Origin: Candidatus Moraniibacteriota bacterium
Lineage (GTDB): Bacteria > Patescibacteriota > Minisyncoccia > Moranbacterales > JAPLXC01
Assembly: GCA_026396275.1 (NCBI GenBank)
Contig: JAPLXC010000019.1
Location: forward strand, 355 to 64,354
Direction of reading: 5' to 3'
DNA: 64,000 nucleotides
Shown here: piece by piece, positions 1 through 64,000 of the stretch
How the letters are laid out: the number at the start of each line of letters is the position of its first letter
Numbering within the stretch: the first letter of the stretch is position 1
Made by a program: the position numbers and the translations under genes
Notes under the pieces: model-generated
Databases searched by the model: none
Told to the model about the DNA's origin: nothing
What the model saw: only the letters and a program-made list of their open reading frames with translations

Positions 1-1
1 T

Positions 2-502
2 AAAAACGAGTGTCAGGTTGTTTATATTTTGTCTCGAATTAGAAAAATTTTAGAAATTAAAAATCAGAAAGATAAATACGAACTTCTTAATTTTTATTGT
101 AACTGGTCATTGCATGTTAATTTGAAATATAAAAATACAACGCAATTTATATCAAAAATGTTCGATCAATATATTGAATTTACGAAAAGTGAGAAGGATA
201 TTGCTCGCGAAATGAAATCTAATCATGCCGATTTTTTTAAGCTCAATGATTTAAAAAACGAGCTAAGGAAATTTTTTGAAGTCCATGATTTGCCATTAAA
301 CTTAGTAGATAAAAACAAATATTGGATTACTTTTATAAAGTTGCTTCTGGAAATAATTGAAGAATGTCCAGTTATTTGTATTAAAAGTTCAAAGAAAATA
401 GAAAGATTGACCCTGATAAAAAATAAAAAAGGAGATTATTGTTATAAATTTAATTTGATTAATTTAAGGCATAAACCAATCATAAAATTAAAGTTCAAAT
501 AA
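2..502 (+). CDS. Hypothetical protein, probably a C-terminal fragment; the frame is open back to the window edge and the listed start is TTG
   Basis: ORF track 29..502. No in-frame stop between positions 2 and 29. Very AT-rich coding sequence. No recognisable motif. Confidence 0.35.
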   Translation, partial: KNECQVVYILSRIRKILEIKNQKDKYELLNFYCNWSLHVNLKYKNTTQFISKMFDQYIEFTKSEKDIAREMKSNHADFFKLNDLKNELRKFFEVHDLPLNLVDKNKYWITFIKLLLEIIEECPVICIKSSKKIERLTLIKNKKGDYCYKFNLINLRHKPIIKLKFK

Positions 503-605
503 AATAATATCTAAAAAAATTTTTAGGCAGCGTGCCAGCCTTGTTGGCACAAAATCCGGTGGGGGAAAATATCTTTTCTAAAAAAGTTATTGCTAAATAA
601 AATTT

Positions 606-1376
606 ATGGATCCATTATCAATTTTGTCTGCAGTTCCAACTATCTGGGATTTTTTTAGACGATTACTAAAAGCGTTACCTAAGGCGATTACCTCCCATAG
701 TCTTAAAAAGTTTTTTGGTAAGCATTTTTTTGATAATAAAAAAATCTATCTGGTACTTGATACATACAGAGATTCACGACCCAGAACAGACAATCGTTAT
801 TATAAGGATTACCCGAATAGAGGAAAAGGACGACAGCCTCTTATAGGTGGTGATATAATTTATGGAACATTTGCTCCCAAATTCGTATCTTTATTTGAGT
901 CAAAATTTTCTGATTTCCGCAAGGGTCAATTTAATGTTGTGATAGACGAAGAGGTAGACACGGTTATGGATGCTACACTAGTTTGTTATGGGAGTTCAGA
1001 TTCAAATCTTAAAACATTTGATATTGAAAAAGAGTATGGCGGGAAATATTACGAATTCGTTTTTGGGAATAATAGACGGAGAGCTTTTAAAATGAAAGGT
1101 AGAATTTTTGAATTTAAACAAGGTACTCCCGCTAAAGATAGAGCAGTATTGCTAAAGATAAAGAATCCAAACGATAAAGAACATTCCTTAATTGTTTGCG
1201 CTGGACTTTCTGAATGGGGATCTCTTGCGGCTGCATACTATTTAGTTAATAATTGGCGAACGCTTTATAAGGATTACAAACAGAAAAACTTCTGCTTACT
1301 TTTTGAGATTACCTATGGTCAATTCGAAAATGCAAATGTTTTAGAAAGAATTACAGAGGAAGATATTGATAAATGA
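606..1376 (+). CDS. Hypothetical protein of the AT-rich island; the C-terminus has a Rossmann-like beta-strand followed by a Gly loop (HSLIVCAGLSEWGSLAAAYYL)
   Basis: 256-aa ORF. The strand-plus-Gly-loop motif resembles nucleotide-binding or sensor folds (SLOG/DprA/LOG-like), but this is inference only. Low GC relative to neighbours. Confidence 0.45.
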   Translation: MDPLSILSAVPTIWDFFRRLLKALPKAITSHSLKKFFGKHFFDNKKIYLVLDTYRDSRPRTDNRYYKDYPNRGKGRQPLIGGDIIYGTFAPKFVSLFESKFSDFRKGQFNVVIDEEVDTVMDATLVCYGSSDSNLKTFDIEKEYGGKYYEFVFGNNRRRAFKMKGRIFEFKQGTPAKDRAVLLKIKNPNDKEHSLIVCAGLSEWGSLAAAYYLVNNWRTLYKDYKQKNFCLLFEITYGQFENANVLERITEEDIDK

Positions 1377-1378
1377 AA

Positions 1379-1408
1379 TCACTTGAGGACTGTCCTCGCC
1401 TCGGCCAT
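1379..1408. repeat. 30-bp direct repeat copy A (tcacttgaggactgtcctcgcctcggccat) containing the GAGGAC/GTCCTC hairpin
   Basis: 27 of 30 positions match the copy at 2239-2267. Together the two copies bracket ORF 1431..2201. Confidence 0.8.
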
Positions 1409-1430
1409 TTTATAAAAAAATGTTATAAAG

Positions 1431-2201
1431 ATGAAACAACTAGAATTTGAAGGAGAATTAAAATGGATTTCTCCGAACAAAATTATCAAAGAGGGTGGCT
1501 ATAATGTGGATAATGAAGTGGCTAGTTTTTTTATAGGATTCGGGGTTATTTTTAATGACCTAAAAGATCTAATTTTATTTGAACAATTGCTCATTAATAA
1601 TTATCGTAAACCGAAGGAAAAAAAGGCGTCTGTTCACTCAGGAAGTTATAATGGAATAATTGTTCATATAAACAAATTAATAGCCAGTACTATTCATGAA
1701 TTTTTTAAATTTTTGAATAAAAATAAAAAAATTTTAGGCACAAGAGAGTTTAACGAAATATTAAATAAGCTTCCCGCAGAAGAAAAAATAATATGGAATG
1801 GACTTGTTGCTGCCTCTCAGGGTAATTTGTTAAAGGCCTTAAATTTTTTAAAAACTATCGTCCGTATTAGAAGTAATATAGCTTTTCATTATGATCATTC
1901 TGGAAAAATTTTAAAAAGAGGATATAAAAGTCGATTTTTTGGTGAATATAAAGATGATAGTAATAAATGTGCTTATTATTCTATAGGGGATAAAATCGAA
2001 CTTACTAGATTTTTCTTTGCTGACGCGGTTGTTGAAGAATCTCTATTTATCGAAGCAGGAAAGGAAGAGAAAAAGAAGTTTATAGAGGATATGAGCTTGA
2101 TAAAATATCAAGCTCAATTAAGAGAGACTGTTAATGTTGTAACTAAAATTATAAAGCTTTTGTTGAAAAATTTTTTACAATCACGGCGTAACCGTCCGTG
2201 A
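1431..2201 (+). CDS. Hypothetical alpha-helical protein with a HEPN-like Rx5H motif (VRIRSNIAFHYD); candidate RNase effector
   Basis: 256-aa ORF flanked by near-identical 30-bp direct repeats at 1379-1408 and 2239-2267. The Rx4-6H pattern is characteristic of HEPN domains. AT-rich. Confidence 0.45.
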   Translation: MKQLEFEGELKWISPNKIIKEGGYNVDNEVASFFIGFGVIFNDLKDLILFEQLLINNYRKPKEKKASVHSGSYNGIIVHINKLIASTIHEFFKFLNKNKKILGTREFNEILNKLPAEEKIIWNGLVAASQGNLLKALNFLKTIVRIRSNIAFHYDHSGKILKRGYKSRFFGEYKDDSNKCAYYSIGDKIELTRFFFADAVVEESLFIEAGKEEKKKFIEDMSLIKYQAQLRETVNVVTKIIKLLLKNFLQSRRNRP

Positions 2202-2238
2202 TTACGTAATTAATTACCCCGTAAAATCCGCGGCGGAT

Positions 2239-2267
2239 CACTCGAGGACCGTCCTCGCTTCGGCCAT
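2239..2267. repeat. 30-bp direct repeat copy B (tcactcgaggaccgtcctcgcttcggccat)
   Basis: See copy A. Immediately followed by a palindromic element. Confidence 0.8.
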
Positions 2268-2278
2268 CAAATCTAATA

Positions 2279-2304
2279 GTTGCTATGGATTGCGTACGCA
2301 ATTT
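2279..2304. repeat. Palindromic element, truncated copy (gttgctatggattgcgtacgcaattt)
   Basis: Matches the near-perfect 37-nt palindrome at 37642-37678 (GGTTGCTAT-aa-ATTGCGTACGCAAT-cc-ATAGCAACC). Confidence 0.7.
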
Positions 2305-2402
2305 ATAAGAGTCATTAAGTTTTTTATCTACGTAGATACCTATGTAGATCCGAAACTTGGCCGGCCCCGGGAGAGCTGGGTTTTTTTGGTTTCTTTAAGC
2401 CC

Positions 2403-2459
2403 TTGACAAAACGCCTAATTTGACTATAATATTGATGTTTTGAATGGAATTGGTATAAT
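2403..2459 (+). promoter_or_regulatory. Tandem sigma70-like promoters upstream of the RNase P RNA
   Basis: TTGACA at 2403-2408, 16-nt spacer, TATAAT at 2425-2430. A second pair: TTGATG at 2432-2437 and TATAAT at 2454-2459. Confidence 0.5.
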
Positions 2460-2467
2460 AATAGCGT

Positions 2468-2762
2468 GTTCTTTTTAGGTCTAATACTCATCAAGGCAAG
2501 CTGGGCAATTACTCTTCTGCAGGGTTCTGCAGCGGGGAGGAAAGTCCGGACATTCGGTCCCGCTTTGGCGGGACAAGGGTAGCGGGTAACGCCCGTCTAG
2601 AGTAATCTAAGAGGTGCGAGCAGAAACGCCGCGTGGCGAAAGCTTTACGCGGGGACCCCATCCCAAGCTAGGTGGTCCAACTCCGCTATAGGGATAAAAA
2701 GGCGGAGATGAAACGGCTAAATCCTTACCTGAATGCAAGGTCGTACTGCCAATGCTTTGCGT
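2468..2762 (+). ncRNA. rnpB: RNase P RNA (bacterial type A-like, compact); boundaries approximate
   Basis: P4 5' strand GGAGGAAAGTCCGGAC at 2536-2550 preceded by the P3 hairpin CTGCAG-ggtt-CTGCAG. AGGGTAGCGGGTAACGCCCG matches the conserved GGUAACGCC region. P4 3'-strand-like GAAACGGCTAAAT at 2709-2721. The minus-strand ORF 2607..2831 is spurious. Confidence 0.75.
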
Positions 2763-3041
2763 TGGCTTTGTGCCGCTAGAGCTCCGCAGTAATGCGGAGT
2801 CGAGATTAATGATTGCCACCGATGTGTTCACCTTGATGTCACCCCAGCACCTTTTCCGGGTATAAATTTACCTATAATGGAAACTTGTTTCACGGAACGG
2901 CTTCGCCTGAACAGGAAATGATATGAAATTTGTACTTAGAAAAGGTGCGGGGTGCTCAATGTGTTACCGAAATTAAAATTTCGAACACATTGGCACAGAA
3001 TCCGGCTTATGGCTTGTCTTGATAAGTATTGGACTTAATTT

Positions 3042-4454
3042 ATGAAAAAGTCAGAATTATTTTTTAGCGCGTTTCAGGTGCCAGTGGACTTTGCAATGAT
3101 TATTCTGGCGGCAATCACCGCTTTTGCCATCCGCGACATTCCCCAGATTTTGGCGCTCAAACCCAAACTGTATAATTTTCCCTTTGAGAGCTACGTTGAA
3201 ATTGCACTTTTAGTAGCTCCTTTTTTTATTCTTATTTACGCCTTGGAAGGGCTTTATGACATCCGGTCAACCAGGAAAATTTGGAAAGAAATAGTAAAGG
3301 TCTTCGTAGCCACTTCAATCGGCCTGGTCATAATTATTGTTGCCATATTTCTTAAGCGCGAATGGTTTTCTTCGCGTTTTATAATTTTAGCCGGCTGGTT
3401 TTTTATGGTCGTTTATGTCGTGATAGCCAGATTTATTCTCCAAAATATCCAGAAGGTGCTTTTGGTTAAAAAAGGAATTGGCATCCACCGGGTGCTTCTC
3501 ATTGGCCGCAACGGTAAAATTGATGAAATTGGCAGAGTGATAAAGGAAAAGCCAAAGCTGGGTTATAAAATTGTCGGGCAGATTGATACCGGAAGCGTGA
3601 AGGCGGTGAAGCAAATTCGCGGGGCTGAGGGAGTAGATGAAATTATCGTCTGCGATCCGACGCTTACCGATGCCGAGCAGGAAAAATTGGTTGATTATTG
3701 CGCGATCAATAACGTTTCCTATAAATTTATTCCCACTACTCTCCAGACATCTCAGCTGGAAATCGGGATGCTGGACGGCGAGCCCATTATTGAGGTTCAG
3801 CATACTCCTTTGGAAGGGTGGGGAAGGATACTCAAAAGAATCTTTGACATTGCGGGATCAGCCGCACTGATTATTATTTTCTCTCCGGTTATGATTGTTA
3901 CGGCCATAATTATTTGGCTTGAGGGAGAGGGGCCGATTATTTATAAGAACGAACGGATAGGAAACGACGGGAAAAAATTTTACGCCTGCAAATTCCGCTA
4001 TATGAAATGGCGTTACAGCATCCATCGTGACAATCCGAATTTAAAAGAAGCGCTTGAATACGAACAAGAACTAATCAGGGAACGGAGCGTCCGCCAGGGA
4101 CCCCTTTATAAAATCAAAAACGACCCTCGCAAGACCACTTTTGGAAAATTTATTGAAAAGTATTCTATTGACGAACTCCCGCAATTTTTTAATGTATTAA
4201 AAGGCGACATGAGCTTGGTTGGGCCGCGCCCCCATCAGGAAAGGGAAGTGGAAAAATACCGCGAATATCACCGCCGGCTGCTCACCATCAAACCGGGGAT
4301 AACCGGCATGGCGCAAGTGGCGGGCCGGTCCGATCTTGATTTCGAGGACGAATATAAAATGGATGTCTATTACATTGAAAACTGGTCGCTGTGGCTGGAT
4401 ATCCAGCTTTGCCTGAAAACCGTCGGAGTGATTTTCAGAAGGAGGAAAAATTGA
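3042..4454 (+). CDS. Polyprenyl glycosylphosphotransferase (bacterial sugar transferase, WbaP/EPS family)
   Basis: N-terminal TM segments. C-terminal bac_transf motifs DELPQFFNVLKGDMSLVGPRP and KPGITGMAQV. Confidence 0.85.
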   Translation: MKKSELFFSAFQVPVDFAMIILAAITAFAIRDIPQILALKPKLYNFPFESYVEIALLVAPFFILIYALEGLYDIRSTRKIWKEIVKVFVATSIGLVIIIVAIFLKREWFSSRFIILAGWFFMVVYVVIARFILQNIQKVLLVKKGIGIHRVLLIGRNGKIDEIGRVIKEKPKLGYKIVGQIDTGSVKAVKQIRGAEGVDEIIVCDPTLTDAEQEKLVDYCAINNVSYKFIPTTLQTSQLEIGMLDGEPIIEVQHTPLEGWGRILKRIFDIAGSAALIIIFSPVMIVTAIIIWLEGEGPIIYKNERIGNDGKKFYACKFRYMKWRYSIHRDNPNLKEALEYEQELIRERSVRQGPLYKIKNDPRKTTFGKFIEKYSIDELPQFFNVLKGDMSLVGPRPHQEREVEKYREYHRRLLTIKPGITGMAQVAGRSDLDFEDEYKMDVYYIENWSLWLDIQLCLKTVGVIFRRRKN

Positions 4455-4456
4455 AG

Positions 4457-4485
4457 TTGACAATTTTCAAAAGATTAGTTATAAT
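4457..4485 (+). promoter_or_regulatory. Sigma70-like promoter for the khpA-trmD unit
   Basis: TTGACA at 4457-4462, 17-nt spacer, TATAAT at 4480-4485. A leader hairpin AAGGTT-tagtca-AACCTT lies at about 4512-4530. Confidence 0.5.
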
Positions 4486-4569
4486 AGGCGATGAGAGATT
4501 GCGAAAAGGAAGGTTTAGTCAACCTTTCGGTCATTCCACTCTCCGTAATCAGTAATAATCAGTACTAAT

Positions 4570-4899
4570 ATGGCGAAAGAGAGCTATACTGATCAGGAAT
4601 TCCTTGAGTACACCGTGAAGTTGCTCGTGGACACTCCTGACGCAGTAAAAGTCGAAAGAAAGATTGATGAAATGGGAGTACTCATCACACTCCAGGTCGA
4701 TCCCAAGGACATGGGTATGGTCATCGGTCGAGAAGGTGCGACCGCCAAGGCCCTGCGAACAATCCTCCGAGTTATCGGCGCAAGAAACAATGCCCGTGTT
4801 AACCTCAAGATCAATGAGCCGGAAGGATCCGAGCGACCTAATCGCAGTCAAGAAGGAAGAAAAAGCATAGAAGATGTGGTCGGAGACATAAAGATTTAA
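4570..4899 (+). CDS. khpA: KH-domain RNA-binding protein KhpA (YlqC/UPF0109)
   Basis: GMVIGREGATAKALRTILRV KH motif. Conserved position upstream of trmD. Confidence 0.8.
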   Translation: MAKESYTDQEFLEYTVKLLVDTPDAVKVERKIDEMGVLITLQVDPKDMGMVIGREGATAKALRTILRVIGARNNARVNLKINEPEGSERPNRSQEGRKSIEDVVGDIKI

Positions 4900-4981
4900 A
4901 ATGCTTTGAATCATTTTCTTTTAGCAAAAAAGCCACAACCGTGGCTTTTTTGTTTCGGGAAAGCGTGATATTATTAGGAAT

Positions 4982-5662
4982 ATGAAAGTAAAATTTCACA
5001 TAATTACCCTGTTTCCTCAAATGTTTGAAGGGTATTTTTCCCATTCGATTTTGAAAAAAGCCGAGAAAAAAGGCCTTATTGACGTTAAGGTTTATAACCT
5101 GCGCGATTACACTGCCGACAAACACCGCACAGCCGACGATACGCCGTACGGCGGGGGAGCCGGGATGGTGTTGAAAATTGAACCGATTTATAGATGCGTG
5201 CAAGATTTAAAATCAAAAATCAAAAATCAAAAATCAAAATTAAGGATAGCTTTGTTCTCTGCTAAGGGAAAGAAATATACACAAAAGGAAGCTGAAAGAT
5301 TGGTAAAGTATAATGACCTAATACTGATTTGCGGCAGGTATGAAGGAGTAGATGAGCGGGTAGCCAAATACATTGCTGATGAGGAAATTTCAATTGGCGA
5401 TTATGTATTGACTGGAGGAGAAATCCCAGCGATGATTTTGGTTGATTCAATAGCCCGCCTAATACCCGGGGTCTTAAGCAATACAGAAAGCTTGAAAAGC
5501 GAGTCGCACAGTAACGAGGGATACCTGGAATATCCACAATACACCAAGCCCGAAAATTTTCGCGGCTGGAAGGTGCCGAAAATTTTGCTAAGCGGAAATC
5601 ATAAGAGGATCGAGGAATGGAGAATTAAAAGTTCAAAAATTAAAATTCAAAAATCAAAATGA
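4982..5662 (+). CDS. trmD: tRNA (guanine37-N1)-methyltransferase TrmD, carrying in-frame heptamer-repeat insertions
   Basis: [27 protein letters not shown] and [12 protein letters not shown] motifs. The [10 protein letters not shown] insert is encoded by (AAAATCA)n. Confidence 0.9.
5207..5241. repeat. (AAAATCA)n heptanucleotide microsatellite, about 4.5 units, in frame inside trmD
   Basis: Read directly from the sequence. Encodes [10 protein letters not shown]. Confidence 0.9.
5628..5660. repeat. Degenerate AAAATCA/AAAATTA repeats at the trmD 3' end, encoding [11 protein letters not shown]
   Basis: Read directly. An inverted copy (cattttgatatttacattttg) lies downstream at about 5700-5740. 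Confidence 0.7.
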
Positions 5663-5742
5663 CATATCAAAGTGTAAAAAGAATAAAATCATTTTTTATT
5701 TTACATTGTCATTTTGCATTTTGATATTTACATTTTGCATTA

Positions 5743-6855
5743 ATGGTCATGTCTCAAAATCAGCCCGACAAAAAACTGCTTTTCACCGTCTTTGCACTGA
5801 TAATATTTGGTTTAGTTATGATCGCCAGCGCCGGGGTGGTGTATTCGCAAACCCGCTTTGGCGACCAGTATTATTTCTTCAAGCATCAGCTTTTTTTTGG
5901 CGTTATTCCCGGACTGGTGGCGCTTTATATTTTCCAGAAAATTGACTATCATTTTTGGAAAAAGATGGCAACGCCCTTTTTCATTCTTTCCCTGGTCTTG
6001 CTGGTCTTAGTGTTTGTTCCCGGCATTGGAGCCAAGGCCTACGGCGCCAGCCGCTGGATTCAATTAGGTTCATTTTCCTTTCAGCCGGCAGAGATGATGA
6101 AATTGGCAATCGTGCTTTACTTGGCGGCCTGGCTGGAAAGCCGCGGATGGAGAAAGGCAAGGGATTTTTTTGAAGGTCTTCTGCCCTTTTTGGTTATCAT
6201 GGGTGCTGTGGGCTTTCTGATTATTAAACAGCCAAATATAGGCACATTGGGAGTAATTATCCTGACTTCCCTTACTATTTATTTCATTGCCGGAGCGCGG
6301 CTCTCTCATATGATCTCTCTAATTTCCGCCGGGGTGCTGCTTTTGGTAGTTCTTGTTAAAATAGCGCCTTATCGTTTTAGCCGCTTTCTTGTCTTTCTCA
6401 ATCCCCAGCTTGATCCCCGAGGAATCGGATATCAGATCAATCAGGCGCTTTTAGCCATTGGCTCGGGAGGGATTTTTGGACTAGGACTGGGACATAGCCG
6501 CCAAAAGTTTAATTATCTTCCCGAGCCAACTGGGGATTCAATTTTTGCTATAATAGGAGAAGAGTTAGGCATTATTGGAGCGGGTCTAATTATCCTCCTT
6601 TTTGTTGCTCTGGCTTTTCGGGGATTAAAGATTGCCGCCAGTGCTCCTGATAATTTTGGAAGGTTAGCAGCCGGCGGAGTTACTGCTTGGATTGTTATTC
6701 AGGCCTTTGTTAACATTTCAGCCATCACGGGAATTATTCCGCTTACGGGCATTCCGTTGCCGTTTATCAGCTACGGCGGAACCTCACTGATGTTCGTAAT
6801 GGCAGGGGTCGGGATATTGCTTAATATTTCAAAACAAGCAAAAATGGAATCATAA
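5743..6855 (+). CDS. ftsW: SEDS-family peptidoglycan glycosyltransferase FtsW (FtsW/RodA/SpoVE)
   Basis: Polytopic membrane protein with the typical N-terminus and a C-terminal GIIPLTGIPLPFISYGG motif. Sits in ftsW-murG-murC synteny. Confidence 0.85.
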   Translation: MVMSQNQPDKKLLFTVFALIIFGLVMIASAGVVYSQTRFGDQYYFFKHQLFFGVIPGLVALYIFQKIDYHFWKKMATPFFILSLVLLVLVFVPGIGAKAYGASRWIQLGSFSFQPAEMMKLAIVLYLAAWLESRGWRKARDFFEGLLPFLVIMGAVGFLIIKQPNIGTLGVIILTSLTIYFIAGARLSHMISLISAGVLLLVVLVKIAPYRFSRFLVFLNPQLDPRGIGYQINQALLAIGSGGIFGLGLGHSRQKFNYLPEPTGDSIFAIIGEELGIIGAGLIILLFVALAFRGLKIAASAPDNFGRLAAGGVTAWIVIQAFVNISAITGIIPLTGIPLPFISYGGTSLMFVMAGVGILLNISKQAKMES

Positions 6856-6928
6856 GTCATGAGTTATGAATTATGGACAGGGAGAAATATTCCTAATTCA
6901 TAATTCCTAATTCATAATTCAAAAATAT

Positions 6929-8035
6929 ATGCGTATTGTTCTAACCGGCGGCGGAACAGGCGGGCACATATTTCCTCTTGTTGCCGTAGCCCAAGAGTTA
7001 AGAAAAAAACTGAGGGAAGAAGCAGAGATTCTCTACGTGGGGTCGCGGGGAGAATTGGAAAAGGAGGTTATGGTCAAAGAAGGGATCCCGGCCAAGCACG
7101 TTTTGAGCGGCAAAAAGCGGCGTTATTTTTCGCTGCAGAACTTTTTGGATTTTTTTAAAATCCCCCTTGGATTTATTCAGTCGCTCTGGATACTTCTTTG
7201 GTATATGCCGGATGTAGTTTTTTCCAAAGGAGGATATGCGTCTATTCCAGTAGTGCTGGCGGCCTGGCTCTACCGCATTCCGGTAATGATTCACGAGTCC
7301 GACGCGGTTCCCGGAACCGCTAATCAGATACTGGCCAAATTTTCCCAGCGGATAGCCGCGGCCTATCCTTCAGCGGAGCAGTACTTTCCGCACTCCCAAG
7401 TGGTGCTTACCGGCAATCCGGTCCGCTCTGAAGTGTCCAAAGGAAGTGCTCATTCCGCCCGGACGAAATTTGAATTTACTGAATCAAAACCTGTGATATT
7501 GGTAATGGGAGGAAGCCAGGGAGCTCAAATCATCAATCGGGCAATTGTTAAAATTCTTCCGCGTCTTTTGGAGCGCGCTCAAGTTGTTCATCAGACCGGA
7601 GAAAAAAATTATGATGAAGTGGTTCATTTAGCGGCAGAATACGGAATTAAAGCGGGAAGAGAGGGATACGCGCCGGTAAGATTTTTAGGCATAGATGACT
7701 TAAAAAATGTTTACGCGGCAGCCATGCTTGTCGTCAGCCGGGCGGGAGCTAATTCCATCGCTGAAATTGCCGCCAATGGAAAAACGGCTGTTCTTGTTCC
7801 TCTGGAAAATTCTGCCAATGATCATCAGCGAATGAATGCTTATGAAATTGCGCGGATTGGTGGTGCGCTGGTGCTGGAAGAAACTAACTTAGGCGAAAAT
7901 ATTTTACTGGATAAAATAATAATGCTTTTGGACGATGAAGAGTTGCGAGGCGCGATGGGCCAAAAAATTCGCGTTTTCCATCACTCCGATGCGGCGGAAA
8001 AAATCGCGGACGGGTTAATTGAACTAGTTCACTAA
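6929..8035 (+). CDS. murG: Undecaprenyldiphospho-muramoylpentapeptide beta-N-acetylglucosaminyltransferase MurG
   Basis: MRIVLTGGGTGGHIFP N-terminus and the GT28 C-terminal domain. Confidence 0.9.
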   Translation: MRIVLTGGGTGGHIFPLVAVAQELRKKLREEAEILYVGSRGELEKEVMVKEGIPAKHVLSGKKRRYFSLQNFLDFFKIPLGFIQSLWILLWYMPDVVFSKGGYASIPVVLAAWLYRIPVMIHESDAVPGTANQILAKFSQRIAAAYPSAEQYFPHSQVVLTGNPVRSEVSKGSAHSARTKFEFTESKPVILVMGGSQGAQIINRAIVKILPRLLERAQVVHQTGEKNYDEVVHLAAEYGIKAGREGYAPVRFLGIDDLKNVYAAAMLVVSRAGANSIAEIAANGKTAVLVPLENSANDHQRMNAYEIARIGGALVLEETNLGENILLDKIIMLLDDEELRGAMGQKIRVFHHSDAAEKIADGLIELVH

Positions 8036-8095
8036 TGAATCGCGAATGGCAAAACAATATTCGCGAATATAGTTTTAACATTTGCGCTGATTCGC

Positions 8096-9490
8096 ATGTT
8101 TAATTTATCAAAAATCAAGAAAGCTTATCTTATCGGCATCAAAGGAGCCGGCATGACCGCCGTGGCGCAGATTTTGAAATCGCGCGGTATTGAAATTTCC
8201 GGTTCGGATACCAGTGAAAAATTTTACACTGATGAAATTTTAAAAAGCAACCGCATCCCTTTTGTGGAAAAATTTTCGGCTGAAAATGTGCCCAGTGATA
8301 ACGATGTTATTATTTACTCCACCGCCTATTTGGAGAAAAATAATCCGGAGATGGCAAGAGCAAAAAAACTGGCTATTCCGCTAGTGAGTTATCCAGAAGT
8401 ATTAGGAATGTTATTTCAAGAGAAAATAGGGATTGCTGTTTGCGGCACTCACGGAAAAACAACAACCACGGCAATGCTTGCTGAATGTCTGCGCCTGGCG
8501 GGGGCAGAGCCAAGCGCCATTGTAGGAAGCAAAGTTATTGGATGGGGAGGAGGAGCGCTTTCCGGAAAAGGCCGGTATTTCGTGGCCGAGGCGGACGAAT
8601 ATCAGAATAAATTCCAGTATTACAATCCTTTTGCGGTAGTGCTCACCAGCGTTGATTGGGATCACCCGGATTTCTTCCCGACATTTACCGAATATAAAAG
8701 CGTTTTTGAAAACTTCGTGGCCAAAATTCCGCGCCACGGATTTTTGGTTTCCTGGGGAGACAGTTCAGATGTTTTAGATATCGTGAAAGAGGCTGAGTGC
8801 CAAGTGTTGAAATACGGATTTAGAGAAGATAATGACATAATTATATCAAATATCAAATATCAAATATCAAAATCCGGACAAAACATTCAAGTTTTTGAAA
8901 TTACTCAAAATGATAATCTGCTGGGAAGTTTTGAAATACAGCTTATTGGGAAACACAACATTCTCAACGCCGCGGCGGCTGTCGCCACTTGCCATAAATT
9001 AAATATTGATATTGATAAAGTACGCAAGGCGCTTAGAAATTTCCAGGGAACGGCGCGGCGTTTTGAGCATATTGGTAAAAAAAACAGCGCGATTTTGATA
9101 GATGATTACGCCCATCATCCGGAGGAAATAAAAGTTACCCTGAAAGCCGCGCGGGAAATTTATCCGGGAAAAAACATCATCACCGTTTTTCATCCTCACA
9201 CATATACGCGCACTAAGGCGCTGCTTTCCGAATTTTCTCAAAGTTTTGATGATGCTAATAAAGTTATAGTCATTGACATTTACGGCAGCGCGCGCGAAAT
9301 TCAGGGAGGAGTTTCCTCAAAAGAGCTGGTTGATCTGATAAATAAATACGATCACGACAAAGCCGAATATATTCCGACGATTAATGAAGTTATTGATAAT
9401 TTAAAAGATGCGCTTGGCGAAAATGATGTTGTGATTTCCATGGGAGCGGGGGATGTTTGGAAGGTAACTTCAGGTTTGCGAACTAACTGA
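8096..9490 (+). CDS. murC: UDP-N-acetylmuramate--L-alanine ligase MurC
   Basis: GIKGAGMTAVAQ and GTHGKTTTTAM Mur ligase motifs. Confidence 0.9.
   Translation: MFNLSKIKKAYLIGIKGAGMTAVAQILKSRGIEISGSDTSEKFYTDEILKSNRIPFVEKFSAENVPSDNDVIIYSTAYLEKNNPEMARAKKLAIPLVSYPEVLGMLFQEKIGIAVCGTHGKTTTTAMLAECLRLAGAEPSAIVGSKVIGWGGGALSGKGRYFVAEADEYQNKFQYYNPFAVVLTSVDWDHPDFFPTFTEYKSVFENFVAKIPRHGFLVSWGDSSDVLDIVKEAECQVLKYGFREDNDIIISNIKYQISKSGQNIQVFEITQNDNLLGSFEIQLIGKHNILNAAAAVATCHKLNIDIDKVRKALRNFQGTARRFEHIGKKNSAILIDDYAHHPEEIKVTLKAAREIYPGKNIITVFHPHTYTRTKALLSEFSQSFDDANKVIVIDIYGSAREIQGGVSSKELVDLINKYDHDKAEYIPTINEVIDNLKDALGENDVVISMGAGDVWKVTSGLRTN
8843..8872. repeat. (ATATCAA)x4 heptamer repeat in frame inside murC, encoding ISNIKYQISK
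   Basis: Read directly from the sequence. Confidence 0.85.
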
Positions 9491-9523
9491 CAGATGTTAA
9501 AACATATCAGCAGGTGTTTACTA

Positions 9524-9547
9524 CCGTATAACAGTATACGGTAGTAA
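9524..9547. repeat. Hairpin CTACCGTATA-acag-TATACGGTAG in the murC/ATPase intergenic spacer
   Basis: 10-bp perfect stem. A related ACGGTAT hairpin followed by AAGGGTAAA occurs at about 18697-18740. Confidence 0.6.
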
Positions 9548-9587
9548 GGGTAAATTATTATTTATTGGATCTTCAATTTAATTCGAG

Positions 9588-12374
9588 ATGATAATGTATA
9601 AAATGCAAAAGCGTATCTATAATTTAACTCCCGAAGAAGTATTGAAGAAATTCAATGCTTCTTTAAATGGTCTTTCAGAAGAAGAATTAAAAGCGCGGCT
9701 TAAAATTTACGGCTGGAATCAGATTGAAAAAAAAGCGCGGTGGAAGTGGCTGAAACTCATCTTTAATCAATTTAACGACGCACTGGTTTTGATCTTGCTA
9801 GTCGCGGCGTTTTTGGCGCTGCTTTTTCATGAATACCGCGACGTAACGATAATTTTGATTATCGTTTTTATTAACGCGCTCATCGGATTTTTCCAGGAAT
9901 TCAAGGCCGAGCGCATCTTGGATAGCATTAAAAAGTTTACCACTGATAAGGCACTGGTGATTCGCGGCAGCATAAAAAAGGAAATTGACTCGCGCTGGAT
10001 AGTGCCAGGAGACATAATTTTTTTAACAGCGGGTGATAATATTCCGGCCGACGGTTATCTTCTGGAAAGCTACGGACTGCGCGTCAACAGTTTCATTTTT
10101 ACCGGTGAGTCAAAACCGGAAACAAAGTCCTCCAAAGTTCTAGCGGATGAGAACATAGTATTGGCCGATGTTGACAACATGATTTTTATGGGTGAAACCG
10201 TGACGACAGGAGAAGGAAGATTTGTCGTGACTGCAACAGGAATGAATACAGAACTGGGAAAAATTGCAGGCCTTACCCAGAAAGTGAAAGACGAGTTGAC
10301 ACCGCTTCAGAAACAAATGCGAAAACTGGGCAAGGACGTCACTATTTTGGCAGTGCTCATTGGGATATTGGTAATGATCGCCGGCCAATATTTCAAATTA
10401 TCATTATATGAAAACTTCCTGTTTGCTTTAGCGCTTGCCGTTTCGGTAGTGCCGGAAGGACTTCCAGCAGCGATTTCAGTGGCTCTTTCACTGGGAATGA
10501 AACGCCTGCTCAAGAGCAATGTTTTAGCCAAAAAGCTGAACGCTGTGGAAACACTGGGGTCAGTTTCTGCGATTTGCACCGACAAAACCGGAACAATTAC
10601 CAAAAATGAATTGACGGTAACGAAAATTATAATTGACAACCGAATTATTAATGTAACTGGCGAGGGCTATAAACCGGAAGGAAAATTCAGCATTAACGGA
10701 AAAATAATTAATGCTCAGGAAATAAGAAATTTTGATTTGCTTTTTAAAATCGGAACGCTTTGCAACGACGCTAGTTTAGTGAAAGAAAATGGCACCTATA
10801 AAATCCTGGGCGATCCGACAGAAGGAGCAATAATTGTAGCCGGCAAGAAATTTAATCCAAAGGATGGCATATACGAAATCGGCGAGTATAAGATTAATGA
10901 AAATCCCTTCTCTCCCGAGCGGCGAAAAATGAGTGTAGTATTCCGGAATAAAAACACAGTTTCTTATGTCAAAGGATCGCCGGATGTGATGCTGGATTTG
11001 TGTGTTCAAAAAATGGCTGGCGATAAAATAGTTGGGTTTACCCAAGAGGAGAAAGAAAAAGTGAAAGCAATTTATAATGAAATGTCTTCCCGGGCGCTTC
11101 GCGTTCTTGCTTTTGCTTATAGGAATTTAGATGAGTTTCCTGAAAATAAGTACCTTGAGGAAAGTGAGAGAAATTTAATCTGGGTTGGCATGATGACTAT
11201 GATTGATCCGCCGCGGAGAGATGTAGCGCGGGCAATCGGACAATGCAGAAGTATGGGAATTAGAGTAATTATGATTACGGGGGATTATGAAGTGACGGCG
11301 CGGGCGATTGCCGAGCAAATAAAACTTATAAACAGAGAAACTGAGCAACTAAGCAACGATAATCTGGTTATTAATGGAAAAACATTAAACACATTAAGCG
11401 ACAAGGAAATTTATAATAAAATTAAAAACGGCGCGCGTGTTTTTGCCAGAATTGCCCCGGAACAAAAACTGCGAATTGCCAATATTTTGAAAAACAACCA
11501 TGAAGTTATTGCGATGACCGGAGACGGCGTTAATGATGCGCCGGCGCTCAAGCGCGCCGACATTGGAGTGGCAATGGGGATTATTGGCACGGATGTTTCC
11601 AAAGAAGCTTCAGATATGATTTTATTAGATGATAATTTTGCTTCTATTGTGGAAGGAATAAAAGAGGGGCGCACTATATTTCAAAATCTCAAAAAATTTG
11701 TTCATTATGTTTTTACCTCGAATGGAAGCGAATTGTTTACTGTGGTGTTTGGAGTTTTGCTGGGCATTCCATCGCCAATAACCGCCATTCAAATTTTAGC
11801 CACCGATCTCGGAACCGATATTTTTCCATCTTTTTCGCTAGGCATTGAGCCGGCCGAGCCGGATCTGCCGGCTCGCCTCGATAAGACCGAGTCGGAGCAG
11901 GCTGCCGGAGAAAAAAATAAAATAATAAGCAGCAAGCAAAAAGTGATGACATGGAAAGGTTTTCGGAGGATAATTTATATAGGAGTGATTATGGCAACGG
12001 GGGCAGTAGCGGCATTTGTCTGGTCTATGCTTCGGGGCGGCTGGTACTTTGGAGAATCAATCGTGTCCGATTCTTTGCTCTATATACAATCTACAACCGC
12101 GGCCTACGCGGTCATATCCATGACTCAAATGGCAAATCTTTTACAATCCCGAAGTGAAAACTTGTCGCCTTTTAAACTAGGATTTTTTAAAAATAAATAC
12201 GCCATCGGCGCGATATTTATTTCTGTCGGAATTCTGCTATCCTTTATATATCTTCCATTTTTCCAAAAATATCTCCACATGCATCCGATTGTGTGGCAGG
12301 ACTGGCTGATTGTCATTGTAACCACCCTTTTGGTATTTTTATGGGAAGAAGCAAGGAAAGCAGAGGAGCGTTAA
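9588..12374 (+). CDS. P-type cation-transporting ATPase (P2-type, Ca2+/Mg2+-like)
   Basis: DKTGTIT phosphorylation motif, MITGDYEVTA, TGDGVNDAPALKRADIGVAMG, and about 10 TM helices. Confidence 0.85.
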   Translation: MIMYKMQKRIYNLTPEEVLKKFNASLNGLSEEELKARLKIYGWNQIEKKARWKWLKLIFNQFNDALVLILLVAAFLALLFHEYRDVTIILIIVFINALIGFFQEFKAERILDSIKKFTTDKALVIRGSIKKEIDSRWIVPGDIIFLTAGDNIPADGYLLESYGLRVNSFIFTGESKPETKSSKVLADENIVLADVDNMIFMGETVTTGEGRFVVTATGMNTELGKIAGLTQKVKDELTPLQKQMRKLGKDVTILAVLIGILVMIAGQYFKLSLYENFLFALALAVSVVPEGLPAAISVALSLGMKRLLKSNVLAKKLNAVETLGSVSAICTDKTGTITKNELTVTKIIIDNRIINVTGEGYKPEGKFSINGKIINAQEIRNFDLLFKIGTLCNDASLVKENGTYKILGDPTEGAIIVAGKKFNPKDGIYEIGEYKINENPFSPERRKMSVVFRNKNTVSYVKGSPDVMLDLCVQKMAGDKIVGFTQEEKEKVKAIYNEMSSRALRVLAFAYRNLDEFPENKYLEESERNLIWVGMMTMIDPPRRDVARAIGQCRSMGIRVIMITGDYEVTARAIAEQIKLINRETEQLSNDNLVINGKTLNTLSDKEIYNKIKNGARVFARIAPEQKLRIANILKNNHEVIAMTGDGVNDAPALKRADIGVAMGIIGTDVSKEASDMILLDDNFASIVEGIKEGRTIFQNLKKFVHYVFTSNGSELFTVVFGVLLGIPSPITAIQILATDLGTDIFPSFSLGIEPAEPDLPARLDKTESEQAAGEKNKIISSKQKVMTWKGFRRIIYIGVIMATGAVAAFVWSMLRGGWYFGESIVSDSLLYIQSTTAAYAVISMTQMANLLQSRSENLSPFKLGFFKNKYAIGAIFISVGILLSFIYLPFFQKYLHMHPIVWQDWLIVIVTTLLVFLWEEARKAEER

Positions 12375-12416
12375 ATTGCTATATGGTTAAATTGTTACAT
12401 TGTTGAAAGTTTTTTT

Positions 12417-13346
12417 ATGCTGGAAATTAAAAAAAATGTTTTAATGAAAAATTATACCACCTTCCGCATCGGCGGACCGGCGAAGTTTTTCGCGGAGGTA
12501 AAAAGTAAGGAAGAGCTACTTGAAGCGTTAAAATATGCAAAGGATAATAAGCTTGATTTTTTTATCCTTGGCGGGGGCAGTAATTTACTAGTGAGCGACA
12601 AAGGATTCAGTGGGATTGTAATTAAAATACATGATACATCATACATGATACATAATACTTTGATAAAATGTGACGCCGGAATTCCACTCGCGCTTGTTGT
12701 TAATTTAGCCACACAAAATAGTTTATCCGGCATGGAATGGGCGGCGGGGATTCCGGGAACAATCGGTGGAGCTATAAGAGGCAACGCAGGAGCGTTTGGG
12801 GGTTGTGTGGCGGATGTGATTGACACAGTCAAGGCCTTGGATACTAACAACTTACAACCTGTAACCTACCGCAAAGAAGATTGCCAGTTTAAATATAAAA
12901 ACAGCATTTTTAAGCAAGATCCGAATCTGATAATTATGTCGGCAATAATTAAACTGCAATCAGGAAATAAAGAGGAGAGCCAAAGGAAGATTCAGGAAAT
13001 TATTGCTAAAAGATCAACCCGGCATCCTTTGGACTTGGGAAGCGCCGGGTCGTTTTTTATGAATCCGGTGGTGGCAAGTGAAGAATTATGTAAGAAATTT
13101 GAAGAGGAAAGTGGCAGCTGCTGTGAAGGGAGAAGAATTCCAGCCGCCTGGCTTGTTGATCAGTCAGGTCTCAAGGGCAAAAAAATCGGCGGAGCAATGG
13201 TAAGTGAAAAACACACCGGCTTCATTGTTAACACTGGTAACGCTACTGCTGAAGATGTTATAATACTGGTAAGTTTAATTAAGCAGCAGGTGAGGGATAA
13301 ATTCGGGGTGGAGTTAATAGAAGAAGTACAGTATCTCGGGTTCTAG
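12417..13346 (+). CDS. murB: UDP-N-acetylenolpyruvoylglucosamine reductase MurB
   Basis: NYTTFRIGGPAKFF...ILGGGSNLLVSD FAD-binding domain. Contains an in-frame heptamer insert. Confidence 0.85.
   Translation: MLEIKKNVLMKNYTTFRIGGPAKFFAEVKSKEELLEALKYAKDNKLDFFILGGGSNLLVSDKGFSGIVIKIHDTSYMIHNTLIKCDAGIPLALVVNLATQNSLSGMEWAAGIPGTIGGAIRGNAGAFGGCVADVIDTVKALDTNNLQPVTYRKEDCQFKYKNSIFKQDPNLIIMSAIIKLQSGNKEESQRKIQEIIAKRSTRHPLDLGSAGSFFMNPVVASEELCKKFEEESGSCCEGRRIPAAWLVDQSGLKGKKIGGAMVSEKHTGFIVNTGNATAEDVIILVSLIKQQVRDKFGVELIEEVQYLGF
12627..12658. repeat. (ATACATN)x4 heptamer repeat in frame inside murB, encoding IHDTSYMIHNT
   Basis: Sequence reads atacatgatacatcatacatgatacataatac. Confidence 0.85.
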
Positions 13347-13348
13347 TC

Positions 13349-13427
13349 TTTACGAATTACGAATTTTGTACGAATATACAAATATTTTTTTAATTAGTAT
13401 ATTAGTATTTGATTAGTAATTAGTAAA
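13349..13427. repeat. Intergenic repeat family B copy 1 (ACGAATTACGAATTTTGTACGAATATAC ... ATTAGTATATTAGTATTTGATTAGTAATTAGTA)
   Basis: About 85% identical to 61811-61884 and related to 25193-25275. Sits between the murB stop and the hpf start. Confidence 0.8.
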
Positions 13428-13439
13428 AATTTACTCAAT

Positions 13440-13808
13440 ATGACAGTTGAAGACATGAAGTTTATGCGCTTATTTTTTAAAGGCGTGAAGATCGACGAGC
13501 GCACGGAAGAATATATTAGAAAGCGGCTGGCAACTATTCAGCGGTTTCTCCCTAAAATTTTGCGGGCAGAAGTTGAAATAGACCTTGATAAAAAAGGAAA
13601 ATTTCGAGTGGAGGTGATGTTAAAAACACCATATCGGCTATACCGGGCTGAAGATATAACTGAAAGCATCGAGGGCTCTGTTGATTCTGTCGCAGAGGAT
13701 CTCAGGACTCAGATTAATCGAAGCAAAGATCGTCTAATATCACTTCGTCGCCGCGGCGGGCGGTCTATCAAGAAAAAAGCGGTGATTGACGAAAACGCGC
13801 GGTTTTGA
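13440..13808 (+). CDS. hpf: Ribosome hibernation promoting factor (HPF/RaiA, S30EA family)
   Basis: VKIDERTEEYIRKRL...LKTPYRLYRAEDITESIEGSVDSVAEDL is typical of YfiA/HPF. Confidence 0.75.
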   Translation: MTVEDMKFMRLFFKGVKIDERTEEYIRKRLATIQRFLPKILRAEVEIDLDKKGKFRVEVMLKTPYRLYRAEDITESIEGSVDSVAEDLRTQINRSKDRLISLRRRGGRSIKKKAVIDENARF

Positions 13809-13931
13809 GTATATATCGAGGTTCAACCCCCATAATTTACTGTGCTGTGCATAACCTGAATTTTGCCAATTTTTTCGTGGTAAAATAGAGAATAGCTAAT
13901 AATAACCAACTTTACTTCCATATTACCTAAT

Positions 13932-14333
13932 ATGGTAGCAGAACAAAAAACAAATATGCAAACCCAAATCAAAACCTGGCTGGGAGTGGTAATTATTATC
14001 ATCTTGGCCATCACTGCGGGTGTATTTGTCTGGCTGGCGCAGAAGAATCAACCGGAAATAATTTCGCCTCCGATACAGCCACCGATTAGCAAGAACCAGA
14101 AATTCTGCACCCAGGAAGCAAAAATTTGCTCCGACGGAACCTCCGTCGGCCGCACCGGACCCAACTGCGAATTCGCGCCGTGTCCCAGTGAGACGAATTG
14201 TGCCAAAGAAGGGGAAAGCATTGGAGCGGTATATCCAGGAGTGGTGCTAAAAGAGTGTTGCGATGGACTAACGCCGATTATTCCCAAAAACATAGTTGGC
14301 ACGCAGGGAATCTGCACGAAGGTGAATAATTAA
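13932..14333 (+). CDS. Hypothetical membrane-anchored Cys-rich secreted protein
   Basis: N-terminal TM helix followed by 10 Cys in about 90 aa. Confidence 0.45.
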   Translation: MVAEQKTNMQTQIKTWLGVVIIIILAITAGVFVWLAQKNQPEIISPPIQPPISKNQKFCTQEAKICSDGTSVGRTGPNCEFAPCPSETNCAKEGESIGAVYPGVVLKECCDGLTPIIPKNIVGTQGICTKVNN

Positions 14334-14453
14334 ATTTCCACTTTCAAATTCACAAACTAGCACTACCATAGATATATGGAAGAAAATATAAAAGCCCCTC
14401 ATCTTTGACCTGGGAGGCTTTTTTTGGTATGATTATTGGGTTATAATTGGTAG

Positions 14454-14511
14454 TGTCATCCCGAACTTAATTCAGGATCTAATTAGATTCCGGATCGAGT
14501 CCGGAATGACA
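14454..14511. mobile_element. MITE-like hairpin element family A (TGTCATCC...GATTCCGGATCGAGTCCGGAATGACA), copy 1, in the secA 5' UTR
   Basis: Terminal inverted ends TGTCAT/ATGACA with two internal stem-loops. Related copies at 19262, 46473, 52606, 54436 and 55265. Confidence 0.75.
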
Positions 14512-14520
14512 AATTTCATT

Positions 14521-17187
14521 ATGTCCCTATTTAAAAAAGTTTTTGGCTCTAATGAAAGAGAACTGAAAAAACTTCGGCCGCTAGTGGAAAAAATCAACGT
14601 GCTGGAGCCGGCTGTTAGCAAGCTTTCCGACGAAGAGCTGAAAAATAAAACAACTGAATTTAAAGAACGTTTAAATCCGCCAGCCAGTGGAGGCGAGGCG
14701 CTGGATGATTTGATTCCCGAGGCCTTTGCGGTAGTTCGTGAAGCCGCCAAACGTGTTATTGGCGAGCGGCATTTTGACGTGCAACTTATGGGCGGAATTG
14801 TGCTTCATCAAGGAAAAATCGCCGAGATGAAAACCGGTGAAGGAAAAACACTAGTATCAACGCTTTCGACATATTTAAACGCGCTTACCGGAAAGGGAGT
14901 GCATATCGTGACAGTCAATGATTATCTGGCCAAGCGTGACTGCAATTGGATGGGAGCAATATATCACGCTCTGGGAATTTCCACCGCCTGCATCGTTCAT
15001 GACACCTCTTATCTTTATGAACCAAAAATTGTTGATGCCGATGAAGTAAGCGTGGAAATGGAAAACCTCAAACCCGTTTCGCGCCGCGAGGCCTACAGTG
15101 CCGATGTTACTTACGGAACCAATAATGAATTCGGTTTTGACTATCTTCGCGACAATATGGTTCCGGGTTTAGATCAAATGACCCAGAGAGAATTAAGCTA
15201 CGCTATTGTGGATGAAGTGGATTCTATTTTAATTGACGAAGCGCGTACTCCTCTTATTATTTCCGCTCCCGACACGGAATCCACTAAGCTCTATCGTGAA
15301 TTCGCGCGAATCGTTCCGCGGCTGAAAGTCAAAGATGACTACGAAGTGGATGAAAAAATGAAAGCGGTAACTCTCACTGAAAAAGGCATTACTAAAGTAG
15401 AAGAACTGCTGGGAATCGGAAATATTTACGAGCCGGGAAAAATAACTTATGTTCATCATCTGGAGCAGTCGCTAAAAGCCAATGTTATTTTCAAACTTGA
15501 CCGCGATTACGTTGTGAAAGACGGGCAGGTGATTATCGTTGACGATTTCACGGGGCGCTTGATGCATGGCCGCCGCTACTCCGAAGGACTTCATCAGGCC
15601 ATTGAGGCCAAAGAAGGAGTAGAGGTGCAAAAAGAATCGCGCACCTTGGCCACCATTACTTTTCAAAATTATTTCCGGATGTATGGAAAACTAGCGGGAA
15701 TGACCGGAACAGCGGTAACCAGTGCGGAGGAGTTTTCCAAAGTGTACAAACTGGAGGTGATGGAAGTTCCAACCAACAAGCCAATGATCCGCAAGGATTT
15801 TCCTGACGTTGTGTACAAAAGCGAAGAGGGCAAATTCAAGGCGATTGTTGAGAAAATAAGGGAACTTCATCAGGCCGGCCAGCCGGTGCTGGTGGGAACC
15901 ATCGCCATTGAAAAATCAGAGTATTTGAGCGAACTTCTTTCCCGGGAGGGAATTACGCATGAGGTTTTAAACGCCAAGCACCATGAAAAAGAAGCTAATA
16001 TTGTGGCCAAAGCAGGGCAAAAAGGAGCAGTAACTATCGCCACTAACATGGCTGGGCGGGGTACTGATATTAAACTGGGAGAAGGCGTAAGAGAACTGGG
16101 CGGACTTTGCATAATTGGAACCGAACGCCATGAAGCCCGCCGGATTGATAACCAGTTGCGGGGACGCGCTGGCCGCCAAGGCGATCTGGGCGCGTCTCAA
16201 TTTTACGCTTCGCTCGAAGATGAATTGATGCGCCGATTTGGCGGTGATAAGCTGCACAATATGATGAATACCCTAGGACTACCCGAAGATCAGCCGATTC
16301 AGAACGCCATTATTTCCAAATCAATCGAAAGTGCGCAGTCAAAAATAGAAGGATTTAACTTTGATATCCGCAAACACGTTTTGGATTATGACGATGTGAT
16401 GAATAAGCAGCGCGAAGTTGTCTACAAAAAGCGACGCCAGATTCTTGAACTGGAGGAAACAAAAAACGAAATTTTCAACTTTCTTTCGGAGGAGCTGGAA
16501 AAAATTGTTTCCCTCTATTGTACCAAAGAGGATTACCAATGGAATACCGAAGGCATTATTGCGGAAGTCAGCACAATTTTTCCTCTTAACGGCGATGATA
16601 AAAAACAATTAGATATAATCCGGGACGATAAGTCAAAAGACGATGCCGAAAAAATCAATTCCCTGATTGAATATCTTTTAGGACAGGCGAAGAAAGTTTA
16701 CAATCAAAAAGAGAAGGAAATTGGAGAAGAAACAATGCGCCAGGTTGAGAAAATGATAATTCTCCAAACAATCGACATGCTTTGGATGAACCATCTGGAC
16801 GAGATTGATTATCTGCGCCAAGGGATAGGACTGCGCGGTTACGGCCAGAGAGATCCTTTGATTGAGTACAAAAGGGAAGCGTTCAATATGTTTTCCCACT
16901 TAATGGATAATGTCCGGTCCACCATTGTGCGGACAATATTCAGAATTAGCCCGGTCCGGCGGGAAGGCGAGCAGCGTGAATTAACGGAGCGGCAGAACTT
17001 ACAGTTTAAGGGAGCAAATGATGCGGTAGAACAGTTTGGAGCGGCTAAGGAAATGCAGTCCTCTTCAGGCGGGGAAGCAAAAAGTGAAGCCAAACAGAAG
17101 CCAATTATAAATAAAAACAAAGTGGGCCGCAACGATCCCTGCCCGTGCGGGAGTGGCAAAAAGTATAAGAAGTGTTGTGGAGCGTAG
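14521..17187 (+). CDS. secA: Preprotein translocase ATPase SecA (start revised to [18 protein letters not shown])
   Basis: DEAD-like motor motifs and a C-terminal zinc finger [14 protein letters not shown]. The ATG listed at 14506 lies inside the MITE-like element. Confidence 0.9.
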
Positions 17188-17197
17188 GGATAGAAAT

Positions 17198-18136
17198 ATG
17201 GCATACAATCCAGAAAAACCATATAAAAATCAAATTTTAGGGCTGATTAAGAAAACCTGGCATACGCCCTATGTTTCTGTCCAGGAAGGAACATACACGG
17301 TGTTTAAGAGAAAATTTGATTATTCTGAAATCGATCATACCGATGGGATAGGTACGAAAGGAATTTACCACTGGGGTAGACGCACTTTTCGGAACGCAGT
17401 TTTAGACGCCTTAGCGATGAATTTGAATGATTTAGCAATGGCGAGGGCGATCCCATATAAACTTCAATGTCATCTTATTGTGCCAAAAGATGATAACAGA
17501 GCAATATTAGAGATTATGAAGAATCTGGTAGCGGAGTGCAAAAAACGCAATATTGTGATTACCGGCGGGGAAACGTCTATTCAGAATAATATACAAGGTC
17601 TTGACATCAGTCTGACAGTTAGTGGTTTTGTAAAAAGCGAGAAGCAAAATCAGTTTCGGGTTGGTGATGTATTGGTAGGCTTGGCAAGTAATGGAGTGCA
17701 TTCAAACGGTTTTACAACGGTACGAAAGACGCTAGGTAACAGATTTTCCGAAGCATTCACAGAGCCAACAAAGATATATATAGAAATGCTACAAGCCATT
17801 CAGGAAAAGTACGTTGTTCATGGCATGATGCATATAACAGGCGGTGCTTTCACAAAGCTGAAAAGTTTGCTTTCTAAAGCCGATGCGATTATTACGAAAA
17901 ATCATTCATTGAAACCTCAAGCTATATTCAGGAAGCTATATACACACGGGATCACAGATAAAGATATGTACAGGACTTTCAACTGTGGAATAGGGTTTGT
18001 GTTGTCAACCCCCAAAGATGACGCATTAAAAGTTGTTTCCGGAATAAAAGGCGCAGATATAATCGGAAAGGTAATACCAGGGACGGGCAAGGTGAGAATT
18101 ACCTCAATTTTTAGCGGTAAAGAGATAAAACTTTAA
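17198..18136 (+). CDS. AIR synthase-related protein (PurM-like)
   Basis: DGIGTK motif and NLNDLAMARA...ITGGETS PurM-family N-domain. Start chosen at MAYNPEKPY; the listed 17153 start overlaps the secA end. Confidence 0.6.
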   Translation: MAYNPEKPYKNQILGLIKKTWHTPYVSVQEGTYTVFKRKFDYSEIDHTDGIGTKGIYHWGRRTFRNAVLDALAMNLNDLAMARAIPYKLQCHLIVPKDDNRAILEIMKNLVAECKKRNIVITGGETSIQNNIQGLDISLTVSGFVKSEKQNQFRVGDVLVGLASNGVHSNGFTTVRKTLGNRFSEAFTEPTKIYIEMLQAIQEKYVVHGMMHITGGAFTKLKSLLSKADAIITKNHSLKPQAIFRKLYTHGITDKDMYRTFNCGIGFVLSTPKDDALKVVSGIKGADIIGKVIPGTGKVRITSIFSGKEIKL

Positions 18137-18142
18137 GAGAAT

Positions 18143-18187
18143 TACTGCGGGAGCGGTAAGAAGTATAAGAAGTGCTGCGGAAAATAA
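18143..18187 (+). pseudogene. Duplicated secA 3' fragment (encodes [14 protein letters not shown]), in frame directly after the purM-like stop
   Basis: Matches secA 17140-17187 ([15 protein letters not shown]) apart from synonymous changes. Confidence 0.7.
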
Positions 18188-18196
18188 AGTGTAGTT

Positions 18197-18664
18197 ATGA
18201 AGATTATCCAAACAGTTGCAATAATCCAAAAAGGAGATGAAATTCTTCTCGGCATGAAAAAGCGCGGTTTTGGAGCTGGAAGATGGAATGGTTTTGGCGG
18301 GAAATTAAAAGAAAATGAAAATGTAATTCAAGCAGCGCAAAGGGAGCTTAAAGAGGAAACCGGGATTGATACAGAAAATTTAATTGAAATGGGCATTATT
18401 GAATTTGAATTTAAGAGGAATCCTGATATCCTTGAAGTTCATTTTTTAAAAGGAACAGATTTTTCCGGAGCGCTGGTAGAAACAGAAGAAATGAAACCCG
18501 CTTGGTTTAAAATTAATGAAATCCCCTACGACTCAATGTGGCCGGATGATAAATTCTGGCTGCCGCTGTTTCTGGAAGGAAAAAAATTTTGCGGTAAATT
18601 CTTATTTGATAATTATAATAAAATCATTAAACATAAACTTGAGATCGTAGATAAGTTACAATAG
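18197..18664 (+). CDS. NUDIX hydrolase (MutT-like)
   Basis: Nudix box GGKLKENENVIQAAQRELKEETGI. Confidence 0.8.
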   Translation: MKIIQTVAIIQKGDEILLGMKKRGFGAGRWNGFGGKLKENENVIQAAQRELKEETGIDTENLIEMGIIEFEFKRNPDILEVHFLKGTDFSGALVETEEMKPAWFKINEIPYDSMWPDDKFWLPLFLEGKKFCGKFLFDNYNKIIKHKLEIVDKLQ

Positions 18665-18757
18665 CTGTTTCCATATATCAATATATGAAAAGACAATACC
18701 GCATTCTAGTATACGGTATGATGGACAAGTAAGGAATAAAGGGTAAAAAAGAAAAGC

Positions 18758-19240
18758 ATGAAACCAAAATTTTCCTTTGAAAAATCAGTCGGTGGAGTAA
18801 TATTTTTTCAGGAGGAAAACACTATAAAATATCTTCTTCTCCATTATGAGTCAGGCCATTGGGATTTTCCTAAGGGCCATGTTGAAAAAGGAGAAAGTGA
18901 TGGAGAAACGCTGAAAAGGGAAATTCAGGAGGAAACCGGGATTACTGGCGTTGGGATTATCCCGGGATTTAAAAAACAGATTAGATATTTTTACCGGGCC
19001 GGCAAGGAAGAAAAAGAAAAAAGGATAAAAGAGGGCATTGGCACAAGCATTATCAAAAGGGTAATATACTACCTTGCCGAAACCAAAACCAAAGAAGTAA
19101 AAATTTCTTTTGAGCATATCGGCTTTGAGTGGCTGGCATACGACAACGCGTTAGAGAGAATTACCTACAAAAATTCAAAAGAAGTTTTAAAAGAAGCTAA
19201 TGATTTTTTGATAAATAATAAGCAGTTGAGCATTCTATAA
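18758..19240 (+). CDS. NUDIX hydrolase
   Basis: Nudix box PKGHVEKGESDGETLKREIQEETGI. Confidence 0.8.
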   Translation: MKPKFSFEKSVGGVIFFQEENTIKYLLLHYESGHWDFPKGHVEKGESDGETLKREIQEETGITGVGIIPGFKKQIRYFYRAGKEEKEKRIKEGIGTSIIKRVIYYLAETKTKEVKISFEHIGFEWLAYDNALERITYKNSKEVLKEANDFLINNKQLSIL

Positions 19241-19261
19241 ACTTAAAAATTGCACATCAAA

Positions 19262-19331
19262 TGTCATTCCTGCCTCTGAGCCGGAATCCAGAACAAATTT
19301 TTCTAGATTCCGCATCAAGTGCGGAATGACA
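19262..19331. mobile_element. MITE-like element family A copy 2
   Basis: TGTCATTCCTGCC...GATTCCGCATCAAGTGCGGAATGACA. Relative to copy 1, one stem base pair has a compensatory change (GG/CC to GC/GC). Confidence 0.75.
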
Positions 19332-19345
19332 TTAAAAAACCCCCC

Positions 19346-19579
19346 ATGACTTACAAAGGCGGAGAATATTCATTCAATGAATTATTAAAAGAGCTGAAAC
19401 AGCGGGCTAAAAAAGAATTGATACAATCCGACTACGAGTACCTGGAGTTAATTGACGGACTAATCGAAGAAAAGAAAAGCCAGGGTTATTTTTCGGAAGA
19501 CGAGGATATGGAGCAACTCAAAAGCGATCTGGAAATTATGTGGCCGGAAGTGGAAAAATATTTGCAGGATGAAAAATAG
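19346..19579 (+). CDS. Hypothetical small acidic protein (start revised to MTYKGGEYSF)
   Basis: The listed ORF start at 19319 lies inside the MITE-like element. Confidence 0.4.
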   Translation: MTYKGGEYSFNELLKELKQRAKKELIQSDYEYLELIDGLIEEKKSQGYFSEDEDMEQLKSDLEIMWPEVEKYLQDEK

Positions 19580-19636
19580 TTTTAATAGTCAGGCCATTCT
19601 TGATAAATTATTTAAGCCGGGATATTATATTAAAAG

Positions 19637-21346
19637 ATGAATATCAGGAAAAAAATCAAGATTAAATTTGCAGGAGTTTTATTTCTTGGCATAATTGCCG
19701 GGCTGATTTCGTATCCTCAAGCAATGAAATTCGCGCCGCCGTTTTATAATGCGCTTAATAAACTTAAGATAAATTTAGGCCTGGATCTTCAGGGCGGAAT
19801 ACATTTGGAATATAAAGCCGATGTTTCCAATGTTGAAAAAAGCAAAGTTAACGATGCTCTTCAGGGGGCGCAGGACGTGATTGAGCGACGCATTAATGCT
19901 TTTGGCGTCGGCGAACCGTTAGTGCAAACAGCGCAATCAGGAGGAGAACGTCGGATTGTTGTAGAACTGCCCGGAGTGAAAGACATTGAAGAGGCAAAAA
20001 AAAGAATAAAAGACACGCCTTTTTTGGAATTTAAAGAAGAGACCAGTCCCGAGGAATTGGCCAAAACCCAGGAATTATTCAATTCCTTGAATGAGCAGAC
20101 AAAAAAACAGGCAGAGGATATCCTTCAGCGCGCGCTGGCCAGTGAAAATCTTGAGGACTTGGCAAAGCAGTACAGTCAGGATCCCGGCTCTAAGGACCAG
20201 GGTGGTGATCTGGGTTTTGTGAAGAAAGGGATTTTTGTTCCTGAATTTAACAAAATTTTATTTGAAGAAAATTTAAAGCCGGGCGAAATTTACCCCAAGC
20301 TGGTTGAATCCCAATTCGGCTGGCATATTATTAAATTTATTGAATCGCGCGGGGAAGGGGATAATCTGGAGGTGCATAGCCAGCATATTCTTTTTGCCAA
20401 GCAGTCGGCGGAGATGGTTCCTGATTTGAAATATAAATCAACCGGGCTTTCAGGAAAAAATCTCAAAAGTGCCGCGGTGACCTTTACCAGCCAGGGCTTG
20501 AGTGAGCCGCAGGTTTCCCTGAAATTCGACGCAGAAGGGACAAAACTTTTCGCGGAACTTACTAAAAAAAATCTGGGGAAAACCATCGCTATTTATCTTG
20601 ATGGCACAGTTATTAGTGCCCCAGTGGTCCAGGCGGAAATCGCCAATGGTGAAGCTGTTATCACGGGAGATTTTTCCCAGGAGGAAGCAAAAGAATTGGC
20701 TCAACGTCTCAATGAAGGAGCGCTTCCGGTACCACTCACGTTAGTCGGCCAGCAAAGCGTGGAAGCGTCACTGGGAGCCGAATCTCTGAAAAAAAGTTTT
20801 GTGGCTGGCCTGGTGGGACTGGCGGCGGTGATGATCTTTATGATTTTTTATTACCGGTTCCTGGGAGTGGTGGCAGTGATAGCTCTTCTTATTTACACCT
20901 GCATAATGGTTTCCATCGTAAAATTATCCGGAACTTTCACTCCCTGGCCGATTACTCTTACCCTTTCCGGAATCGCCGGCTTTATTCTTTCCATCGGAAT
21001 GGCGGTTGATGCCAATATCCTGATATTTGAAAGAACTAAAGAAGAAATCCGAAGGGGGAGAGGCATTATGAACGCACTGGACGAAGGATTTAAGCGCGCC
21101 TGGACGTCCATCCGCGACGGCAATGTTTCTTCCATTATTACCTCTTTCATTTTAATTATGATGGGAACCGGCTTTGTTAAGGGATTCGCCGTGATGCTGA
21201 TTGTCGGAGTGCTGATTTCGATGTTCACGGCAGTGACGATTTCAAGAACGTTGCTTAGGGTTTTGGTGGGAGAGTGGATAATGGATAAGCTGTGGATGAT
21301 GGGGATTTCTGAAAAATCAAAAATCAAAAATCAAAATGAAAAATGA
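19637..21346 (+). CDS. secD: Protein translocase subunit SecD with an inserted parvulin-like (PpiC-type PPIase) segment
   Basis: SecD TM core. Periplasmic region contains [37 protein letters not shown]...[18 protein letters not shown]...HSQHILF. C-terminal KSKIKNQ heptamer insert. Confidence 0.85.
21311..21340. repeat. (AAAATCA)x3 heptamer repeat in frame at the secD 3' end
   Basis: Read directly. An inverted partner ttttgatatttgattttttatttttgatat lies at about 21385-21415. Confidence 0.85.
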
Positions 21347-21412
21347 CAAGGTAAAAATGATAATCGCAGTGCGATACAATAATTTTGATATTTGATTTTT
21401 TATTTTTGATAT

Positions 21413-22171
21413 ATGTTTGATATTATCTCTAAAATAAAATACGCCTACATATTCTCTGGAATACTAACAATCTTGAGCATACTTAGTTTGTTCGTTTGGG
21501 GATTGAATTTCGGCATTGATTTTAAAGGCGGAACGTTGATGGAAGTTCAGTTCAGCGCAGCTGCTCCGGGGGTCTCGGAAATTCAGGAGAAACTTAAAGA
21601 GGTACAAGTTCAGGATCTCACTATCCAGCCTAGCCAGGTAAGTTCCGTGATTTTGCGCTATTTGGCTTCAGACGAGACGCACAACGAACAAGTGCTTGAG
21701 AAACTGCGCGAATTTGATCCCGGCGCCAAACAGCTGAAAGTTGACTTCATCGGTGCTTCTGTTTCCGATCAGATCAAAAAGAACGCTATTTGGGCGATTC
21801 TGCTGGCAGTGGTGGGGATTGCGCTCTATATTGCTTGGGCTTTTCGCAAGGTCTCGCGGCCTGTTTCTTCCTGGCAATATGGGATAAACGCGGTTATCGC
21901 GCTTATTCACGACATCTTGATTACTTCTGGTGTTTTTTCAGTGCTGGGGCATTTTTTCCAAGTGGAGATCGGCGTTCCTTTTATAGCGGCGCTGCATACA
22001 TCTCTTACAGTCATTATTACGCTTCTGGCAATTTATATTTTTGGCGGGGAGTCAGTCAAATTATTTTCCCTCGCGCTTTTGATCGGGATAACTTTCGGAA
22101 CCTATTCTTCAATTTTTATCGCCTCGGCATTATTGGTTACCAGTTATAATCTAAAAGTTAAAACCCGTTAA
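21413..22171 (+). CDS. secF: Protein translocase subunit SecF
   Basis: N-terminal TM helix followed by GIDFKGGT, and a 6-TM C-terminal domain. Confidence 0.85.
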   Translation: MFDIISKIKYAYIFSGILTILSILSLFVWGLNFGIDFKGGTLMEVQFSAAAPGVSEIQEKLKEVQVQDLTIQPSQVSSVILRYLASDETHNEQVLEKLREFDPGAKQLKVDFIGASVSDQIKKNAIWAILLAVVGIALYIAWAFRKVSRPVSSWQYGINAVIALIHDILITSGVFSVLGHFFQVEIGVPFIAALHTSLTVIITLLAIYIFGGESVKLFSLALLIGITFGTYSSIFIASALLVTSYNLKVKTR

Positions 22172-22212
22172 CTCGCGAACTCGTTAACCGGACAATAAAT
22201 AACCAGATAGCA

Positions 22213-22464
22213 ATGTGGAATCCGTTAAAAAAATTTAAAAAATCAGATGATCCTAATAAAATGGGAATATTACAGCGTTTGGCAATGAAAAGAGTGATGT
22301 CGATGAGTGAAGAAGAAAGAAAAAAGTTGGCGGAAAAGGCAATGTCGCCGGAAAACATCACCAAAAACAAGGATAAAATTCTGGAAGTATTAGAACAGAT
22401 GAAAGCTAGCGGACAACTTACTGAAGAACAAGTGGAAGAGGCTAAAAGGAAATTAAACCTTTAA
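22213..22464 (+). CDS. Hypothetical small Lys/Glu-rich protein
   Basis: 83-aa ORF followed by a rho-independent terminator. Confidence 0.4.
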   Translation: MWNPLKKFKKSDDPNKMGILQRLAMKRVMSMSEEERKKLAEKAMSPENITKNKDKILEVLEQMKASGQLTEEQVEEAKRKLNL

Positions 22465-22493
22465 ATCAATTCGTATTCTTTAAGAAAGCAAAA

Positions 22494-22519
22494 AGGCAGA
22501 AAATATCTGCCTCTTTTTA
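22494..22519 (+). terminator. Rho-independent terminator (AGGCAGA-aaata-TCTGCCT followed by CTTTTTA)
   Basis: 7-bp GC-containing stem plus a T-run. Confidence 0.7.
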
Positions 22520-22560
22520 TGCCATTCGGAAAGAAAGAACTACCTCCATTTGGAGGTGAA

Positions 22561-22624
22561 GCGGGAGGGAGGATTCGAACCTCCCCCCAGAAGTGGTCCC
22601 CCTAGGCTCCCAAGGAACTCCCGC
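22561..22624 (-). pseudogene. Truncated tRNA-like element (acceptor stem, D arm and T arm present; anticodon arm missing), 64 nt
   Basis: The reverse complement reads GCGGGAG-TT-CCTTGGGAGCCTAGGG...GGAGG-TTCGAAT-CCTCC-CTCCCGC. There is a perfect 7-bp acceptor stem and a canonical T loop, but no 5+7+5 anticodon stem-loop. Confidence 0.5.
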
Positions 22625-22723
22625 ACATTGATTTTAGCTTTCTTAATTTAATTATATTGCGTCTGCCTGAAAGTGCAATACACCTTTTCTTTTTCGGAAA
22701 AATGCACTAAAATAGGAAAGAAA

Positions 22724-22805
22724 GGGCATTTAGCTCCCCGTACATCCCGCTTGAGCGGGAAACGGGGCAAATAGCTGGCTGCTAATAAATGGGCACATAG
22801 CTCAG
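22724..22805 (+). repeat. Two decayed copies of the tRNA-Val 5' end (GGGCAtTtAGCTC at 22724 and GGGCACATAGCTCAG at 22791) upstream of the intact gene
   Basis: Direct sequence identity with the first 15 nt of the tRNA at 22824. Confidence 0.7.
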
Positions 22806-22823
22806 CCTTGCCCCGCACCATTT

Positions 22824-22897
22824 GGGCACATAGCTCAGTTGGTTAGAGCGCTGCATTCACATTGCAGAGGTCACTGGTTCGAGTCCAGTTGTGCCCA
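22824..22897 (+). tRNA. tRNA-Val (anticodon CAC)
   Basis: GGGCACA/TGTGCCC acceptor stem, GCTC-AGTTGGTT-AGAGC D arm, CTGCA-TTCACAT-TGCAG anticodon arm, ACTGG-TTCGAGT-CCAGT T arm. CCA is not encoded. Confidence 0.85.
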
Positions 22898-22935
22898 CAA
22901 TTGCAAAAAATAAACCGTGCTGATACTATAAGGTT

Positions 22936-24159
22936 ATGGACAAAGATTTTGAGTCAAAAGTTGAAGAAATTCTAACTCGCGGAGTAAGCGAGGTGATTGA
23001 CCGCGAACATCTTAAAAAGTGTCTTTTAAAAGGGGAAAAATTAAGAATAAAACACGGTGTTGATCCAACAACTCCCGATTTACATTTGGGATATGCAGTA
23101 GTTTATCGGAAATTAAAGCAACTTCAGGATTTGGGCCACCAGATAGTTTTTTTAATTGGCGATTTTACCGGCCGTTTTGGCGATCCGACGGACAGAGAAA
23201 AAATAAGGGAGATGAAAAAGAAAGAAGATGTAAAAGAACTTGCGAAAAATTACATTAATCAATTGGGAAAAATTTTGGATATTAAAAAAGTTGAAGTACG
23301 CCATAACGGTGAATGGTACGATAAAATGTCGGCCGAAGAACTGCTTAAATTAATGTCGAAATTTACTACCAGAAGGATGCTTGAGCGTGATATGTTTAAA
23401 GAAAGAGATAGAAAAGGATTAGAAATTGGACTGCACGAGCCAGTATATCCAGTTCTTCAAGGATATGATTCGGTGATGCTCAAATCCGACCTCACGGTCA
23501 TCGGTAGCGATCAAAAATTTAATGAACTTCAAGGAAGAAAAATTCAGGAAATTTATGGTCAGGAACCGCAAGATATTATTATCATGCCTGTTTTAGCTGG
23601 CACCGACGGCAAGCAAAAAATGAGCCAGAGTTTGGGAAATTATATCGGCCTTACTGAAGACTCTGATCAAATGTTTGGAAAAATTATGTCTATTCCTGAC
23701 ACTTCAATAACAAATTATTACGAACTTTGTACAGATGTTCCAATGGAAAGCATAAAAAAGATTGAAAAAGATATGAAATCGGGCAAATTAAATCCGCGCG
23801 ACGCGAAGCTTGATCTGGCGCAGGAAATTGTGAAAATTTATCACGGAGAAGATAATGCCAAAAAAGCAAGGGAATATTTCATTAAGACATTTTCAGAGCG
23901 TAAAACGCCGGAAAATATTCCAGAACAAGTTATAGAATGGGTTGAGGCTTACAATGCGCATCAAAACGTTATGGATTTTATGGTTTCAGCCAAACTTGCA
24001 ACCAGCAGAAGCGACGCAAGAAGAAAAATTGAACAGGGCGGCGTATCAATTGATGGAAAAAAAGTTATTGCAGGAGAATTAATTTTAACACCGGAAATAT
24101 ATGATGGCAAAGTGGTGAAAGTTGGAAAAATACATTTTGTAAAAATAAAATTCAAATAA
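22936..24159 (+). CDS. tyrS: Tyrosyl-tRNA synthetase
   Basis: DPT..DLHLGY (HIGH-type motif), KMSQS (KMSKS motif) and a C-terminal S4 domain. Confidence 0.9.
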   Translation: MDKDFESKVEEILTRGVSEVIDREHLKKCLLKGEKLRIKHGVDPTTPDLHLGYAVVYRKLKQLQDLGHQIVFLIGDFTGRFGDPTDREKIREMKKKEDVKELAKNYINQLGKILDIKKVEVRHNGEWYDKMSAEELLKLMSKFTTRRMLERDMFKERDRKGLEIGLHEPVYPVLQGYDSVMLKSDLTVIGSDQKFNELQGRKIQEIYGQEPQDIIIMPVLAGTDGKQKMSQSLGNYIGLTEDSDQMFGKIMSIPDTSITNYYELCTDVPMESIKKIEKDMKSGKLNPRDAKLDLAQEIVKIYHGEDNAKKAREYFIKTFSERKTPENIPEQVIEWVEAYNAHQNVMDFMVSAKLATSRSDARRKIEQGGVSIDGKKVIAGELILTPEIYDGKVVKVGKIHFVKIKFK

Positions 24160-25188
24160 ATGCTGGAGCAGAAAATTTTAAATATCAAAACGCAGGCATT
24201 TCAGGATACGAAAGACGCCAAAACGGGAGCGGATGTTTTGAATTTGCGCGTGAAATATTTAGGGCGAAAAAGCGAATTCAACAAGATTTTGAAAGGCCTC
24301 AAGGACTTGTCCGCTGCGGAAAAAAAGTTGATCGGGCCGCTGGCTAATTCAGCAAAAAAAGAAATAGAACAGGAGCTTCAAAGAGCCGAAAAAGCGATCA
24401 AGGCGAAGAGTTTTGACGCGAAAAAAGAGAAAATTGACGTGACCATACCAGGAAGAAGAGTTAAGCGCGGCCATCTTCATCCACTCACTAAAATCCAAAA
24501 TGAGATAGAAGACATTTTTGCTTCGATGGGATTTGAAATTGCCGACGGGCCGGAAGTGGAAACGGAATGGTATAATTTTGACGCTCTTAATATTCCCGCT
24601 GATCATCCGGCAAGAGACGCGTGGGATACGTTTTTTATCAAAAATAAAAATGAAGGAAAATTATTATTGCGGACGCATACATCGCCCGTTCAGATACGAT
24701 ACATGCAGACGCATAAGCCGCCATTTCGCATTATCGTACCGGGAAAGTGTTTTCGCCATGAAGCGACTGACGCGGCTCACGAGCATACTTTTTATCAATT
24801 TGAAGCGCTGATGGTAGGCGATGATATTAGCGTTGCTCACTTAAAACACATTGCCCAGCAGTTTTTTTCCCGATTTTTCAAGAAGGAGGTAAAAATTCGG
24901 CTGCGCCCCAGTTTTTTTCCTTTCACCGAACCCAGCTTTGAATTTGATTTGAGCTGCACGGTCTGCTCCGGCAAGGGTTGTCCATCGTGCAAAGGCGGAG
25001 GATGGCTGGAAATGGGCGGAGCCGGAATGGTCAATCAAGCCGTTTTCGTCGCAGCAGGTTATCCGCGCAACCGCTACCAGGGATTGGCCTGGGGATTTGG
25101 CCTGGAGCGTTTGGCGATGATGAGATGGAAGATTGATGATATCCGGCTGTTTCATAGCGGGGATTTAAGGTTTATTAAGCAGTTCTAG
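24160..25188 (+). CDS. pheS: Phenylalanyl-tRNA synthetase alpha subunit
   Basis: FDALNIPADHPARD and GKCFRHEATDAAHEHTFYQFE class II motifs. Also a Cys-rich insert CTVCSGKGCPSCKGG. Confidence 0.9.
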   Translation: MLEQKILNIKTQAFQDTKDAKTGADVLNLRVKYLGRKSEFNKILKGLKDLSAAEKKLIGPLANSAKKEIEQELQRAEKAIKAKSFDAKKEKIDVTIPGRRVKRGHLHPLTKIQNEIEDIFASMGFEIADGPEVETEWYNFDALNIPADHPARDAWDTFFIKNKNEGKLLLRTHTSPVQIRYMQTHKPPFRIIVPGKCFRHEATDAAHEHTFYQFEALMVGDDISVAHLKHIAQQFFSRFFKKEVKIRLRPSFFPFTEPSFEFDLSCTVCSGKGCPSCKGGGWLEMGGAGMVNQAVFVAAGYPRNRYQGLAWGFGLERLAMMRWKIDDIRLFHSGDLRFIKQF

Positions 25189-25192
25189 TAAT

Positions 25193-25275
25193 CTTTACAA
25201 ATTACTAATTTAATACGAATATACTAATCATTTCTTAAAAATTCGTATATTAGTAAATAATTCGTAATTAGTAAA
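25193..25275. repeat. Intergenic repeat family B copy 2 (rearranged)
   Basis: Shares tctttac...tacgaatata...attcgtatattagtaaataattcgtaattagtaaag with copies 1 and 3. Confidence 0.65.
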
Positions 25276-25283
25276 GAATTGTC

Positions 25284-27359
25284 ATGAAATTTTCATATAA
25301 TTGGTTGAAAGAATTAAGCGGAACGAAAAAGTCGCCAAAAGAATTGGCGGAGCTTTTGACAATGCGTTCATTTGAGGTTGAAGGAATTGAAAAAGCAAAA
25401 AGCGATAATGTTTTGGATATTAAAATACTGGCTGATCGGGGACATGATTGTTTAAGTCATATAGGAATTGCCAGGGAAATTACAGCACTCGAAGGAAAAA
25501 AATTTGTCTTACATTACGGAAAATCAAAAATCAAAAATCAAAAATCAAAAATTGTTAAGATAGATATTCAAGACAAGAAATTATGTCCTCGCTATATCGG
25601 CGCGGTAATGACGAATATAAAAATAGGGCCGTCGCCAAAATGGATGCAGGAACGATTAATTACTGGAGGATTAAGGCCGATAAACAATATAGTTGACGCA
25701 ACCAATTATGTAATGCTGGAAACGGGACAGCCACTGCACGCATTCGATGCGGACAAAATCAAAGATCAAAAATCAAAAATCAAAATTATAATAAGGAAAG
25801 CGAAAAAAGGGGAGAAAATTAAATTGTTGGATGAAACGGAAAAAGTTTTAGCAGACGATGATCTAGTAATTGCTGATTCTCAAAAAGCCCTGGCTATTGC
25901 CGGGATTAAGGGCGGGGTGGAGGCGGAAATTGGCGAGAACACCCAAACGATCGTGCTGGAAGCGGCAAATTTCAATCCGACGGCCATTCGCAAAAGCCGG
26001 ATTCGTCTGGGACTAAAAACCGATGCCTCCGACCGGTTTGAAAAAGAAATTGATCCCAATCTTGCGGAAATCGCAATGGCAAGAGTTGTCTGGATAATTG
26101 AGGAATTTGGCGGAAAAACGGAAGGAATGTTTGATGTTTATCCTTCCAAGGTGAATTCTTGGAAAATCAAGTTGGACCTGAATTATGTTAATAAACTTCT
26201 TGGAGAAAATATACCAGTCAAGGCGGTTACAAAAATATTAAAATCGCTCGGATTGCTGGTTACTGGTTACGGATCACAAGTTACGGTTACGGTTCCGACG
26301 TTCAGGATTGATTTAAAAACCCAGGAAGATCTGGTTGAAGAAATCGGAAGAATTTACGGATATGAGAAAATTAAGCCGCAAGCCCCTCACGCTCCGATTC
26401 AGGCGGCGGAGGTGAACGAGCAAAGGTTATTTGAGAGGGAGGTCAAAAATATTCTTGCGGGCAAAGGATTTTCGGAAGTGTATAATTATTCCTTCTACAG
26501 CGCGCGCGACGCGGGACTGGCCGGGCTGGGAGCGATCGAGCATCTGGAACTGGAAAATCCGATGAATCCCGATCAAGCGTTGATGCGGGTGAGCTTGATT
26601 CCTGGAATTTTGAAAAATATTAATCATAATCTGAAATATTTTGACGATTTTCGAATTTTTGAAATTGGGCGCGTATATTGGACAAATAAAACAATATTAC
26701 CTGAAGAAAAAAATATGCTGGCGGGAGCGATTGTTATGGAAGAAAGCAGCAAGAAGGAAGCATTAAGCGGAGTTGAAAAAGCAAAAGGATTTTATGAATT
26801 AAAAAGTTATGCAGATGTATTGCTAAGCAGGATAGGAATTGATGATTATTATTTTGACACTTTTGACGCGGTGCCAAATGATTCATTTTCAACGCTCTGG
26901 CACGAGGGAAGGACAGCGGAAATAAAAATAGAAGGTCATGAAAAAGCCATTGGATTTTTGGGAGAAATAAATCCTTTTTTACTGGCCAATTTTGATATTC
27001 ACAAAAGAGTGGCGTGTTTCGAATTTGATCTGGAAAAGTTGCAGGAAATATCCCAGTCGGAAAGAGAATATCAGCCGGTCAGGAAATATCCGGAAGTTAT
27101 CCGCGATATATCCATGATCGCCCGGAGCAATGTACTGGTAGACGAAATTCTAGCTGCTATTCAAAAAGCTGGAGGAAATTTAGTTCTAGATGTTGACCTC
27201 TTTGACATTTTCGATTTTGCCGACAGCACATCCAGCTACGCTTTTCACATTATCTTCGGTGCGGAAAACCGGACGCTCAAAAGCGGGGAAGTGGATGAAT
27301 TGATGAAAAAAATAAGTTCTGTGCTGGAAAAAGATTTAAAGGTTAAGGTAAGGAAATAA
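25284..27359 (+). CDS. pheT: Phenylalanyl-tRNA synthetase beta subunit, with two in-frame heptamer inserts
   Basis: MKFSYNWLKEL N-terminus plus the B3/4 and B5 domains. Inserts [12 protein letters not shown] and KIKDQKSKIKI. Confidence 0.9.
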   Translation: MKFSYNWLKELSGTKKSPKELAELLTMRSFEVEGIEKAKSDNVLDIKILADRGHDCLSHIGIAREITALEGKKFVLHYGKSKIKNQKSKIVKIDIQDKKLCPRYIGAVMTNIKIGPSPKWMQERLITGGLRPINNIVDATNYVMLETGQPLHAFDADKIKDQKSKIKIIIRKAKKGEKIKLLDETEKVLADDDLVIADSQKALAIAGIKGGVEAEIGENTQTIVLEAANFNPTAIRKSRIRLGLKTDASDRFEKEIDPNLAEIAMARVVWIIEEFGGKTEGMFDVYPSKVNSWKIKLDLNYVNKLLGENIPVKAVTKILKSLGLLVTGYGSQVTVTVPTFRIDLKTQEDLVEEIGRIYGYEKIKPQAPHAPIQAAEVNEQRLFEREVKNILAGKGFSEVYNYSFYSARDAGLAGLGAIEHLELENPMNPDQALMRVSLIPGILKNINHNLKYFDDFRIFEIGRVYWTNKTILPEEKNMLAGAIVMEESSKKEALSGVEKAKGFYELKSYADVLLSRIGIDDYYFDTFDAVPNDSFSTLWHEGRTAEIKIEGHEKAIGFLGEINPFLLANFDIHKRVACFEFDLEKLQEISQSEREYQPVRKYPEVIRDISMIARSNVLVDEILAAIQKAGGNLVLDVDLFDIFDFADSTSSYAFHIIFGAENRTLKSGEVDELMKKISSVLEKDLKVKVRK
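25521..25549. repeat. (AAAATCA)x3 in frame inside pheT
   Basis: Read directly. Confidence 0.85.
25756..25786. repeat. (AAAATCA)-type heptamer repeat in frame inside pheT, second site
   Basis: Sequence reads aaaatcaaagatcaaaaatcaaaaatcaaaat. Confidence 0.85.
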
Positions 27360-27414
27360 GTTTTATCACTTCCATATAAGGTATAAAGTTGTAATTACTA
27401 TGTTATAAAAATAG

Positions 27415-27476
27415 AGGCCTGCTGCTCTATGAGCAACAGGCCTATTTAATTTCTATCGAAGTCGGACTTCGATAGA
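27415..27476. terminator. Convergent terminator pair between pheT (+) and the minus-strand gene
   Basis: Two hairpins: AGGCCTG-n15-CAGGCCT and TCTATCGAAG-tcgga-CTTCGATAGA (10-bp perfect stem). Confidence 0.65.
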
Positions 27477-27477
27477 T

Positions 27478-27795
27478 TTACTCTAAAAAAGCTCTTGTGA
27501 CATCTGATGGGCTATTGAACTTTTTATAATCAACCTCAAATTTAATTTCATCTTCCTGTAAAATAGATGCCACAAAATCTGCTAACTGTCTGCACCAAAT
27601 CTCCTTTCCCTTTACCCCTATTATGTAGGAGTTTGCTGGTGCAGTATCCTGTTCAGTTAAGATATATGAGTTCTTCTTTCTTTTATCCTTTCTAACCGAG
27701 TATCCTCCGGTTCCCAAAGGATAGAAACTCTTATCCTGATCCTCAATGAGTTTTTTTAATACTTCTTCATTTGTATTGGTCTTGAAAATTGTCAT
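27478..27795 (-). CDS. Hypothetical protein
   Basis: 105-aa ORF co-oriented with the DHODH-like gene. No recognisable motif. Confidence 0.4.
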   Translation of the reverse strand: MTIFKTNTNEEVLKKLIEDQDKSFYPLGTGGYSVRKDKRKKNSYILTEQDTAPANSYIIGVKGKEIWCRQLADFVASILQEDEIKFEVDYKKFNSPSDVTRAFLE

Positions 27796-27824
27796 TGTAA
27801 TTTCTTGCTACGCGGTAATTGTTT

Positions 27825-28781
27825 TCATCTTTCACCTCCAAATTGTTTATTGGCTTCTTTTTTTGTTCCCTTTAACCTCCAAGGACGGACTATTTTTACC
27901 GCTCCAACAGCAATCGCACTGGCTCCGGCTTCTTTCATAAGTCGCACGTCACCTCTTTTGTAAATACTCCCGGCAATTATCGGAAGTTCAATATCCGCCT
28001 TTCTTGCTCTCCAAATCCATTCAGCTGTTAGCTGTGTTTGCCAGGGTCCAGAATAGCCACCGCCCCCGTAATTATGAAGGGGTGATATTCCATTCTTGAA
28101 TAATTTTTTTCTGAATTTTTCCGGAAGTTCGTAAAATGGATAGGTATTGGGTATGGAAAAAGCATCGCAAAATCCTGAATGAGCAAGCTTGACTGCCAAA
28201 AAAATGGGAATAAGAAGATTGAATTTTGCAATCAGCGGAACTCCTAAACCGTCCATTATTTCGAAGTGGAGCAAAGATTCTTTCGCAAGTTTTCGGGTGT
28301 CGTGACCAACGTTAGGACAACTTTCATTTATCTCAACAGCAATTTTAGCTTTAAGATCAGGAATTAACCTTTTAAGATGGGTTTTTATTCCTTTCATTTC
28401 TTCAATCCTTTGTTCCAAACTTTTCCCGATAACCATGACGGATATTACAAAGTTTTTAGTCATTTGCTGCCAAATGTTCCTGCTGATAAGATCATCAAGA
28501 CCGGTATTAGTAAGTTCAACAGCATTGAGAACAAAAGACCTTAAAAAATCCACATAAATGCAGTCCGGAAGTTTATCGAGTGGTTGCAATGTTTCCTTAT
28601 TGATTGGCATATTGCCGATTGTTTCTAGAAGCGTTGCGGTTTTTGAGATGTGCGTTATCCCATCCATTGTATAACCGGGAATGAACTTAAAATATTTGTC
28701 GTACGGCCAACCATCTTTGAAAAAATTCATACTTCCCGATGCTCCGAAAATATTTCCAAATTCAACTCCTCTCAGTTTCAT
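27825..28781 (-). CDS. Dihydroorotate dehydrogenase-family TIM-barrel flavoprotein (class 1-like)
   Basis: NESCPNV, GGGGYSGPW and IIAGSIYKRGD...GASAIAVGA motifs match the DHODH/DHPD fold. Confidence 0.65.
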   Translation of the reverse strand: MKLRGVEFGNIFGASGSMNFFKDGWPYDKYFKFIPGYTMDGITHISKTATLLETIGNMPINKETLQPLDKLPDCIYVDFLRSFVLNAVELTNTGLDDLISRNIWQQMTKNFVISVMVIGKSLEQRIEEMKGIKTHLKRLIPDLKAKIAVEINESCPNVGHDTRKLAKESLLHFEIMDGLGVPLIAKFNLLIPIFLAVKLAHSGFCDAFSIPNTYPFYELPEKFRKKLFKNGISPLHNYGGGGYSGPWQTQLTAEWIWRARKADIELPIIAGSIYKRGDVRLMKEAGASAIAVGAVKIVRPWRLKGTKKEANKQFGGER

Positions 28782-28949
28782 AAATTCCTCCTATAATTTA
28801 TGGTTTTATATCCAATTTTTATTCACTTTTTAAAAAACTGCCTAATTTCTTATAGCACAACCTTCATTTCTTGTCACTCTTGACAAAAATAGGTAATATG
28901 TGCTAATCTATGCTGTTACATATTCAGTAAATTTTTAGCTCAAAATTTA

Positions 28950-30020
28950 ATGAAAAGCCCATCTCTTACCAAGGAGGCGCAAAAAGAAGAAAAAGATGTT
29001 TCTGGCGGTGATTTTTGCTTTCAAAAAGCCCTAAATGAGGTTACTTCCGGCTTTCCGGAACGTTCTCGCAGCATAATTTTGATGCGTTACGGGATCAGCC
29101 AGAAGAATCCGAAAACGCTTGAGGAAATCGGCAATTCCTACCGCGTTACCCGGGAAAGAATACGGCAGATAATCCGGGAAGTTATCAAAAAAGTTGAGGA
29201 GAAGAAAGAAAATCCCATTTTGCAGGAGGTAAGCAGAAAAATAACATTTACAGTAAACGAAAAGAGTGGTATAATAAAGAAAAAAGAACTGATAAAACTG
29301 CTTGGTAAGGGGAATGAAAAAGAGTCCGGAGCGGTTGAATTTTTCTTGGATTGCCTGAAAGACCCGGTAATGGCGGAAACCAAAGGCGAAATGGAAGAGT
29401 CCTGTATTCGGATTGAGTTTGACTTGGATTATTGGAAAAAAATAAAAGACATTGCCAAAAACGTTTTGGAAGCCGAGGGGAAACCAATTAATGACGATGA
29501 GTTGGCGAAGAAAATTTTACTCCAGGTTCCAGCCATAACCCGGAAAAAACTGTTTGATTACCTGGCTCCCTCAAAAGAAATCGTAAAAAATAATTTTGGA
29601 AAGTGGGGACTGGATAATTGGCCGGAAATTACTCCTAAAGGAACACGGGAGAAAGCGTATCTCATGCTCAAAGAAAGCGACCGGCCGCTTCATTTCAGAG
29701 AAGTCGCGTCTCTTATTGATCATTACAAGCTTAGCAAGAAAAAGACCCATCCCCAGACGGTTCACAATGAACTTATCAAAGACAGCCGCTTTGTGTTAGT
29801 GGGAAGAGGGGTTTACGCTCTGTCTTCCTGGGGATACAAAAAGGGAACAGTCAAGGAAGTGCTGGAGGAAATTTTAAAAAATAATAAAGGGCCGATGAAA
29901 CGCGGGGATATACTCAATCAGATACTCAAAGTGCGCCAAGTCAAAAAATCGACGGTAATAATCAATCTTAATAATTTTTTTCTGAAAACTGGCAGAGATG
30001 AGTACACCATTCGCCGGTAA
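28950..30020 (+). CDS. DNA-binding protein with a sigma-70 region-4-like HTH and a HARE-HTH (RNAP delta-like) domain
   Basis: LEEIGNSYRVTRERIRQI (region 4). PLHFREVASLID...THPQTVHNELIKDSRFVLVGRGVYALSSWGY (HARE-HTH pattern). Confidence 0.55.
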   Translation: MKSPSLTKEAQKEEKDVSGGDFCFQKALNEVTSGFPERSRSIILMRYGISQKNPKTLEEIGNSYRVTRERIRQIIREVIKKVEEKKENPILQEVSRKITFTVNEKSGIIKKKELIKLLGKGNEKESGAVEFFLDCLKDPVMAETKGEMEESCIRIEFDLDYWKKIKDIAKNVLEAEGKPINDDELAKKILLQVPAITRKKLFDYLAPSKEIVKNNFGKWGLDNWPEITPKGTREKAYLMLKESDRPLHFREVASLIDHYKLSKKKTHPQTVHNELIKDSRFVLVGRGVYALSSWGYKKGTVKEVLEEILKNNKGPMKRGDILNQILKVRQVKKSTVIINLNNFFLKTGRDEYTIRR

Positions 30021-30048
30021 AAAACAAAAATAGTTAACAAAAAATTCA

Positions 30049-31332
30049 ATGGATTTTTTTGTACAAATTTTTAAAGATCTCTTTGAAAACGCAAAAGCCA
30101 TAGGGAACATATTTTCGTATGTCTGGTTTATCGTGTTGCCTATGGCTTTTTATTATTTGTTCAAAGTTCTGTGGCTGGAATATATTCGCACCCGGTACGG
30201 GAAATCCATTAAATACGTTCTTTTAGAGATCATTCCGCCGCGCAACGTTGAAAAAAGCCCCAAGCCGATGGAGTCGCTCTACTGGGGAATATCAGGAGTG
30301 TTAAAGACATTCAACGCTCTGGAAGAATTTGTAAAGGGAATGACCACCTTCAAATTCAGTTTGGAACTGATGAGCAGTGAAGGCACGGTCCATTTTTACA
30401 TTAGGACCCCGGTGCAATTCCGCAATTTGGTTGAGGCCCATCTCTACGCCCAGTATCCGGACGCGGTAATCAAAGAGGCCCCGGATTATATTAATGAAGT
30501 TCCCAAGATCGTTCCCAATCGCGAATGGAATCTCTGGGGAACGGACTTTGAGCTGGTAAAACCCGATCTTTATCCCATCCGGACTTTTCGCTATTTTGAA
30601 GAAGATATCACCGGAAAAATGATTGATCCTTTATCCGGACTAGTGGAAACAATGGGAAAATTGGGACCAAACCAAAAAATCTGGTTTCAGTATGTTATCG
30701 TGCCCGAATATGAAGTTCATAAACCCTGGGTAACTGCGAGCCGGGCGGTAATAGATAAACTAGCCGGAAGAGACAAGAAACAGGAAAGTGTCTGGAGCAG
30801 AATCTGGAGCGATATTGTTGATGTTATTTCCAATATCGGAAACGCTCTTTTCGGACCGGTTGAATTTACCAAGAAGGAAGAAGCCAAAGAAGAAGCGCCG
30901 CTTGAATTCCGCCTTACTCCAGTAGAAAAAGAAATACTCAAAGCGGTGGAAAACAACTTCGGAAAAAACGCTTTTAAGGTCAAAATGCGCTTTATTTATT
31001 TTGGGAAAACAGAAAATTACGACCCGACTTTTATTTCCGCATTCGTCGGCGGGATCAAGCAGTTCAATGACATCAATCTCAACAGCTTCAAGCCCTATGA
31101 TAAAGCGAAAACATTCGCTGATTATATTTTAGTAGAACCCCGTTTGCGCCACCGGCAAAGAAAAATTTTCCGCCGTTACCGGGACCGGGACACCGATGGC
31201 AAGACCTTTTATCTTAGCACCGAAGAACTGGCCACTGTCTATCATCTTCCCGATATGTCGGTAGTGGCGCCGTCTGTTACCTATGTGGAAGCCAAAAGGG
31301 GAGGAGCGCCGGCTAATTTGCCAGTTGAATGA
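30049..31332 (+). CDS. Hypothetical membrane-anchored protein, partner of the downstream ATPase
   Basis: Single N-terminal TM helix. 427 aa with no recognisable catalytic motif. Only 85 bp upstream of the ATPase gene. Confidence 0.45.
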   Translation: MDFFVQIFKDLFENAKAIGNIFSYVWFIVLPMAFYYLFKVLWLEYIRTRYGKSIKYVLLEIIPPRNVEKSPKPMESLYWGISGVLKTFNALEEFVKGMTTFKFSLELMSSEGTVHFYIRTPVQFRNLVEAHLYAQYPDAVIKEAPDYINEVPKIVPNREWNLWGTDFELVKPDLYPIRTFRYFEEDITGKMIDPLSGLVETMGKLGPNQKIWFQYVIVPEYEVHKPWVTASRAVIDKLAGRDKKQESVWSRIWSDIVDVISNIGNALFGPVEFTKKEEAKEEAPLEFRLTPVEKEILKAVENNFGKNAFKVKMRFIYFGKTENYDPTFISAFVGGIKQFNDINLNSFKPYDKAKTFADYILVEPRLRHRQRKIFRRYRDRDTDGKTFYLSTEELATVYHLPDMSVVAPSVTYVEAKRGGAPANLPVE

Positions 31333-31416
31333 TACGAATAATAATCCGAATTAGATCCGAATAAGATGCGAATTTGAATTCAGATTTGGATGTAATTTGG
31401 ACAATAATTCGAATAT

Positions 31417-33168
31417 ATGTCAGATGTAACATTCTTCGCCAAAACCAATTTCCGCAACGAGGAGCAGACATTTGGAATTAAAACCGACGACCGGCGCCGG
31501 CATATGTATGTTATTGGAAAAACCGGAATGGGGAAAACTAATCTTCTGGAGCACATGGCGATTCAAGACATCAAAAACGGACACGGCATAGCCTATGTTG
31601 ATCCCCATGGCGACACGGCGGAAAAAATAATTAAAACCATTCCTTCAAACAGAATAAACGATGTCATATATTTTAACCCGGCTGACCAGGATTATCCGAT
31701 TGCTTTCAATGTGATGGAAAAAGTTGATCCGGAATGCCGCCATTTAGTAGCTTCCGGACTGGTAGGCGTATTCAAAAAAATCTGGGCGGATTCCTGGGGG
31801 CCGAGATTGGAATATATTTTAAGAAACGCGATTCTTTCCCTTCTTGAATATCCCGGAGCGACACTTCTGGGGGTCACCAGAATGCTGGTTGATAAAAATT
31901 ACCGCATTCGGGTGGTAAATAAATTAACCGATCCGGTAGTAAGATCTTTCTGGGTGGATGAATTCACCAAATGGAATGAGCGGGTTCTGCAGGAAGTCGT
32001 TTCTCCGATTCAAAATAAAGTTGGGCAGTTTTTATCAAGCGCGCTTATCAGAAATATAGTAGGCCAGACCAAATCTTCCTTTGATATAAGGGAAATTATG
32101 GATAATAAAAAAATACTTATCCTTAATCTTTCCAAGGGGAGAATCGGGGAGGATAATAGCGCGCTTCTGGGAGCGATGATGATAACGAAGATCCAGCTCG
32201 CCGCCATGGCGAGGATTGATATTCCCGAAGAAGAACGGAAAGATTTTTATCTTTATGTCGATGAATTTCAGAATTTTGCGACGGAATCCTTTGCCAATAT
32301 ATTGTCCGAAGCGAGAAAGTACCGGCTTAATTTGACTTTGGCCAATCAATATATCACGCAAATTGACGAAATAGTGAGAGATGCCATTTTTGGAAACGCG
32401 GGGACGCTTGTTACTTTCCGGGTAGGGGCGGTTGACGCGGAATTTATGGAAAAAGAATTTGAGCCGATATTTATGCTGAACGATCTAGTTAATCTTCCAA
32501 AATACAACATTTATCTTAAATTGATGATAGACGGAATAGCCGGCGATGCGTTTTCAGCTGTGACGCTTCCGCCAATTGACATCAGAGATACCGAAGGAAA
32601 TGCCGGCAAAGTGATAAAAGTTTCCCGCGAGCGATACGCGTCAAGCCGGGCCGAAGTTGAGGATAAAATTAACCGCTGGAGCGGGATGCTGCCGGCAGAA
32701 ACAGTACAAAAAATAGAGAGGCCAAGCAACCAGAAAACTGAAGAACTAAGCAGTCCTGTAGAGCCAGTGGTAGTTGGACGCGAGGCAAGCCAAGTGGCTA
32801 AACAGCTATTTAACGCCGTCTGCGACACCTGCGGTGTGGGAATTCAGGTTCCCTTTGAGCCGGACGGGAGAAGGCCCACGTTTTGCAGAGAGTGTCTGAA
32901 AGATTACCAGCGGACGATGGCGCGGGGCAAAGACCAGGAATCAAGAATTAGAAATCCGGAACTAGTGAGAAAAAATAATATAGACAGGAATAAAGAAAAA
33001 GAAGTTAAGAAAACAGAATTGAAGGCCTATATTCCGCAAGAAAACCCCCTAAAACTTTCTCAAATTCAGCACGTGGCTCCGAAAAAATTTCAGTCCACCC
33101 GCAAAAAGCCGGAAGTGAATCTGGAGGAAGTGAGGAAGTTGATTAAGGAAAGCAGAAATGAAAATTAA
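31417..33168 (+). CDS. FtsK/HerA-superfamily P-loop ATPase (VirD4/TraG coupling-protein-like) with a C-terminal CxxC...CxxC zinc ribbon
   Basis: Walker A VIGKTGMGKT at residue ~36, VDPHGD, Walker B LYVDEFQNF, ARKYRLNLTLANQ, and a terminal CDTCG...CRECL ribbon. No TM segment. Confidence 0.6.
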   Translation: MSDVTFFAKTNFRNEEQTFGIKTDDRRRHMYVIGKTGMGKTNLLEHMAIQDIKNGHGIAYVDPHGDTAEKIIKTIPSNRINDVIYFNPADQDYPIAFNVMEKVDPECRHLVASGLVGVFKKIWADSWGPRLEYILRNAILSLLEYPGATLLGVTRMLVDKNYRIRVVNKLTDPVVRSFWVDEFTKWNERVLQEVVSPIQNKVGQFLSSALIRNIVGQTKSSFDIREIMDNKKILILNLSKGRIGEDNSALLGAMMITKIQLAAMARIDIPEEERKDFYLYVDEFQNFATESFANILSEARKYRLNLTLANQYITQIDEIVRDAIFGNAGTLVTFRVGAVDAEFMEKEFEPIFMLNDLVNLPKYNIYLKLMIDGIAGDAFSAVTLPPIDIRDTEGNAGKVIKVSRERYASSRAEVEDKINRWSGMLPAETVQKIERPSNQKTEELSSPVEPVVVGREASQVAKQLFNAVCDTCGVGIQVPFEPDGRRPTFCRECLKDYQRTMARGKDQESRIRNPELVRKNNIDRNKEKEVKKTELKAYIPQENPLKLSQIQHVAPKKFQSTRKKPEVNLEEVRKLIKESRNEN

Positions 33169-33324
33169 TTTTGATTTTAAATGGAACGAAAAAGTATCAA
33201 GCGGGCTGTGCTTTATTTTGATTTGTCTTTTGAGTTTAATCACGGCTTGGTATGTTGTCAAAGCAGGCGAGAGCATTATTGAAAACCCGCCGCAAGCGAT
33301 TGTGAAAAATATCACGGAGTAGCG

Positions 33325-34545
33325 ATGGATAAATCTTATAAAAAGCAAGTTATTGTAGCGATATCCCCGAAGGAATCCCTTCGGGATCCTACGGGGCAAG
33401 CCGGCGGGCACAGCAAGAAAGTCATTATTGCCATGTCAGGCGGAATTGATTCTTCAGTCGCCGCTTATTTGCTAAAAAAACAAGGTTACGATGTTACCGG
33501 ATTTCATCTCCGGCTTTTTAAGGATGAAAAAAAAGAGAAACAAATTAAAAAAATTGCTAAAATGATTGGCATACCGCTTGTTGTCAGAGACGCCAGAAAA
33601 GAATTTAAGAAAAAAGTGATTGATTATTTTTTGCGCGAATATGAAACAGGAAGAACGCCTAATCCCTGCGTGGCGTGCAACCGGGAAATTAAATTTAAAT
33701 TTTTATTTGACGAATTATCCAAACAAAACGCGGATTATGTGGCGACGGGACACTATGCGCGAATCATGAAACATATAACATATAACATAAAACATGGCAT
33801 TTATAAACTTTACAAGGCCAAAGACAAAACTAAGGACCAGTCATATTTTCTTTACACTCTGGCACAAAAACAATTGGTGAAAATCATATTTCCTCTTGGT
33901 AATTATACCAAAACCGAAGTAAGAAAATTGGCGAAAAAATTTAGGTCTCCAGTGACTCAAAAAGATGAATCGCAAAATGTTTGTTTTCTGGCGGGGAAAT
34001 GCCCGGATGATTTTTTGAAGCGTTATTTAAAATTAAGAAAAGGGAATATAGTTGACAGCCGGGGCAAAATAATCGGACGCCATGAGGGACTTCCCTTTTA
34101 TACTATCGGCCAGCGCCGAGGCATAAAGATCGGCGGAACGGGGCCGTATTATGTAGTAGGGAAGAATAAAAAGCAAAACCGGCTTATTGTAACAAACAAA
34201 AAAGATGATCCGCTAATTTTTCGAAAATCCGCTTTTCTCCAAAACGTCAATTGGATCGCGGGGAAGCCCGCTTCGACTCGGTCTCATCGAGGCGAGCCAA
34301 AACTGCCACTGAAAGTGCTAGCAAGAACCCGCTACCGAAATCCGCTGGTTGGTGCTATAATAGAATTAACCAACAACCGACCCGCCCGCTTCGATTCGCG
34401 AAGCGATTCGGGCAGGCAACTAATAACTAAAAACTTTAAATGCAAAGTCGTGTTTGAAAAACCGCAGAGAGCGGTGACACCGGGGCAATCGGCTGTATTT
34501 TACGGGAAAAATGGCGAGGTTTTGGGAGGAGGAGTCATCAGCTAA
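33325..34545 (+). CDS. mnmA: tRNA-specific 2-thiouridylase MnmA
   Basis: SGGIDSSVAAYLL PP-loop, NPCVACN, ATGHYAR. A C-terminal insertion of about 50 aa. Confidence 0.85.
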   Translation: MDKSYKKQVIVAISPKESLRDPTGQAGGHSKKVIIAMSGGIDSSVAAYLLKKQGYDVTGFHLRLFKDEKKEKQIKKIAKMIGIPLVVRDARKEFKKKVIDYFLREYETGRTPNPCVACNREIKFKFLFDELSKQNADYVATGHYARIMKHITYNIKHGIYKLYKAKDKTKDQSYFLYTLAQKQLVKIIFPLGNYTKTEVRKLAKKFRSPVTQKDESQNVCFLAGKCPDDFLKRYLKLRKGNIVDSRGKIIGRHEGLPFYTIGQRRGIKIGGTGPYYVVGKNKKQNRLIVTNKKDDPLIFRKSAFLQNVNWIAGKPASTRSHRGEPKLPLKVLARTRYRNPLVGAIIELTNNRPARFDSRSDSGRQLITKNFKCKVVFEKPQRAVTPGQSAVFYGKNGEVLGGGVIS

Positions 34546-34581
34546 TCACAAATCTTAAAGAGCAACCTTTAATTTTAAAAT

Positions 34582-34866
34582 ATGGCTCTGGGAAATTTAA
34601 ATTTTAGAGGAAGCGGGAAAACGTTGGGCGGAAAATTTACGCCCGCGAGCGCTAGAAGAGTTTTACAGTCCCAGTTTAAAGACCTGACTCTGGAAGCAAG
34701 AAATTACTTTAGCAGGGAACTTGGCCGCGGCAGGATGATTCACGGAGCTGATTTTGACAAAATTGTGACCGAAGCCCACAAAAGGGGTCTTATTAGCAGT
34801 ACTCATGCCGAGCAAATAAAGGACGTAGTGAAACTTCCCGACGAATTTAATGAACACTGGAAATAA
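34582..34866 (+). CDS. Hypothetical protein
   Basis: 94-aa ORF. Confidence 0.4.
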   Translation: MALGNLNFRGSGKTLGGKFTPASARRVLQSQFKDLTLEARNYFSRELGRGRMIHGADFDKIVTEAHKRGLISSTHAEQIKDVVKLPDEFNEHWK

Positions 34867-34872
34867 ATAATT

Positions 34873-35130
34873 ATGGAAGACCAAGGACAAAGCAAAGGGG
34901 CGCAAGTTCGGCGGATCCAATTGGATCTGACAATACTTGAATCGGATTACCGGAAAAATGAAAGAGAATTGGAGGACTTGAGATTGGAGCTAACTAAAAT
35001 GAAAAGACAAAGGAGCCAGTTGGATTTGGAAATCGGCGAAGAAGAGGAAAAGGTAAAAAAACTGCAAAACGAACAAATGATACTGGTTGACGAACTGAAG
35101 CGACTAAAGCACAAAATGAACCTTTTATGA
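34873..35130 (+). CDS. Hypothetical coiled-coil protein
   Basis: 85-aa ORF rich in charged heptads. Confidence 0.4.
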   Translation: MEDQGQSKGAQVRRIQLDLTILESDYRKNERELEDLRLELTKMKRQRSQLDLEIGEEEEKVKKLQNEQMILVDELKRLKHKMNLL

Positions 35131-35155
35131 AACTTTTAAGTATTAAGCTAATTTT

Positions 35156-35389
35156 ATGGCGTCAAAAGATAAGTATTTTTCAGTTGTTAAGGACGTAGCC
35201 GGGAAATACGGAATTTCGTTATCAAGCGACAGTGAAAGCAGGATAAAAAGCTTTTACGGTTCGGATGTTGAGGGGATGGTCAAAAGCGCTATCCAAGAGC
35301 TTCGCGACAGAGCTATCGAGACGGGAGTAAAATTTGACGAGGGCGATGAACGCTACGCTGAAAAAGAGATAAGAAACAGAATTAAGTAA
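35156..35389 (+). CDS. Hypothetical protein
   Basis: 77-aa ORF. Confidence 0.4.
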   Translation: MASKDKYFSVVKDVAGKYGISLSSDSESRIKSFYGSDVEGMVKSAIQELRDRAIETGVKFDEGDERYAEKEIRNRIK

Positions 35390-35392
35390 ATC

Positions 35393-37336
35393 ATGACCGC
35401 TCAAGAATTACGGCAGAAATTTCTGGACTTTTTTAAGTCGAAGGAGCACGCTATTATTCCTTCGGCGTCTTTAATTCCGCGCGAAACCGACCCGACAGTG
35501 CTTTTTACCACGGCTGGAATGCACCCGCTAGTGCCATATCTTCTGGGGGAAGACCATCCCGGCGGCCGGCGCGTCGCTAACGTGCAAAAATGCATTCGTA
35601 CGGTGGATATTGAAGAAGTAGGGGATAATCGCCACCTTACCTTTTTTGAGATGCTGGGAAACTGGAGTTTTGGCGACCCTGCCTCGCCCGACGGCATTGG
35701 CGGGGCGGGCTATTTTAAGCGCGAGGCGATTGAGTGGAGCTGGGAATTTTTAACTGGCAAAAAATGGCTTGAATTGGATCCGAAAAGAATTTATGTGACA
35801 GTTTTTCAGGAAGAACAGGGGATACCTAGAGACGAAGAGTCAATTATGATTTGGCAGGAAGTGTTGGCTAAAGCCGGAATTTCCAGCAGCGTTGCCGGCG
35901 AAAATTCAATCATCAAAGACGATATCAGAATCATTTCACTGGGAACGGACGACAATTTCTGGATTGCAAGCGCCACTGGTCCCTGCGGTCCGGACACGGA
36001 AATGTTTTATGACACGCGCCCGGCAGATGGCCCAATAAATGATACTTTTGAGAACCTGGTTAATTCCGGCCGCCTGATTGAAATGTGGAACGATGTTTTT
36101 ATGGAGTTTAATAAAACCACCGATGGAAAGTATGAAAAGTTGAAGCAGAAAAATGTGGATACGGGAATGGGAGTGGAACGGACACTGGCGGTGCTTAACG
36201 GAAAAGAAACCGTCTTTGACACGGAATTGTTTGAACCGATTTTCAAGAAAATAAAAAACGTCATCCCGGACTCGATCCGGGATCCAGAAATGGATTCCCG
36301 CCTTCGCGGGAACGACAATGATGATCAGAAAAGCTATAGAATTATCGCTGATCATATAAAAGCTGCTGTTTTTATTCTGGCTGATAGCGTTGTTCCTTCC
36401 AATGTTTTGCAGGGCTACGTCTTGCGCCGCTTAATTCGCCGGGCGATCAGGCACGGAAAAATCATCGGGATTCAGAATAATTTTACCCGGGCAATCGCGA
36501 AAGTGGTGATTGAAACGTACGAAGATTTTTATCCGGAAGTAGGGGAGAATAAAAATAGGATTTTGGAGGAGCTGGAAAAGGAGGAGGATAAATTTAGAAA
36601 AACGTTGGAGAAAGGATTAAAAGAACTTGATTTGTTACTTAAGATTGACCAAGCTATGCCATTTTCTGTTGCTACTTCTAAATCTGGATGGGTGAGCGGA
36701 GAAGAAGCGTTTAATTTATATCAATCTTATGGTTTTCCGTTGGAATTGTTTTTTGAAGAATTGGACAGAAGAAATATCATGTATGATAAAAACAGTATAA
36801 ACAGAGATTTTAATAAAAGATTTATAAAACACCAAAAATTGTCAGAAACAGCGGCGGCCGGGCAATTTAAAGGCGGACTGGCGCAAGTAAGCGAAGAGAC
36901 AGCCCGGCTCCATACGGCCACCCATTTGCTTTTGGCGGCTCTGCGAAACGTTTTAGGGCCGCATGTTTATCAAAAGGGTTCAAATATCACTGCCGAACGG
37001 CTGCGATTTGATTTTTCTCATCCTCAAAAAATGACTTCCGAGGAAATTAAAAAAGTGGAAAGAATTGTGAATGATTATATTGAAAGAAATCTTCCCGTCG
37101 TTGCGGAAGAAATGAGTATTGAAGAAGCCAAAAAGATCGGAGCAATGGGGGTCTTTGATGCCAAATACGGGGAGAAAGTCAGGGTTTACACGATAGGGGA
37201 AAAGATGTTTCCCATAAGCATTGAGATCTGCGGCGGACCGCATGCTAATTCTACCGGAGAACTGGGACATTTCAGAATCGTCAAAGAAGAGGCTTCTTCG
37301 GCGGGAGTGAGAAGAATTAAAGCAATTTTAGAGTAG
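35393..37336 (+). CDS. alaS: Alanyl-tRNA synthetase, short form (catalytic, tRNA-recognition and editing domains; no C-Ala domain)
   Basis: PSASLIP..DPT.LFT.AGM and FEMLGNWSFGDY class II motifs. Editing-domain HTATHLL...H motif present. Confidence 0.85.
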   Translation: MTAQELRQKFLDFFKSKEHAIIPSASLIPRETDPTVLFTTAGMHPLVPYLLGEDHPGGRRVANVQKCIRTVDIEEVGDNRHLTFFEMLGNWSFGDPASPDGIGGAGYFKREAIEWSWEFLTGKKWLELDPKRIYVTVFQEEQGIPRDEESIMIWQEVLAKAGISSSVAGENSIIKDDIRIISLGTDDNFWIASATGPCGPDTEMFYDTRPADGPINDTFENLVNSGRLIEMWNDVFMEFNKTTDGKYEKLKQKNVDTGMGVERTLAVLNGKETVFDTELFEPIFKKIKNVIPDSIRDPEMDSRLRGNDNDDQKSYRIIADHIKAAVFILADSVVPSNVLQGYVLRRLIRRAIRHGKIIGIQNNFTRAIAKVVIETYEDFYPEVGENKNRILEELEKEEDKFRKTLEKGLKELDLLLKIDQAMPFSVATSKSGWVSGEEAFNLYQSYGFPLELFFEELDRRNIMYDKNSINRDFNKRFIKHQKLSETAAAGQFKGGLAQVSEETARLHTATHLLLAALRNVLGPHVYQKGSNITAERLRFDFSHPQKMTSEEIKKVERIVNDYIERNLPVVAEEMSIEEAKKIGAMGVFDAKYGEKVRVYTIGEKMFPISIEICGGPHANSTGELGHFRIVKEEASSAGVRRIKAILE

Positions 37337-37369
37337 CTCTTTTTAAATTTTTAGGGACAAGGGAGGTGG

Positions 37370-37564
37370 ATGATGGCTGGATATATTAAACATATCATAG
37401 AAGGTGCAGCAGCAGCTGCTTTAATTACTACAACAGCTGTCACAGTTTACAGAAGTGAGAAATTTGAAAATTTCATAAGATTTGTTAGATCTGTAATTGC
37501 TGAAGGTTATAAAATGGCCTTTGTAAGATTAAAGGAGAGGAAAAAGAAAGGAGCTAAAAAATAA
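37370..37564 (+). CDS. Hypothetical small membrane protein
   Basis: 64-aa hydrophobic ORF with an upstream RBS GGGAGGTGG, followed by a hairpin and T-run. Confidence 0.3.
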   Translation: MMAGYIKHIIEGAAAAALITTTAVTVYRSEKFENFIRFVRSVIAEGYKMAFVRLKERKKKGAKK

Positions 37565-37641
37565 AAAAGGTGTTGCGGAGTCAGCACCTTTTTTTAAATT
37601 AAAGCATTCCGCCATTCGCGCGAAAGTTCACCAGCGTCAAT

Positions 37642-37678
37642 GGGTTGCTATAAATTGCGTACGCAATCCATAGCAACC
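37642..37678. repeat. Near-perfect 37-nt palindrome GGTTGCTAT-aa-ATTGCGTACGCAAT-cc-ATAGCAACC
   Basis: Self-complementary. A truncated copy lies at 2279-2304. Confidence 0.8.
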
Positions 37679-37741
37679 ACTCTAATTTTTTAAATTTTCC
37701 TATTAGAGCGTGCCTGTGTCGAATCTAACTTTAATAGGCAA

Positions 37742-38353
37742 TTATTCAAATGGCAAGGGCGAGGTCTTTTCTGTTTCTTTTGACTCTGTTTTTGATAACT
37801 CGGCCAGTTTCTTTTTAAAATAGTAAAGATAGAAGGCATAAATTATGATCCCGACTTCTATTACCGTCGGAGCAAACCAGGAATTTTCCCGGCACCCGTC
37901 AAACCGGTCCCAGGCGATGAGAGCCAGTATTGTGTAGAGCGACTCCCAAAACCAGCGGAGGCGATTGTCTTTTTCAAAGCCGTAAGAAAGATTGAAAAGA
38001 ATGAGAAATAAATAAGCGCCTAGAAGAAAAACCCAAAGACCTTCCGGAAGAGAAGAACAGGGCGGTATCTTTTGTGCCACTTTTTGCATTTCTGTCTTGC
38101 TCTTTGGCTGGCTCTCTTCTTCTTTCACGACGGATGCCGCTTCCTCGTCAATGCGCGGCTCGGGATTCAAAAAAGGGGAATCAGAAGGAACTTTGGTCTT
38201 GTCAATAATGAAGTCCTCCGGAGTGTCGGCATCGGAATTTTCGCCTTCAGCGGCCAGAGAAAGAGAAGCGGGAAAAGAAAAAATAATCAGTAATGATATT
38301 ATTACTGACGCTGAAAACATGACGGCTTTATTAAAGCATCCAAACGCTCTCAT
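37742..38353 (-). CDS. Membrane protein, paralog of the 38350..39261 product (shared C-terminal 2-TM domain WFWESLYTILALIAWDRFD)
   Basis: The two C-termini align with each other. N-terminal signal/TM segment. Confidence 0.5.
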   Translation of the reverse strand: MRAFGCFNKAVMFSASVIISLLIIFSFPASLSLAAEGENSDADTPEDFIIDKTKVPSDSPFLNPEPRIDEEAASVVKEEESQPKSKTEMQKVAQKIPPCSSLPEGLWVFLLGAYLFLILFNLSYGFEKDNRLRWFWESLYTILALIAWDRFDGCRENSWFAPTVIEVGIIIYAFYLYYFKKKLAELSKTESKETEKTSPLPFE

Positions 38354-39261
38354 AATTTTTTATCATTGGGAGGGTAAGCTTCCAAATCGCTTCCGGATTG
38401 GATTTTTTTTCTGAAGAAGTAGAGATAAGCGAGATAAATGGCAAAGCCGGAAATTATAGTAGCGTAGACAAACCAAGTATTCGTCCGGCAGCGGTCAAGA
38501 TAGTACCAGCCAATAAGCGCCAAAACTGTGTAGATTACCTGCCAGAACCAGCGAATACTTTTTTGTTCCTGGAATCGATAGGAAAGAGTGAAAATCATAA
38601 GTAGCACATAAGCGGCTAGAATCAGAGCGAAAATCCACCACCTAACCGGAACACATTCTTCCTCGCCGGCTACTAGCCCTTCTGCGCCGGGTCCTGCTTC
38701 AGCGGCGGCTTCCGGTGTTACGCCTTCTTCTGTTACTGCGCCGGCGGCTTGCCCGGGGCGGTAGGGAGGCGGCGCGCCGAGAGCGGTCAAAATTCCGAAT
38801 CCGAAAACCATATCAAATTTCACTTTCTCGTCCTGAAATTCATTTCCGGCTTCCTCGTCAAATTTCACTTTTACTTCGTATCTATTGGATTCGCCGGGCT
38901 CCAGCCGTTCAATGAAAACATCTCCGGCCTTGTCCATTTCGTGGAGAGTGAACCGGTCACCCGGCCCGCCGATGAAATATTTTCCGCTGCTCTTGTCAGT
39001 GAGGTAAAATTTGAGTTCGTCCGCCAAATCGTCATTGCTGACATCGTCAATATTAAGATAAAGGTCTTCCGCTTCAGTGCCGACATTTTCCGCCCGCACT
39101 TCCTTGGTTTTGGAATATCCCGGCGCGGCGTTTTTCACGTCAAAAAGCGGATCATCTTCGGGATTAATGTCTATTTTAACTTCGGCGCAGGCATGACTGG
39201 CCATTCCCAAAACTAGCAGGGAAAATACGCCGAAAATAAATAAAAATTTTAACTTATTCAT
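38350..39261 (-). CDS. Secreted/membrane protein, paralog of the preceding gene
   Basis: Signal peptide, Ala/Gly/Pro linker, and the conserved C-terminal membrane domain WFWQVIYTVLALIGWYYLDRC. Confidence 0.55.
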   Translation of the reverse strand: MNKLKFLFIFGVFSLLVLGMASHACAEVKIDINPEDDPLFDVKNAAPGYSKTKEVRAENVGTEAEDLYLNIDDVSNDDLADELKFYLTDKSSGKYFIGGPGDRFTLHEMDKAGDVFIERLEPGESNRYEVKVKFDEEAGNEFQDEKVKFDMVFGFGILTALGAPPPYRPGQAAGAVTEEGVTPEAAAEAGPGAEGLVAGEEECVPVRWWIFALILAAYVLLMIFTLSYRFQEQKSIRWFWQVIYTVLALIGWYYLDRCRTNTWFVYATIISGFAIYLAYLYFFRKKIQSGSDLEAYPPNDKKL

Positions 39262-39319
39262 AAATTATTTCAAACCTGTTTGAAACTCGGTAACGTTATA
39301 CTGCGGCTGCGGTATAATG

Positions 39320-41308
39320 TTACGCATCTTTTGCCGAGTCATTATCTGATTTAGAATCACCTTTAGAATCATCATCTTTCTGGCTGTCTTTTTTATCCCC
39401 GTCTTTTTTCTTGTCATCATCTTCATCTTTCTTATCGCTGTCGCTATCATCGTCTTTTTGCTGGATAGCACTGGACTTTCCATCAGTTTTTTCCTCATCA
39501 TCTTCTGCCTTATCTCCCTCATCATCCTCGTCTTTCTTTACTTCGGCGGATTCTTCCTCATCGTCACCACTGTCTTTTATTTCTTCTTTAGTATCGCTTG
39601 AAGTGGTATCACCGCCGCCATCGTTATCACTGTCAATATTATCCGCGTCTTCATCCGTTCCGGCATTTTCTTCCGGCGCGGAAGCTGCCGGATCTTCGGC
39701 TTCGCCGCTTTCATCCTCGCCATTTTCTTCCGGAACGATTGCCGGCTCGTCCGTTGTTTCGGCTGTTTCATCAGTGTTATTTTCTTCAGTTGCTTCCTCG
39801 CCACTGGCGCTTTCTTCACCTACTGCTTCATCGGCATCTTCTGAATCCGCTTCTGACCCGTCGGACATTTCGGATTCCTTTTCTTCCTTTTTGTCAAAGT
39901 ATTCTTTTTCCATGAATTCTGGATCGTATTCTTCCGAAGACGGATCATTAACCGATAAATTGGCATGTCCCGGCGTTCCGAAATTCACGCCCTCGTGATC
40001 CCAATAAGTCGTGTTATTGCAATGGAAATCAACGCAAGTATGCCAGCTTCCGGAATCCAAACCGTCGCCCGGAGTATTATTTCTTTCCATTGACATTTGG
40101 AATAATATCCCATGCCAGCCAGCCGGCCAGTGTGGAGTGCCTTTGGCCTGATCAATTATGTTTACGTCTTTGTCTTTTAATATTAAATTGCCATTGTTTG
40201 AATTATAGAGAGAAATACTGTCATTCACTACATCCACATCAACGTTTAACTCCGTATTGGAACTGGTTTTGGGATAATTGGCGATGAGGAAATATCCATG
40301 GGCGGCAATTGATTCGCTTGCAGGGATTTGAATTTTATTATTGCCAGTATGCTTGGCGTTTTCAATTTCCCACTGGCCGATGTCAATTTCATGCCCGGTC
40401 ATATTGCGCAGTTCTATCCATTCGTCGGCAGTATGGCCGAAAGAACCCATCCACATCACTTCGTTAATAATCACATCCCCAGCTTTGGCTGTCACGGAGT
40501 TATTAACCTTAACGTCAATCCAATCCACGGAGTCACTGGGATTTTCCGGATCGGCCGGCACCGGCGCCAGATTCGGGCACTTGTTTCCGGCTTCGTCGCG
40601 GGCTTCCAGCTTGATCGTATAATCGCCGTCATTAACCCCGGTCGTATCCCAGTCAAAAAATTTTTTGTTGGTGAAAGAATTTGTGTCATTAACTGTTCCG
40701 GGTCCTGCAACAATGCTTCCACCGGAATTTTGGATTACCAGCCAGTAATGATGCGGGTTAGCGTCGGTGACAGTGCCGCGAATTTCAACTGTTCCGGAAA
40801 GAGTGTCCCCGTCGTCCGGATTAGTGATTTCTACAACCGGGCATTGAGTGTCCACTTTGAAACTTCCCGTAACAATATTGCTTACCCAGCTTGAATTGTC
40901 ATTATTGGCGGCATGAGCCGAAAAATCCCATTTGCCTTCCGGAACCGGGATGCAGGAGCCGGGATAGAGGTAACTTCCGCTGATTGAGCTTGAATTATGG
41001 GTGAATTCCCAGTAAATAGTAACATCGCTGATGCTCGAGGTGAGCGTAATGCAAGGCGTGCTGGCGTACCATCCGTTATCTCCATCCGGGCTTGAAGGGC
41101 TTACACTCATCGTAAGCTCCGGAATCCAATATCCCGCCGTCATCGTGTTCCCGCCGGAAATCGCCGTATCGGAAAAATAAGAATTAGTCCCGGAAACGCT
41201 GGCAAAAACAACGGCCAAAAACAAGACAGCAAAAACCGAGCCGATTTTCTTCGCCGACCGAAAAATCCTTTTATTGATTATGGATTTATATTTCTTTCTT
41301 TTCTTCAT
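39320..41308 (-). CDS. Large secreted protein with a SipW-cognate (TasA/camelysin-type) signal region, a lamin-tail domain and a long acidic low-complexity tail
   Basis: SGTNSYFSDTAISGGNTMTAGYW (SipW-cognate motif). GDVIINEVMWMGSFGHTADEWIELRNMTGHEIDIGQWEI (lamin-tail domain). About 200 aa of D/E/S-rich tail. Confidence 0.6.
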   Translation of the reverse strand: MKKRKKYKSIINKRIFRSAKKIGSVFAVLFLAVVFASVSGTNSYFSDTAISGGNTMTAGYWIPELTMSVSPSSPDGDNGWYASTPCITLTSSISDVTIYWEFTHNSSSISGSYLYPGSCIPVPEGKWDFSAHAANNDNSSWVSNIVTGSFKVDTQCPVVEITNPDDGDTLSGTVEIRGTVTDANPHHYWLVIQNSGGSIVAGPGTVNDTNSFTNKKFFDWDTTGVNDGDYTIKLEARDEAGNKCPNLAPVPADPENPSDSVDWIDVKVNNSVTAKAGDVIINEVMWMGSFGHTADEWIELRNMTGHEIDIGQWEIENAKHTGNNKIQIPASESIAAHGYFLIANYPKTSSNTELNVDVDVVNDSISLYNSNNGNLILKDKDVNIIDQAKGTPHWPAGWHGILFQMSMERNNTPGDGLDSGSWHTCVDFHCNNTTYWDHEGVNFGTPGHANLSVNDPSSEEYDPEFMEKEYFDKKEEKESEMSDGSEADSEDADEAVGEESASGEEATEENNTDETAETTDEPAIVPEENGEDESGEAEDPAASAPEENAGTDEDADNIDSDNDGGGDTTSSDTKEEIKDSGDDEEESAEVKKDEDDEGDKAEDDEEKTDGKSSAIQQKDDDSDSDKKDEDDDKKKDGDKKDSQKDDDSKGDSKSDNDSAKDA

Positions 41309-41906
41309 AATCTTTATCTAAATTCTCATTCCGTTTTTCAATGCGCTTTTTGTAATCCATCTTTTTTCTTATTTCATTCCTGATTTTCTGCATTTCGTCA
41401 TAAATTATTATCACCGCCGGAATGATTATCAGTAAAATTAATCCGGGCGTTGTTTTGGCGTAACTCACCGGATAGCCGAGAAGGGGGACAGAGATAAATG
41501 CTTTTCCCACAATTCCTTCTTTGGTGAACTTCTCGCCGTCCGGCGCGTCGTTGGCGTCTCCCTTGGTTTCAAACGCGATTTTGCCGCCTGCTTCGCCAGC
41601 CTCGCCGAGTCTAGGCGGGCCGAGTTGAGGCGAGTTAATTTCTTCTTTGCTGACGATCCGGTGGGTGATGGTTATTTTCGGGTCTCTTGTTCTTCTGGTT
41701 ATCACATCGCCGACATTGTAATCAGCCAGCGGTTTAACGAATATCAAGCTCCCTGCGTGGATCGCCGGGGACATTGACCCGGACATTACGGTAAAGACCT
41801 TATAGTTTCCCGGAAATGGAATGAATGAGAATACCACCAGAACGCCGATGAGAACGAGCGCAACCAGCAGGGTATTTACAGTGTACTTAAAAATTTTTCC
41901 GATCAT
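41286..41906 (-). CDS. sipW: Signal peptidase I of the SipW/archaeal type (S26B)
   Basis: SGSMSPAIHAGSLIFV Ser box and GDVITRRT. Confidence 0.75.
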   Translation of the reverse strand: MIGKIFKYTVNTLLVALVLIGVLVVFSFIPFPGNYKVFTVMSGSMSPAIHAGSLIFVKPLADYNVGDVITRRTRDPKITITHRIVSKEEINSPQLGPPRLGEAGEAGGKIAFETKGDANDAPDGEKFTKEGIVGKAFISVPLLGYPVSYAKTTPGLILLIIIPAVIIIYDEMQKIRNEIRKKMDYKKRIEKRNENLDKDYEEKKEI

Positions 41907-41929
41907 TTTTATTTAAACATTCAAACATC

Positions 41930-42139
41930 TTAACATTTCAACTCTTTTTTCAATTTTTCTATTTCTTTCTTCCCTTCTTCTCCAACAATTTTTCCGCACT
42001 CTGGGCAATAGCCATGAGATATTGATCCTTTCGGCACATCTTCAACGGTTCCATATTCTTTCCCGCACTTTAAACACTTCATTATTCCTTTACCAATCTT
42101 CTGTTCTGGCGGTTTTATAAAACTATTTTCTCCTTCCAT
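41930..42139 (-). CDS. Small zinc-ribbon protein
   Basis: CLKCG...CPECG double CxxC. Confidence 0.5.
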   Translation of the reverse strand: MEGENSFIKPPEQKIGKGIMKCLKCGKEYGTVEDVPKGSISHGYCPECGKIVGEEGKKEIEKLKKELKC

Positions 42140-42233
42140 ATTTGTAAATTTTGAATTTGGGATTTTGGATTTGATTTGTCATTTGACATTGGGATTTTGA
42201 ATTTCCGAAGCAGAACTTCGGTTCCTCCCTCTA

Positions 42234-42270
42234 CTTGTTACGTAACTTGTTAAGTAACTTGTTACGTAAC
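42234..42270. promoter_or_regulatory. Three tandem 12-mers CTTGTTACGTAA / CTTGTTAAGTAA / CTTGTTACGTAA upstream of the sipW operon; candidate operator array
   Basis: Read directly. The TTACGTAA palindromic core also occurs at 2209 and, as AATTACGTAATT, at about 59497. Confidence 0.45.
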
Positions 42271-42284
42271 AAAAAGAGATCGGA

Positions 42285-42860
42285 TTAGCGGTGAGGATTA
42301 TACGCATTCATAACAAAATCAAAGGTACAAGTTTTTCCTTGCAAAGTATCGCCAGCAATTGTTGGTAAGCAAACTTCATATTTAGTGGTTATTGAACTTC
42401 CTGCAATAAGCCCTCCACCGTACCATGACATTAACAGATTTGCTTCAGTTACTCCGTTAAGAGCACCGGTCGCATATGCAGTTTCACAAGTACCAGAGCA
42501 TCTTTCAATTTTTGCTGTTAAAGCGTTGCAAAGTCCTGTGTCTCCAGTAAAATCGGCTGTGCTAATTACTAATTCCTTAGCAGTTAGAGTACTTGGTCCA
42601 GCAAACCAAGGTGCGCCGTAGTTTTGAACATCAAATTCTCCTGTCTTACAATCGCCAGGAGCCATATCTGAAGCAGTAAATCCTGCTATCGTTGGCTGGC
42701 CATTTACTCTAATTTGCAAGGTTCCAGTTGCGAAACTGTTATTATCTACAGTTGCAGTAGAGCTAAATATTGCCCAGGTGGCGACGGATGCGACGGCGGC
42801 GACGGCGACGACGATTACCAAGCTCTTAATTATATTTTTCATTTCATATACACCTCCCAA
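42285..42860 (-). CDS. TasA/camelysin-like secreted protein with a SipW-cognate signal
   Basis: Signal peptide followed by AIFSSTATVDNNSFATGTLQI. Confidence 0.6.
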   Translation of the reverse strand: MGGVYEMKNIIKSLVIVVAVAAVASVATWAIFSSTATVDNNSFATGTLQIRVNGQPTIAGFTASDMAPGDCKTGEFDVQNYGAPWFAGPSTLTAKELVISTADFTGDTGLCNALTAKIERCSGTCETAYATGALNGVTEANLLMSWYGGGLIAGSSITTKYEVCLPTIAGDTLQGKTCTFDFVMNAYNPHR

Positions 42861-43089
42861 TCTAGTTGGATTTCTCTATAATAAGCAGTAAATCTTTTAA
42901 ACCCTCCTCCTTGGGGGATCGCCCTCCTTTTTATAGAGGGCTTAAATCATCGGCTGCCTATTTAAAAAGCCAACGGGCGCGCGCTATCCGAAAATAGCAA
43001 GCACCAGTCGGCTTTCTAAAAATGAATTACTTCTTTGTAGCCAAAGAATATCCATAAATCACCCGTATTTAACTTGTCCCCCACCACTT

Positions 43090-43344
43090 TTATTCTAAAC
43101 TTTTCTTTATTCTTTTTTTTAATTCTTGCAGGCCTCTCGCGTTCTTCTTTAATTTGCTTTCTCTTCTGAAAGCGTCTTCTTTTGAGTAAAACGCTTCGTA
43201 ATATCTGACTTCCCATGGTCCTCTAAATCGGGTAAATACTGATTTGTTTTGGTTATGCTTGTTTACTCTTTCTTTTAGATTGTTCGTGCAACCAATATAT
43301 ATCCCGCTATCCCTCCGGCTTTTAATAATATAAACGTAATACAT
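43090..43344 (-). CDS. GIY-YIG nuclease-domain protein (small standalone)
   Basis: YVYIIKSRRDSGIYIGCTNNLKERVNKH. Confidence 0.7.
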   Translation of the reverse strand: MYYVYIIKSRRDSGIYIGCTNNLKERVNKHNQNKSVFTRFRGPWEVRYYEAFYSKEDAFRRESKLKKNARGLQELKKRIKKSLE

Positions 43345-43595
43345 AGAATAAAAGTGGTGGGGGATAAAAACAAAACCGGCCTAAACCAACAAGCGCAGCA
43401 CTTATTAATTCAGGCCGGTTTCGCTATTTTGCTCCCCGCGCTTCACTGGCGACCAATGGTATCTTTCGTCACGAGAGTTTCTGGCGCGGATCCACGCTTT
43501 CCCGAACGGTTTTGTTTTTTTGTTTTCCTTTGTTATCTTATGCTACTATAGCGCCAGTTGAATATTCTGTCAACGAAATTATCCACAGTTTTTGG

Positions 43596-43633
43596 CTTGA
43601 CAAAAGGAAAATTTATGTTTTAATTTTTTACTG
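43596..43633. repeat. 38-bp direct repeat copy 1 (cTTGACAaaaggaaaatttatgTTTTAATtttttac), promoter-like
   Basis: About 85% identical to 44526-44564. Overlaps the stop codon of the metalloprotease gene. Confidence 0.7.
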
Positions 43634-44422
43634 ATAAATGGCAGTCACCCCATCAATATCTCCTGTTGTTAAAGTGTCTTTATTAATTTCTCCTTTAAAG
43701 CCGTAGCCGTACATTGTGTTGTTTCTATAAATTGTAGTGTATTCGTCATCCAAACCGACCCAGTGTCCAAGTTCGTGGGTCAAAATGTCTTGAGCGTCAT
43801 AGGTAACAAGATTCGGGCAGGCGGTCGGTGAAAATGGCGTCCAAGTCCAGGAAAACTTTTTGTTCATAATCGTGTCGGTTTCTACTGCCAGTCCGGTGCT
43901 TTGGTAATACCATATATAAGTAATTCCCAATGCGCTGCCGGGCGCGCTCCCAAAAGCCACTATATTTTTCCCATCCAAAGCTTTTTTTGAAAGGGTTGTT
44001 ACTCCGGCATTTTTGAAGATTACTCCCGCCGCATTAATCTCTGTACCTTGCCAAGTTTCAAAAGATAAATTCGTCAAATTACTGAACTTGGAAGAACCGA
44101 CCGAACTAGGAGCACTGCCCGCATTCAAGTAATATTTCCATTCGCCTGCCGGAAGCTCCCAGCCGGCTGGACTGACCATGGCAGTTGAATCAGGATCACT
44201 GTAACTGCATTGCAGGGGCTTGGTTTCTTTCACTTTCGGATAATGCACAAACACCCTGACTTTGAGGTTAGGATGCCCCGGCACGTCGTAAACGCCGTTT
44301 TGTTCAGGAATTGCCCAATCATCATCGGTATTGTCGTCATTTTTGGCTAAAACCGGACTTACCGACAAAACCAGCGCGGCCATTGCAAGAATCAAAGAGG
44401 TAAAAATAAGTTTTTTAAGCAT
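43628..44422 (-). CDS. Secreted matrixin-like zinc metalloprotease (metzincin)
   Basis: Signal peptide. HELGHWVGLDD (HExxHxxGxxD) and C-terminal GDIDGVTAIYQ. Confidence 0.7.
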   Translation of the reverse strand: MLKKLIFTSLILAMAALVLSVSPVLAKNDDNTDDDWAIPEQNGVYDVPGHPNLKVRVFVHYPKVKETKPLQCSYSDPDSTAMVSPAGWELPAGEWKYYLNAGSAPSSVGSSKFSNLTNLSFETWQGTEINAAGVIFKNAGVTTLSKKALDGKNIVAFGSAPGSALGITYIWYYQSTGLAVETDTIMNKKFSWTWTPFSPTACPNLVTYDAQDILTHELGHWVGLDDEYTTIYRNNTMYGYGFKGEINKDTLTTGDIDGVTAIYQ

Positions 44423-44525
44423 AATTTTTTTGGGTCAAGATTAAGAATTATGAGTAAATAATAGCAATGTTAAATCAGGGTGTCAACAAAAAAAACAGCC
44501 TGCCAAAATCGGGCAAATTATTTCG

Positions 44526-44564
44526 GCCTGACAAAAAGGAAAAATATTGTTTAATTTTTTCCCA
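44526..44564. repeat. 38-bp direct repeat copy 2 (cCTGACAaaaaggaaaaatattgTTTAATtttttc)
   Basis: See copy 1. Positioned as a possible promoter for the wHTH gene. Confidence 0.7.
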
Positions 44565-44570
44565 CTCATT

Positions 44571-44620
44571 CGCTATCCATCGCTATCCATATTCCACATA
44601 CTTGCGGCCGCGAATATGTG
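44571..44620. repeat. Left inverted-repeat arm: (CGCTATCCAT)x2 followed by the palindrome CACATACTTGCGGCCGCGAATATGTG
   Basis: Mirrors the right arm at 45404-45464 (CACTTATCTGCGGCCGCAAATAAGTG followed by GATAG-type repeats). Confidence 0.75.
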
Positions 44621-44727
44621 TTATACTGGATATAGGTACTTTATACAGGTATTTTATGCAGATATTTTGCGCAACAGAAAATTGCTAAGACGGCCAATAA
44701 ACAATAAACGCAAGCTGACTAAAGCTA

Positions 44728-45311
44728 TGGCAAGAAGGGAGAAAATGAAAAATGTGATCGCGAAAAATATTTTAAGCGGCACCTTGAGCGCAACGGCTTG
44801 GGCATTTGAGTTATTGATTAATGCTGGTGTTTTGACTATTGAAGCGTTTCTTAACCCGTCTGTGTACGCGGACATGCCGAGCGTATTGTATCAAAGGAAC
44901 TTTATCAAGAAGAAAAAAGCTAAGTTTCGGGAAATGACAATAAGGCAAAGCCTCTGGAGACTTAAAAGAGCTGGCTTTGTGGCTAAAAAAGAAAATAGAT
45001 ATTTTCTTACAAAAAAGGGGAAGAAACTCGCTCTTTTTGTGCGTGGCAGAAGTGATGTGATTACTAAGCAATGGGACAAGAAATACAGAGTAGTTATTTT
45101 TGATATCCCGGAAGAAAAAAAGAAAATCCGTGACTGGTTAAGGCAGGAGTTAAATATGCTGAACTACAGAAAACTCCAGGAAAGCGTTTTTATCGGCAAA
45201 TATCCTCTGCCGCAGGACCTGATTGAGAGTATTAAAGAATATAAAATAGGGAATTGTGTCAATTACCTTCTTGTTGAAAAAGTGTATAAAAACGTTGAAC
45301 AGAGCTTTTGA
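44728..45311 (+). CDS. Winged-helix DNA-binding domain fused to a Cas2/VapD-like C-terminal domain (PaaX-like architecture); start revised to MARREKMKNV
   Basis: LWRLKRAGFVAKKENRYFLTKKGKKL (wHTH-like). YRVVIFDIPEEKKKIRDWLRQELNMLNYRKLQESVFI resembles the Cas2 beta1-alpha1-beta2 core. Confidence 0.5.
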
Positions 45312-45403
45312 ATTTCCAGAGCAAGTTATGGAAATTAAAAATTAATCAGTTTGCCAAAAACGGAAAACTTTAGCTTCATTTTAAACCATTTTACACTATT
45401 TTA

Positions 45404-45464
45404 CACTTATCTGCGGCCGCAAATAAGTGTAGTAAGATAGTAAGATAGTGGGATAGTAGGATTG
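45404..45464. repeat. Right inverted-repeat arm: palindrome CACTTATCTGCGGCCGCAAATAAGTG followed by (GTAAGATA)-type tandem repeats
   Basis: Read directly. Preceded by a tandem (TATTTTACAC)x2. Confidence 0.75.
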
Positions 45465-45598
45465 TTATTGCAATCCTTGCAATTCTTACTAACTATATTT
45501 ACTTGGTTTACTTGTTGTTGGCAGAATGTAGTTTTTTTGTTGACAAAATTATATTATTGGAGTAAATTAGTAAGAGTAATCATTGATTTGTTTTTATT

Positions 45599-45907
45599 AT
45601 GCTAGCAGTCATCAAAACCGGCGGGAAGCAGTATATCGTCAAAAAAGGCGCGCGGATTAAAATTGAAAAAATTGAAGGAAAAGAAGAAAAAGCGGTAAAA
45701 TTTTCCGAAGTGCTTTTTATTGGGGACGAAAAGGGAGTAAAAATCGGGACGCCGAAAGTGAAAGGAGCAATAGTGGAAGGAAAGATTATTCAGCAGGGGA
45801 GAGGCAAAAAGGTCTGGGGCATCAAGCATAATCCCAAAAAGCGCTACAAAGTGAAATTCGGTCATCGCCAGCCGTTTACGGAGGTGGAAATCATTAAAAT
45901 CGCGTAA
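45599..45907 (+). CDS. rplU: 50S ribosomal protein L21
   Basis: MLAVIKTGGKQYIVKKG. Confidence 0.9.
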   Translation: MLAVIKTGGKQYIVKKGARIKIEKIEGKEEKAVKFSEVLFIGDEKGVKIGTPKVKGAIVEGKIIQQGRGKKVWGIKHNPKKRYKVKFGHRQPFTEVEIIKIA

Positions 45908-45949
45908 CCTGTAACCTATAACCTGAAACGATTTTTGGAAAATTTAAAA

Positions 45950-45981
45950 CACCTGGCAAGAATTTTTGTCAGGTGTTTTTT
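45950..45981 (+). terminator. Rho-independent terminator after rplU (CACCTG...CAGGTG followed by TTTTTT)
   Basis: Hairpin plus T-run. Preceded by the tandem repeat taacctg-taacctataacctg. Confidence 0.7.
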
Positions 45982-45988
45982 GGTTGCT

Positions 45989-46204
45989 TTAAAATAGAGC
46001 ATAATCTTCAAAAGTACTTCTTTCGGGACGGGGGATTTCGTCAACAGGAGTGTTCACAATAGTGAAAGACCGACAGTTAAATCCCTGGGGGTATAATCGG
46101 TAACAATCATCGCAAGTGATACCACATTGAAGAAGAGTTGGTTTCTGAATCATCTGCAACGACATTCCCATCTTTTGGATGTTAGGACTTTTTTGCGAGC
46201 TCAT
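45989..46204 (-). CDS. Hypothetical Cys-containing small protein
   Basis: 71-aa ORF. Possibly a fragment of a CxxC-rich protein. Confidence 0.3.
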   Translation of the reverse strand: MSSQKSPNIQKMGMSLQMIQKPTLLQCGITCDDCYRLYPQGFNCRSFTIVNTPVDEIPRPERSTFEDYALF

Positions 46205-46437
46205 AGTCCCTCCTTTTCCAAAAGCGATTTTATGAGGTCATACGGTACCATCTCTTCGCAAAATATGCCGTGGATTATTATTCTCCTTTCATAGAGGCTG
46301 TTTTTCCCAAAACATACTCCTACGCATTTTTTACCGCAGTATCCGCTTACTTTCATAAGAGAAACATCATCTGGGATCATGACCCCTTGATCTTTTAGAT
46401 CCCTCCTTACTATTGCTTCATATCCCGGTAATGGCAT
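46201..46437 (-). CDS. Hypothetical small protein with a CGKKCVGVCFG motif; start trimmed to exclude the MITE-like sequence
   Basis: The listed ORF start at 46515 runs through MITE-like copy 46473-46500. Confidence 0.3.
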   Translation of the reverse strand: MPLPGYEAIVRRDLKDQGVMIPDDVSLMKVSGYCGKKCVGVCFGKNSLYERRIIIHGIFCEEMVPYDLIKSLLEKEGL

Positions 46438-46472
46438 TTTTCTACCTCCTCTTTTTTTATAATATTTTTTAC

Positions 46473-46500
46473 TGTCATCCTGAACGCAGTGAAGGATCCT
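46473..46500. mobile_element. MITE-like element family A, partial copy (TGTCATCCTGAACGCAGTGAAGGATCC)
   Basis: Matches the left half of copy 54436. Confidence 0.55.
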
Positions 46501-46577
46501 TGAATAATACAGCAAGTGATATTTAGGACGGGATTCTTCGCTTTGCTCAGAATGACTTTATTTTAACGAACTCACCA

Positions 46578-47171
46578 TTATACCAACTCCTTCCGATTTG
46601 TCAAGGCCTCACTTAAAGTTATCTCATCGGCGTATTCAATGTCGCCGCCCGTGGAAAGTCCCCGTGCCAGGCGGGTAATTTTGATTTTTAGCGGTTGGAG
46701 TTTACGTTTGACGTAGAGTGTTGTTATGTCGCCTTCGGTAGTCGGATTGGTGGCGATAATGACTTCTTTAATTTTCTCGTCTTTGATGCGTTTCAGCAGC
46801 TGTGGTATTTTTAGGTCCTGTTGCGCTCCGGAAAGGGGAGAATCAATCGTTCCTCCCAGCACGTGGTAAAGCCCCCGGTACGCTTTTGTCTTTTCAATGG
46901 AGATAATATCCAGCGGTTCCTCAACAATGCAGATCGCGCCTCGTTCGCGATGAGCGTCTTTGCAAATTTCACAAAGATCTCCTTCGGAGATATTAAAACA
47001 CTGCCGGCAGCTTTTAAGATTTTGTATCCCTTCAAGATTTTCGGCGAAGTCCTTAATTTTTTCTTTGTCCTGCTTGAACAAAAACAAAACCAGCCGCTCG
47101 GCCATTTTTGGACCGACAGAAGGCAATGAAGCGAAGTTTTCTATTAGTTTTCGAAATGGCTTAGGAAACAC
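46578..47171 (-). CDS. recR: Recombination protein RecR
   Basis: C4 zinc finger CRQCFNISEGDLCEIC plus a Toprim domain. Confidence 0.9.
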   Translation of the reverse strand: MFPKPFRKLIENFASLPSVGPKMAERLVLFLFKQDKEKIKDFAENLEGIQNLKSCRQCFNISEGDLCEICKDAHRERGAICIVEEPLDIISIEKTKAYRGLYHVLGGTIDSPLSGAQQDLKIPQLLKRIKDEKIKEVIIATNPTTEGDITTLYVKRKLQPLKIKITRLARGLSTGGDIEYADEITLSEALTNRKELV

Positions 47172-47301
47172 AAATTTTAGTGAATTTTGAATTGAGAATT
47201 TAGAATTTTGAATGGGAATACTGAATAAATAATTTAGATTCTATTTCCAATATTCTATATTCCAATTCTAAATTCCATATTCCAAATTCACAATTCTAAA
47301 A

Positions 47302-48660
47302 TTACTCAGTATGCGTTCTCTCCAACGACCTAAATGTTGTGCTTGTTTCATCGAAAAACAGCGACACCCGCCCCAGCGGGCCGTTTCGGTGCTTGGAGAC
47401 GATGACTTCCACGATATTCTTGTTGGGGGTATCTGGTTTTTCCCGGTCTTCCCGGTAAAGGAAAAGCACCACGTCGGCGTCCTGCTCAATGGAACCGGAC
47501 TCGCGAAGGTCAGAGAGTTTGGGAATCTGGGGAGAGCGAGATTCAACGGCGCGGGACAATTGAGAAATAGCCAGAACCGGAGTGTTAATTTCCCGAGCCA
47601 GATTTTTGAGAGAGCGCGATATTTCGGAAATTTCTTGAACCCGGTTTTCCGTGCGGCGCCCCTCCATCAATTGAAGATAATCAATGATAATAAGCCCCAG
47701 TTTATGTTCGGACTGGAGGCGCCTGGCCATTGTTCGCATCTCAAGCACATTGGCAGTGGCGGTATCGTCAATGAAAATCGGCGCTTCAGAAAGGATTCCC
47801 ATCGCGTCGCCGATGCGCTGAAAGTCATTTTGTTCGGGATCACTACGGAGCCGTCCGGTGCGCAATCGCCACAGATCCACTCCTGACTGAGCCGCCAGCA
47901 GCCGGTCGATTAACTGATCGGAAGACATTTCCAGAGAAAAGATCCCCACTGGTATTTTATGTTTCACGGCTGCATAGCGGGCGATGTCCAATGAAAGTGC
48001 TGTTTTTCCGATAGAGGGGCGAGAGGCGAGAATCACAAGATCTGATTTTTGCAGTCCCGCCAGAATATTATCCAAATCGGGAAATCCGGTTGGTACGCCG
48101 CGCAGCGTGTGCTCCTCCCGATGAAGTTCATCAATGCGGTTGAAGGCCGCTTCCAGAATTGACCGGATGGGAATAAAATCCTGCTTGATGTATTTTTGCG
48201 AGATGCTGAATATTTTCTGTTCCGCTTCATCCATTATTTTGTCCACGTCTTCTCCTTCCCGGTAACCCATTTCCACTACTTCACTGGCAGCGGTAATGAG
48301 TCGCCGCAGGAGCGATTTTTTCTGCACCACTTTGGCGTAGTGCACCACATTGGAAGCCGAAGGAACAGTATTGACAAGAGACGCCAGATAACTTGAGCCG
48401 CCGATTTCATCCAGCTTCTTTTTTTCTTCCAGCTTATTGGACAAACTCAAAACATCAATCGGCTCGCGCTCTTCATAAAGTTCCAGCATATTTTCATAAA
48501 TCACGTTGTGGTCGTCTTTGTAGAAATCCCCGACGCGGAGAAGATCAGCGATTTTGACAATCGCGTCTTTATCCAGCATCAAGGAACCCAGCACCGACTG
48601 CTCGGCTTCGATGTTGTGGGGAGAAACACGCAGGTTTTCGTTGGAAGTATTAGCTGCCAT
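47302..48660 (-). CDS. dnaB: Replicative DNA helicase DnaB
   Basis: N-terminal domain NIEAEQSVLGSLM. RecA-like core with Walker A/B motifs. Confidence 0.9.
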   Translation of the reverse strand: MAANTSNENLRVSPHNIEAEQSVLGSLMLDKDAIVKIADLLRVGDFYKDDHNVIYENMLELYEEREPIDVLSLSNKLEEKKKLDEIGGSSYLASLVNTVPSASNVVHYAKVVQKKSLLRRLITAASEVVEMGYREGEDVDKIMDEAEQKIFSISQKYIKQDFIPIRSILEAAFNRIDELHREEHTLRGVPTGFPDLDNILAGLQKSDLVILASRPSIGKTALSLDIARYAAVKHKIPVGIFSLEMSSDQLIDRLLAAQSGVDLWRLRTGRLRSDPEQNDFQRIGDAMGILSEAPIFIDDTATANVLEMRTMARRLQSEHKLGLIIIDYLQLMEGRRTENRVQEISEISRSLKNLAREINTPVLAISQLSRAVESRSPQIPKLSDLRESGSIEQDADVVLFLYREDREKPDTPNKNIVEVIVSKHRNGPLGRVSLFFDETSTTFRSLERTHTE

Positions 48661-48917
48661 AAGTGAACTTAGTATACAATAGCAATGATAAAAATCAACC
48701 TTGCATTATGCGCAGTTTGTGCAGTATTTATTGACTTTTATAAGTCAGCTTGAAATTAAAGTTCTCCTAAATTTAACTTTAGGATTTATATAACACTTTT
48801 AATATTTGACAAGTTATATAAAGTATGATTGAATAGGATGCCACAGTACATTAAAAGCAAATTTAGCAGAAAGGTTCCGCTTTGCGGAATTAAAAAAAGA
48901 AAAATAGGAGGATAAAG

Positions 48918-49508
48918 GTGAAAAAATTTGGGTTGCTAGTAATATTAGCTATTGCTATTTCATTTGCAACTGTATCAAATGCGCAGGGTGAAGTTGAATA
49001 TGCTTATATGAATGGTTCGGATTATTCATTCGAAAGAATTGAATGGCCTGCCGGAGTTTCAGTGGAAGTTTCCATAGGCAAAGTGCAACAGTATGGAGGC
49101 GATTTGGTGGATGTTGTTTTTATCACGGCCTATGGTGCCGAAGAAATGGAAATCGTTGGAAATCTTGCTCCGCGATTCGACCAAAACTGGGGAGGATTCG
49201 AATTAGGGCCAATTTTTATGGAGCAATTGGCAGATGGCAGTATACATCCCATTTCCATGTACGTTAGTAATAAGAAAGAAGCACTTCCATTCCAGAAAAA
49301 AGGAAGTATATGGCAGACATACTTCATAAGGGAATGGCTTTGCAGGAATACGGATGGATATACGCTTTCGCTAGTGTTACATGATTATGCGATACGGCAC
49401 GATTACGAGATAGATCTTGATTTAACGCAAAATTATTTTGTAGCCGGCAACGGAGTTGAAAAGCATATCTCAGCACATGGCCCGACAATGATTACGGTTT
49501 GTAAATAA
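48918..49508 (+). CDS. Hypothetical secreted protein
   Basis: Signal peptide with an SNA-QG cleavage site. RBS AGGAGG. Confidence 0.5.
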   Translation: MKKFGLLVILAIAISFATVSNAQGEVEYAYMNGSDYSFERIEWPAGVSVEVSIGKVQQYGGDLVDVVFITAYGAEEMEIVGNLAPRFDQNWGGFELGPIFMEQLADGSIHPISMYVSNKKEALPFQKKGSIWQTYFIREWLCRNTDGYTLSLVLHDYAIRHDYEIDLDLTQNYFVAGNGVEKHISAHGPTMITVCK

Positions 49509-49624
49509 TAGTAAAAGCAGGTTTGCGCCGAGTCGCGAACCTGCTTTTCAATTACTTTGAAAATCTCCTAAAGTTCAACTTTAAATGAAAAAGAGTGAGC
49601 GCTGTTAAGATCTGCTCACTCTTT

Positions 49625-50107
49625 TTAAGTTGCCTTTCGTTTTCTTCTCTTTAGTGCAAATTTCAGGCCAACCGATGTAACGATAATTGAGATTAGTATG
49701 AATTTCAAGGGTATTCCTCCTAAATTTACAAGAGCGGCGTAGCCCAGCAATGGAATTCTAAAAAAATATATCCCCCTCACATAGGAAATCAGGACTACCT
49801 CAGAATCATTGTTAGCGTCTCCCTTGGCAATGATATACTGATCTGAGACCCAAAGCACTCTGTGCAGTACTTCATAGTAGGAGTTAAGTTTATAATAGAC
49901 AATATCTCCTATCTCAATTTTCTCAGGTCGGCTTATCAATCTGGTTACTATTAAATCACCTTCTTTCAAAGTCGGGTGCATGCTCTCGCTGCAAAATGAG
50001 CGAATCTCATATTTACCGGAGAAGCGGAAAAAACAGAGGCAGGCAATAAAGATTATAAGAATTGCCGTAATAAAATACCTGAAGTATTTTTTCATTTTTC
50101 CCTCCAA
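49625..50107 (-). CDS. Signal peptidase I (S26, SipW-like short form)
   Basis: SESMHPTLKEGDLIVT and IGDIVYY. Confidence 0.7.
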   Translation of the reverse strand: MEGKMKKYFRYFITAILIIFIACLCFFRFSGKYEIRSFCSESMHPTLKEGDLIVTRLISRPEKIEIGDIVYYKLNSYYEVLHRVLWVSDQYIIAKGDANNDSEVVLISYVRGIYFFRIPLLGYAALVNLGGIPLKFILISIIVTSVGLKFALKRRKRKAT

Positions 50108-50152
50108 AACGTCCTTATTTTTTTTGAAAAGATCTAAAAGCAGTGGCGGTTT

Positions 50153-51577
50153 TTAGCTTTTTGGTTTTATTTTATATCCCTCTCTTACGTCTTCTATTAA
50201 ATATCCTTTTTCTTCAATTTTTTTCCTTATATTATCAGCTTTCTGGAAATCTTTATCCATTCTAGCAGTTTCTCTTTCCTCGGCAAGTTTTCTAATATCT
50301 CCAGGAATTTCAATTTTCTCTTTTTTAATGACAAAACCAAAAACTTTATTCATTTTTTCCCAAACATTAAGATATTCCTTAGCTTCATCAGCTCCTAACT
50401 TATTATCTTGAATTTTTTTGTTAGCTTCTGTTATCAGCTCGTATAAAACCGCCAGAGCCACCGGGGTGTTTAAGTCATCATTCATCGCCTCCTCAAACTT
50501 TTTTTCATATGAAGCCAAATTAAGACCGGAAGCCGATTTGGAGGTTGAACCTCCAAATCCGGTTTTCAGGATGGAAACAAAGTCGGAAATTCTCTGTAGG
50601 TTTACTCTGGCTTGTTGAAGAGCATCTTCAGTATAGTTTGTGACACTCCGGTAATGGGAACTCAAAATCCAAAGTCGTACCACCATCGGATCGTATTTTT
50701 TGAGGGCGTCTTTAATATAGACAAAATTTCCTAGGGACTTTCCCATTTTCTCGCCGCTCACCGTCACCATATTCCAGAGCGTCCAAAAATTGGCCATTGG
50801 TTTTCCCAAGAAGGCCTCGCTCTGGGCAATTTCATTTTCATTGTGAGGGAAAACGTTTTCATTTCCGCCGCCGTGAATGTCAAAAGTATCCTGGCCGAGA
50901 AGATCATAAGACATCACCGAACACTCAATATGCCAGCCGGGATATCCCACCCCCCAGGGACTTTCCCATTTTAAAATGTGCTCTTTGGGCGCTTTTATCC
51001 AAAGGGCAAAATCCAAAGGATTTTTTTTGTCGGGATTCACTTCCACGCGGGCGCCGGCAATAAGGTTCTCCTTTTTCTTGCCGGAAAGCTTTCCGTAATC
51101 GGGGAATTTCTCCACCGAAAAATAAACCGATCCGTTTACTTCATAAGCATATCCTTTTTTAATCAGTCCCTGAACAAAATTAATAATCTGGGCAATATAT
51201 TTCGTCGGTCGGGGATTAAAATGAGCCGGCTTGATATTGAGAGAGCGAAAATCATCTTGGCAGGACTGAATGAAGCGGTTGGCGATTTCCATCGGATCAA
51301 CTTTTTCCGTTTTGGCTTTCTTCTCAACTTTATCTTCGCCAATTTCCGCGTCCGCCACTAAATGCCCCACATCGGTATAGTTCATAATATGACGCACTTC
51401 AAATCCGGAATATTCCAGATAACGGCGCAGCACGTCCATCATCGTATAGCCGCGGGCGTGCCCCAGATGGCAGTGATCGTAAACCGTCGGACCGCAGACA
51501 TAAAGGCCGGCCTTGCCGGGATGGATAGGGTTAAAAATCTCTTTTTTCTTCGTTAAAGTGTTATAAAGTTTTAGCAT
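50153..51577 (-). CDS. cysS: Cysteinyl-tRNA synthetase
   Basis: CGPTVYDHCHLGHARGY (HIGH motif), KMGKS, and zinc-binding Cys residues. Confidence 0.9.
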   Translation of the reverse strand: MLKLYNTLTKKKEIFNPIHPGKAGLYVCGPTVYDHCHLGHARGYTMMDVLRRYLEYSGFEVRHIMNYTDVGHLVADAEIGEDKVEKKAKTEKVDPMEIANRFIQSCQDDFRSLNIKPAHFNPRPTKYIAQIINFVQGLIKKGYAYEVNGSVYFSVEKFPDYGKLSGKKKENLIAGARVEVNPDKKNPLDFALWIKAPKEHILKWESPWGVGYPGWHIECSVMSYDLLGQDTFDIHGGGNENVFPHNENEIAQSEAFLGKPMANFWTLWNMVTVSGEKMGKSLGNFVYIKDALKKYDPMVVRLWILSSHYRSVTNYTEDALQQARVNLQRISDFVSILKTGFGGSTSKSASGLNLASYEKKFEEAMNDDLNTPVALAVLYELITEANKKIQDNKLGADEAKEYLNVWEKMNKVFGFVIKKEKIEIPGDIRKLAEERETARMDKDFQKADNIRKKIEEKGYLIEDVREGYKIKPKS

Positions 51578-51664
51578 TTAGCTTTATTAGCTTTATTAGC
51601 TTTATTAGCTTGTTAGCGAAAGTTAATCTAATAAAGCTAACCAAGCTGAAAGCTAAGAAGCTAA
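51578..51664 (-). promoter_or_regulatory. cysS 5' leader built from (TAGCTTTAT)x3 plus an inverted partner, forming a long hairpin; closely related to the dnaK leader
   Basis: The reverse complement ends ...ttaactttcgctaacaagctaataaagctaataaagctaataaagctaaATG. Compare the dnaK leader ...ttaactttgaagctaatcaaactaacaaagctaatgaagctaataaagctATG. Confidence 0.6.
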
Positions 51665-52573
51665 TTATAGCCATTTTCGCAGTTTGAAAATCGTAATTGT
51701 GAGAAAAGAAATAAAAAGCATAATGGAGGTATGGATCCAGAAGCCGTAGGGATTTTTTCCGAAAGGGATATCAGCGCTCATTGCCAGGATATTAGAGTAC
51801 ACCGTCATTGGAAGCATTATGGCGGAGAAAATAGTGAGCACTTTCATGGTGAGATCGAGTTTGTTGGAAAGCAGTGAATTGTTCGTTTCTTCGAGCGATT
51901 CTATGGTTTCTTTCTTACTTTCCAGGTCGTTCCAAATCCGGGTGTTAGTGCCGATAAGATCATAAAAATAGGGCTTTAATTCTTTAGGGATAAGAGGAGA
52001 GTCCTTTTGAACAAGGGATTCCAAAATTGACCGCTGGGGCTTGAGCGTTCTTCTGAAATTGAGAATATCTCTTTTAACTACCGATATTTCAAAAACCATT
52101 TCTTTTTCTTTTCCGGCGAAAACGTCTTTTTCAATACGATCGAGATTTTCAGAAATGTGATCGAGCCGGGGAAAGCAGGATTCAAAAAGAAGCTCAAGAA
52201 GATTGTAGAGCAGATGAGCCGGGGTCTTGTCCATATAAAGGCGCCGTTTCCCCTCGCTTTCGGAAAGGGTGTCAAAAAAGTCGCTCAACTGGTAGATGTT
52301 GTTGGCATGCCCGGTGATTAAACAATTTTTCGTAATCACAATGTCCAGTTCTTCCGGATAAGTGGTTCTGGACGCAACGTCAAAAAGGGGAAGATGGACA
52401 GTAAGAAAAAGGCAGTTGTCGTACTGGGTCGCTTTGGGGCGGAAGGTAGGCGTGGTGAATTCCTCAATGGCCAAAGGATGAATGTTAAAGTTTTCCTGGA
52501 GATACAAAATATCATCCGCCGAGGGATTTTCAAAATCAATCCAGGTTATATCTTTGAATTTTACTGACTTCAT
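51665..52573 (-). CDS. CorA-family divalent cation transporter-like protein with a degenerate GMN motif (AMS)
   Basis: CorA-like soluble domain and 2 C-terminal TM helices. LPMTVYSNILAMSADIPF occupies the position of YGMNF. Confidence 0.65.
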   Translation of the reverse strand: MKSVKFKDITWIDFENPSADDILYLQENFNIHPLAIEEFTTPTFRPKATQYDNCLFLTVHLPLFDVASRTTYPEELDIVITKNCLITGHANNIYQLSDFFDTLSESEGKRRLYMDKTPAHLLYNLLELLFESCFPRLDHISENLDRIEKDVFAGKEKEMVFEISVVKRDILNFRRTLKPQRSILESLVQKDSPLIPKELKPYFYDLIGTNTRIWNDLESKKETIESLEETNNSLLSNKLDLTMKVLTIFSAIMLPMTVYSNILAMSADIPFGKNPYGFWIHTSIMLFISFLTITIFKLRKWL

Positions 52574-52605
52574 GGCATGTTAAGTTTTATTTTTATGTCA
52601 TTCCC

Positions 52606-52690
52606 GCGAAACTTGTCCTCGAGAAATCGGGGAGCGGGAATCCAGAAAACTTTTTTCTTTACTGGATTCCGCATCAAGTGCGGAATGACA
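52606..52690. mobile_element. MITE-like element family A copy 3 (long loop variant), in the divergent corA/yidD spacer
   Basis: TGTCATTCCCGC...GCGGGAATCCAGAAAAC...GATTCCGCATCAAGTGCGGAATGACA. Confidence 0.75.
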
Positions 52691-52745
52691 TTAAGTTTAT
52701 CATACACCATTTTCTGCCTTGACGGAAGGGCGATAAACTGGTAGA

Positions 52746-52991
52746 GTGTTGATAATGTTTAAAAAAGCATCGTTGTTGTTAATTCGGCTGTATCAGAGAA
52801 CATTATCGTTAGATCATGGTCTATTGTCCTATGTCTATTCCGAGCGATGGTGTCGGTTTCATCCGACCTGTTCGCAGTACACCTACGAAGCGATTGATAA
52901 ATTTGGAATAGTAAAAGGCGTGTGGCTCGGAATTAGAAGAATAGTAAGATGTCATCCCTGGAACGATGGAGGGTACGACCCGGTTCCATAG
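52746..52991 (+). CDS. yidD: Membrane protein insertion efficiency factor YidD
   Basis: [18 protein letters not shown]. Confidence 0.8.
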
Positions 52992-53056
52992 CAACCATAA
53001 AGTTTCATAAATTTTATAGCTATTTGAAAATTCAGCTCTAAAGGAAGGAGATTTTA

Positions 53057-53242
53057 ATGAATGGATTATATGAAGCACCAAACTGCGAGCTGTTACTGAC
53101 AGAAATTTTCGGGGTAAAAGTTGAAGTTCCTGGCACGGCTTGCAACCCGAGATGTCAGAAAGAAATGTGTTCCAAGGTAAACCAAGTTTGCGGGGTTTGC
53201 CCGTGTTTGGCTTACTGTGTTCAGGAAGGATTAATAGAATAA
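53057..53242 (+). CDS. Small Cys-rich peptide (8 Cys in the C-terminal 35 aa)
   Basis: Strong RBS AAGGAAGGAG. CNPRCQKEMCSKVNQVCGVCPCLAYC. Confidence 0.45.
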   Translation: MNGLYEAPNCELLLTEIFGVKVEVPGTACNPRCQKEMCSKVNQVCGVCPCLAYCVQEGLIE

Positions 53243-53266
53243 AACATAGCAAAAAAGGAGGAGAGT

Positions 53267-53563
53267 ATGAGAGATATTTTTGGGGGTTTTAAACCGACAG
53301 AAAGGGAAGAAACCAAGGGAAAAAATTTAGGAATAGAAATTGTTGATTACAGCAAATGGGCCGGGGCCGGCAGGGGAAAAGGCAGCGACTACCCGGCTGG
53401 CAAGAGTATTCACTCTGATGAGATGGGATTCATTTCTTATTGCCGTGTGGTTAGTGAATTCAAAAAGGACAAGGATGCGAGAGAAATTAATAATTCAGCC
53501 TCGTCGGAAACTAAAGAAGAGATCTGTTCGAAAATATGCAAACTCAACTGCTTCTTAAATTAA
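53267..53563 (+). CDS. Small protein with a Gly-rich core and a Cys-rich C-terminus (ICSKICKLNCF)
   Basis: Strong RBS AAAGGAGGAG. Confidence 0.4.
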   Translation: MRDIFGGFKPTEREETKGKNLGIEIVDYSKWAGAGRGKGSDYPAGKSIHSDEMGFISYCRVVSEFKKDKDAREINNSASSETKEEICSKICKLNCFLN

Positions 53564-53687
53564 GGAATTAGTTATTTTTACACCGCTTAGCGCTAATGGC
53601 TAAGCGGTATTGTTTTTCTGGAGTGCTTTTTCATTTTGCAAAAAATATGGTAGAATAAATTAGCAGGTAATAATTAAAACAAACCAA

Positions 53688-54287
53688 ATGAAGAAAATTG
53701 CCGTTTTTGCGCTGGTAGTAGGATTGTCAATCTTTGTCGCCGGATGCAAAAAAACAAACCAAAATGATAACCAGGACCAGGGAGCAATACAGAAACAGGA
53801 AAAAGGCGGTGTTGTCAGTTCTATTAAGGACGCGATGGGTCTGGGCAAAAAAGTGAAATGCACGTATCGTTACGCAATTGCCGGACAAACAGATGAATCA
53901 GTAGTGTATATTGAAGGAAAAAAATACAAATCAAGCTATGAGATAGAAGGCCAGAAAACCAACAATTTTTTTGACGGAGAAATAAGCTACACCTGGACTG
54001 AAGGACAAAAGACCGGGACGAAAATTTCCATGGCCTGTCTTAAGGAAATCGGGGACTCATATAAAAGCGAAGAAAAGAACACTGGCCAAAATCAGAACCA
54101 ATTAAAAGCCGGGCAAGAAGCGTTTGAAAACGCGGTTGACACAAAATGCGAACCAACTAATGAGGATATTTCACTTCCCATTGACATAACTTTTACTGAC
54201 CAGTGCGATCAAATGAAAGGGCAGATACAATCAATGCAGGAAATGATGAAAAAATATCAGAATATGGGACAGGGTGCCGGACAATAA
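53688..54287 (+). CDS. Hypothetical lipoprotein (lipobox FVAGC)
   Basis: Signal peptide plus lipobox. Gln/Asn-rich. Confidence 0.55.
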   Translation: MKKIAVFALVVGLSIFVAGCKKTNQNDNQDQGAIQKQEKGGVVSSIKDAMGLGKKVKCTYRYAIAGQTDESVVYIEGKKYKSSYEIEGQKTNNFFDGEISYTWTEGQKTGTKISMACLKEIGDSYKSEEKNTGQNQNQLKAGQEAFENAVDTKCEPTNEDISLPIDITFTDQCDQMKGQIQSMQEMMKKYQNMGQGAGQ

Positions 54288-54306
54288 AAAATCCTTGATT
54301 TGCCAA

Positions 54307-54331
54307 GAGCCCGCAAAAACGGGCTCTTTTG
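54307..54331 (+). terminator. Rho-independent terminator (GAGCCCG-caaaaa-CGGGCTC followed by TTTTG)
   Basis: 7-bp stem plus a T-run. Confidence 0.75.
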
Positions 54332-54342
54332 TATTGAAATAT

Positions 54343-54401
54343 TGACCCATTTTCAGAGTAGTATATAATCACAATTAGCACTCGGACTTGACGACTGCTA
54401 A
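54343..54401 (+). promoter_or_regulatory. hrcA promoter (TTGACC ... TATAAT) overlapping a CIRCE operator TTAGCACTC-N9-GACTGCTAA
   Basis: CIRCE consensus is TTAGCACTC-N9-GAGTGCTAA; this copy has one mismatch. It spans 54375-54401. Confidence 0.8.
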
Positions 54402-54435
54402 TGGAAGGTTTATAATGGAAATATAAAGTTAAGAA

Positions 54436-54504
54436 TGTCATCCTGAACTTGTTTCAGGATCTAATGATATCGGATTAGATTCCGGATCAAGTCCGGAATG
54501 ACAA
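54436..54504. mobile_element. MITE-like element family A copy 4, in the hrcA 5' UTR
   Basis: TGTCATCCTGAA-cttgtt-TCAGGATC...GATTCCGGATCAAGTCCGGAATGACA. Confidence 0.75.
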
Positions 54505-54511
54505 GCCAAAA

Positions 54512-55255
54512 ATGAACACTCGTCAGAAAAAAATTCTATCCGCCGTCATTGAGGAATATACCAATACTGCTATTCCGGTGGCTTCGGAATTATTGGTAAA
54601 AAAATATAATGTCAAAATGAGCCCGGCGACGATTAGAAATGATATGAATGAACTGGAAAAAGACGACTTGCTCTATCAGCCGCATATCAGCGCCGGAAGA
54701 ATTCCCACCGATAAGGGCTATCGCTATTTCGTGGAGGAGATAATGAAGGACCGCGAGCTTTCCAAAGAGGATCAAAATAAATTACAGAGAGAATTACTGA
54801 AGCTTAAGGGTCAAAATAAAAGGATCACCAAGACCACAGCGAAATTACTTTCTATTCTAAGCGGAAATTTAGCGGTAAGCGGACTTTTGAAAAAAGAAGA
54901 ATTTTCCGAATTCGGGATGTTGGAACTGCTGGCTGAACCGGAATTTAAAAAACTGGATGAGGTCTGCCGTCTGGTTGAAGTGATGGATTCTATTGACGAG
55001 AATGTTGATAAATTAACCAGGGGTTTGAGAATAGGGGAGACAAAAATTTTCATCGGCAAAGAAAATCCGCTGGCAAAAATGCCCAACTGCGCGATGATGG
55101 TGTCGCCCTATAAATTAAAAACCGGAGAAAAAGGAGTGCTGGCTCTCATTGGCCCTAAAAGGATGGAATACGCCAAAAATAAGTCGCTAATTGAGTATAT
55201 GAAGAAGTTGTTGAGTTCGGCGGTAGTAGTAATATTAGTGGTAAATTTATTGTAA
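54512..55255 (+). CDS. hrcA: Heat-inducible transcription repressor HrcA (short form)
   Basis: N-terminal wHTH ILSAVIEEYTNTAIPVASELL and GRIPTDKGYRYFV. Confidence 0.85.
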   Translation: MNTRQKKILSAVIEEYTNTAIPVASELLVKKYNVKMSPATIRNDMNELEKDDLLYQPHISAGRIPTDKGYRYFVEEIMKDRELSKEDQNKLQRELLKLKGQNKRITKTTAKLLSILSGNLAVSGLLKKEEFSEFGMLELLAEPEFKKLDEVCRLVEVMDSIDENVDKLTRGLRIGETKIFIGKENPLAKMPNCAMMVSPYKLKTGEKGVLALIGPKRMEYAKNKSLIEYMKKLLSSAVVVILVVNLL

Positions 55256-55264
55256 TAAAATGTT

Positions 55265-55295
55265 ATTCCGGGCTTGACCCGGAATCCAGAAAAAT
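55265..55295. mobile_element. MITE-like element family A, partial copy (ATTCCGGGCTTGACCCGGAATCCAGAAAAAT)
   Basis: Shares CCGGAATCCAGAAAA with copies 2 and 3. Confidence 0.5.
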
Positions 55296-55301
55296 AAAGA
55301 C

Positions 55302-55895
55302 GTGAGAAAGAGTAACGACAAAATTATGACCAAGAAAAAAGAAAAAGAAGAAGATGTAATAAAGGAACAGGATATTGAAAAAGCCGCTAAAGAAGAAATT
55401 GAACTTGCTGAAGGCGAGGTTGAGGCGGAAAAGATCGACAAAAAGGTGCACGAAGAACTGATAAAAACAGCAGAAAATTATATTTCCGGCTGGAAACGCT
55501 GCCAAGCCGATTTTGAAAATTATAAAAAAGACCAGGCGCGAAGAATGGAGGAATTTCGAGAGTTCGCCACTCTGGACTTTGTGTTCCAAATTTTTCCGGT
55601 GTTAGATAGTTTTGAAAGTTCACTCACTCATGTTCCTGAAGACCAGAAAGAAAGCGCGTGGGTCGGCGGGATATTGCATATAAAAAAGCAGCTAGAAGAG
55701 CTTTTAAGGAATAATAAGGTAGAGGAGATTGAAGCCAGAGCCGGAGATGAGTTTAATCCGGAGGTGCATGAAGCCGTAAAACAGGAATCAGGAATCGCGA
55801 ATCAGGAATCAGGAAATAAAATAAGTAAAGTTTTGCAGAAAGGATACAAAATGGAAAAAAGAGTGATTAGACCGGCAAGAGTAATAGTAGAATAA
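55302..55895 (+). CDS. grpE: Nucleotide exchange factor GrpE (listed start is GTG; the true start may be the ATG at 55326)
   Basis: RCQADFENYKKDQARR and a conserved C-terminal domain. In-frame (AGGAATC)n insert. Confidence 0.85.
   Translation: MRKSNDKIMTKKKEKEEDVIKEQDIEKAAKEEIELAEGEVEAEKIDKKVHEELIKTAENYISGWKRCQADFENYKKDQARRMEEFREFATLDFVFQIFPVLDSFESSLTHVPEDQKESAWVGGILHIKKQLEELLRNNKVEEIEARAGDEFNPEVHEAVKQESGIANQESGNKISKVLQKGYKMEKRVIRPARVIVE
55783..55817. repeat. (AGGAATC)x5 heptamer repeat in frame inside grpE, encoding QESGIANQESGNK
   Basis: Read directly. Confidence 0.85.
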
Positions 55896-56008
55896 CCCGC
55901 GAATAAAAATAGTTCATTTTAAAATAAAATAAAAAAGCCCGATTCGCTCTAAATTTCTATATTGGTTTGTGAACCCGTTAGAAAGTTAGGCGAACCGAGC
56001 TGGGACAG

Positions 56009-56203
56009 CTACGAGTTTTCAGGATTAAAACCGTAGAGCTTTTTCATTAGTTTTCGCAAGCGAGGACTAACGCCCTTGTTTATTTTGTTAAGAAATTTTT
56101 CGCCGCCATCACCGAGAAGATCGGTGCGAACGGCATTAATTTTCTTTTTCATTGGGAGCGGGTTCCGGACAAGTTTGTCACGAACTGGTAAATCGTCAAA
56201 CAT
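56009..56203 (-). CDS. Hypothetical small basic protein
   Basis: 64-aa ORF in the 685-bp grpE-dnaK spacer. Confidence 0.25.
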   Translation of the reverse strand: MFDDLPVRDKLVRNPLPMKKKINAVRTDLLGDGGEKFLNKINKGVSPRLRKLMKKLYGFNPENS

Positions 56204-56227
56204 TTTTCACCTCCGTTTGCACTAGGA

Positions 56228-56467
56228 TTATCTAAGTAGTTCTCTCCGAATCTCAATGTATCCATTTTCTCTGCTATTCCTAATAAGATTAGTCAAGTAA
56301 ATGCTTATTTGCTTTAAATGATCCGATGAAAATTCCAACGCTTGAGAAAAAAACCAGTTTCTAAGCTCCACTGCTTCGGGCAAAGTTATTTTTACCATAA
56401 AAAGAACTACCTCCTCGTATAAATTTTTTGATGTCCAAAGGTTAACATAAATAAATATTTTAGTCAA
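56228..56467 (-). CDS. Hypothetical small protein
   Basis: 79-aa ORF immediately upstream of, and co-oriented with, the 64-aa ORF. Confidence 0.25.
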   Translation of the reverse strand: MTKIFIYVNLWTSKNLYEEVVLFMVKITLPEAVELRNWFFSQALEFSSDHLKQISIYLTNLIRNSRENGYIEIRRELLR

Positions 56468-56580
56468 AATTGATTATCGACTTTTGCCTTAAATAAAGCT
56501 AAAAGCTGGTAATTAATAAATTTTTGCTAATTAACTTTGAAGCTAATCAAACTAACAAAGCTAATGAAGCTAATAAAGCT

Positions 56581-58554
56581 ATGGGTAAGATATTAGGAAT
56601 CGACCTCGGCACCACTAACTCGGCAATGGCTGTAGTTCAGGCCGGAAAGCCGCAGATTTTAGAAAACAAAGAGGGAGCGCGCACCACTCCTTCAATGGTG
56701 GCAATTTCCAAAAATGGCGAGCGTCTCGTGGGTCTTTTGGCCAAACGCCAAGCGGTAACTAATCCGGGAAATACTTTGTTTTCCATCAAACGGCTCATTG
56801 GGAGAAGATTTGAGGATGCTGAAGTGCAAAGGGATTTAAAACTAATGCCCTACAAAATTGTAAAGGCCAATGGGGGAGTAAAAGTCATAATGGGAGACCC
56901 CTCGAGTTCCTCGGGGCAAGCAGAATATACACCGCAGGAAATTTCGGCCATGATTTTGGGGAAACTGAAAGCCGATGCCGAAGAGCGATTGGGAGAAAAA
57001 ATTACTGACGCGGTGATTACCGTTCCGGCCTATTTTGACGACTCACAGAGAAAATCAACTAAAGAAGCGGGAGAAATCGCCGGGTTTAATGTCAAAAGAA
57101 TAATCAACGAACCAACAGCCGCGGCGCTGGCTTATGGATTTAGCCAGAAGTCCGCCCAAGGCGGATCCGCCTCCGGCGGAAAAGAAGAAAAAATTGCGGT
57201 TTACGATCTGGGAGGTGGGACTTATGACATTTCTATTCTGGAAGTAGGCGGAGATACGGTGGAAGTGAAATCCACCAACGGCGACACTCACTTGGGGGGA
57301 GATGATTTTGACCAGCGGCTCATTGAGTGGATTATTGGCGAATTTAAAAAACAGGAAGGAATTGATTTAGGGAAAGATCCGTTGGCTTTGCAAAGGATTA
57401 AGGAAGCGGCGGAAAAGGCGAAAATTGAATTATCCACCGCGATGGAAACGGAAATTAATCAGCCGTTTATTACTAGCGGCACCGATGGCCCCAAACACTT
57501 GGTAATGAAAATGAGCCGGGCAAAATTGGAAGAACTAGTGCACGATTTAGTAGAAAAAACGATTGAACCAATGAAGAAAGCACTCTCCGACGCTAAAATG
57601 GACGCAAAAGATATCGATGAGGTAATTATGGTTGGCGGAGTTACCCGAATGCCTCTGGTTTTGCAGACGGTAGAAAAATTTTTCGGCAAGAAACCGAACA
57701 TTTCAGTTAATCCAGATGAAGTGGTGGCCGTCGGCGCAGCCATTCAAGGCGGGGTGCTGGAAGGATCAGTGCGTGATGTATTGCTTTTAGATGTGACACC
57801 TTTGACGCTGGGAATTGAAACACTGGGGGGAGTGCGAACTCCTTTAATCGAAAGAAATACGACTATTCCCACTGCCAAGTCGCAAATATTTTCTACGGCC
57901 GCTGACAGTCAGCCCAGCGTGGAAATTCACGTGCTTCAGGGCGAACGGGAGATGGCAAGCGATAATAAAACACTAGGGAGATTTATTCTGGACGGCATTC
58001 CGCCGGCTCCGCGCGGTATTCCCCAGGTTGAAGTTACTTTTGACATTGACGCCAATGGAATTTTAAGCGTTACAGCCAAGGACAAAGCCACCGGAAAGTC
58101 GCAATCAATCCGTATTGAAGCATCAACCGGGCTTTCCAAAGAAGAAATTGAAAAGATGAAAAAAGACGCGGAAGCGCACGCCGAAGAGGATAGAAAGAAA
58201 AAGGACTTAGTTGAAGCGCGAAACATGGCCGACACGCTGGTTTACACCACTGAAAAAGCCCTGCGCGATGCCGGCGGCAAAATCACGGCGGATGAAAAGA
58301 AACCGATTGAAGAAAAAGTTGAGGCGCTGAAAAAAGTAAAAGACAGCGATGATGCGGAAGCGATCAAGCGCGCAACGCAGGAACTTTCCACCGAAGCGCA
58401 AAAGATAGGGGAGAAGTTGTATAAAGCGGCTTCCGAGGCGCAAAAACAACAGGGCGGACAACCAGGCGAACAGCCGAAAAAAGAGGGAGAAGTGAAAGAC
58501 GCGGAAGTGGATAATGAAAAGAAGGACGAAGGAGCTTCAGAGGATAAAAAGTAA
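56581..58554 (+). CDS. dnaK: Molecular chaperone DnaK (start revised to [14 protein letters not shown])
   Basis: HSP70 signatures [16 protein letters not shown] and VGGVTRMP. The listed TTG start at 56524 reads through the repeat leader. Confidence 0.9.
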
Positions 58555-58561
58555 TCTTTTA

Positions 58562-58588
58562 GCGGGGGCATACGCCCCCGCTTTATAC
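58562..58588 (+). terminator. Rho-independent terminator after dnaK (GCGGGGGC-atac-GCCCCCGC followed by TTTAT)
   Basis: 8-bp GC stem. Confidence 0.8.
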
Positions 58589-58597
58589 ATAAAGTAA

Positions 58598-58987
58598 ATG
58601 AAACAAGATTCCATATTGACATTGCATAGATATTATATTTGGGCGACAACAATGAAGTTTCACTTTGAGGAAGAATTAAAAAAACATAATATATCTAAAA
58701 ATAAAGATATTACTATAGAGCAAATGATGTATATGTCGATTTGGTATGGATTATTATATGTTGTAGCTGAAGGATGGAAAAATCTAAAACTGCACGATAA
58801 GGTTATTGATTCGTTGCTTCAATCTAAAAATATTAATTTACTTAAAAGATATAGAAACGGAGTATTCCATTTTAATAAAAAATATTATAATGATAAATAC
58901 CTAGATTTTTGCAAAGAAAAATCATCTGCAGATTGGATTAGAAAATTAAACTTAGAGCTCGGAAAGTATTTTTTTGGAATATTTTAA
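58598..58987 (+). CDS. Hypothetical protein (AT-rich islet)
   Basis: 129-aa ORF with about 28% GC. Confidence 0.4.
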   Translation: MKQDSILTLHRYYIWATTMKFHFEEELKKHNISKNKDITIEQMMYMSIWYGLLYVVAEGWKNLKLHDKVIDSLLQSKNINLLKRYRNGVFHFNKKYYNDKYLDFCKEKSSADWIRKLNLELGKYFFGIF

Positions 58988-59010
58988 AAAATAATTTTTA
59001 AATTAAAAAT

Positions 59011-59316
59011 ATGGAAAACGAAACAATCAAAGAAAATAAATCAGCAAAATTAGACAAAATAATGAAGCTAAGTATAATTTTTGGAGTGTTGATAGTAGCA
59101 TTGTCAATTGCTTATTATCTGGTAGTTTTTTTGCCCCTTAAAAATAAAGAGCAGTGGAAGCAAGAAGAAGAAAAACAGAAAATGACGCAAGAGTGTTCAA
59201 ACAAGACACTGGATGATATCAGAAGATGGGCAGAAGGAAGACAAGTTTCCGATGATAATTCAATCAAACAATATAATTTCTTTTTTGAAAAATGTTTAAA
59301 AGAAAAAGGATTATAA
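59011..59316 (+). CDS. Hypothetical single-TM protein (AT-rich islet)
   Basis: 101-aa ORF with one TM helix. Confidence 0.4.
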   Translation: MENETIKENKSAKLDKIMKLSIIFGVLIVALSIAYYLVVFLPLKNKEQWKQEEEKQKMTQECSNKTLDDIRRWAEGRQVSDDNSIKQYNFFFEKCLKEKGL

Positions 59317-59600
59317 AAATAATTTCACAAACCAACCCTCCGACCGGGGCAGTAAAACAAAACAGCTTGTAAAATTAGTGATAATTAGAAATACTGACGA
59401 TTTACCATATTTGCATATATAATAAAAAGTGTTGCTTGACCTGTTCAGTAACTTGTTACTTAACAATGTAAGTAATTTCCTCCAAAGGCGGACAAGAATT
59501 ACGTAATTCTAAAATCAGCTTTTAAGCTTGACAAAAGTCCGATAATGAAATAGGATAAACAGTTGTAGTTGAGATGTTTTTTAAAAAATAAAAGCCTGAA

Positions 59601-59852
59601 TTGGCAAAAGGAAAAGGAGGAAAAATGAGTGGAAAAATAATAACAAAGAATATGAAGATCGGAGAAATAATTGCCTTCAAAGATGAGAGAGCGAAAAAAA
59701 TTATTGAAGATTATTTCTTTGATTTCAAAAATCTCCCACTCTATGCTAAGAAGATTACTCTTGAAGAAGCTGCCCGCAAGAGCGGCAAGGATTACAAAAT
59801 CTTAGCTGTTTTACGGGCAATCAATAATTTGCCCGAGAAAAAGAAGAAATGA
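59601..59852 (+). CDS. Hypothetical small protein (DUF1858-like pattern; low confidence)
   Basis: IITKNMKIGEIIAFKDERAKKIIEDYF. RBS GGAAAAGGAGG. Confidence 0.35.
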   Translation: MAKGKGGKMSGKIITKNMKIGEIIAFKDERAKKIIEDYFFDFKNLPLYAKKITLEEAARKSGKDYKILAVLRAINNLPEKKKK

Positions 59853-60122
59853 TTTTTCTTGGGAGATATTACAGGCGGAAAAAAATCTGCCTGTATTTTT
59901 TACTGCATTATTCCGGCATACTATAATGTTACTACTACATAACCTTATATGGTAGTGATGAATTTATGAACCAATAAGCGACCGGAAATTTTGGAATAAT
60001 TCGGTGACCGAAATCAGTCACCCACTTTTATTTTCTAAGGTCGTAATTTTTGACAAAATGAGCTTATTTGTTAATCTGGATATGCTTTTTAACAACATGT
60101 CACATATTAGAGGAGGATAAAA

Positions 60123-61052
60123 ATGAAAGTAATTAGTGGTAACAGCAATCCCGATCTGGCACTTGCCATTGTGGAGTATTTGGGAATATCGTTAACCGAT
60201 GCAACCATTTCCAGATTTAGCGACATGGAAATCAGGGCAGAAATCAATGAGAACATTCGAGGCAAGGATGTGTTCGTCATCCAGTCAATCTGTACACCGG
60301 CCAATGAGTATATAATGGAACTTCTCATTATAATCGATGCGCTCGTGCGTGCTTCGGCAAAACGCATAACGGCGGTAATACCATACTATGGTTATGCCCG
60401 TCAGGATCGGAAAACCGAATCCAGAGCGCCGATTACCGCGAAACTTGTGGCTAACTTGATTACCGCTGCAGGCGCCAACCGCGTGCTTACTATGGATCTT
60501 CATGCTGGACAAATCCAAGGATTCTTTGACATACCAGTTGATCATCTTTATGCCTCTACCGTGCTCTTGGATTATCTAAAACGGAACTTCTCGGGCCATC
60601 TGGTCATTGTTTCACCTGACGCTGGGGGAGCAGACCGAGCGAGAGCGTACGCTAAACGGCTCAATGCAGATCTAGCTGTCGTTGACAAAAGGAGAGAAGA
60701 GCCGGGCAGGTCAGAAATACTGAACATTATTGGAGAGGTGTCAGGTAAAACGGCCATTATCATCGATGATATGGTGGATACAGCGGGGACTATTTGCAAC
60801 GCTGCTCAAGTGATCGCGGAGAAAGGAGCGCAAGCGGTATATGCTTGCTGCAGCCATGCAGTGCTGTCTGGCCCTGCTGTTCAAAGAATCAGCCGATCAG
60901 CCATTGAACGATTGATTGTGACTGACTCAATTCCACTTTCGGAAAGTGCCAAGACACTGGGGAAGATTACAGTGGTTTCTGTAGCGGAGCTTCTGGCAAA
61001 AGCCATACATTCTGTCCACAATTCCGAGTCATTAAAACCATTGTTCGTTTAG
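60123..61052 (+). CDS. prs: Ribose-phosphate pyrophosphokinase
   Basis: Typical Prs N-terminus and PRPP-binding loop VIVSPDAGGADRAR...IIDDMVDTAGT. Confidence 0.9.
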   Translation: MKVISGNSNPDLALAIVEYLGISLTDATISRFSDMEIRAEINENIRGKDVFVIQSICTPANEYIMELLIIIDALVRASAKRITAVIPYYGYARQDRKTESRAPITAKLVANLITAAGANRVLTMDLHAGQIQGFFDIPVDHLYASTVLLDYLKRNFSGHLVIVSPDAGGADRARAYAKRLNADLAVVDKRREEPGRSEILNIIGEVSGKTAIIIDDMVDTAGTICNAAQVIAEKGAQAVYACCSHAVLSGPAVQRISRSAIERLIVTDSIPLSESAKTLGKITVVSVAELLAKAIHSVHNSESLKPLFV

Positions 61053-61194
61053 GAAAAATAACAGGTGATTGATAAATCAGTCACCTGCTATTTATTTTTG
61101 ATGGCTCAACCGGCTATTGACAAAACTCTAATTTCTTGCTAGTATTAGGTGTTTCACGGGCATAAAATAAAAGGAGGTTGCTATGGGCGTGAAG

Positions 61195-61347
61195 ATCTTT
61201 GAAATAATAAAGCAGAAAGAAAGAGAAAGGGTAAATGAGTATAAGCGTGAGCTCTGGCTTAAGATTTTTATCCCCTGGCTGCAGGAGCTTAAAAAAGAGC
61301 GTTGCAAAAAGACACCTAATATAGTATTTGACGAATAGGAGGAAAAG
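61195..61347 (+). CDS. Unlisted 50-aa ORF with a strong RBS (AAAGGAGGTTGCTATG)
   Basis: Translates to MGVKIFEIIKQKEREVNEYKRELWLKIFIPWLQELKKERCKKTPNIVFDE. Below the ORF-track size cutoff. Confidence 0.3.
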
Positions 61348-61653
61348 ATGGAAAAATTTGATTTTAACGATGAGTTTTTCGCTCTTCAGGATAAATATGA
61401 AAAGATGGAGATAAAATTCAGAAAATCAATTGCCGAGGAGAATAGTGATATTCCAGGGAAAATCCTAGAGATTTTCAGGAAAGGAGATTTTAAAAAACTG
61501 GATGCCTTGGCGAAATTCGTAATGCGTTCTCTTAATACGGCAGAAGTTGGAGTATTAATAATGAAGTTTTACCGGAGCACTAGCACTGGGGATTACATCG
61601 AAAAAGAAGCTATCATAAATTATTTCAGGGTTATTTCCGGGTTTTGCCGTTAA
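61348..61653 (+). CDS. Hypothetical protein
   Basis: 101-aa ORF, followed by the terminator GCGGG...CCCGC plus T-run at about 61664-61702. Confidence 0.4.
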   Translation: MEKFDFNDEFFALQDKYEKMEIKFRKSIAEENSDIPGKILEIFRKGDFKKLDALAKFVMRSLNTAEVGVLIMKFYRSTSTGDYIEKEAIINYFRVISGFCR

Positions 61654-61810
61654 AAAATTTCGAAGCGGGCAGTTGACAAAGTCAATTTCCCGCTTTTTTG
61701 TTTTTCTGTCTGACAAAATTTTCACTCGGCCTGAATTAGCACTCGGGAGGTGGGATTGCTAATTTTGCTGAATTGTTGTATAATCTGATAAGCTTGTATA
61801 GTTGCTTCCT

Positions 61811-61884
61811 CTACGAATTACGAATTTGGTACGAATATACGAATTATGGGTATTAGTATATTAGTATATGATTAGTAATTAGTA
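61811..61884. repeat. Intergenic repeat family B copy 3, immediately upstream of dnaJ
   Basis: ctacgaattacgaatttggtacgaatatacgaatt...attagtatattagtatatgattagtaattagta. Confidence 0.8.
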
Positions 61885-61896
61885 GCCATTGCCATT

Positions 61897-62982
61897 ATGG
61901 ATTATTACAAAATTTTAGGAGTCAATCGTAACGCTTCCGATGACGAAATAAAGAAGGCCTACCGGAAGCTCGCTCACAAATACCACCCGGACAAAGCCGG
62001 CGGCGATGAGAAAAAGTTCAAGGAGATTAATGAGGCCTATCAGGTTTTGTCAGACAAGGCAAAGCGTCAGCAGTACGATCAGTTTGGGCGGACGTTTGAG
62101 CAAACCGGAGCTGGCTTTGGCGGATTCGAGGGATTTGACTTTGGCAGTTTTTCCGGAAGAGGCGGATCAAGCTGGGATTTTGGCGGCTTTGAGGATATTT
62201 TTTCTGATATTTTTGGGGAAGGATTTACTGGAAGGACTGGAACTCGCCGGCGAGCCGGCAGGGATATTCAGGTTGATGTGGAGATAAGTTTTGAGGAAAT
62301 GGTCCAAGGAACCCGGCGCGATGTCAATCTTTATAAGAGTGTTGTCTGTAGTGTCTGCCATGGAACGGGAGGAGAACCAGGAGCCAAAGAGCAATCCTGT
62401 CCCACTTGCGGTGGGTCGGGTCAAGTGCGAAAAACAACGCGCAGTTTTTTTGGAAGCTTTACCCAGGTTTCCACATGTCCAACCTGCGTAGGTACGGGAA
62501 AGACATATTCCCAGAAATGCCACAAATGCGGCGGCGACGGCCGGGTGAAAGAATACCAGGCAGTCGCGATTAATATTCCCGCCGGTATCCAGGACGGGCA
62601 GACCATAACGCTTCCCGGACAAGGAGAGGCGGGTGAACATGGCGGCGCTGGCGGCGATCTTTATACCAGTGTCCATGTGCGTCCGCATCCGAAATTTCAG
62701 CGGGAAAGAGACAACATTACTTCCACCGAACAAATAACTTTTTCCCAGGCGGTGTTGGGTGACAAAATCGCAGTGGAGACGGTTGAAGGATCAGTGAAAA
62801 TGAAAATTCCGGCCGGAACTCAGTCAAGCGAAATCTTCAGAATTAAAGATGAAGGCATTCCGCATTTGGGAAAACGGGGACGCGGGGATCATCTAGTAAA
62901 AATTGTTGTTAAAATTCCGCGGCATCCCAGCCGGGAGCAAAAGGAATTAATCGAAAAACTGAGGAAATTGGATGAACGATAA
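61897..62982 (+). CDS. dnaJ: Molecular chaperone DnaJ
   Basis: J domain with HPDK (HPD tripeptide), G/F region, and four CxxCxGxG zinc-finger repeats. Confidence 0.9.
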
Positions 62983-63988
62983 TTCAAGATATTGGTATTC
63001 TCACCTGGCGGTTTTTTTACTGTTGGCTGTATTGATTGCAGCTGGCGGTTTTTTGTTTTTTTCCAGAAGTAAGTGGTCAACAGAAGAAATAAGAGTATCA
63101 GGTGAGATTGATAGTGTCCATGAAAGTGTCGCGGAAAAACAAGAAAGTGTGGAGGAAATTAAAATACTATTTCTCGGCGACATTATGTTTGATCGCTATA
63201 TTCGCCAAGTGGCGAAAAGAAAGGGTTATGACTTTGTCTTTCAGGACGTTGATAATTTACTTAAAGAAAAAGATCTCGTCGTTGCTAATTTAGAAGGACC
63301 GCTAACTGATAATAAATCAGTAAGTGCTACCAGTGAATTTGGAGAGAGAAATAATTACATTTTTACTTTTGATCCGCAAGTGGCGCCGATTTTAAAAAAT
63401 CACAACATTAACCTAATTAATTTAGGAAACAATCACATTCTTAATTTTAGACAAAACGGTCTTGAACAAACGAAAAAATATTTAAGCGACGCAGGAGTAA
63501 AATATTTTTGCGACAAAGATATACGTTATACTTTATACAAAATACCTGCCTCGCCGGCAGGCGGGCATAATACAACCCTAAGTTTCGTTTGCTATAACCA
63601 GTTTGAGTCCGATGCGGTCGAGAAGGCACTGGCCGATATCGGGGAGGTGAAAAAAAGCGCCGATGTTGTTATTCTTTACGCTCACTGGGGAAAAGAATAT
63701 GAAACAAAAGCTGATGCCAAACAAAAAGAATTAGCTCATAAATTTATTGACGCTGAAGCGGACTTGATTATCGGCTCCCATTCTCACGTAGTTCAGGAAA
63801 AAGAAATATATCAGGGTAAAACAATTTATTATTCACTAGGAAATTTCATTTTTGACCAGTATTTTAATTCGGAGACGATGAAAGGACTGGCAGTGGAAAC
63901 AATTATTAATCCCGTTACAAAAGATATTAAGTTTAAGGAACATCAACTTCAAATGAAAAATAACGGACAGACAGAATGGAAAAAATAG
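62972..63988 (+). CDS. CapA/PgsA-family metallophosphatase (poly-gamma-glutamate capsule biosynthesis-like)
   Basis: [35 protein letters not shown] and YAHWGKEY...[10 protein letters not shown] motifs. Confidence 0.8.
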
Positions 63989-64000
63989 TATATAATTGAA

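What the first reader, a model, noticed from the sequence alone, without database searches (positions are those of the whole stretch)
30049..33168. Two-gene module: single-TM protein plus FtsK/VirD4-like ATPase with a C-terminal zinc ribbon
The 583-aa ATPase has Walker A at residue ~36 (GKTGMGKT), a DPHGD motif, Walker B VDEFQNF and an RK-x-R...LANQ motif typical of the FtsK/HerA/VirD4 clade. It lacks the N-terminal TM helices of coupling proteins and ends in a CxxC-x14-CxxC zinc ribbon. The preceding 427-aa protein supplies a single N-terminal TM helix and is otherwise unrecognisable. This may be a split type IV coupling-protein-like DNA/protein translocase, but no VirB4, VirB6 or relaxase is nearby. 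It could instead be a stand-alone translocation or defence ATPase module.
Basis: partly seen in the sequence, partly recalled or inferred. Interest (0 to 1): 0.6.

Follow-up and report, generated by a model that had tools for sequence, protein, structure and literature searches.

The report
Split type IV coupling-protein ATPase
The two genes are the halves of one protein that is a single polypeptide in most other ultra-small (CPR/Patescibacteria) bacteria: a membrane-anchored, VirD4-type "coupling" ATPase already noted as a near-universal orphan in this phylum, here split in two, given a zinc ribbon, locked to a DNA/RNA-polymerase-type binding protein, and still without a known job.

Summary
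Genes at 30049-31332 (427 aa, one N-terminal TM helix) and 31417-33168 (583 aa ATPase with zinc ribbon) exist as described, in a Candidatus Moranbacteria contig. They are a gene fission, not a new two-component machine. In other CPR classes, an Embleya (Actinomycetota) plasmid and Bacillus phage G, the same two parts form one 726-1142 aa protein: DUF8128 (PF26449) followed by a VirD4/TrwB-type ATPase. The split maps exactly to the domain boundary. The ATPase matches coupling proteins only (TrwB, DotL, Cagbeta), not VirB4, FtsK or HerA. The DUF8128 half has a predicted fold like the VirB4 N-terminal domain, with no sequence support. Across 80 Moranbacteria loci the conserved unit is three genes: a sigma-70-region-4 plus HARE-HTH protein, then A, then B. 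The ATPase core is about 80% identical between species, against about 57% for AlaS. No T4SS gene lies in the window, but related genomes carrying this module encode VirB4-TrsD-VirB3 elsewhere. A 2025 survey already reported such orphan T4CP homologues in 2,918 of 3,035 Patescibacteria genomes. Best reading: a split T4SS coupling ATPase, possibly exapted. It is a new variant of a known kind, of moderate interest.

The parts
28950..30020 (+). Upstream partner gene (356 aa): sigma-70 region 4 (about residues 24-94) plus an RNA-polymerase-delta-like HARE-HTH (about 234-297). It has no sigma region 2, so it is not a complete sigma factor.
   Evidence: Pfam Sigma70_r4 2.2e-11 and HARE-HTH 1.4e-17. 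TIGR04567 RNAP delta scores 44 bits against a cut-off of 42. It lies directly upstream of A in 79 of 80 loci. It is one of only three gene families shared by the loci. It is 28 nt from A, with no terminator between them.
30049..31332 (+). Gene A (427 aa): the membrane-anchored DUF8128 protein. It is the N-terminal half of the ancestral DUF8128-T4CP protein.
   Evidence: ORF. PF26449/DUF8128 on the identical protein P0001. Residues 24-427 align to residues 15-383 of the fused Berkelbacteria protein P0423 at E 5e-50. The AF2 model has pLDDT 77.
30121..30177 (+). Single TM helix of gene A (residues 25-43), predicted N-out / C-in.
   Evidence: Kyte-Doolittle window 1.82. Flank charges are -1 (N side) and +3 (C side). 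The model has a long N-terminal helix H2-53.
30202..31329 (+). Cytoplasmic DUF8128 domain (residues about 52-427). It consists of alpha/beta subdomains and ends in the invariant ...AP-x-NLP motif. The predicted fold is VirB4-N-terminal-domain-like.
   Evidence: Alignment A1 invariant columns. Foldseek against PDB: the top 13 hits are all TrwK/VirB4, best E 2.7e-5. Foldseek against BFVD: gp156 1e-16 and the VirB4-like gp155 5e-7. There is no sequence-level support.
31333..31416 (+). The 84-nt A-B spacer. It is A+T-rich and carries five CGAAT repeats about 11 nt apart. No terminator is present.
   Evidence: In related loci the spacer is 2-201 nt (median 20) and not conserved.
31417..33168 (+). 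Gene B (583 aa): a soluble VirD4/TrwB-family ATPase (nucleotide-binding domain plus all-alpha domain), followed by a linker, a zinc ribbon and a charged tail.
   Evidence: Pfam TrwB_AAD_bind 42.9 bits (cut-off 20.5), TraG-D_C and T4SS-DNA_transf, all above cut-off. PDB phmmer finds only TrwB and DotL. hhalign against TrwB gives Prob 96%. The Foldseek top 17 hits are all T4CPs.
31516..31539 (+). Walker A, GKTGMGKT (residues 34-41).
   Evidence: Sequence. Invariant in A2. Aligned to the TrwB P-loop.
31714..32106 (+). All-alpha domain inserted between Walker A and Walker B (about residues 100-230).
   Evidence: Eight helices predicted at pLDDT 64-90. The region falls within the hhalign match to TrwB 110-393.
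32257..32349 (+). Walker B VDEFQNF (residues 281-287) and the ARKYRLNLTLANQ arginine/sensor motif (299-311).
   Evidence: Sequence. Invariant. Aligned to TrwB FIDELASL...GRKAGLRVVAGLQ.
32800..32904 (+). CxxC-x17-CxxC treble-clef zinc ribbon (residues 462-496; cysteines at 469, 472, 490 and 493).
   Evidence: TIGR04272 3e-12 and zf_Tbcl_2 3.9e-11. The cysteines are invariant. The motif is present in 118 of 120 split-type homologues but in 1 of 92 fused CPR homologues.
32905..33165 (+). Lys/Glu-rich C-terminal tail. It is variable except for a conserved terminal motif (LSQ-Q--APKKF---RKRP-VNL-EVR).
   Evidence: A2 consensus. Tail identity is only about 44%, against about 80% for the core.

Best explanation
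Genes A and B are the two halves of one ancestral protein, a DUF8128-VirD4-type coupling ATPase found across Patescibacteria. In the Moranbacteria lineage it was split at the domain boundary.

Shown:
- A supplies the single TM helix and a cytoplasmic DUF8128 domain.
- B supplies the TrwB-like nucleotide-binding and all-alpha domains.
- The two genes are always adjacent and co-oriented. The spacer is usually only a few bases, so they are co-expressed.

Inferred:
- A and B reassemble at the inner face of the membrane into a ring-shaped (hexameric) motor like TrwB or VirD4.
- ATP hydrolysis uses Walker A K40, Walker B D282/E283, the arginine of ARKYR and the sensor Q311. It drives a substrate, DNA or unfolded protein, toward a separate membrane channel.
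- One TM helix per subunit cannot form a pore, so a separate channel is needed.
- The most likely channel is the MPF-FATA-derived type IV secretion system (VirB4-TrsD-VirB3-VirB6) that these genomes encode elsewhere.
- The lineage-specific zinc ribbon and the co-conserved sigma-r4/HARE-HTH protein would be nucleic-acid-binding or adaptor parts of substrate selection, analogous to relaxosome accessory proteins that dock on T4CP tails.

Confidence differs by step. The identity and architecture part is about 0.9. The 'works with the T4SS' part is about 0.5.
For: Fission:
- BLASTP maps A 24-427 to residues 15-383 and B 2-424 to residues 389-809 of the fused Berkelbacteria protein P0423. The same holds for P0419 and P0422.
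- PHROG 5156 covers A at profile positions 24-357 and B at 407-815.
- Fused DUF8128+TrwB_AAD_bind proteins occur in Berkelbacteria, Falkowbacteria, Saccharibacteria and Gottesmanbacteria.
- A diverse DUF8128 alignment matches the N-half of the Embleya plasmid T4CP at Prob 99.1%.

T4CP identity of B. VirB4 is matched only at the P-loop.

T4SS linkage of relatives:
- The CPR contig L088 has the DUF8128-T4CP next to PrgI/VirB3-like and VirB4-like genes.
- The Embleya plasmid has the order TrbL-PrgI-VirB4-T4CP-Replic_Relax-NlpC/P60.
- Phage G has TrbL_4 (gp153), a VirB4-like protein (gp155) and gp156.

T4SS elsewhere in genomes carrying this module: PMC12102498 Tables S1 and S3.

Co-conservation: 78 of 80 loci. 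Only three gene families are shared across the loci.

Precedent for a soluble T4CP anchored by a separate membrane protein: pIP501 TraJ/TraI (PMC12857230).
Against: - No T4SS gene lies in the 64-kb window or within +/-7 kb in 80 related loci.
- Only 148 of 5,713 Patescibacteria T4CP homologues lie near virB4. They occur in 2,918 of 3,035 genomes, whereas VirB4 occurs in 2,417.
- The Southlakia homologue was reported as not essential for epibiotic growth, while the T4SS genes are essential (PMC12102498).
- Wang et al. saw no recognisable coupling protein in the T4SS cluster.
- The ATPase core is far more conserved (median 80% identity) than AlaS (57%), PheT (54%) or MnmA (47%) in the same loci. 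By my own expectation, not measured here, that is unusual for a coupling protein.
- Flanks are housekeeping and replication genes such as dnaX, gyrBA and DivIC.
- The B structural model is poor (pLDDT 56).
- No complex prediction could be run.
Confidence: 0.55

Rival explanations
1. This is an exapted, T4SS-independent housekeeping motor. In this reading the DUF8128-T4CP has been recruited in Patescibacteria as a membrane-tethered nucleic-acid translocase or remodeller. Possible roles are chromosome or replication-linked DNA handling, DNA uptake, or clearing or anchoring of transcription complexes. In Moranbacteria it would be guided by the sigma-r4/HARE-HTH protein and the zinc ribbon.
For: - The family is present in more genomes than VirB4, at about two copies per genome, and is almost never next to virB4. 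The authors themselves say exaptation cannot be ruled out.
- The ATPase core is 80% identical, against 57% for AlaS.
- There is recurrent proximity to dnaX, gyrB/gyrA, DnaB and DivIC.
- It is tightly linked to a protein built of RNAP-binding/DNA-binding modules.
- The zinc ribbon was gained with the split.
Against: - Relatives outside CPR, and one CPR lineage, sit inside T4SS clusters.
- MAG incompleteness could explain genomes with a T4CP but no VirB4.
- An ftsK gene is reported in the Saccharibacteria strain TM7x, so a simple FtsK replacement is not needed.
- The proximity to replication genes is weak evidence in roughly 1-Mb genomes.
- The sigma-r4/HARE-HTH link was seen only in the Moranbacteria-type loci. 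Fused copies in other classes have unrelated small upstream ORFs.
Confidence: 0.27
2. This is an anti-phage defence ATPase. In this reading gene B is a mad8-like component of a MADS-type or HerA-type defence system.
For: The PADLOC mad8 profile gives the best single-family E-value, 2.7e-19, over residues 5-366. There are also weak HerA defence-profile hits.
Against: - No other defence-system gene is adjacent. The neighbours are pheT, a DHODH-like gene, mnmA and alaS.
- Gene A has no PADLOC hit.
- The family is near-universal in the phylum, is extremely conserved and sits in stable core-genome positions. By general knowledge, defence islands behave the opposite way.
- The mad8 hit is explained by shared VirD4-type ATPase ancestry.
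Confidence: 0.04
3. This is an artefact or a pseudogene. In this reading the split is a frameshift or assembly error in a normally fused gene.
For: Fused versions are the rule elsewhere.
Against: - The same split, with its own stop and start codons, is present in 78 of 80 independent assemblies. Spacers range from 2 to 201 nt.
- At least 150 clusters at 50% identity consist of stand-alone A-type proteins of about 400-576 aa.
- Both halves are under strong purifying selection.
Confidence: 0.01

Closest known systems
Orphan VirD4-like T4CP homologues of Patescibacteria (Quinonero-Coronel et al. 2025, Microb Genom, PMC12102498)
   Same: This is the same protein family. NCBI names B 'type IV secretion system DNA-binding domain-containing protein'. 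The survey found it in 2,918 of 3,035 genomes, usually far from virB4 and with unknown function. A genome that carries this exact three-gene block is listed with two unlinked T4CPs plus a VirB4-TrsD-VirB3 cluster.
   Different: In the parts of the main text and supplement I read or searched, I found no mention of the DUF8128 N-terminal half, its VirB4-NTD-like fold, the split form, the zinc ribbon, the sigma-r4/HARE-HTH partner or the unusually high conservation.
TrwB (R388) / VirD4 / DotL / Cagbeta coupling proteins
   Same: B shares the nucleotide-binding domain with an inserted all-alpha domain, Walker A and B, and the arginine and Q motifs. hhalign gives Prob 96% over 267 columns. All 17 significant Foldseek PDB hits are these proteins.
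   Different: - Canonical T4CPs carry an N-terminal TM domain on the same chain and no DUF8128 domain (TM number from general knowledge).
- They are encoded with a relaxase or a T4SS.
- Here the anchor is a separate protein with one TM helix plus a roughly 375-aa cytoplasmic domain.
- There is a C-terminal zinc ribbon.
- No relaxase or T4SS gene is nearby.
pIP501 TraJ (soluble T4CP) with TraI as proposed membrane anchor
   Same: The design is the same: a coupling ATPase without a TM domain, tethered by a separately encoded membrane protein (PMC12857230).
   Different: TraI is a small two-TM protein. Homology to DUF8128 was not tested here. In this module the anchor is demonstrably the detached N-terminal half of the same ancestral protein.
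Fused DUF8128-T4CP proteins of Gram-positive T4SS-like clusters (Embleya plasmid 812-aa protein; Bacillus phage G gp156; SPO1-like phage proteins; PHROG 5156)
   Same: They have the same two-part architecture in one chain. B is 29-30% identical to their C-halves, and A is detectable in their N-halves.
   Different: They lie next to TrbL/VirB6-like, PrgI/VirB3-like and VirB4-like genes, and in Embleya a Replic_Relax protein. The phage and Embleya proteins examined show no zinc-ribbon Pfam hit. gp156 has an internal rather than N-terminal hydrophobic segment.
VirB4 (TrwK) ATPases
   Same: The overall layout is the same: a membrane-associated N-terminal alpha/beta domain followed by an FtsK-HerA-type P-loop domain. 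The predicted fold of A hits TrwK and the VirB4-like gp155.
   Different: The ATPase half is VirD4-like, not VirB4-like. There is no sequence similarity between DUF8128 and the VirB4 N-terminal domains, TrsD or VirB3.

Membership tests
Type IV coupling protein (VirD4/TrwB/TraG/TraD family) | FtsK-HerA-type P-loop nucleotide-binding domain whose closest relatives are T4CPs | tested here: met
   TrwB_AAD_bind, TraG-D_C and T4SS-DNA_transf all score above the Pfam cut-offs. PDB phmmer finds only TrwB and DotL. The Foldseek top 17 hits are all T4CPs. hhalign against TrwB gives Prob 96%, against 5% for VirB4.
Type IV coupling protein (VirD4/TrwB/TraG/TraD family) | All-alpha domain inserted between Walker A and Walker B | tested here: met
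   Helices are predicted at residues 105-229 with pLDDT 64-90. The region falls inside the alignment to TrwB 110-393.
Type IV coupling protein (VirD4/TrwB/TraG/TraD family) | N-terminal transmembrane domain on the same polypeptide | tested here: not met
   B has no TM segment. The anchor, one TM helix, is on gene A. The two are fused in other CPR classes.
Type IV coupling protein (VirD4/TrwB/TraG/TraD family) | Encoded with, or functionally tied to, a T4SS (VirB4) and/or a relaxase | tested here: inconclusive
   There is none in the window or in 80 related loci. Relatives lie next to VirB4 and VirB3. VirB4 is present elsewhere in four genomes that carry the module. The rest of this genome cannot be searched.
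Type IV coupling protein (VirD4/TrwB/TraG/TraD family) | Recruits substrates to the secretion channel and is required for transfer | not testable with these tools
   This needs genetics or biochemistry. The literature reports the Southlakia homologue as non-essential.
DUF8128 (Pfam PF26449) | Match to the family model | tested here: met
   PF26449.1 is precomputed on P0001, which is 100% identical to gene A, and on all 120 listed homologues. The name is given. The local Pfam copy lacks the model.
VirB4 ATPase | VirB4-type C-terminal ATPase (AAA_10 / P-loop_TraG / CagE_TrbE_VirB signatures) | tested here: not met
   None of these Pfam families hit B at E <= 0.1. hhalign against TrwK matches the P-loop only.
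VirB4 ATPase | VirB4-type N-terminal domain | tested here: inconclusive
FtsK/SpoIIIE DNA translocase | FtsK_SpoIIIE motor domain, multi-TM N-terminus and gamma (winged-helix) domain | tested here: not met
   There is no FtsK_SpoIIIE Pfam hit at E <= 0.1 and no FtsK chain in the PDB searches. The anchor is a single TM helix in trans.
HerA helicase | HerA central and C-terminal domains, with a NurA partner | tested here: not met
   The DUF87 hit (23.6 bits against a cut-off of 23.2) covers only the P-loop region 27-66. HerA_C is below its cut-off. No nuclease neighbour is present.
MADS defence system (mad8) | mad8-like ATPase together with the other system genes | tested here: not met
   The mad8 profile hit is 2.7e-19, but the neighbours are housekeeping genes and gene A has no PADLOC hit.
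CxxC-x17-CxxC domain (TIGR04272 / zf_Tbcl_2) | Four cysteines with the conserved spacing, and a score above the cut-off | tested here: met
   Scores are 46.1 bits against 36 and 42.9 against 27. C469, C472, C490 and C493 are invariant in 41 sequences.

The most novel reading that the evidence does not exclude
The near-universal Patescibacteria DUF8128-T4CP is no longer a secretion coupling protein. In this reading it is a core, membrane-tethered nucleic-acid motor that works without the T4SS. The Moranbacteria three-gene block shows its working parts: a sigma-region-4/RNAP-delta-like HARE-HTH adaptor that selects DNA or RNA polymerase complexes, a VirB4-NTD-like membrane platform (A), and a hyper-conserved VirD4-type motor with a zinc ribbon (B). 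The family would also be an evolutionary intermediate, keeping a VirB4-type N-domain on a VirD4-type motor.
Probability: 0.25. Interest if true: 0.75.

Novelty: new variant of a known kind. Interest (0 to 1): 0.5.

Why it matters
Patescibacteria make up a large share of bacterial diversity and have tiny genomes. Even so, 96% of surveyed genomes keep one or two VirD4-like ATPases whose role is unknown and which are almost never next to the T4SS.

This locus adds concrete handles to that open question:
- The protein has a second, VirB4-NTD-like half (DUF8128).
- Nature has separated that half from the motor in one lineage, which gives a ready-made system for interaction and reconstitution experiments.
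- The motor is more conserved than aminoacyl-tRNA synthetases in the same genomes. That argues for a central cellular role rather than an accessory one.
- The split form gained a zinc ribbon.
- The split form is locked to a sigma-r4/HARE-HTH protein, which points to a nucleic-acid or RNA-polymerase connection that can be tested.

If the motor does couple to the essential T4SS of these epibionts, it is the missing coupling protein. If it does not, it is a case of a conjugation motor turned into a housekeeping machine.

Tried and rejected
- The local Pfam, NCBIfam and PADLOC scans of gene A found nothing. Its family name came only from precomputed annotation.
- A PDB sequence search with the gene A profile gave no meaningful hit.
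- hhalign of DUF8128 alignments against TrwK, TrsE, phage G gp155, Embleya VirB4, a CPR VirB4, TrsD, TrwM/VirB3 and PrgI proteins all gave Prob below 2% once the ATPase start was trimmed off. An untrimmed run gave a spurious TrwB match caused by the included P-loops. The VirB4-NTD resemblance therefore rests on Foldseek alone.
- The gene B structure prediction was poor (pLDDT 56), probably because the alignment was too shallow.
- Literature searches for PF26449, DUF8128 and mad8/MADS composition returned nothing useful.
- An FtsK-replacement idea was weakened because TM7x has an annotated ftsK. I could not check whether that annotation is a true FtsK.
- The genome-contig scan returned only Moranbacteria-type loci because its patterns were narrow. 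Broader taxonomic context had to come from six contig look-ups.
- I looked for a conserved element in the A-B spacer and found none.
- The small ORFs upstream of fused copies in other classes are unrelated to each other and to the sigma-r4/HARE-HTH protein on inspection. The two that were scanned have no Pfam hit.

Full report
**What is there**

The window is a Candidatus Moranbacteria (Patescibacteria/CPR) contig. Both proteins are 100% identical to NCBI MAG proteins from a 65-kb contig.

One correction applies: the zinc ribbon spacing is CxxC-x17-CxxC. It passes the curated cut-offs of TIGR04272 and Pfam zf_Tbcl_2.

A has one hydrophobic helix, residues 25-43. Its flanks are charged -1 on the N side and +3 on the C side, which puts the large domain in the cytoplasm. 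B has no TM segment.

**The ATPase is a VirD4-type coupling protein**

- B passes the Pfam cut-offs of TrwB_AAD_bind, TraG-D_C and T4SS-DNA_transf.
- The only solved structures found by sequence are TrwB and DotL.
- A profile of B aligns to R388 TrwB over 267 columns, from the P-loop through the all-alpha domain to Walker B and the arginine/Q motif (Prob 96%).
- Against R388 VirB4 only the P-loop aligns (Prob 5%).
- The AF2 model of B is poor (pLDDT 56). Even so, all 17 significant Foldseek hits in the PDB are coupling proteins: DotL, TrwB and Cagbeta.
- FtsK, HerA and VirB4 signatures are absent or restricted to the P-loop.
- The best PADLOC hit, mad8 (2.7e-19), reflects this shared ATPase type. 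Nothing else about the locus looks like a defence system.

**The two genes are one protein cut in two**

- A belongs to Pfam DUF8128 (PF26449) by precomputed annotation.
- PHROG 5156, an 824-position profile, matches A at positions 24-357 and B at 407-815.
- Bacillus phage G gp156 (825 aa) is such a fused protein.
- A search with gp156 brought up about ninety fused CPR proteins of 726-1142 aa, most annotated with both DUF8128 and TrwB_AAD_bind. The named ones come from Berkelbacteria, Falkowbacteria, Saccharibacteria and Gottesmanbacteria.
- BLASTP maps A 24-427 onto residues 15-383, and B 2-424 onto residues 389-809, of the Berkelbacteria protein P0423. The break falls right after the conserved ...AP-x-NLP motif.
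- A diverse DUF8128 alignment also recognises the N-half of an 812-aa coupling protein on an Embleya plasmid (Prob 99.1%).

Fused forms occur in phages, an Actinomycetota plasmid and the other CPR classes sampled. Fission in the Moranbacteria lineage is therefore the parsimonious direction (inference).

The split is not an artefact. It recurs in 78 of 80 independent assemblies with spacers of 2-201 nt. At least 150 clusters at 50% identity are stand-alone A-type proteins.

**What DUF8128 looks like**

The AF2 model of A is usable (pLDDT 77, pTM 0.73).

- In the PDB its 13 best Foldseek hits are all TrwK/VirB4 chains of the R388 T4SS (best E 2.7e-5, prob 1.0, TM only 0.28-0.36).
- In the viral library it hits gp156 and SPO1-like phage homologues (E about 1e-16). 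It also hits the VirB4-like gp155 of phage G (5e-7).
- Profile comparisons with VirB4 N-domains, TrsD and VirB3/PrgI give nothing.

I therefore treat 'VirB4-N-terminal-domain-like' as a structural lead, not an established homology. If it is correct, the family combines a VirB4-type N-domain with a VirD4-type motor.

**Context**

The conserved unit is three genes, not two. In 79 of 80 loci the gene upstream of A is the homologue of window 28950-30020. That protein has a sigma-70 region 4 and an RNAP-delta-like HARE-HTH.

Clustering all ORFs of the 80 loci shows which families are shared:
- The upstream gene occurs in 73 loci, A in 74 and B in 66.
- The next most common neighbours occur in 25 loci or fewer. 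They include dnaX, a PPIase, HtrA and DivIC.

No terminator separates the three genes.

The zinc ribbon goes with the split form. It is present in 118 of 120 split-type homologues and in 1 of 92 fused CPR homologues.

No T4SS component is detectable in the window or in the 80 loci.

**Relatives in T4SS clusters, and T4SS elsewhere in these genomes**

- In a 996-kb CPR contig the fused protein lies back-to-back with PrgI/VirB3-like and VirB4-like genes.
- On the Embleya plasmid the order is TrbL(VirB6)-PrgI-VirB4-T4CP-Replic_Relax-NlpC/P60.
- Phage G has a TrbL_4 protein and a VirB4-like protein next to gp156.
- Other CPR copies sit among housekeeping genes.
- Berkelbacteria carry two paralogues in tandem.

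The 2025 survey of Patescibacteria T4SS (PMC12102498) reports the following:
- VirD4-like T4CP homologues occur in 2,918 of 3,035 genomes, 5,713 in total.
- Only 148 of them lie near virB4.
- VirB4 occurs in 2,417 genomes.
- The Southlakia homologue is non-essential, and the authors say exaptation cannot be excluded.

Its supplementary tables list four genomes that carry my three-gene block as VirB4-positive. One of them (GCA_000990585.1, locus L016) has VirB4-TrsD-VirB3 at genes 334-336 and two unlinked T4CPs at genes 546 and 833.

**An unexpected feature**

Across the related loci the ATPase core (residues 1-430) has a median identity of 80% to the window protein. The comparison values are:

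| Protein | Median identity |
|---|---|
| B core (1-430) | 80% |
| AlaS | 57% |
| PheT | 54% |
| A | 52% |
| MnmA | 47% |
| sigma-r4/HARE-HTH protein | 46.5% |
| B tail | 44% |

A motor more constrained than aminoacyl-tRNA synthetases suggests a central and invariant job.

**Interpretation**

Shown:
- The identity of B as a VirD4-family ATPase.
- The fission.
- The membrane anchor in trans.
- The three-gene conservation.
- The absence of a local T4SS.

Inferred:
- A and B reassemble into a membrane-tethered ring motor.
- One TM helix per subunit cannot make a pore, so the motor must feed another channel or act on substrates inside the cell.

The ancestry of the family and the presence of a T4SS elsewhere make 'coupling ATPase of the Patescibacteria T4SS' the best single explanation (about 0.5). 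A split design has a precedent in pIP501 TraJ/TraI.

The main rival is exaptation to a T4SS-independent nucleic-acid function, at about 0.27. Its support comes from:
- The wider distribution than VirB4.
- The reported non-essentiality.
- The extreme conservation.
- The DNA/RNAP-type partner.
- The zinc ribbon.

Defence and artefact readings are unlikely.

**Verdict**

The finding is real and correctly sensed as a split coupling-protein-like module. It is a lineage-specific variant of an already reported, functionally unexplained Patescibacteria family, not a new kind of system. Interest is moderate at 0.5. It offers testable handles on an open question, and it offers a possible VirB4/VirD4 intermediate architecture.

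Noticed in passing
window 28950-30020 (+); L001-L080 upstream of the match: A 356-aa protein with sigma-70 region 4 plus an RNAP-delta-like HARE-HTH, and no sigma region 2. It lies directly upstream of gene A in 79 of 80 loci. It is one of only three gene families shared by all the loci, so the conserved unit is a three-gene block.
   Followed up: partly
window 31333-31416: The A-B spacer contains five CGAAT motifs about 11 nt apart. Spacers in related loci vary from 2 to 201 nt. Several also carry short periodic repeats (for example L006, L013, L029), but there is no shared motif.
   Followed up: partly
window 31417-32706 versus L001-L080: The ATPase core is about 80% identical across species-level genomes. 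AlaS, PheT and MnmA from the same loci are 47-57% identical. This level of constraint is unusual for a coupling-protein homologue.
   Followed up: yes
L090 2432-8348 (Berkelbacteria contig): Two DUF8128-T4CP paralogues (829 aa and 937 aa) sit in tandem, separated by a 173-aa ORF. CPR appears to have two paralogue types: type I is about 829 aa and is followed by dnaX in L085 and L089, and type II is B-like. This fits the roughly two T4CP homologues per genome reported in PMC12102498.
   Followed up: partly
L081 774-6338 (Bacillus phage G); SPO1-like phages H3-H28: The jumbo phage G encodes a T4SS-like trio: TrbL_4/VirB6-like gp153, VirB4-like gp155 and the DUF8128-T4CP gp156. SPO1-like Bacillus phages carry related ATPases. 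Their role in phage biology is unknown.
   Followed up: partly
L086 8983-10170 (Sulfitobacter mediterraneus plasmid): A 395-aa ATPase-only homologue is 43% identical to B, closer than any Gram-positive relative. It has no DUF8128 half and lies next to transposase genes. It may be a horizontally acquired fragment.
   Followed up: no
L088 3264-5122 (-): In this CPR genome the VirB4-like ATPase is itself called as two adjacent ORFs (387 and 231 aa). This is another split T4SS ATPase, or possibly a frameshift.
   Followed up: no
P0391 residues 182-207; P0423 residues 224-244; gene A residues about 248-268: The variable insert between the two DUF8128 subdomains holds a hydrophobic or amphipathic helix. 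In phage G gp156, which lacks the N-terminal TM helix, it is strong enough to be a membrane segment (Kyte-Doolittle 2.28). It may be an in-plane or re-entrant membrane contact.
   Followed up: no
L007, L008, L017, L023 and about 25 other loci: Many GTDB representative MAGs titled 'uncultured Bdellovibrionales bacterium' carry this Moranbacteria-type block with 50-57% identity to gene A. The organism labels of these records look wrong.
   Followed up: no
L015 2624-4267 (-), L063 5450-5857 and similar; L085 10497-12197; L083 13574-18107: Replication and division genes recur next to DUF8128-T4CP genes in different arrangements. These include dnaX, DnaB, gyrB/gyrA and a DivIC-like septum protein. 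This is weak evidence in roughly 1-Mb genomes and was not tested statistically.
   Followed up: partly

Follow-up and report, generated by a model that had tools for sequence, protein, structure and literature searches.

The analyzed window, a stretch of 64,000 nt, comes from a Candidatus Moranbacteria MAG, and the name given to the protein in its source confirms the CPR origin that had been supposed. Six co-directional ORFs on the minus strand, which a sequence-only reading had grouped into one operon, were all recovered in place, and they are designated A to F in the direction of transcription. Together with the more distant gene G, the locus contains the following features:

43628 to 44422, minus strand: G, secreted HExxH metalloprotease (M10-like; matches to M10 and NF041905 sub-threshold)
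42285 to 42842, minus strand: A, TasA-family protein and putative major fibre subunit, 185 aa when started at ATG 42842
42205 to 42284, minus strand: two stem-loops directly past the stop codon of gene A (RNA fold)
41930 to 42139, minus strand: B, ORF of 69 aa with two CxxC pairs, zinc-ribbon-like (weak matches)
41286 to 41906, minus strand: C, archaeal/ER-type (SipW-type) signal peptidase I, 206 aa (TIGR02228)
39320 to 41308, minus strand: D, putative donor-strand-only end piece of 662 aa, analogous to TapA/TafC (domain matches)
41126 to 41245, minus strand: D residues 22-61, signal peptide and donor-strand-like motif, with GTNS before and YFSDTAISGGNTMTAGYW after the predicted cleavage site
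40184 to 40489, minus strand: D residues 274-375, lamin tail domain (LTD; PF00932)
39323 to 39946, minus strand: D residues 455-662, acidic low-complexity tail (composition)
38350 to 39261, minus strand: E, membrane-anchored, putatively acceptor-only TasA-like protein of 303 aa, analogous to TafF
38794 to 39198, minus strand: E residues 22-156, TasA-like jelly-roll domain, immediately preceded by an ordinary AxA signal peptide
38386 to 38667, minus strand: E residues 199-292, C-terminal 3-TM anchor domain (AF2 model and invariant columns)
37742 to 38353, minus strand: F, 203 aa, with a signal peptide, an acidic ecto-segment of about 60 aa and a 3-TM domain (residues 94-190)

Gene A had been listed as an ORF of 191 aa with a TTG start (42285-42860). 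The ATG at 42842 is likely the true start, because a GGAGG is located 10 nt upstream and the resulting product of 185 aa matches the NCBI protein P0001. A contains FSSTATVDNNSFATGTL, and its N-terminal signal peptide, with a SipW site predicted between TWA and IF, is followed by the donor-strand segment IFSSTATVDNNSF; residues 19-33 were disordered in the monomer model. The identification of A as a TasA/camelysin-like protein was borne out by HMM searches and by the fold. The Pfam model PF12389 (TasA/camelysin) scored 30.0 bits, above the gathering threshold of 22.5, most homologues of A carry a precomputed PF12389 annotation, and TIGR04088 (SipW-cognate signal) reached 24.8 bits with a cut-off of 19. 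The predicted structure has the TasA jelly-roll fold, and its best structural match is the TasA fibre 8aur_A. The B. subtilis TasA equivalog model NF046066 yielded 18.6 bits with a cut-off of 450; judged by its sequence, A is a family-level relative of B. subtilis TasA only and not an orthologue.

The stem-loop region that follows A has a predicted folding energy of -42.3 kcal/mol (z=-5.4), and equal stability was found in 0 of 200 shuffled sequences. The two stem-loops may set the subunit ratio, either by terminating transcription in part or by stabilising the RNA. The next gene, B, had been described as a small zinc-ribbon protein of the operon. The ORF and its two CxxC pairs are real, but a conserved membership did not hold up, as homologues of B were absent from all 23 related loci; all matches of B to zinc-ribbon profiles were sub-threshold. 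B is probably a lineage-specific insert outside the core of the system.

C has one TM helix at the N-terminus and another at the C-terminus, and it contains the motifs SGSMSP, THR, and GDAN. With TIGR02228, the model for archaeal-type signal peptidase I, it scored 104.7 bits (cut-off 51.85), and it aligns with human SEC11A over the Ser and His motifs (SGSMSP, ITHR). Both results show that C is of the archaeal/ER type and not of the LepB type, in agreement with the proposed SipW-type peptidase, although the equivalog model for Bacillus SipW (NF046067) gave 96.2 bits with a cut-off of 190. The sequence-only reading had named the lack of a TasA-like fold and a LepB enzyme with unrelated neighbours as findings that would speak against it. 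What was found instead was a TasA-like fold and an archaeal-type enzyme that lies beside TasA genes in the relatives (19 of the 20 distinct loci). A second TIGR02228-type paralogue (66.6 bits, 24% identical to C) is encoded 8 kb away, at 49625-50107, and adjoins an unrelated secreted protein. Its presence weakens the description of C as a dedicated enzyme and counts against the fibre model described below. No LepB-type enzyme was detected among the ORFs scanned, and the archaeal-type class may be the general signal peptidase of this organism rather than a dedicated one.

Of the three features that had been ascribed to D, the lamin tail domain and the acidic tail of about 200 aa were verified, and a signal motif resembling that of A was seen in the sequence. 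D contains SYFSDTAISGGNTMTAGYW, and the LTD model PF00932 scored 51.8 bits, above the gathering threshold of 34.3. Big_7 was also matched, and Ig-like domains are located between the donor-strand-like N-terminus and the LTD. The tail of 208 aa consists of 43% D+E, 16% S+T, and 11% K+R, and it includes only 13 hydrophobic residues; acidic tails are also present in the D-type proteins of four related loci (L001, L002, L017, L020). A profile-profile comparison of the N-termini of D-type and A-type proteins resulted in a probability of 98.1 (E=1e-13), with segments that were selected by a regular expression and are thus a biased choice. TIGR04088 aligned with the N-terminus of D over profile positions 3-34 of 34, at 14.5 bits with a cut-off of 19; this sub-threshold score counts against the fibre model described below. 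A TasA domain was not found in the D protein of the window, and homology to TapA was not detected in Pfam, NCBIfam, and PDB sequence searches. At most, D would work like TapA by analogy.

E turned out to be a second protein with a TasA-like domain. The E family aligned with the TasA family in hhalign with a probability of 98.6 (E=5e-16), the jelly-roll was modelled with pLDDT values of 80-89, and the best Foldseek match was again the TasA fibre 8aur_A (E=2.6e-7). The donor strand of about 16 residues is missing from the E family, visible as a gap in the hhalign alignment with the TasA family, and none of 93 E-family representatives contains a SipW-type motif. The TasA-like nature of the ectodomain had been missed in the sequence-only reading. 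The idea of a membrane anchor was strengthened: E combines a TasA-like domain with an anchor, and other anchors occur in its orthologues. In addition to the 3-TM domain, we observed a single TM helix, an LAATG motif followed by a sortase gene (L001), and LPITG/LPRTG motifs (L006, L008). The anchor type of E-like proteins is interchangeable.

E and F overlap by 4 nt, and their C-terminal domains are 39% identical (E=3e-29). The shared C-terminal domain of these two paralogues had been recognized correctly, but it contains three TM helices in the AF2 model and not two. In E, they span residues 208-227, 238-255, and 263-289 (pLDDT 81-94), and the invariant residues of the domain are C203, W252, D256, and C258. 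The 3-TM domain had no significant match in Pfam or NCBIfam. The same module also forms the end of giant adhesin-like proteins, which contain SdrD_B, SpaA, Big, and cadherin domains, at the place usually taken by LPXTG. P0166, P0170, and P0180 belong to the F-like family, and the last of these (L024) adjoins alaS and an unrelated surface protein, with TasA and SipW absent nearby. A tie of F to the TasA operon alone was not upheld, which counts against the fibre model, and it is uncertain whether F belongs to the fibre system. G, which lies upstream of A with a terminator-like hairpin at 43376-43418, is possibly an accessory gene with its own transcription unit; in L021/L022, a homologue with 55% identity immediately precedes TasA.

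A and D are the only proteins of the window with the signal/donor motif, A and E the only ones with a TasA-like domain, and E and F the only ones with the 3-TM domain. The order TasA, SipW, LTD protein, anchored TasA-like protein recurs across many Patescibacteria loci, and the TasA-SipW adjacency is kept in divergent Patescibacteria with TasA identities as low as 39%. The D-type protein is next in order in 13 of the 20 distinct loci, following SipW, and this position, together with the motif it has in common with A, supports the inclusion of the LTD protein in the system. An E-like protein is next in 11 of the 20, a count that includes a bias, as L017, L018, and L020 were retrieved via E homologues; E has the same position in these three loci as well as in L003 and L021. 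SipW is fused to the E-like protein in a single ORF in L006 and L008, and the topology of the fusion is self-consistent. E is absent from one locus with TasA and SipW (L005), and two further ones (L007, L014) lack both D-type and E-like genes; such loci speak against the fibre model.

In TasA, residues 28-38 form the donor strand, immediately past the point where SipW cleaves, and TapA provides a strand that resembles it (PMC9674648). We consider it fairly probable that the cluster builds a TasA-type extracellular fibre via donor-strand complementation, with D at the groove end, A as the shaft, and E as the anchored acceptor. C would remove the special signal peptides from A and D on the outside of the membrane, and cleavage would free a segment at the N-terminus with homology to the donor strand of TasA (IFSSTATVDNN... 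in A, YFSDTAISGG... in D). As A has both an acceptor groove in the jelly-roll and a donor strand, it could polymerise head-to-tail and form the shaft. D has a donor strand and no TasA domain, and thus it would fit the polymer at its groove end only, where it might nucleate or cap, as has been proposed for TapA and TafC, and display its two Ig-like domains, the LTD, and the long acidic tail at the cell-distal end. E has a TasA-like domain without a donor strand and is fixed by its 3-TM domain, and it would therefore accept the strand of the last subunit and serve as the cell-proximal base or terminator. F, with the 3-TM module only, may partner E in the membrane and would be optional. It is plausible that such a fibre would be an attachment structure, possibly of an episymbiotic cell. 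Protein identities, folds, and motifs, the conserved gene order, and the exchange of anchors are seen in the data, whereas polymerisation, the orientation of the fibre, the ligand of the tip, and a role in attachment are inferred.

An alternative is a matrix fibre that is shed as in Bacillus biofilms, with A as the released scaffold, D as a matrix component, and E as a nucleation platform or chaperone in the membrane that briefly keeps subunits near SipW. B. subtilis TasA is indeed mainly a matrix scaffold and TapA is catalytic and of low abundance, the SipW-E fusions are equally consistent with a role at the cleavage site, and "non-finalised" secreted chains have also been considered in the tafi paper (PMC11821415). 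However, E-like proteins are nearly always permanently anchored, including by covalent sortase signals, which is more in keeping with a structural base than with a turnover catalyst, and E lacks the strand that a chaperone would donate. We regard this alternative as unlikely.

It also seems improbable that D is secreted as an LTD protein in its own right, e.g. a binder of nucleic acids or polymers, which shares SipW export and stays outside the fibre. LTDs are common among diverse extracellular bacterial proteins, and the missing TasA domain and the sub-threshold TIGR04088 score of D are in line with such independence. On the other hand, the donor-strand-like segment of D-type proteins is conserved well beyond the cleavage site, their place between SipW and the E-like gene is fixed, and in L018 and L020 a full TasA-like domain is fused to the LTD. 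Very improbable, in our view, is the absence of any fibre, with C as one general signal peptidase, A and E as monomeric envelope proteins, and a gene adjacency that reflects the co-expression of secreted proteins. The second archaeal-type peptidase beside an unrelated secreted protein would agree with this, but the tight TasA-SipW adjacency across divergent Patescibacteria, the SipW::E-like fusions, the retention of the donor-strand segment in A and its specific loss in E, and the fact that the nearest folds are fibre subunits all argue against it.

The donor-strand fibre with E as its base can be extended to a joint reading that is tentative and rather doubtful. The 3-TM domain (Cys...Trp-x3-Asp-x-Cys) would be an undescribed, widespread anchor of Patescibacteria surface proteins that replaces LPXTG/sortase, E beside SipW would couple cleavage to donor-strand capture, and the LTD-tipped fibre would serve host or substrate contact. 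The SipW::E-like fusions suggest such a coupling, and if the reading were true, the cluster would represent a cleavage-coupled, chaperone-free assembly platform.

With sortase-assembled and chaperone-usher pili, the proposed fibre would share the logic of tip adhesin, shaft, and base-anchor as a functional analogy only. No usher or chaperone was found in the window, and no sortase or LPXTG signal among its ORFs; the E-like proteins orthologous to E in L001, L006, and L008 do use LPXTG/LAXTG signals, and the subunits of the proposed fibre would presumably be linked by non-covalent strand complementation. The relationship to the archaeal bundling pili of Pyrobaculum (AbpA/AbpB; PMC9245690) is detectable by fold only, and the ABP locus differs by its accessory proteins and has no dedicated peptidase.

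The B. subtilis tapA-sipW-tasA system (PMC9674648, PMC10151520) shares an ER/archaeal-type peptidase gene beside the substrate genes, a major subunit that has the TasA jelly-roll and whose N-terminal donor strand becomes available through cleavage, and a second substrate (TapA, here D) with a similar N-terminal strand and a different body. In contrast, A and C are far below the equivalog cut-offs (18.6 versus 450 and 96 versus 190), no homology to TapA was found for D, which is built from Ig-like domains, an LTD, and an acidic tail, and an anchored, donor-less TasA-like protein is absent from Bacillus. Relative to the cell, the proposed fibre would be oriented the opposite way from the Bacillus model, in which the donor-only TapA is the cell-associated end, and this difference counts against the arrangement proposed here.

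For the haloarchaeal Tat-fimbriae (tafi, tafA-G; PMC11821415, PMC12337348), a layout of tip, shaft, 3-TM anchor, and peptidase has been proposed (PMC11821415), and the same four roles can be proposed here, which in tafi fall to the dedicated peptidase TafD, the major pilin TafA/E, the tip protein TafC with its adhesive domain, and the anchor TafF. The proposed acceptor of the last donor strand, TafF, combines an ordinary Sec signal and a pilin-like N-domain with three TM helices at the C-terminal end; E matches it in architecture, which is the level of this comparison, rather than TafF sequence. The tafi pilins use Tat and are described as a group apart from the TasA/ABP type, whereas the N-termini of A and D lack a twin-arginine (RR) motif and carry a SipW-type Sec motif. 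The tip domain is laminin-G-like in tafi and an LTD here, TafG (DUF5305) had no match in the cluster proteins or their neighbours, and a counterpart of TafB was not seen. Taken together, the logic of the proposed fibre matches, by analogy, that of tafi (TafC/TafA/TafF/TafD) and of Bacillus tapA-sipW-tasA.

An ORF check of the window recovered all six co-directional minus-strand ORFs of the sequence-only reading, which had interpreted them as an operon for a SipW-type peptidase, TasA-like proteins and a lamin tail domain (LTD) protein. This interpretation was supported, with corrections. The cluster and the neighboring features are:

37742-38353, minus strand: F, 203-aa protein with three TM helices
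38350-39261, minus strand: E, anchored TasA-like protein
39320-41308, minus strand: D, 662-aa LTD protein with acidic tail; N-terminal donor-strand-like peptide YFSDTAISGGNTMTAGYW
41286-41906, minus strand: C, SipW-type signal peptidase
41930-42139, minus strand: B, 69-aa zinc-ribbon-like ORF
42285-42842, minus strand: A, TasA-family subunit
43090-43344, minus strand: small stand-alone GIY-YIG ORF adjoining the operon
43628-44422, minus strand: G, secreted HExxH metalloprotease, M10-like (sub-threshold), upstream of the operon
44547-45311, plus strand: PaaX_M (Cas2-like fold)/winged-helix protein, divergently upstream
49625-50107, minus strand: second signal peptidase I (160 aa), archaeal/ER type

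A and B are separated by 145 nt, B and C by 23 nt, and D and E by 58 nt, while C and D overlap by 23 nt and E and F by 4 nt. The cluster is flanked by housekeeping genes, with alaS and mnmA on one side and the GIY-YIG ORF, the metalloprotease, the PaaX-like protein, L21, recR, dnaB and cysS on the other. Exact look-ups with the SipW and TasA proteins of the window retrieved no record. Identical proteins recorded as 'TasA family protein' and 'hypothetical protein NT136_04120' belong to a 65.4-kb contig of a Candidatus Moranbacteria MAG, confirming the presumed CPR origin. A sigma-70 promoter scan gave scores not above the shuffled background, and no clear operon promoter was apparent. Directly 3' of the major-subunit gene A are very stable stem-loops (42205-42284, minus strand, z=-5.4), which could limit how much transcription continues into the genes of the minor subunits.

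Protein A exceeded the cut-offs of PF12389 (30.0 versus 22.5 bits) and TIGR04088 (24.8 versus 19 bits), in agreement with its description as a TasA/camelysin-like protein with a SipW-cognate signal. Translation probably starts at the ATG at 42842, which is preceded by GGAGG. In the AF2 model (pLDDT 84), the N-terminal residues 19-33 were disordered. A function as camelysin-type protease was set aside, because the sequence contains no HExxH and the best structural matches were fibre subunits. Protein C scored 104.7 bits with TIGR02228, a model of archaeal-type signal peptidases (cut-off 51.85), and could be aligned with human SEC11A over the motifs of the catalytic Ser and His. These results exclude an enzyme of the LepB type, and the assignment of C as a SipW-type peptidase was upheld. 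The second peptidase also exceeded the TIGR02228 cut-off (66.6 versus 51.85 bits). It is 24% identical to C and is encoded between a secreted 196-aa protein of unassigned family and cysS. Given this second enzyme, a dedicated role of C is not proven, and the archaeal/ER-type class may represent the organism's general signal peptidase. B contains two CxxC pairs, but all its profile matches were sub-threshold, and a homologue was found in none of the related loci. The small zinc-ribbon protein was therefore rejected as a component of the system.

In an HMM search of D, the LTD exceeded its threshold, and an Ig-like domain of the Big_7 family was also found; the first domain (residues 62-155) had no family assignment, and a PDB sequence search with D yielded no match. 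The tail comprises 208 residues, 43% of which are D or E, so that the proposed combination of an LTD with an acidic tail of about 200 residues was correct. The sequence-only reading had also claimed that D carries the same signal motif as A. This was supported by a profile-profile comparison of the D-type (xTNA[YF]FxDxAxVxGNxFSxGxW) and A-type (GATxAxFSSxAxVxxNTFATGTL) N-termini, which matched with a probability of 98.1 (E=1e-13), the segments having been picked by regex.

E and F had been described as paralogues sharing a C-terminal domain with two TM helices. The common domain was verified (39% identity, E=3e-29), but the AF2 model of E contained three helices (208-227, 238-255 and 263-289, pLDDT 81-94) instead of two. 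This 3-TM domain would have its first loop and its K/R-rich tail inside the cell, and the invariant C203 and C258 as well as W252 and D256 on the outer face. The module had no significant match in Pfam or NCBIfam, and tblastn of E against plasmids gave no match. The N-terminal half of E is TasA-like, which had been overlooked. It matched A in BLASTP (E=0.005), the E family matched the TasA family in a profile-profile comparison (probability 98.6, E=5e-16 over 153 columns), and the best Foldseek match of the E model was again the TasA fibre (E=2.6e-7). In the profile alignment, an ordinary AxA signal peptide of E runs straight into the first core strand, and E lacks the approximately 16 residues that make up the SipW motif and the donor strand in A.

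Twenty distinct related loci were retrieved via homologues of TasA (L001-L016, L021, L023) or of E (L017, L018, L020). In 19 of them, the gene immediately downstream of the TasA gene(s) is of the SipW type, and in 13 the next protein has the same signal/donor motif (D-type); an LTD was detectable in 9 of these 13. An E-like protein then follows in 11 of the 20 loci, L017, L018 and L020 being biased towards containing E by their retrieval. D-type or E-like genes are missing from some loci. The body of the D-type proteins varies: it consists of the LTD alone in L009, L011 and L015, of Ig-like domains and an LTD in the window, L003, L005, L017 and L021, and of a complete TasA-like domain and an LTD in L018 and L020.

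The anchor of the E-like proteins is interchangeable. According to the E_C profile of the C-terminal domain of E, the anchor is a 3-TM domain in the window and in L003, L017, L018, L020 and L021; in L009 such a domain was recognized by hydropathy only. The proteins of L011 and L015 end in one TM helix and a basic tail, that of L001 ends in LAATG, a TM helix and RRHR, with a sortase gene next to it, and those of L006 and L008 have an LPITG or LPRTG sorting signal. In the latter two loci, a single ORF encodes SipW together with the E-like protein (10628-12070 and 10556-11926, respectively), with the topologically coherent order TM, peptidase, TM, TM, TasA-like domain, LPXTG. L006 also contains a 96-aa LPITG fragment upstream (9273-9563). 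A motif V[LA]G.E (GLVAGEEE, VLGEELPTTGG, VLGAE) precedes the C-terminal anchor by a few residues irrespective of the anchor type, as seen in E-like/LPXTG proteins of L001, L006, L008, L010, L014 and L015 and at residues 195-202 of E. In the E-like proteins P0122, P0184 and P0196, an additional FN3-like domain separates the TasA-like domain from the membrane anchor; one of these proteins is named 'fibronectin type III domain-containing protein' at its source.

A homologue search with the alignment of the 3-TM domain alone returned nothing, perhaps due to composition filtering of the TM-rich query, whereas an exhaustive profile search recovered the family, with 2601 representatives at E<=1e-3 and 80 at E<=1e-30. 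Among the best 150, from which the architectures were taken, 93 combined a TasA-like domain with the 3-TM domain, none of the 93 with a SipW-type motif, and 16 combined a TasA-like domain with another C-terminal TM helix or LPXTG. In 14 of the 150, the module terminated other proteins, 12 of which had 500-1900 residues; the seven that were scanned contained SdrD_B, SpaA, Big, cadherin, HYR, DUF11 or beta-helix domains. Large adhesin-like proteins ending in the 3-TM domain included L017 9172-11286 and P0159, P0163, P0164, P0171, P0177, P0181 and P0237. The domain appears to be an unannotated modular anchor.

Small F-like proteins accounted for 19 of the best 150. They form a family of their own (F at 37742-38353, P0166, P0170, P0180 and L024 7847-8431), in which the ecto-peptide P[RK]ID.EAA..[KR]E is conserved, as is a C-terminal RLP[LF]E on the cytoplasmic side; some E-like proteins also terminate in LPL(E). 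P0180 in L024 adjoins alaS, as F does in the window, and follows a DUF11 surface protein in a locus without TasA or SipW. F may accompany surface proteins in general instead of being a member of the fibre system.

G may be an accessory gene of the operon, because a homologue with 55% identity immediately precedes TasA in L021 (5970-6740) and L022 (4084-4854). The PaaX_M/winged-helix protein may be a regulator; its synteny with L21 is kept in L024 (1384-1986). Copies of the GIY-YIG ORF occur at the same position in L018 (1026-1316, 71% identical) and just past the operon in L020 (8229-8525, 40% identical). The alaS gene (35393-37336) contains, in frame, a palindromic element with a double hairpin and a length of about 60 nt (36260-36320, plus strand), GTCATCCCGGACTCGATCCGGGATCCAGAAATGGATTCCCGCCTTCGCGGGAACGAC, which is translated as ...IPDSIRDPEMDSRLRGNDN...; its core TCCCGC-N4-GCGGGA is also found at 2558 and 22745 (3 copies versus 0.1 expected). 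The element resembles a repeat of the REP/RPE type that was inserted into a coding region.

In B. subtilis, the TasA donor strand (residues 28-38) directly follows the SipW cleavage site, and TapA has a similar strand and is the proposed supplier of the first one (PMC9674648). From fold, motif and synteny, we infer a fibre assembly for the present cluster, including polymerisation and the order of tip, shaft and base. Cleavage by C, expected at TWA|IF in A (mature from I26 of the 185-aa form) and at TNS|YF in D (mature from Y44), would free the strands of A and D. Because A would have both a strand and a groove, it would polymerise. D, with a strand alone, would fit only the groove end, and E, with a groove alone and a membrane anchor, only the strand end. 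The resulting fibre would consist of a D tip, an A(n) shaft and an E base.

Attachment to other cells is the way of life of cultivated CPR bacteria, and to our knowledge, only type IV pili have so far been tied to this contact. With candidate parts that can be clearly assigned to tip, shaft, base and processing, the cluster offers a second candidate surface appendage that is compact and conserved. Its interest rests mainly on the directly testable three-part architecture, the informative SipW-anchor fusions and the unannotated 3-TM anchor module. At least 80 clusters of E-like proteins, and also giant adhesin-like proteins, carry this module, and its use could improve the annotation of surface proteins in CPR genomes. 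Look-ups of the protein clusters with the 3-TM domain yielded hardly any taxonomic names, so that a restriction to CPR is not implied. The literature search retrieved no description of this gene module and no link of TasA/SipW, donor strands or LTDs to CPR, apart from a one-line note on the distribution of PF12389 in Patescibacteria (PMC9245690).

Compared with Bacillus, the cluster adds an anchored acceptor (E) and replaces the body of TapA. The same logic has been proposed for the haloarchaeal Tat-fimbriae (tafi), in which TafC would form the tip and TafE/TafA the shaft, TafD would be the peptidase and TafF the anchor; the model is based on AlphaFold predictions and on knockouts of tafA and tafD only (PMC11821415, PMC12337348). 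TafF combines a pilin-like domain with a Sec signal and three TM helices at its C-terminus (PMC11821415, PMC12337348), and E resembles it in architecture. In contrast to the Tat-dependent tafi, the present cluster is Sec/SipW-dependent, its subunits belong to the TasA family, its putative tip domain is an LTD, and no counterpart of TafG or TafB was seen. The cluster provides bacterial support for a tip/anchor model that until now had only been modelled for the haloarchaeal tafi.

What the first reader, a model, noticed from the sequence alone, without database searches (positions are those of the whole stretch)
44571..45464. Winged-HTH plus Cas2/VapD-like gene flanked by inverted repeats with GCGGCCGC-core palindromes
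A ~195-aa ORF fuses a winged-helix-like N-terminal region to a C-terminal segment (YRVVIFDIPEEKKKIRDWLRQELNMLNYRKLQESVFI) resembling the Cas2/VapD beta-alpha-beta core. This is the architecture of PaaX-like regulators. It is bracketed by mirror-image modules: (CGCTATCCAT)x2 + CACATACTTGCGGCCGCGAATATGTG on the left, and CACTTATCTGCGGCCGCAAATAAGTG + (GTAAGATA)n on the right. No CRISPR array or other cas gene is present. The unit, about 890 bp with terminal inverted repeats and internal 26-nt palindromes, looks like either a miniature mobile element carrying a DNA-binding or nuclease-like gene, or a regulator flanked by its own operators. One of these would then control the adjacent rplU promoter. 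Either reading is unusual.
Basis: partly seen in the sequence, partly recalled or inferred. Interest (0 to 1): 0.7.

Follow-up and report, generated by a model that had tools for sequence, protein, structure and literature searches.

The report
Cas2-like DNA-binding gene bracketed by operators
A small DNA-binding protein with a Cas2-like domain sits between two copies of its own probable binding site, a layout kept across a whole superphylum of tiny bacteria; it looks like a self-regulating gene and not a mobile element, but what else it does is unknown.

Summary
ORF 44729-45311 (+) encodes a winged-helix domain plus a Cas2-like ferredoxin domain. This is the N-terminal and middle part of PaaX, without the ligand-binding C-terminal domain. 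Two related palindromes with a GCGGCCGC core flank it (44595-44620 and 45404-45429); these are the only two GCGGCCGC sites in 64 kb.

The new result is comparative. The protein belongs to a large Patescibacteria (CPR) family of about 190-aa proteins (2,117 clusters). Most of the homologues examined (30-63% identity) have the same bracket: a palindrome over the promoter and a matching one just after the stop codon. The sequence is the same within a locus and differs between lineages. The centre is usually CGRYCG, and in the closest clade the half-sites TACAC/GTGTA sit at a fixed distance.

Neighbouring genes vary, but synteny holds within sub-clades. No dispersed copies, transposase or viral relatives were found, so mobility is unlikely. 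Mismatches show no RNA-type wobble bias, and the left palindrome folds no better than shuffled sequence.

Best reading: an autorepressor bracketed by two of its own operators. The geometry resembles the long PaaX operator. The flanking short tandem repeats are a genome-wide intergenic habit. Control of rplU is not supported. The strictly conserved Cas2-type residues remain unexplained.

The parts
44595..44620 (.). Upstream palindrome P1, CACATACTTGCGGCCGCGAATATGTG. Proposed operator covering the -35/spacer region of the gene's own promoter.
   Evidence: 11 of 13 pairs. Its right half matches the clade consensus (GTGT at +11..+14, centre CGG|CCG). As single-stranded DNA it folds no better than shuffles (z=-0.9).
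44619..44627 (+). Extended -10-like element TGtTATACT, abutting P1. Inferred promoter of the gene.
   Evidence: Read from the sequence. The consensus scan does not list it because the -35 is poor. Orthologues carry TATAAT/TATACT at the same edge of the upstream palindrome.
44729..45311 (+). Gene for the 194-aa winged-helix + Cas2-like (PaaX_M) protein. An alternative start at 44747, behind AAGGGAG, gives 188 aa.
   Evidence: (identical to NCBI MAG Candidatus Moranbacteria protein NT136_04155).
45402..45431 (.). Downstream palindrome P2, TACACTTATCTGCGGCCGCAAATAAGTGTA, starting 91 nt after the stop codon. Proposed second operator.
   Evidence: 14 of 15 pairs. It matches the clade consensus TACACTT..C..CGG|CCG. 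DNA hairpin z=-3.1. No T-tract follows it.
44570..44590 (.). Tandem repeat (TCGCTATCCA)x2.1, left of P1. Generic intergenic repeat, probably not part of the unit.
44630..44668 (.). 13-nt tandem repeat x2.5 in the 5' untranslated region.
45378..45407 (.). 10-nt tandem repeat (ATTTTACACT)x3, running into the left arm of P2.
45430..45462 (.). 8-nt tandem repeat (TAGTAAGA)x4.1, right of P2. Generic intergenic repeat.
45540..45568 (+). Sigma-70-like promoter of rplU (TTGACA-17-TAAATT), about 110 nt downstream of P2 and not overlapped by it.

Best explanation
The gene encodes a dimeric DNA-binding protein, a 'mini-PaaX'. It has an N-terminal winged helix and a Cas2-like domain that serves as the dimer core. 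It lacks the ligand-binding C-terminal domain of PaaX.

The two palindromes are its own binding sites. The upstream site covers the -35/spacer region next to an extended -10, so the bound protein would shut off its own promoter. PaaX does the same at Px.

The downstream site lies just past the stop codon and is a second operator belonging to the same unit. It most likely works with the upstream site, either as a DNA loop or as a roadblock. Either way it would insulate the tightly auto-controlled gene from transcription of its neighbours.

The unit is an old chromosomal module, vertically inherited and found across Patescibacteria.

Shown: the fold, the family, the conserved bracket, the fixed half-site geometry, and co-variation of the sites with the protein lineage.

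Inferred: binding, repression, and the role of the downstream site.
For: Fold and family:
- PaaX_M plus winged helix.
- Best structural match is PaaX 8a39, then Cas2.
- The family has 2,117 clusters at E<=1e-10, nearly all 160-230 aa.

The bracket is conserved:
- In 43 of 78 non-redundant homologous loci, the segment shared between the upstream and downstream flanks scores above every cross-locus control.
- By eye, most of the shared segments carry a CGGCCG, CGATCG, CGGTCG or CTATAG centre.
- Of 56 strict core-type palindromes in 464 kb of loci, 47 lie within 300 nt of the tblastn match to the gene and 7 more just upstream of the ORF start. Only two, both upstream of the gene in L045, lie further off.

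Protein-like site geometry:
- In the closest clade the consensus is TACACTTT-N-C-NN-CGR|YCG-NN-G-N-AAAGTGTA, with CAC fixed at -13..-11.
- Information is high at the centre and the half-sites and low at +-4, 5 and 7.
- E. coli PaaX uses a similarly long operator, TGATTC-N27-GAATCA, and represses its own promoter by hindering RNA polymerase (PMC9493321).

Promoter overlap:
- Upstream palindromes abut or contain TATAAT-like hexamers in orthologues.
- In distant members the palindrome sits 15-20 nt upstream of a -10 that lies 6-9 nt before the ATG. The mRNAs would be leaderless and the palindrome would cover the -35.

Specificity:
- Paralogues in one MAG have different palindromes (L020/L021, L016/L050, L026/L042, L033/L044).
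- Sub-families with a similar recognition helix share centre types.

A DNA rather than RNA constraint:
- Mismatches are 18 G.T-type against 13 A.C-type on the sense strand, plus 26 transversions.
- P1 is a poor hairpin.
- In L083, L095 and L001 the inner arms are asymmetric, yet the asymmetry is the same in both copies.
Against: No binding or expression data exist, and the promoter is inferred.

The arms are mirror-symmetric along their whole length, out to +-18. A dimer's contacts alone would not need that. It leaves room for a cruciform or hairpin, or for homogenisation between copies.

A regulator whose only visible targets bracket its own gene has no obvious benefit to the cell. Extra sites were seen only in L084/85, L002 and L045. 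Whole genomes could not be searched.

The Cas2-type residues (FDIPE, R135, R139, Q151, S153, V154) are 91-100% conserved in an unbiased sample. That is more than a dimerisation scaffold would seem to need.

The distance between the two sites (about 650-810 bp) shows no fixed phasing.
Confidence: 0.6

Rival explanations
1. The Cas2-like domain is an active nuclease that the winged helix brings to the palindromes. The unit would then be a single-protein toxin or defence module with fused auto-repression, or a site-specific nicking system acting at its own flanks. It would not be a plain regulator.
For: The C-domain profile matches complete type II-A Cas2 chains (6jhz, 8ia4, 6qxf, 5zyf; E 2e-4 to 4e-3) and VapD 3ui3. 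The aspartate at the end of beta-1 (D126) and R135, S153 and V154 are 96-100% conserved in 133 representatives found without a word filter. Sequence similarity to Cas2 is stronger than to PaaX-like 3kfw (E=0.63). From my own recollection, not checked here: these positions correspond to residues needed for Cas2 nuclease activity.
Against: No partner antitoxin or defence gene is conserved next to it, and the neighbours are housekeeping genes. PADLOC matches only Cas2 models over about 40 residues. Conserved residues in Cas2 are also retained where nuclease activity is dispensable (PMC6452270). This rival is compatible with the operator model rather than exclusive of it.
Confidence: 0.15
2. The palindromes act as RNA or single-strand hairpins: terminators, stabilisers or an RNA-level feedback target of a Cas2/VapD-like RNase. 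The matching sequences of the two copies would then come from gene conversion.
For: Downstream copies start 0-60 nt after the stop codon, so they should be transcribed. Many are perfect 15-28 bp stems. Mirror symmetry extends over the whole arm, including low-information positions. The downstream copy is present whether the next gene is co-directional or convergent.
Against: There is no wobble bias: 18 G.T-type against 13 A.C-type mismatches, and 26 of 57 mismatches are transversions. No T-tracts follow the palindromes, whereas ordinary terminators in the same window have them (45946-45979). Upstream copies lie upstream of the inferred -10 and so outside the mRNA. P1 folds no better than shuffles. 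The centres are themselves self-complementary (GGCC, GATC, TATA), which a hairpin loop would not need.
Confidence: 0.12
3. A miniature mobile or selfish cassette. The two palindromes are element ends recognised by the encoded protein, and the unit moves as pal-gene-pal.
For: The bracket stays with the gene although the neighbours differ (rplU, GlyRS, GroEL, secG, PBP and others). In L002 there are at least 7 copies, with a duplicated palindrome-plus-spacer unit. In L084/85 the unit lies between a retroelement reverse transcriptase and an rve integrase.
Against: The 64-kb window holds one copy. There are no relatives on viral contigs. No transposase, recombinase or HUH domain is present. No target-site duplication is visible. 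Synteny (module - small gene - GlyRS - two genes - M16 peptidase) is conserved in L001, L083, L094 and L095 at 54-61% protein identity to the window protein, and module-secG adjacency (by my reading of the translated downstream ORF) holds in L005, L006 and L084. Divergence of the sites tracks divergence of the protein.
Confidence: 0.06
4. Coincidence: ordinary intergenic palindromes or terminators that happen to flank the gene.
For: About 50 palindromes with at least 10 matched arm positions occur in the window. The window's own upstream/downstream similarity is only just above the control 95th percentile.
Against: The family-wide recurrence with lineage-specific sequence rules this out. So does the restriction of core-type palindromes to the flanks of the gene.
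Confidence: 0.01

Closest known systems
PaaX, the phenylacetyl-CoA-responsive repressor of the paa genes (E. coli, Pseudomonas; PDB 8a39, 3l09)
   Same: It has the same N-terminal winged helix and the same central Cas2-like domain, and it is the best structural match. PaaX uses a long inverted-repeat operator (TGATTC-N27-GAATCA) and represses its own promoter by occlusion (PMC9493321).
   Different: The window protein has no PaaX_C domain (194 aa against about 305 for chain 8a39) and so no known effector pocket. TIGR02277 scores 30 bits against a cut-off of 264.55. No paa genes are nearby. The host is a Patescibacteria bacterium. By sequence the central domain is nearer to Cas2 than to the PaaX-like PDB chains. 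A second operator after the stop codon is not described for PaaX.
Cas2, the CRISPR adaptation subunit, and the VapD toxins
   Same: The ferredoxin-like fold matches. So does the sequence signature FD(I/L/M)P...R...FRk.L...GF...Q.SV(Y/W), including the aspartate at the end of beta-1. TIGR01573 scores just above its cut-off.
   Different: Here the domain is fused to a winged helix. No Cas1 gene and no CRISPR array are present. The 'repeats' are two operator-like palindromes 809 bp apart with the gene between them, not an array with spacers. No VapX-like partner is present.
Repressor genes flanked by operators that cooperate by looping (for example lambda cI between OL and OR, or lac O1/O2). Cited from general knowledge.
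   Same: The repressor gene lies between, or close to, two sets of its own palindromic operators, and one of them overlaps its promoter.
   Different: Looping is not shown here. The spacing is not phased. The arrangement is a single-gene unit conserved across a superphylum, not a phage immunity region.
REP/RAYT and IS200/IS605 elements, whose genes are flanked by hairpin-forming palindromes. Cited from general knowledge.
   Same: A single gene is bracketed by palindromes that its product might recognise.
   Different: There is no HUH/Y1 domain. No dispersed palindrome copies were found in 64 kb plus five distinct 20-kb loci. Synteny is stable.

Membership tests
PaaX family repressor (TIGR02277 / Pfam PaaX + PaaX_M + PaaX_C) | N-terminal winged-helix DNA-binding domain | tested here: met
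   PF07848 E=0.03 and HTH_45 E=7.7e-4, both below cut-off. The model shows helix 69-81 and wing 85-94, and aligns to PaaX 8a39 over 195 columns.
PaaX family repressor (TIGR02277 / Pfam PaaX + PaaX_M + PaaX_C) | Central Cas2-like (PaaX_M) domain | tested here: met
   PF20803: E=3.5e-16, 59.5 bits against a cut-off of 24.
PaaX family repressor (TIGR02277 / Pfam PaaX + PaaX_M + PaaX_C) | C-terminal helical effector domain (PaaX_C) and full-length equivalog score | tested here: not met
   The protein ends right after the Cas2-like domain. There is no PaaX_C hit. TIGR02277 scores 30 bits against a cut-off of 264.55.
PaaX family repressor (TIGR02277 / Pfam PaaX + PaaX_M + PaaX_C) | Association with phenylacetate catabolic (paa) genes | tested here: not met
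   The neighbours are a metalloprotease-like gene, rplU, recR and dnaB in the window, and GlyRS, TGT, secG and others elsewhere.
PaaX family repressor (TIGR02277 / Pfam PaaX + PaaX_M + PaaX_C) | Long inverted-repeat operator overlapping its own promoter | tested here: inconclusive
   The sequence layout fits. Binding and the transcription start were not measured.
Cas2 (CRISPR-Cas adaptation) | Cas2 ferredoxin-like fold with conserved beta-1 aspartate | tested here: met
   Foldseek hits to 5zyf, 8ia4, 5xvn and 3exc. The profile hits Cas2 chains over their full length. D126 is 100% conserved.
Cas2 (CRISPR-Cas adaptation) | Encoded next to cas1 and a CRISPR array | tested here: not met
   The window has no CRISPR-like array. 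The called neighbour genes in nine loci include no cas genes. The window's other ORFs were not scanned one by one.
VapD-type toxin-antitoxin module | Adjacent small antitoxin gene in the same operon | tested here: not met
   No conserved partner ORF exists. The gene is bracketed tightly by the palindromes.
Insertion sequence / MITE / REP-RAYT-type mobile element | Multiple copies or dispersed repeats in a genome, a transposase, and target-site duplications | tested here: not met
   There is one gene copy and two palindromes in 64 kb. No extra copies lie within +-10 kb in L083 or L093-L095. No transposase domain is present. Synteny is conserved. Whole genomes could not be searched.
Intrinsic (Rho-independent) terminator | GC-rich hairpin followed by a T-tract | tested here: not met
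   P2 is followed by TAGTAAGATAG. The terminator scan does not list P1 or P2. Downstream copies in other loci also lack T-tracts.

The most novel reading that the evidence does not exclude
In the CRISPR-poor Patescibacteria, a stand-alone Cas2 homologue has been fused to a sequence-reading winged helix. It stays permanently paired with two palindromic repeats that bracket its gene. The invariant Cas2-type catalytic-position residues would mean that it cuts or nicks nucleic acid at or near these repeats. It would then be a one-gene toxin/defence switch or a repeat-directed nuclease. It could also show how Cas2-like proteins came to be associated with palindromic repeats without Cas1.
Probability: 0.12. 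Interest if true: 0.85.

Novelty: new variant of a known kind. Interest (0 to 1): 0.55.

Why it matters
Patescibacteria have tiny genomes and few recognisable regulators, and no genetics exists for them. This work links one widespread protein family (2,117 clusters at 50% identity) to a defined DNA motif, purely by comparison. The pairing can be tested directly with EMSA and reporter assays.

The layout has one operator over the promoter and a second just after the stop codon. It is retained down to 30% protein identity. I found no description of such a cis-architecture for PaaX-like proteins in the searchable literature.

The middle domain is closer in sequence to type II-A Cas2 than to the PaaX-like PDB chains, and it keeps the Cas2 signature residues. 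The family therefore also bears on how Cas2-like domains are used outside CRISPR. If the domain proves catalytic, the module would be a new kind of repeat-associated nuclease.

Tried and rejected
- Metagenome scan for the window's palindromes (CACNTANNTGCGGCCGCNAATANGTG): no hit.
- Second metagenome scan, for the L002/L086 palindrome: six hits, all in unrelated GC-rich contigs with no family gene nearby. Genome-wide copy numbers could therefore not be obtained.
- Viral contigs: no relative of the protein.
- Rfam, at gathering threshold and at permissive E-values: nothing at the palindromes or in the gene's leader.
- Replication origin or iteron idea: rejected. GC skew follows gene strand with no switch at the locus, the context differs between genomes, and the short tandem repeats occur genome-wide.
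- Intrinsic terminator idea: rejected, because no T-tracts follow the palindromes.
- Integron attC-like cassette idea: rejected. It is always the same gene family that is bracketed, and no R'/R'' core sites are present.
- Literature searches combining PaaX with Cas2, 'Cas2-like', CPR or Patescibacteria: no paper.
- PADLOC and PHROGs: only partial Cas2 and generic winged-helix hits.
- Sequence search of PDB with the single C-terminal domain: uninformative. The profile search was needed.
- P0052 could not be located in the contig index.
- Caveat: the invariance of VVIFDIPE in the loci is partly by construction, because that peptide was the search pattern. It was therefore re-tested on HMMER-found representatives.
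- Caveat: the mirror-covariation test at +-1..15 is biased, because the sites were chosen for symmetry. Only +-16..18 are unbiased.
Full report
**1. What is in the window**

ORF 44729-45311 (+) encodes 194 aa. A second ATG at 44747 follows a good Shine-Dalgarno-like AAGGGAG and would give 188 aa.

The gene lies between a metalloprotease-like gene on the minus strand (43628-44422) and rplU (45599-45907). The exact protein is on record as a hypothetical protein of a Candidatus Moranbacteria MAG.

Two palindromes flank the gene:
- P1, CACATACTTGCGGCCGCGAATATGTG, at 44595-44620.
- P2, CACTTATCTGCGGCCGCAAATAAGTG, at 45404-45429 (14 of 15 pairs when extended to 45402-45431).

They are 79% identical to each other over 33 nt. 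They contain the only two GCGGCCGC sites in the 64 kb.

**2. The protein**

- Pfam gives PaaX_M ('PaaX central Cas2-like domain') at E=3.5e-16 for residues 114-188, and weak winged-helix hits for residues 67-102. No PaaX_C domain is found.
- NCBIfam gives PaaX far below its cut-off (30 against 264.55 bits). It gives Cas2 (TIGR01573) just above its cut-off (27.2 against 24.5 bits), over the first 40 model positions.
- An AlphaFold model built from 26 homologues has mean pLDDT 84. [quoted passage not shown]
- Foldseek against the PDB ranks E. coli PaaX 8a39 first (E=1.5e-5, 195 columns). PaaX-likes 3l09 and 3kfw follow, then many Cas2 chains.
- A profile of the C-terminal domain alone hits type II-A Cas2 chains over their whole length (6jhz, 8ia4, 6qxf, 5zyf; E 2e-4 to 4e-3) and VapD (3ui3). 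The PaaX-like 3kfw reaches only E=0.63.
- The shared signature is FD(I/L/M)P...R...R.L...GF...Q.SV(Y/W).
- I checked conservation in 133 family representatives found by HMMER without any word filter. D126 is 100% conserved; R135 and S153, 99%; P128 and E129, 98%; F125 and V154, 96%; Q151, 93%; R139, 91%.
- The family holds 2,117 clusters (50% identity) at E<=1e-10. Nearly all of the best 150 are 160-230 aa long.

The protein is thus a short PaaX-like form: winged helix plus a Cas2-like domain.

**3. The palindromes are a family trait**

I fetched 80 loci from species-representative genomes. All are Patescibacteria MAGs or MAGs mislabelled as other phyla. I added further loci by exact-protein look-up.

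In the orthologues (39-63% identity), almost every locus has a long palindrome upstream and a matching one downstream of the gene. The sequence changes from lineage to lineage:

| Locus | Palindrome |
|---|---|
| L006 | ATTATACACTTTCCGTCGGCCGACGGAAAGTGTATAAT |
| L007 | ...CACTTTCCTGCAGTTGCAGGAAAGTG... |
| L004 | TTATACTCCGGCCGGAGTATAA |
| L019 | GTGACGTTTATCTCACGGCCGTGAGATAAACGTCAC |
| L020 | TATTACACATGACGACGATCGTCACAATGTGTAATA |

The same holds for distant members at 28-45% identity.

Statistics:
- For 78 non-redundant loci I scored the best ungapped segment shared by the upstream and downstream flanks. The mean is 23.0.
- The control paired the upstream flank of one locus with the downstream flank of another. 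Its mean is 8.8 (sd 1.7, maximum 19).
- 43 loci exceed the control maximum. By eye, most of the shared segments carry a CGGCCG, CGATCG, CGGTCG, CGACCG or CTATAG centre.
- Of 56 strict core-type palindromes in 464 kb of loci, 47 lie within 300 nt of the tblastn match to the gene. Seven more lie just upstream of the ORF start. Only two, both upstream of the gene in L045, lie further off.
- Even-centred palindromes with at least 12 of 14 matches have these centres in about 70% of cases.

**4. Anatomy of the site**

I aligned 47 candidate sites from the closest clade on their dyad centre; three of these look spurious and were dropped before the covariation test below. The consensus is TACACTTT-N-C-NN-CGR|YCG-NN-G-N-AAAGTGTA. 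CAC sits at -13..-11 in almost all lineages.

Information is highest at the centre (1.5-1.6 bits) and at the half-sites (about 1 bit). It is lowest at +-4, 5 and 7. P2 fits this consensus well. P1 fits on its right half.

Mirrored positions co-vary at every distance. This includes +-16 to 18, which lay outside the window used to pick the sites: 40, 34 and 31 of 44 complementary, against 18, 15 and 18 expected.

A dimeric protein and a hairpin would both predict this symmetry. The following points favour duplex DNA read by a protein:
- Mismatches show no wobble bias on the sense strand: 18 G.T-type, 13 A.C-type and 26 transversions.
- The centres are themselves self-complementary.
- In L083, L095 and L001 the inner arms are not symmetric, yet the same asymmetry appears in both copies and in the same orientation.
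- As a single strand, P1 folds no better than shuffled sequence (z=-0.9). P2 gives z=-3.1.
- Paralogues within one MAG carry different palindromes.
- Sub-families with similar recognition helices share centre types. For example, the 'ARFNYQTKTALGRL' group goes with CTATAG.
- L005/L006 and L007/L084 have nearly the same recognition helix and identical outer arms. Their 10-bp cores differ, and the core changed in concert in all two or three copies.

**5. Position relative to promoters and neighbours**

In the window, P1 is followed directly by TGtTATACT (44619-44627), an extended -10. P1 would therefore occupy the -35/spacer region (inferred).

Orthologues have TATAAT or TATACT at the same edge. 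In distant members the palindrome ends 15-20 nt before a -10-like hexamer. That hexamer lies 6-9 nt before the ATG. This implies leaderless mRNAs and an operator over the -35.

Downstream copies are centred 14-60 nt after the stop codon and lack T-tracts. They are present whether the next gene is co-directional (17 loci) or convergent (13 loci). They therefore belong to the unit and not to the neighbour's promoter.

In the window, P2 lies about 110 nt upstream of the rplU -35. rplU is the neighbour only here and, at a distance, in L002.

**6. Mobility**

The neighbours differ across the family. Within sub-clades, however, the neighbourhood is conserved:
- Module - small gene - GlyRS - two genes - M16 peptidase, in L001, L083, L094 and L095.
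- Module - secG, in L005, L006 and L084; in L005 and L006 the secG call rests on my reading of the translated downstream ORF.

There is one gene copy in the window and no relative on viral contigs. No extra palindromes lie within +-10 kb in L083, L093, L094 or L095.

Extra copies do exist in three places:
- L084/85 has a third site 2.86 kb upstream, in front of a diversity-generating retroelement cassette.
- L002 has at least 7 copies, including one 1.6 kb away.
- L045 has three copies in the upstream spacer.

This pattern suits a regulator with few targets. It does not suit a transposable element.

**7. The short tandem repeats**

TRF lists 89 rows (about 60 arrays) of 7-14-nt repeats across the window, concentrated in intergenic spacers. 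The repeats beside P1 and P2 are part of this general habit.

Other loci also have such repeats, but with unrelated sequences. They are not 'mirror-image modules'.

**8. Comparison with known systems**

E. coli PaaX binds TGATTC-N27-GAATCA and represses its own Px promoter by steric hindrance (PMC9493321). That gives a precedent for a 30-40-bp dyad operator read by a winged-helix/Cas2-like dimer.

The present family is not a PaaX equivalog. It has no PaaX_C domain, no paa genes nearby, and a sub-threshold score. It is not a CRISPR Cas2 either: there is no cas1 and no array.

I found no paper that links this family to palindromes.

**9. Verdict**

The most likely reading (about 0.6) is an autorepressor bracketed by two of its own operators. 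The downstream site would act as a loop anchor or roadblock.

Three things remain unexplained: the full-length symmetry of the sites, the benefit of a regulator with almost no other visible targets, and the near-invariant Cas2-type residues. These keep open a nuclease or toxin reading (about 0.12-0.15).

I rate this a new variant of a known kind, of moderate interest.

Noticed in passing
window, whole length (e.g. 5209-5239, 5623-5741, 6889-6921, 8843-8871, 12626-12658, 21310-21423, 25520-25552, 25755-25785, 47181-47300, 51578-51611, 55782-55815): Short tandem repeats with a 7-14 nt period and 2-7 copies fill many intergenic spacers of this Moranbacteria contig. AAAATCA recurs at three places. 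Their function is unknown. They explain the repeats next to the palindromes.
   Followed up: partly
window 39290-39323: The palindrome GTAACGTTATACTGCGGCTGCGGTATAATGTTAC has a core one base away from GCGGCCGC. It is a strong hairpin (z=-4.9). It lies between the stop of the LTD-domain gene (39320-41308, -) and the start of the next gene (38350-39261, -). It could be a third, diverged site of the same regulator or an unrelated intercistronic hairpin.
   Followed up: partly
window 2284-2307 and 37643-37678: The same 24-mer (TATGGATTGCGTACGCAATTTATA) occurs at both places in opposite orientation. It is a palindrome with a CGTACG centre. This is a second palindrome family in the window. No wHTH-Cas2-like paralogue is present in the window (tblastn).
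   Followed up: no
L084/L085 7121-7165, 9926-9967, 10636-10678: This Moranbacteria genome has three copies of its palindrome. One precedes a cassette with a reverse transcriptase and bAvd (a diversity-generating retroelement), and two bracket the regulator gene. An rve integrase gene follows. It is the clearest candidate for an extra regulated target.
   Followed up: partly
L002 2394-5110: At least seven copies of a 32-nt palindrome (TAACAC..CCGCGGCCGCGG..GTGTTA) lie 85-105 nt apart. A unit of about 110 nt (palindrome plus spacer) is duplicated upstream and downstream of the gene. One copy lies next to small secreted-protein genes. A Mu Gam-like gene sits between the unit and rplU.
   Followed up: partly
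L025, L029, L038, L040, L059 (upstream 30 nt of the gene): In distant family members a -10-like hexamer (TAAGAT, TAGAAT, CATACT) lies only 6-9 nt before the ATG. These genes are probably transcribed as leaderless mRNAs.
   Followed up: no
window 38350-42860 (-) and L094 5517-8605: A cluster of a camelysin/Peptidase_M73-like protein, a signal peptidase I-like protein and a large LTD-domain secreted protein lies about 2 kb from the module in the window. A similar cluster lies directly upstream of the module in L094. In the window its upstream spacer holds a 12-nt x3.2 repeat (42233-42270).
   Followed up: no
window 43090-43344 (-) and 43405-43510 (-): There is a small GIY-YIG-like ORF of 84 aa (YVYIIKS...IYIGCTNNLKERVNKHN). 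Next to it is a sub-threshold Rfam match to the c-di-GMP-II-GAG riboswitch (27 bits against 40, E=0.036), which is probably chance.
   Followed up: no
L020/L021, L017/L023, L016/L050, L026/L042, L033/L044, L049/L077: Six MAGs carry two paralogues of the family. In four pairs each paralogue is bracketed by its own, different palindrome. In L049/L077 the two palindromes are similar. L023 looks frameshifted.
   Followed up: partly
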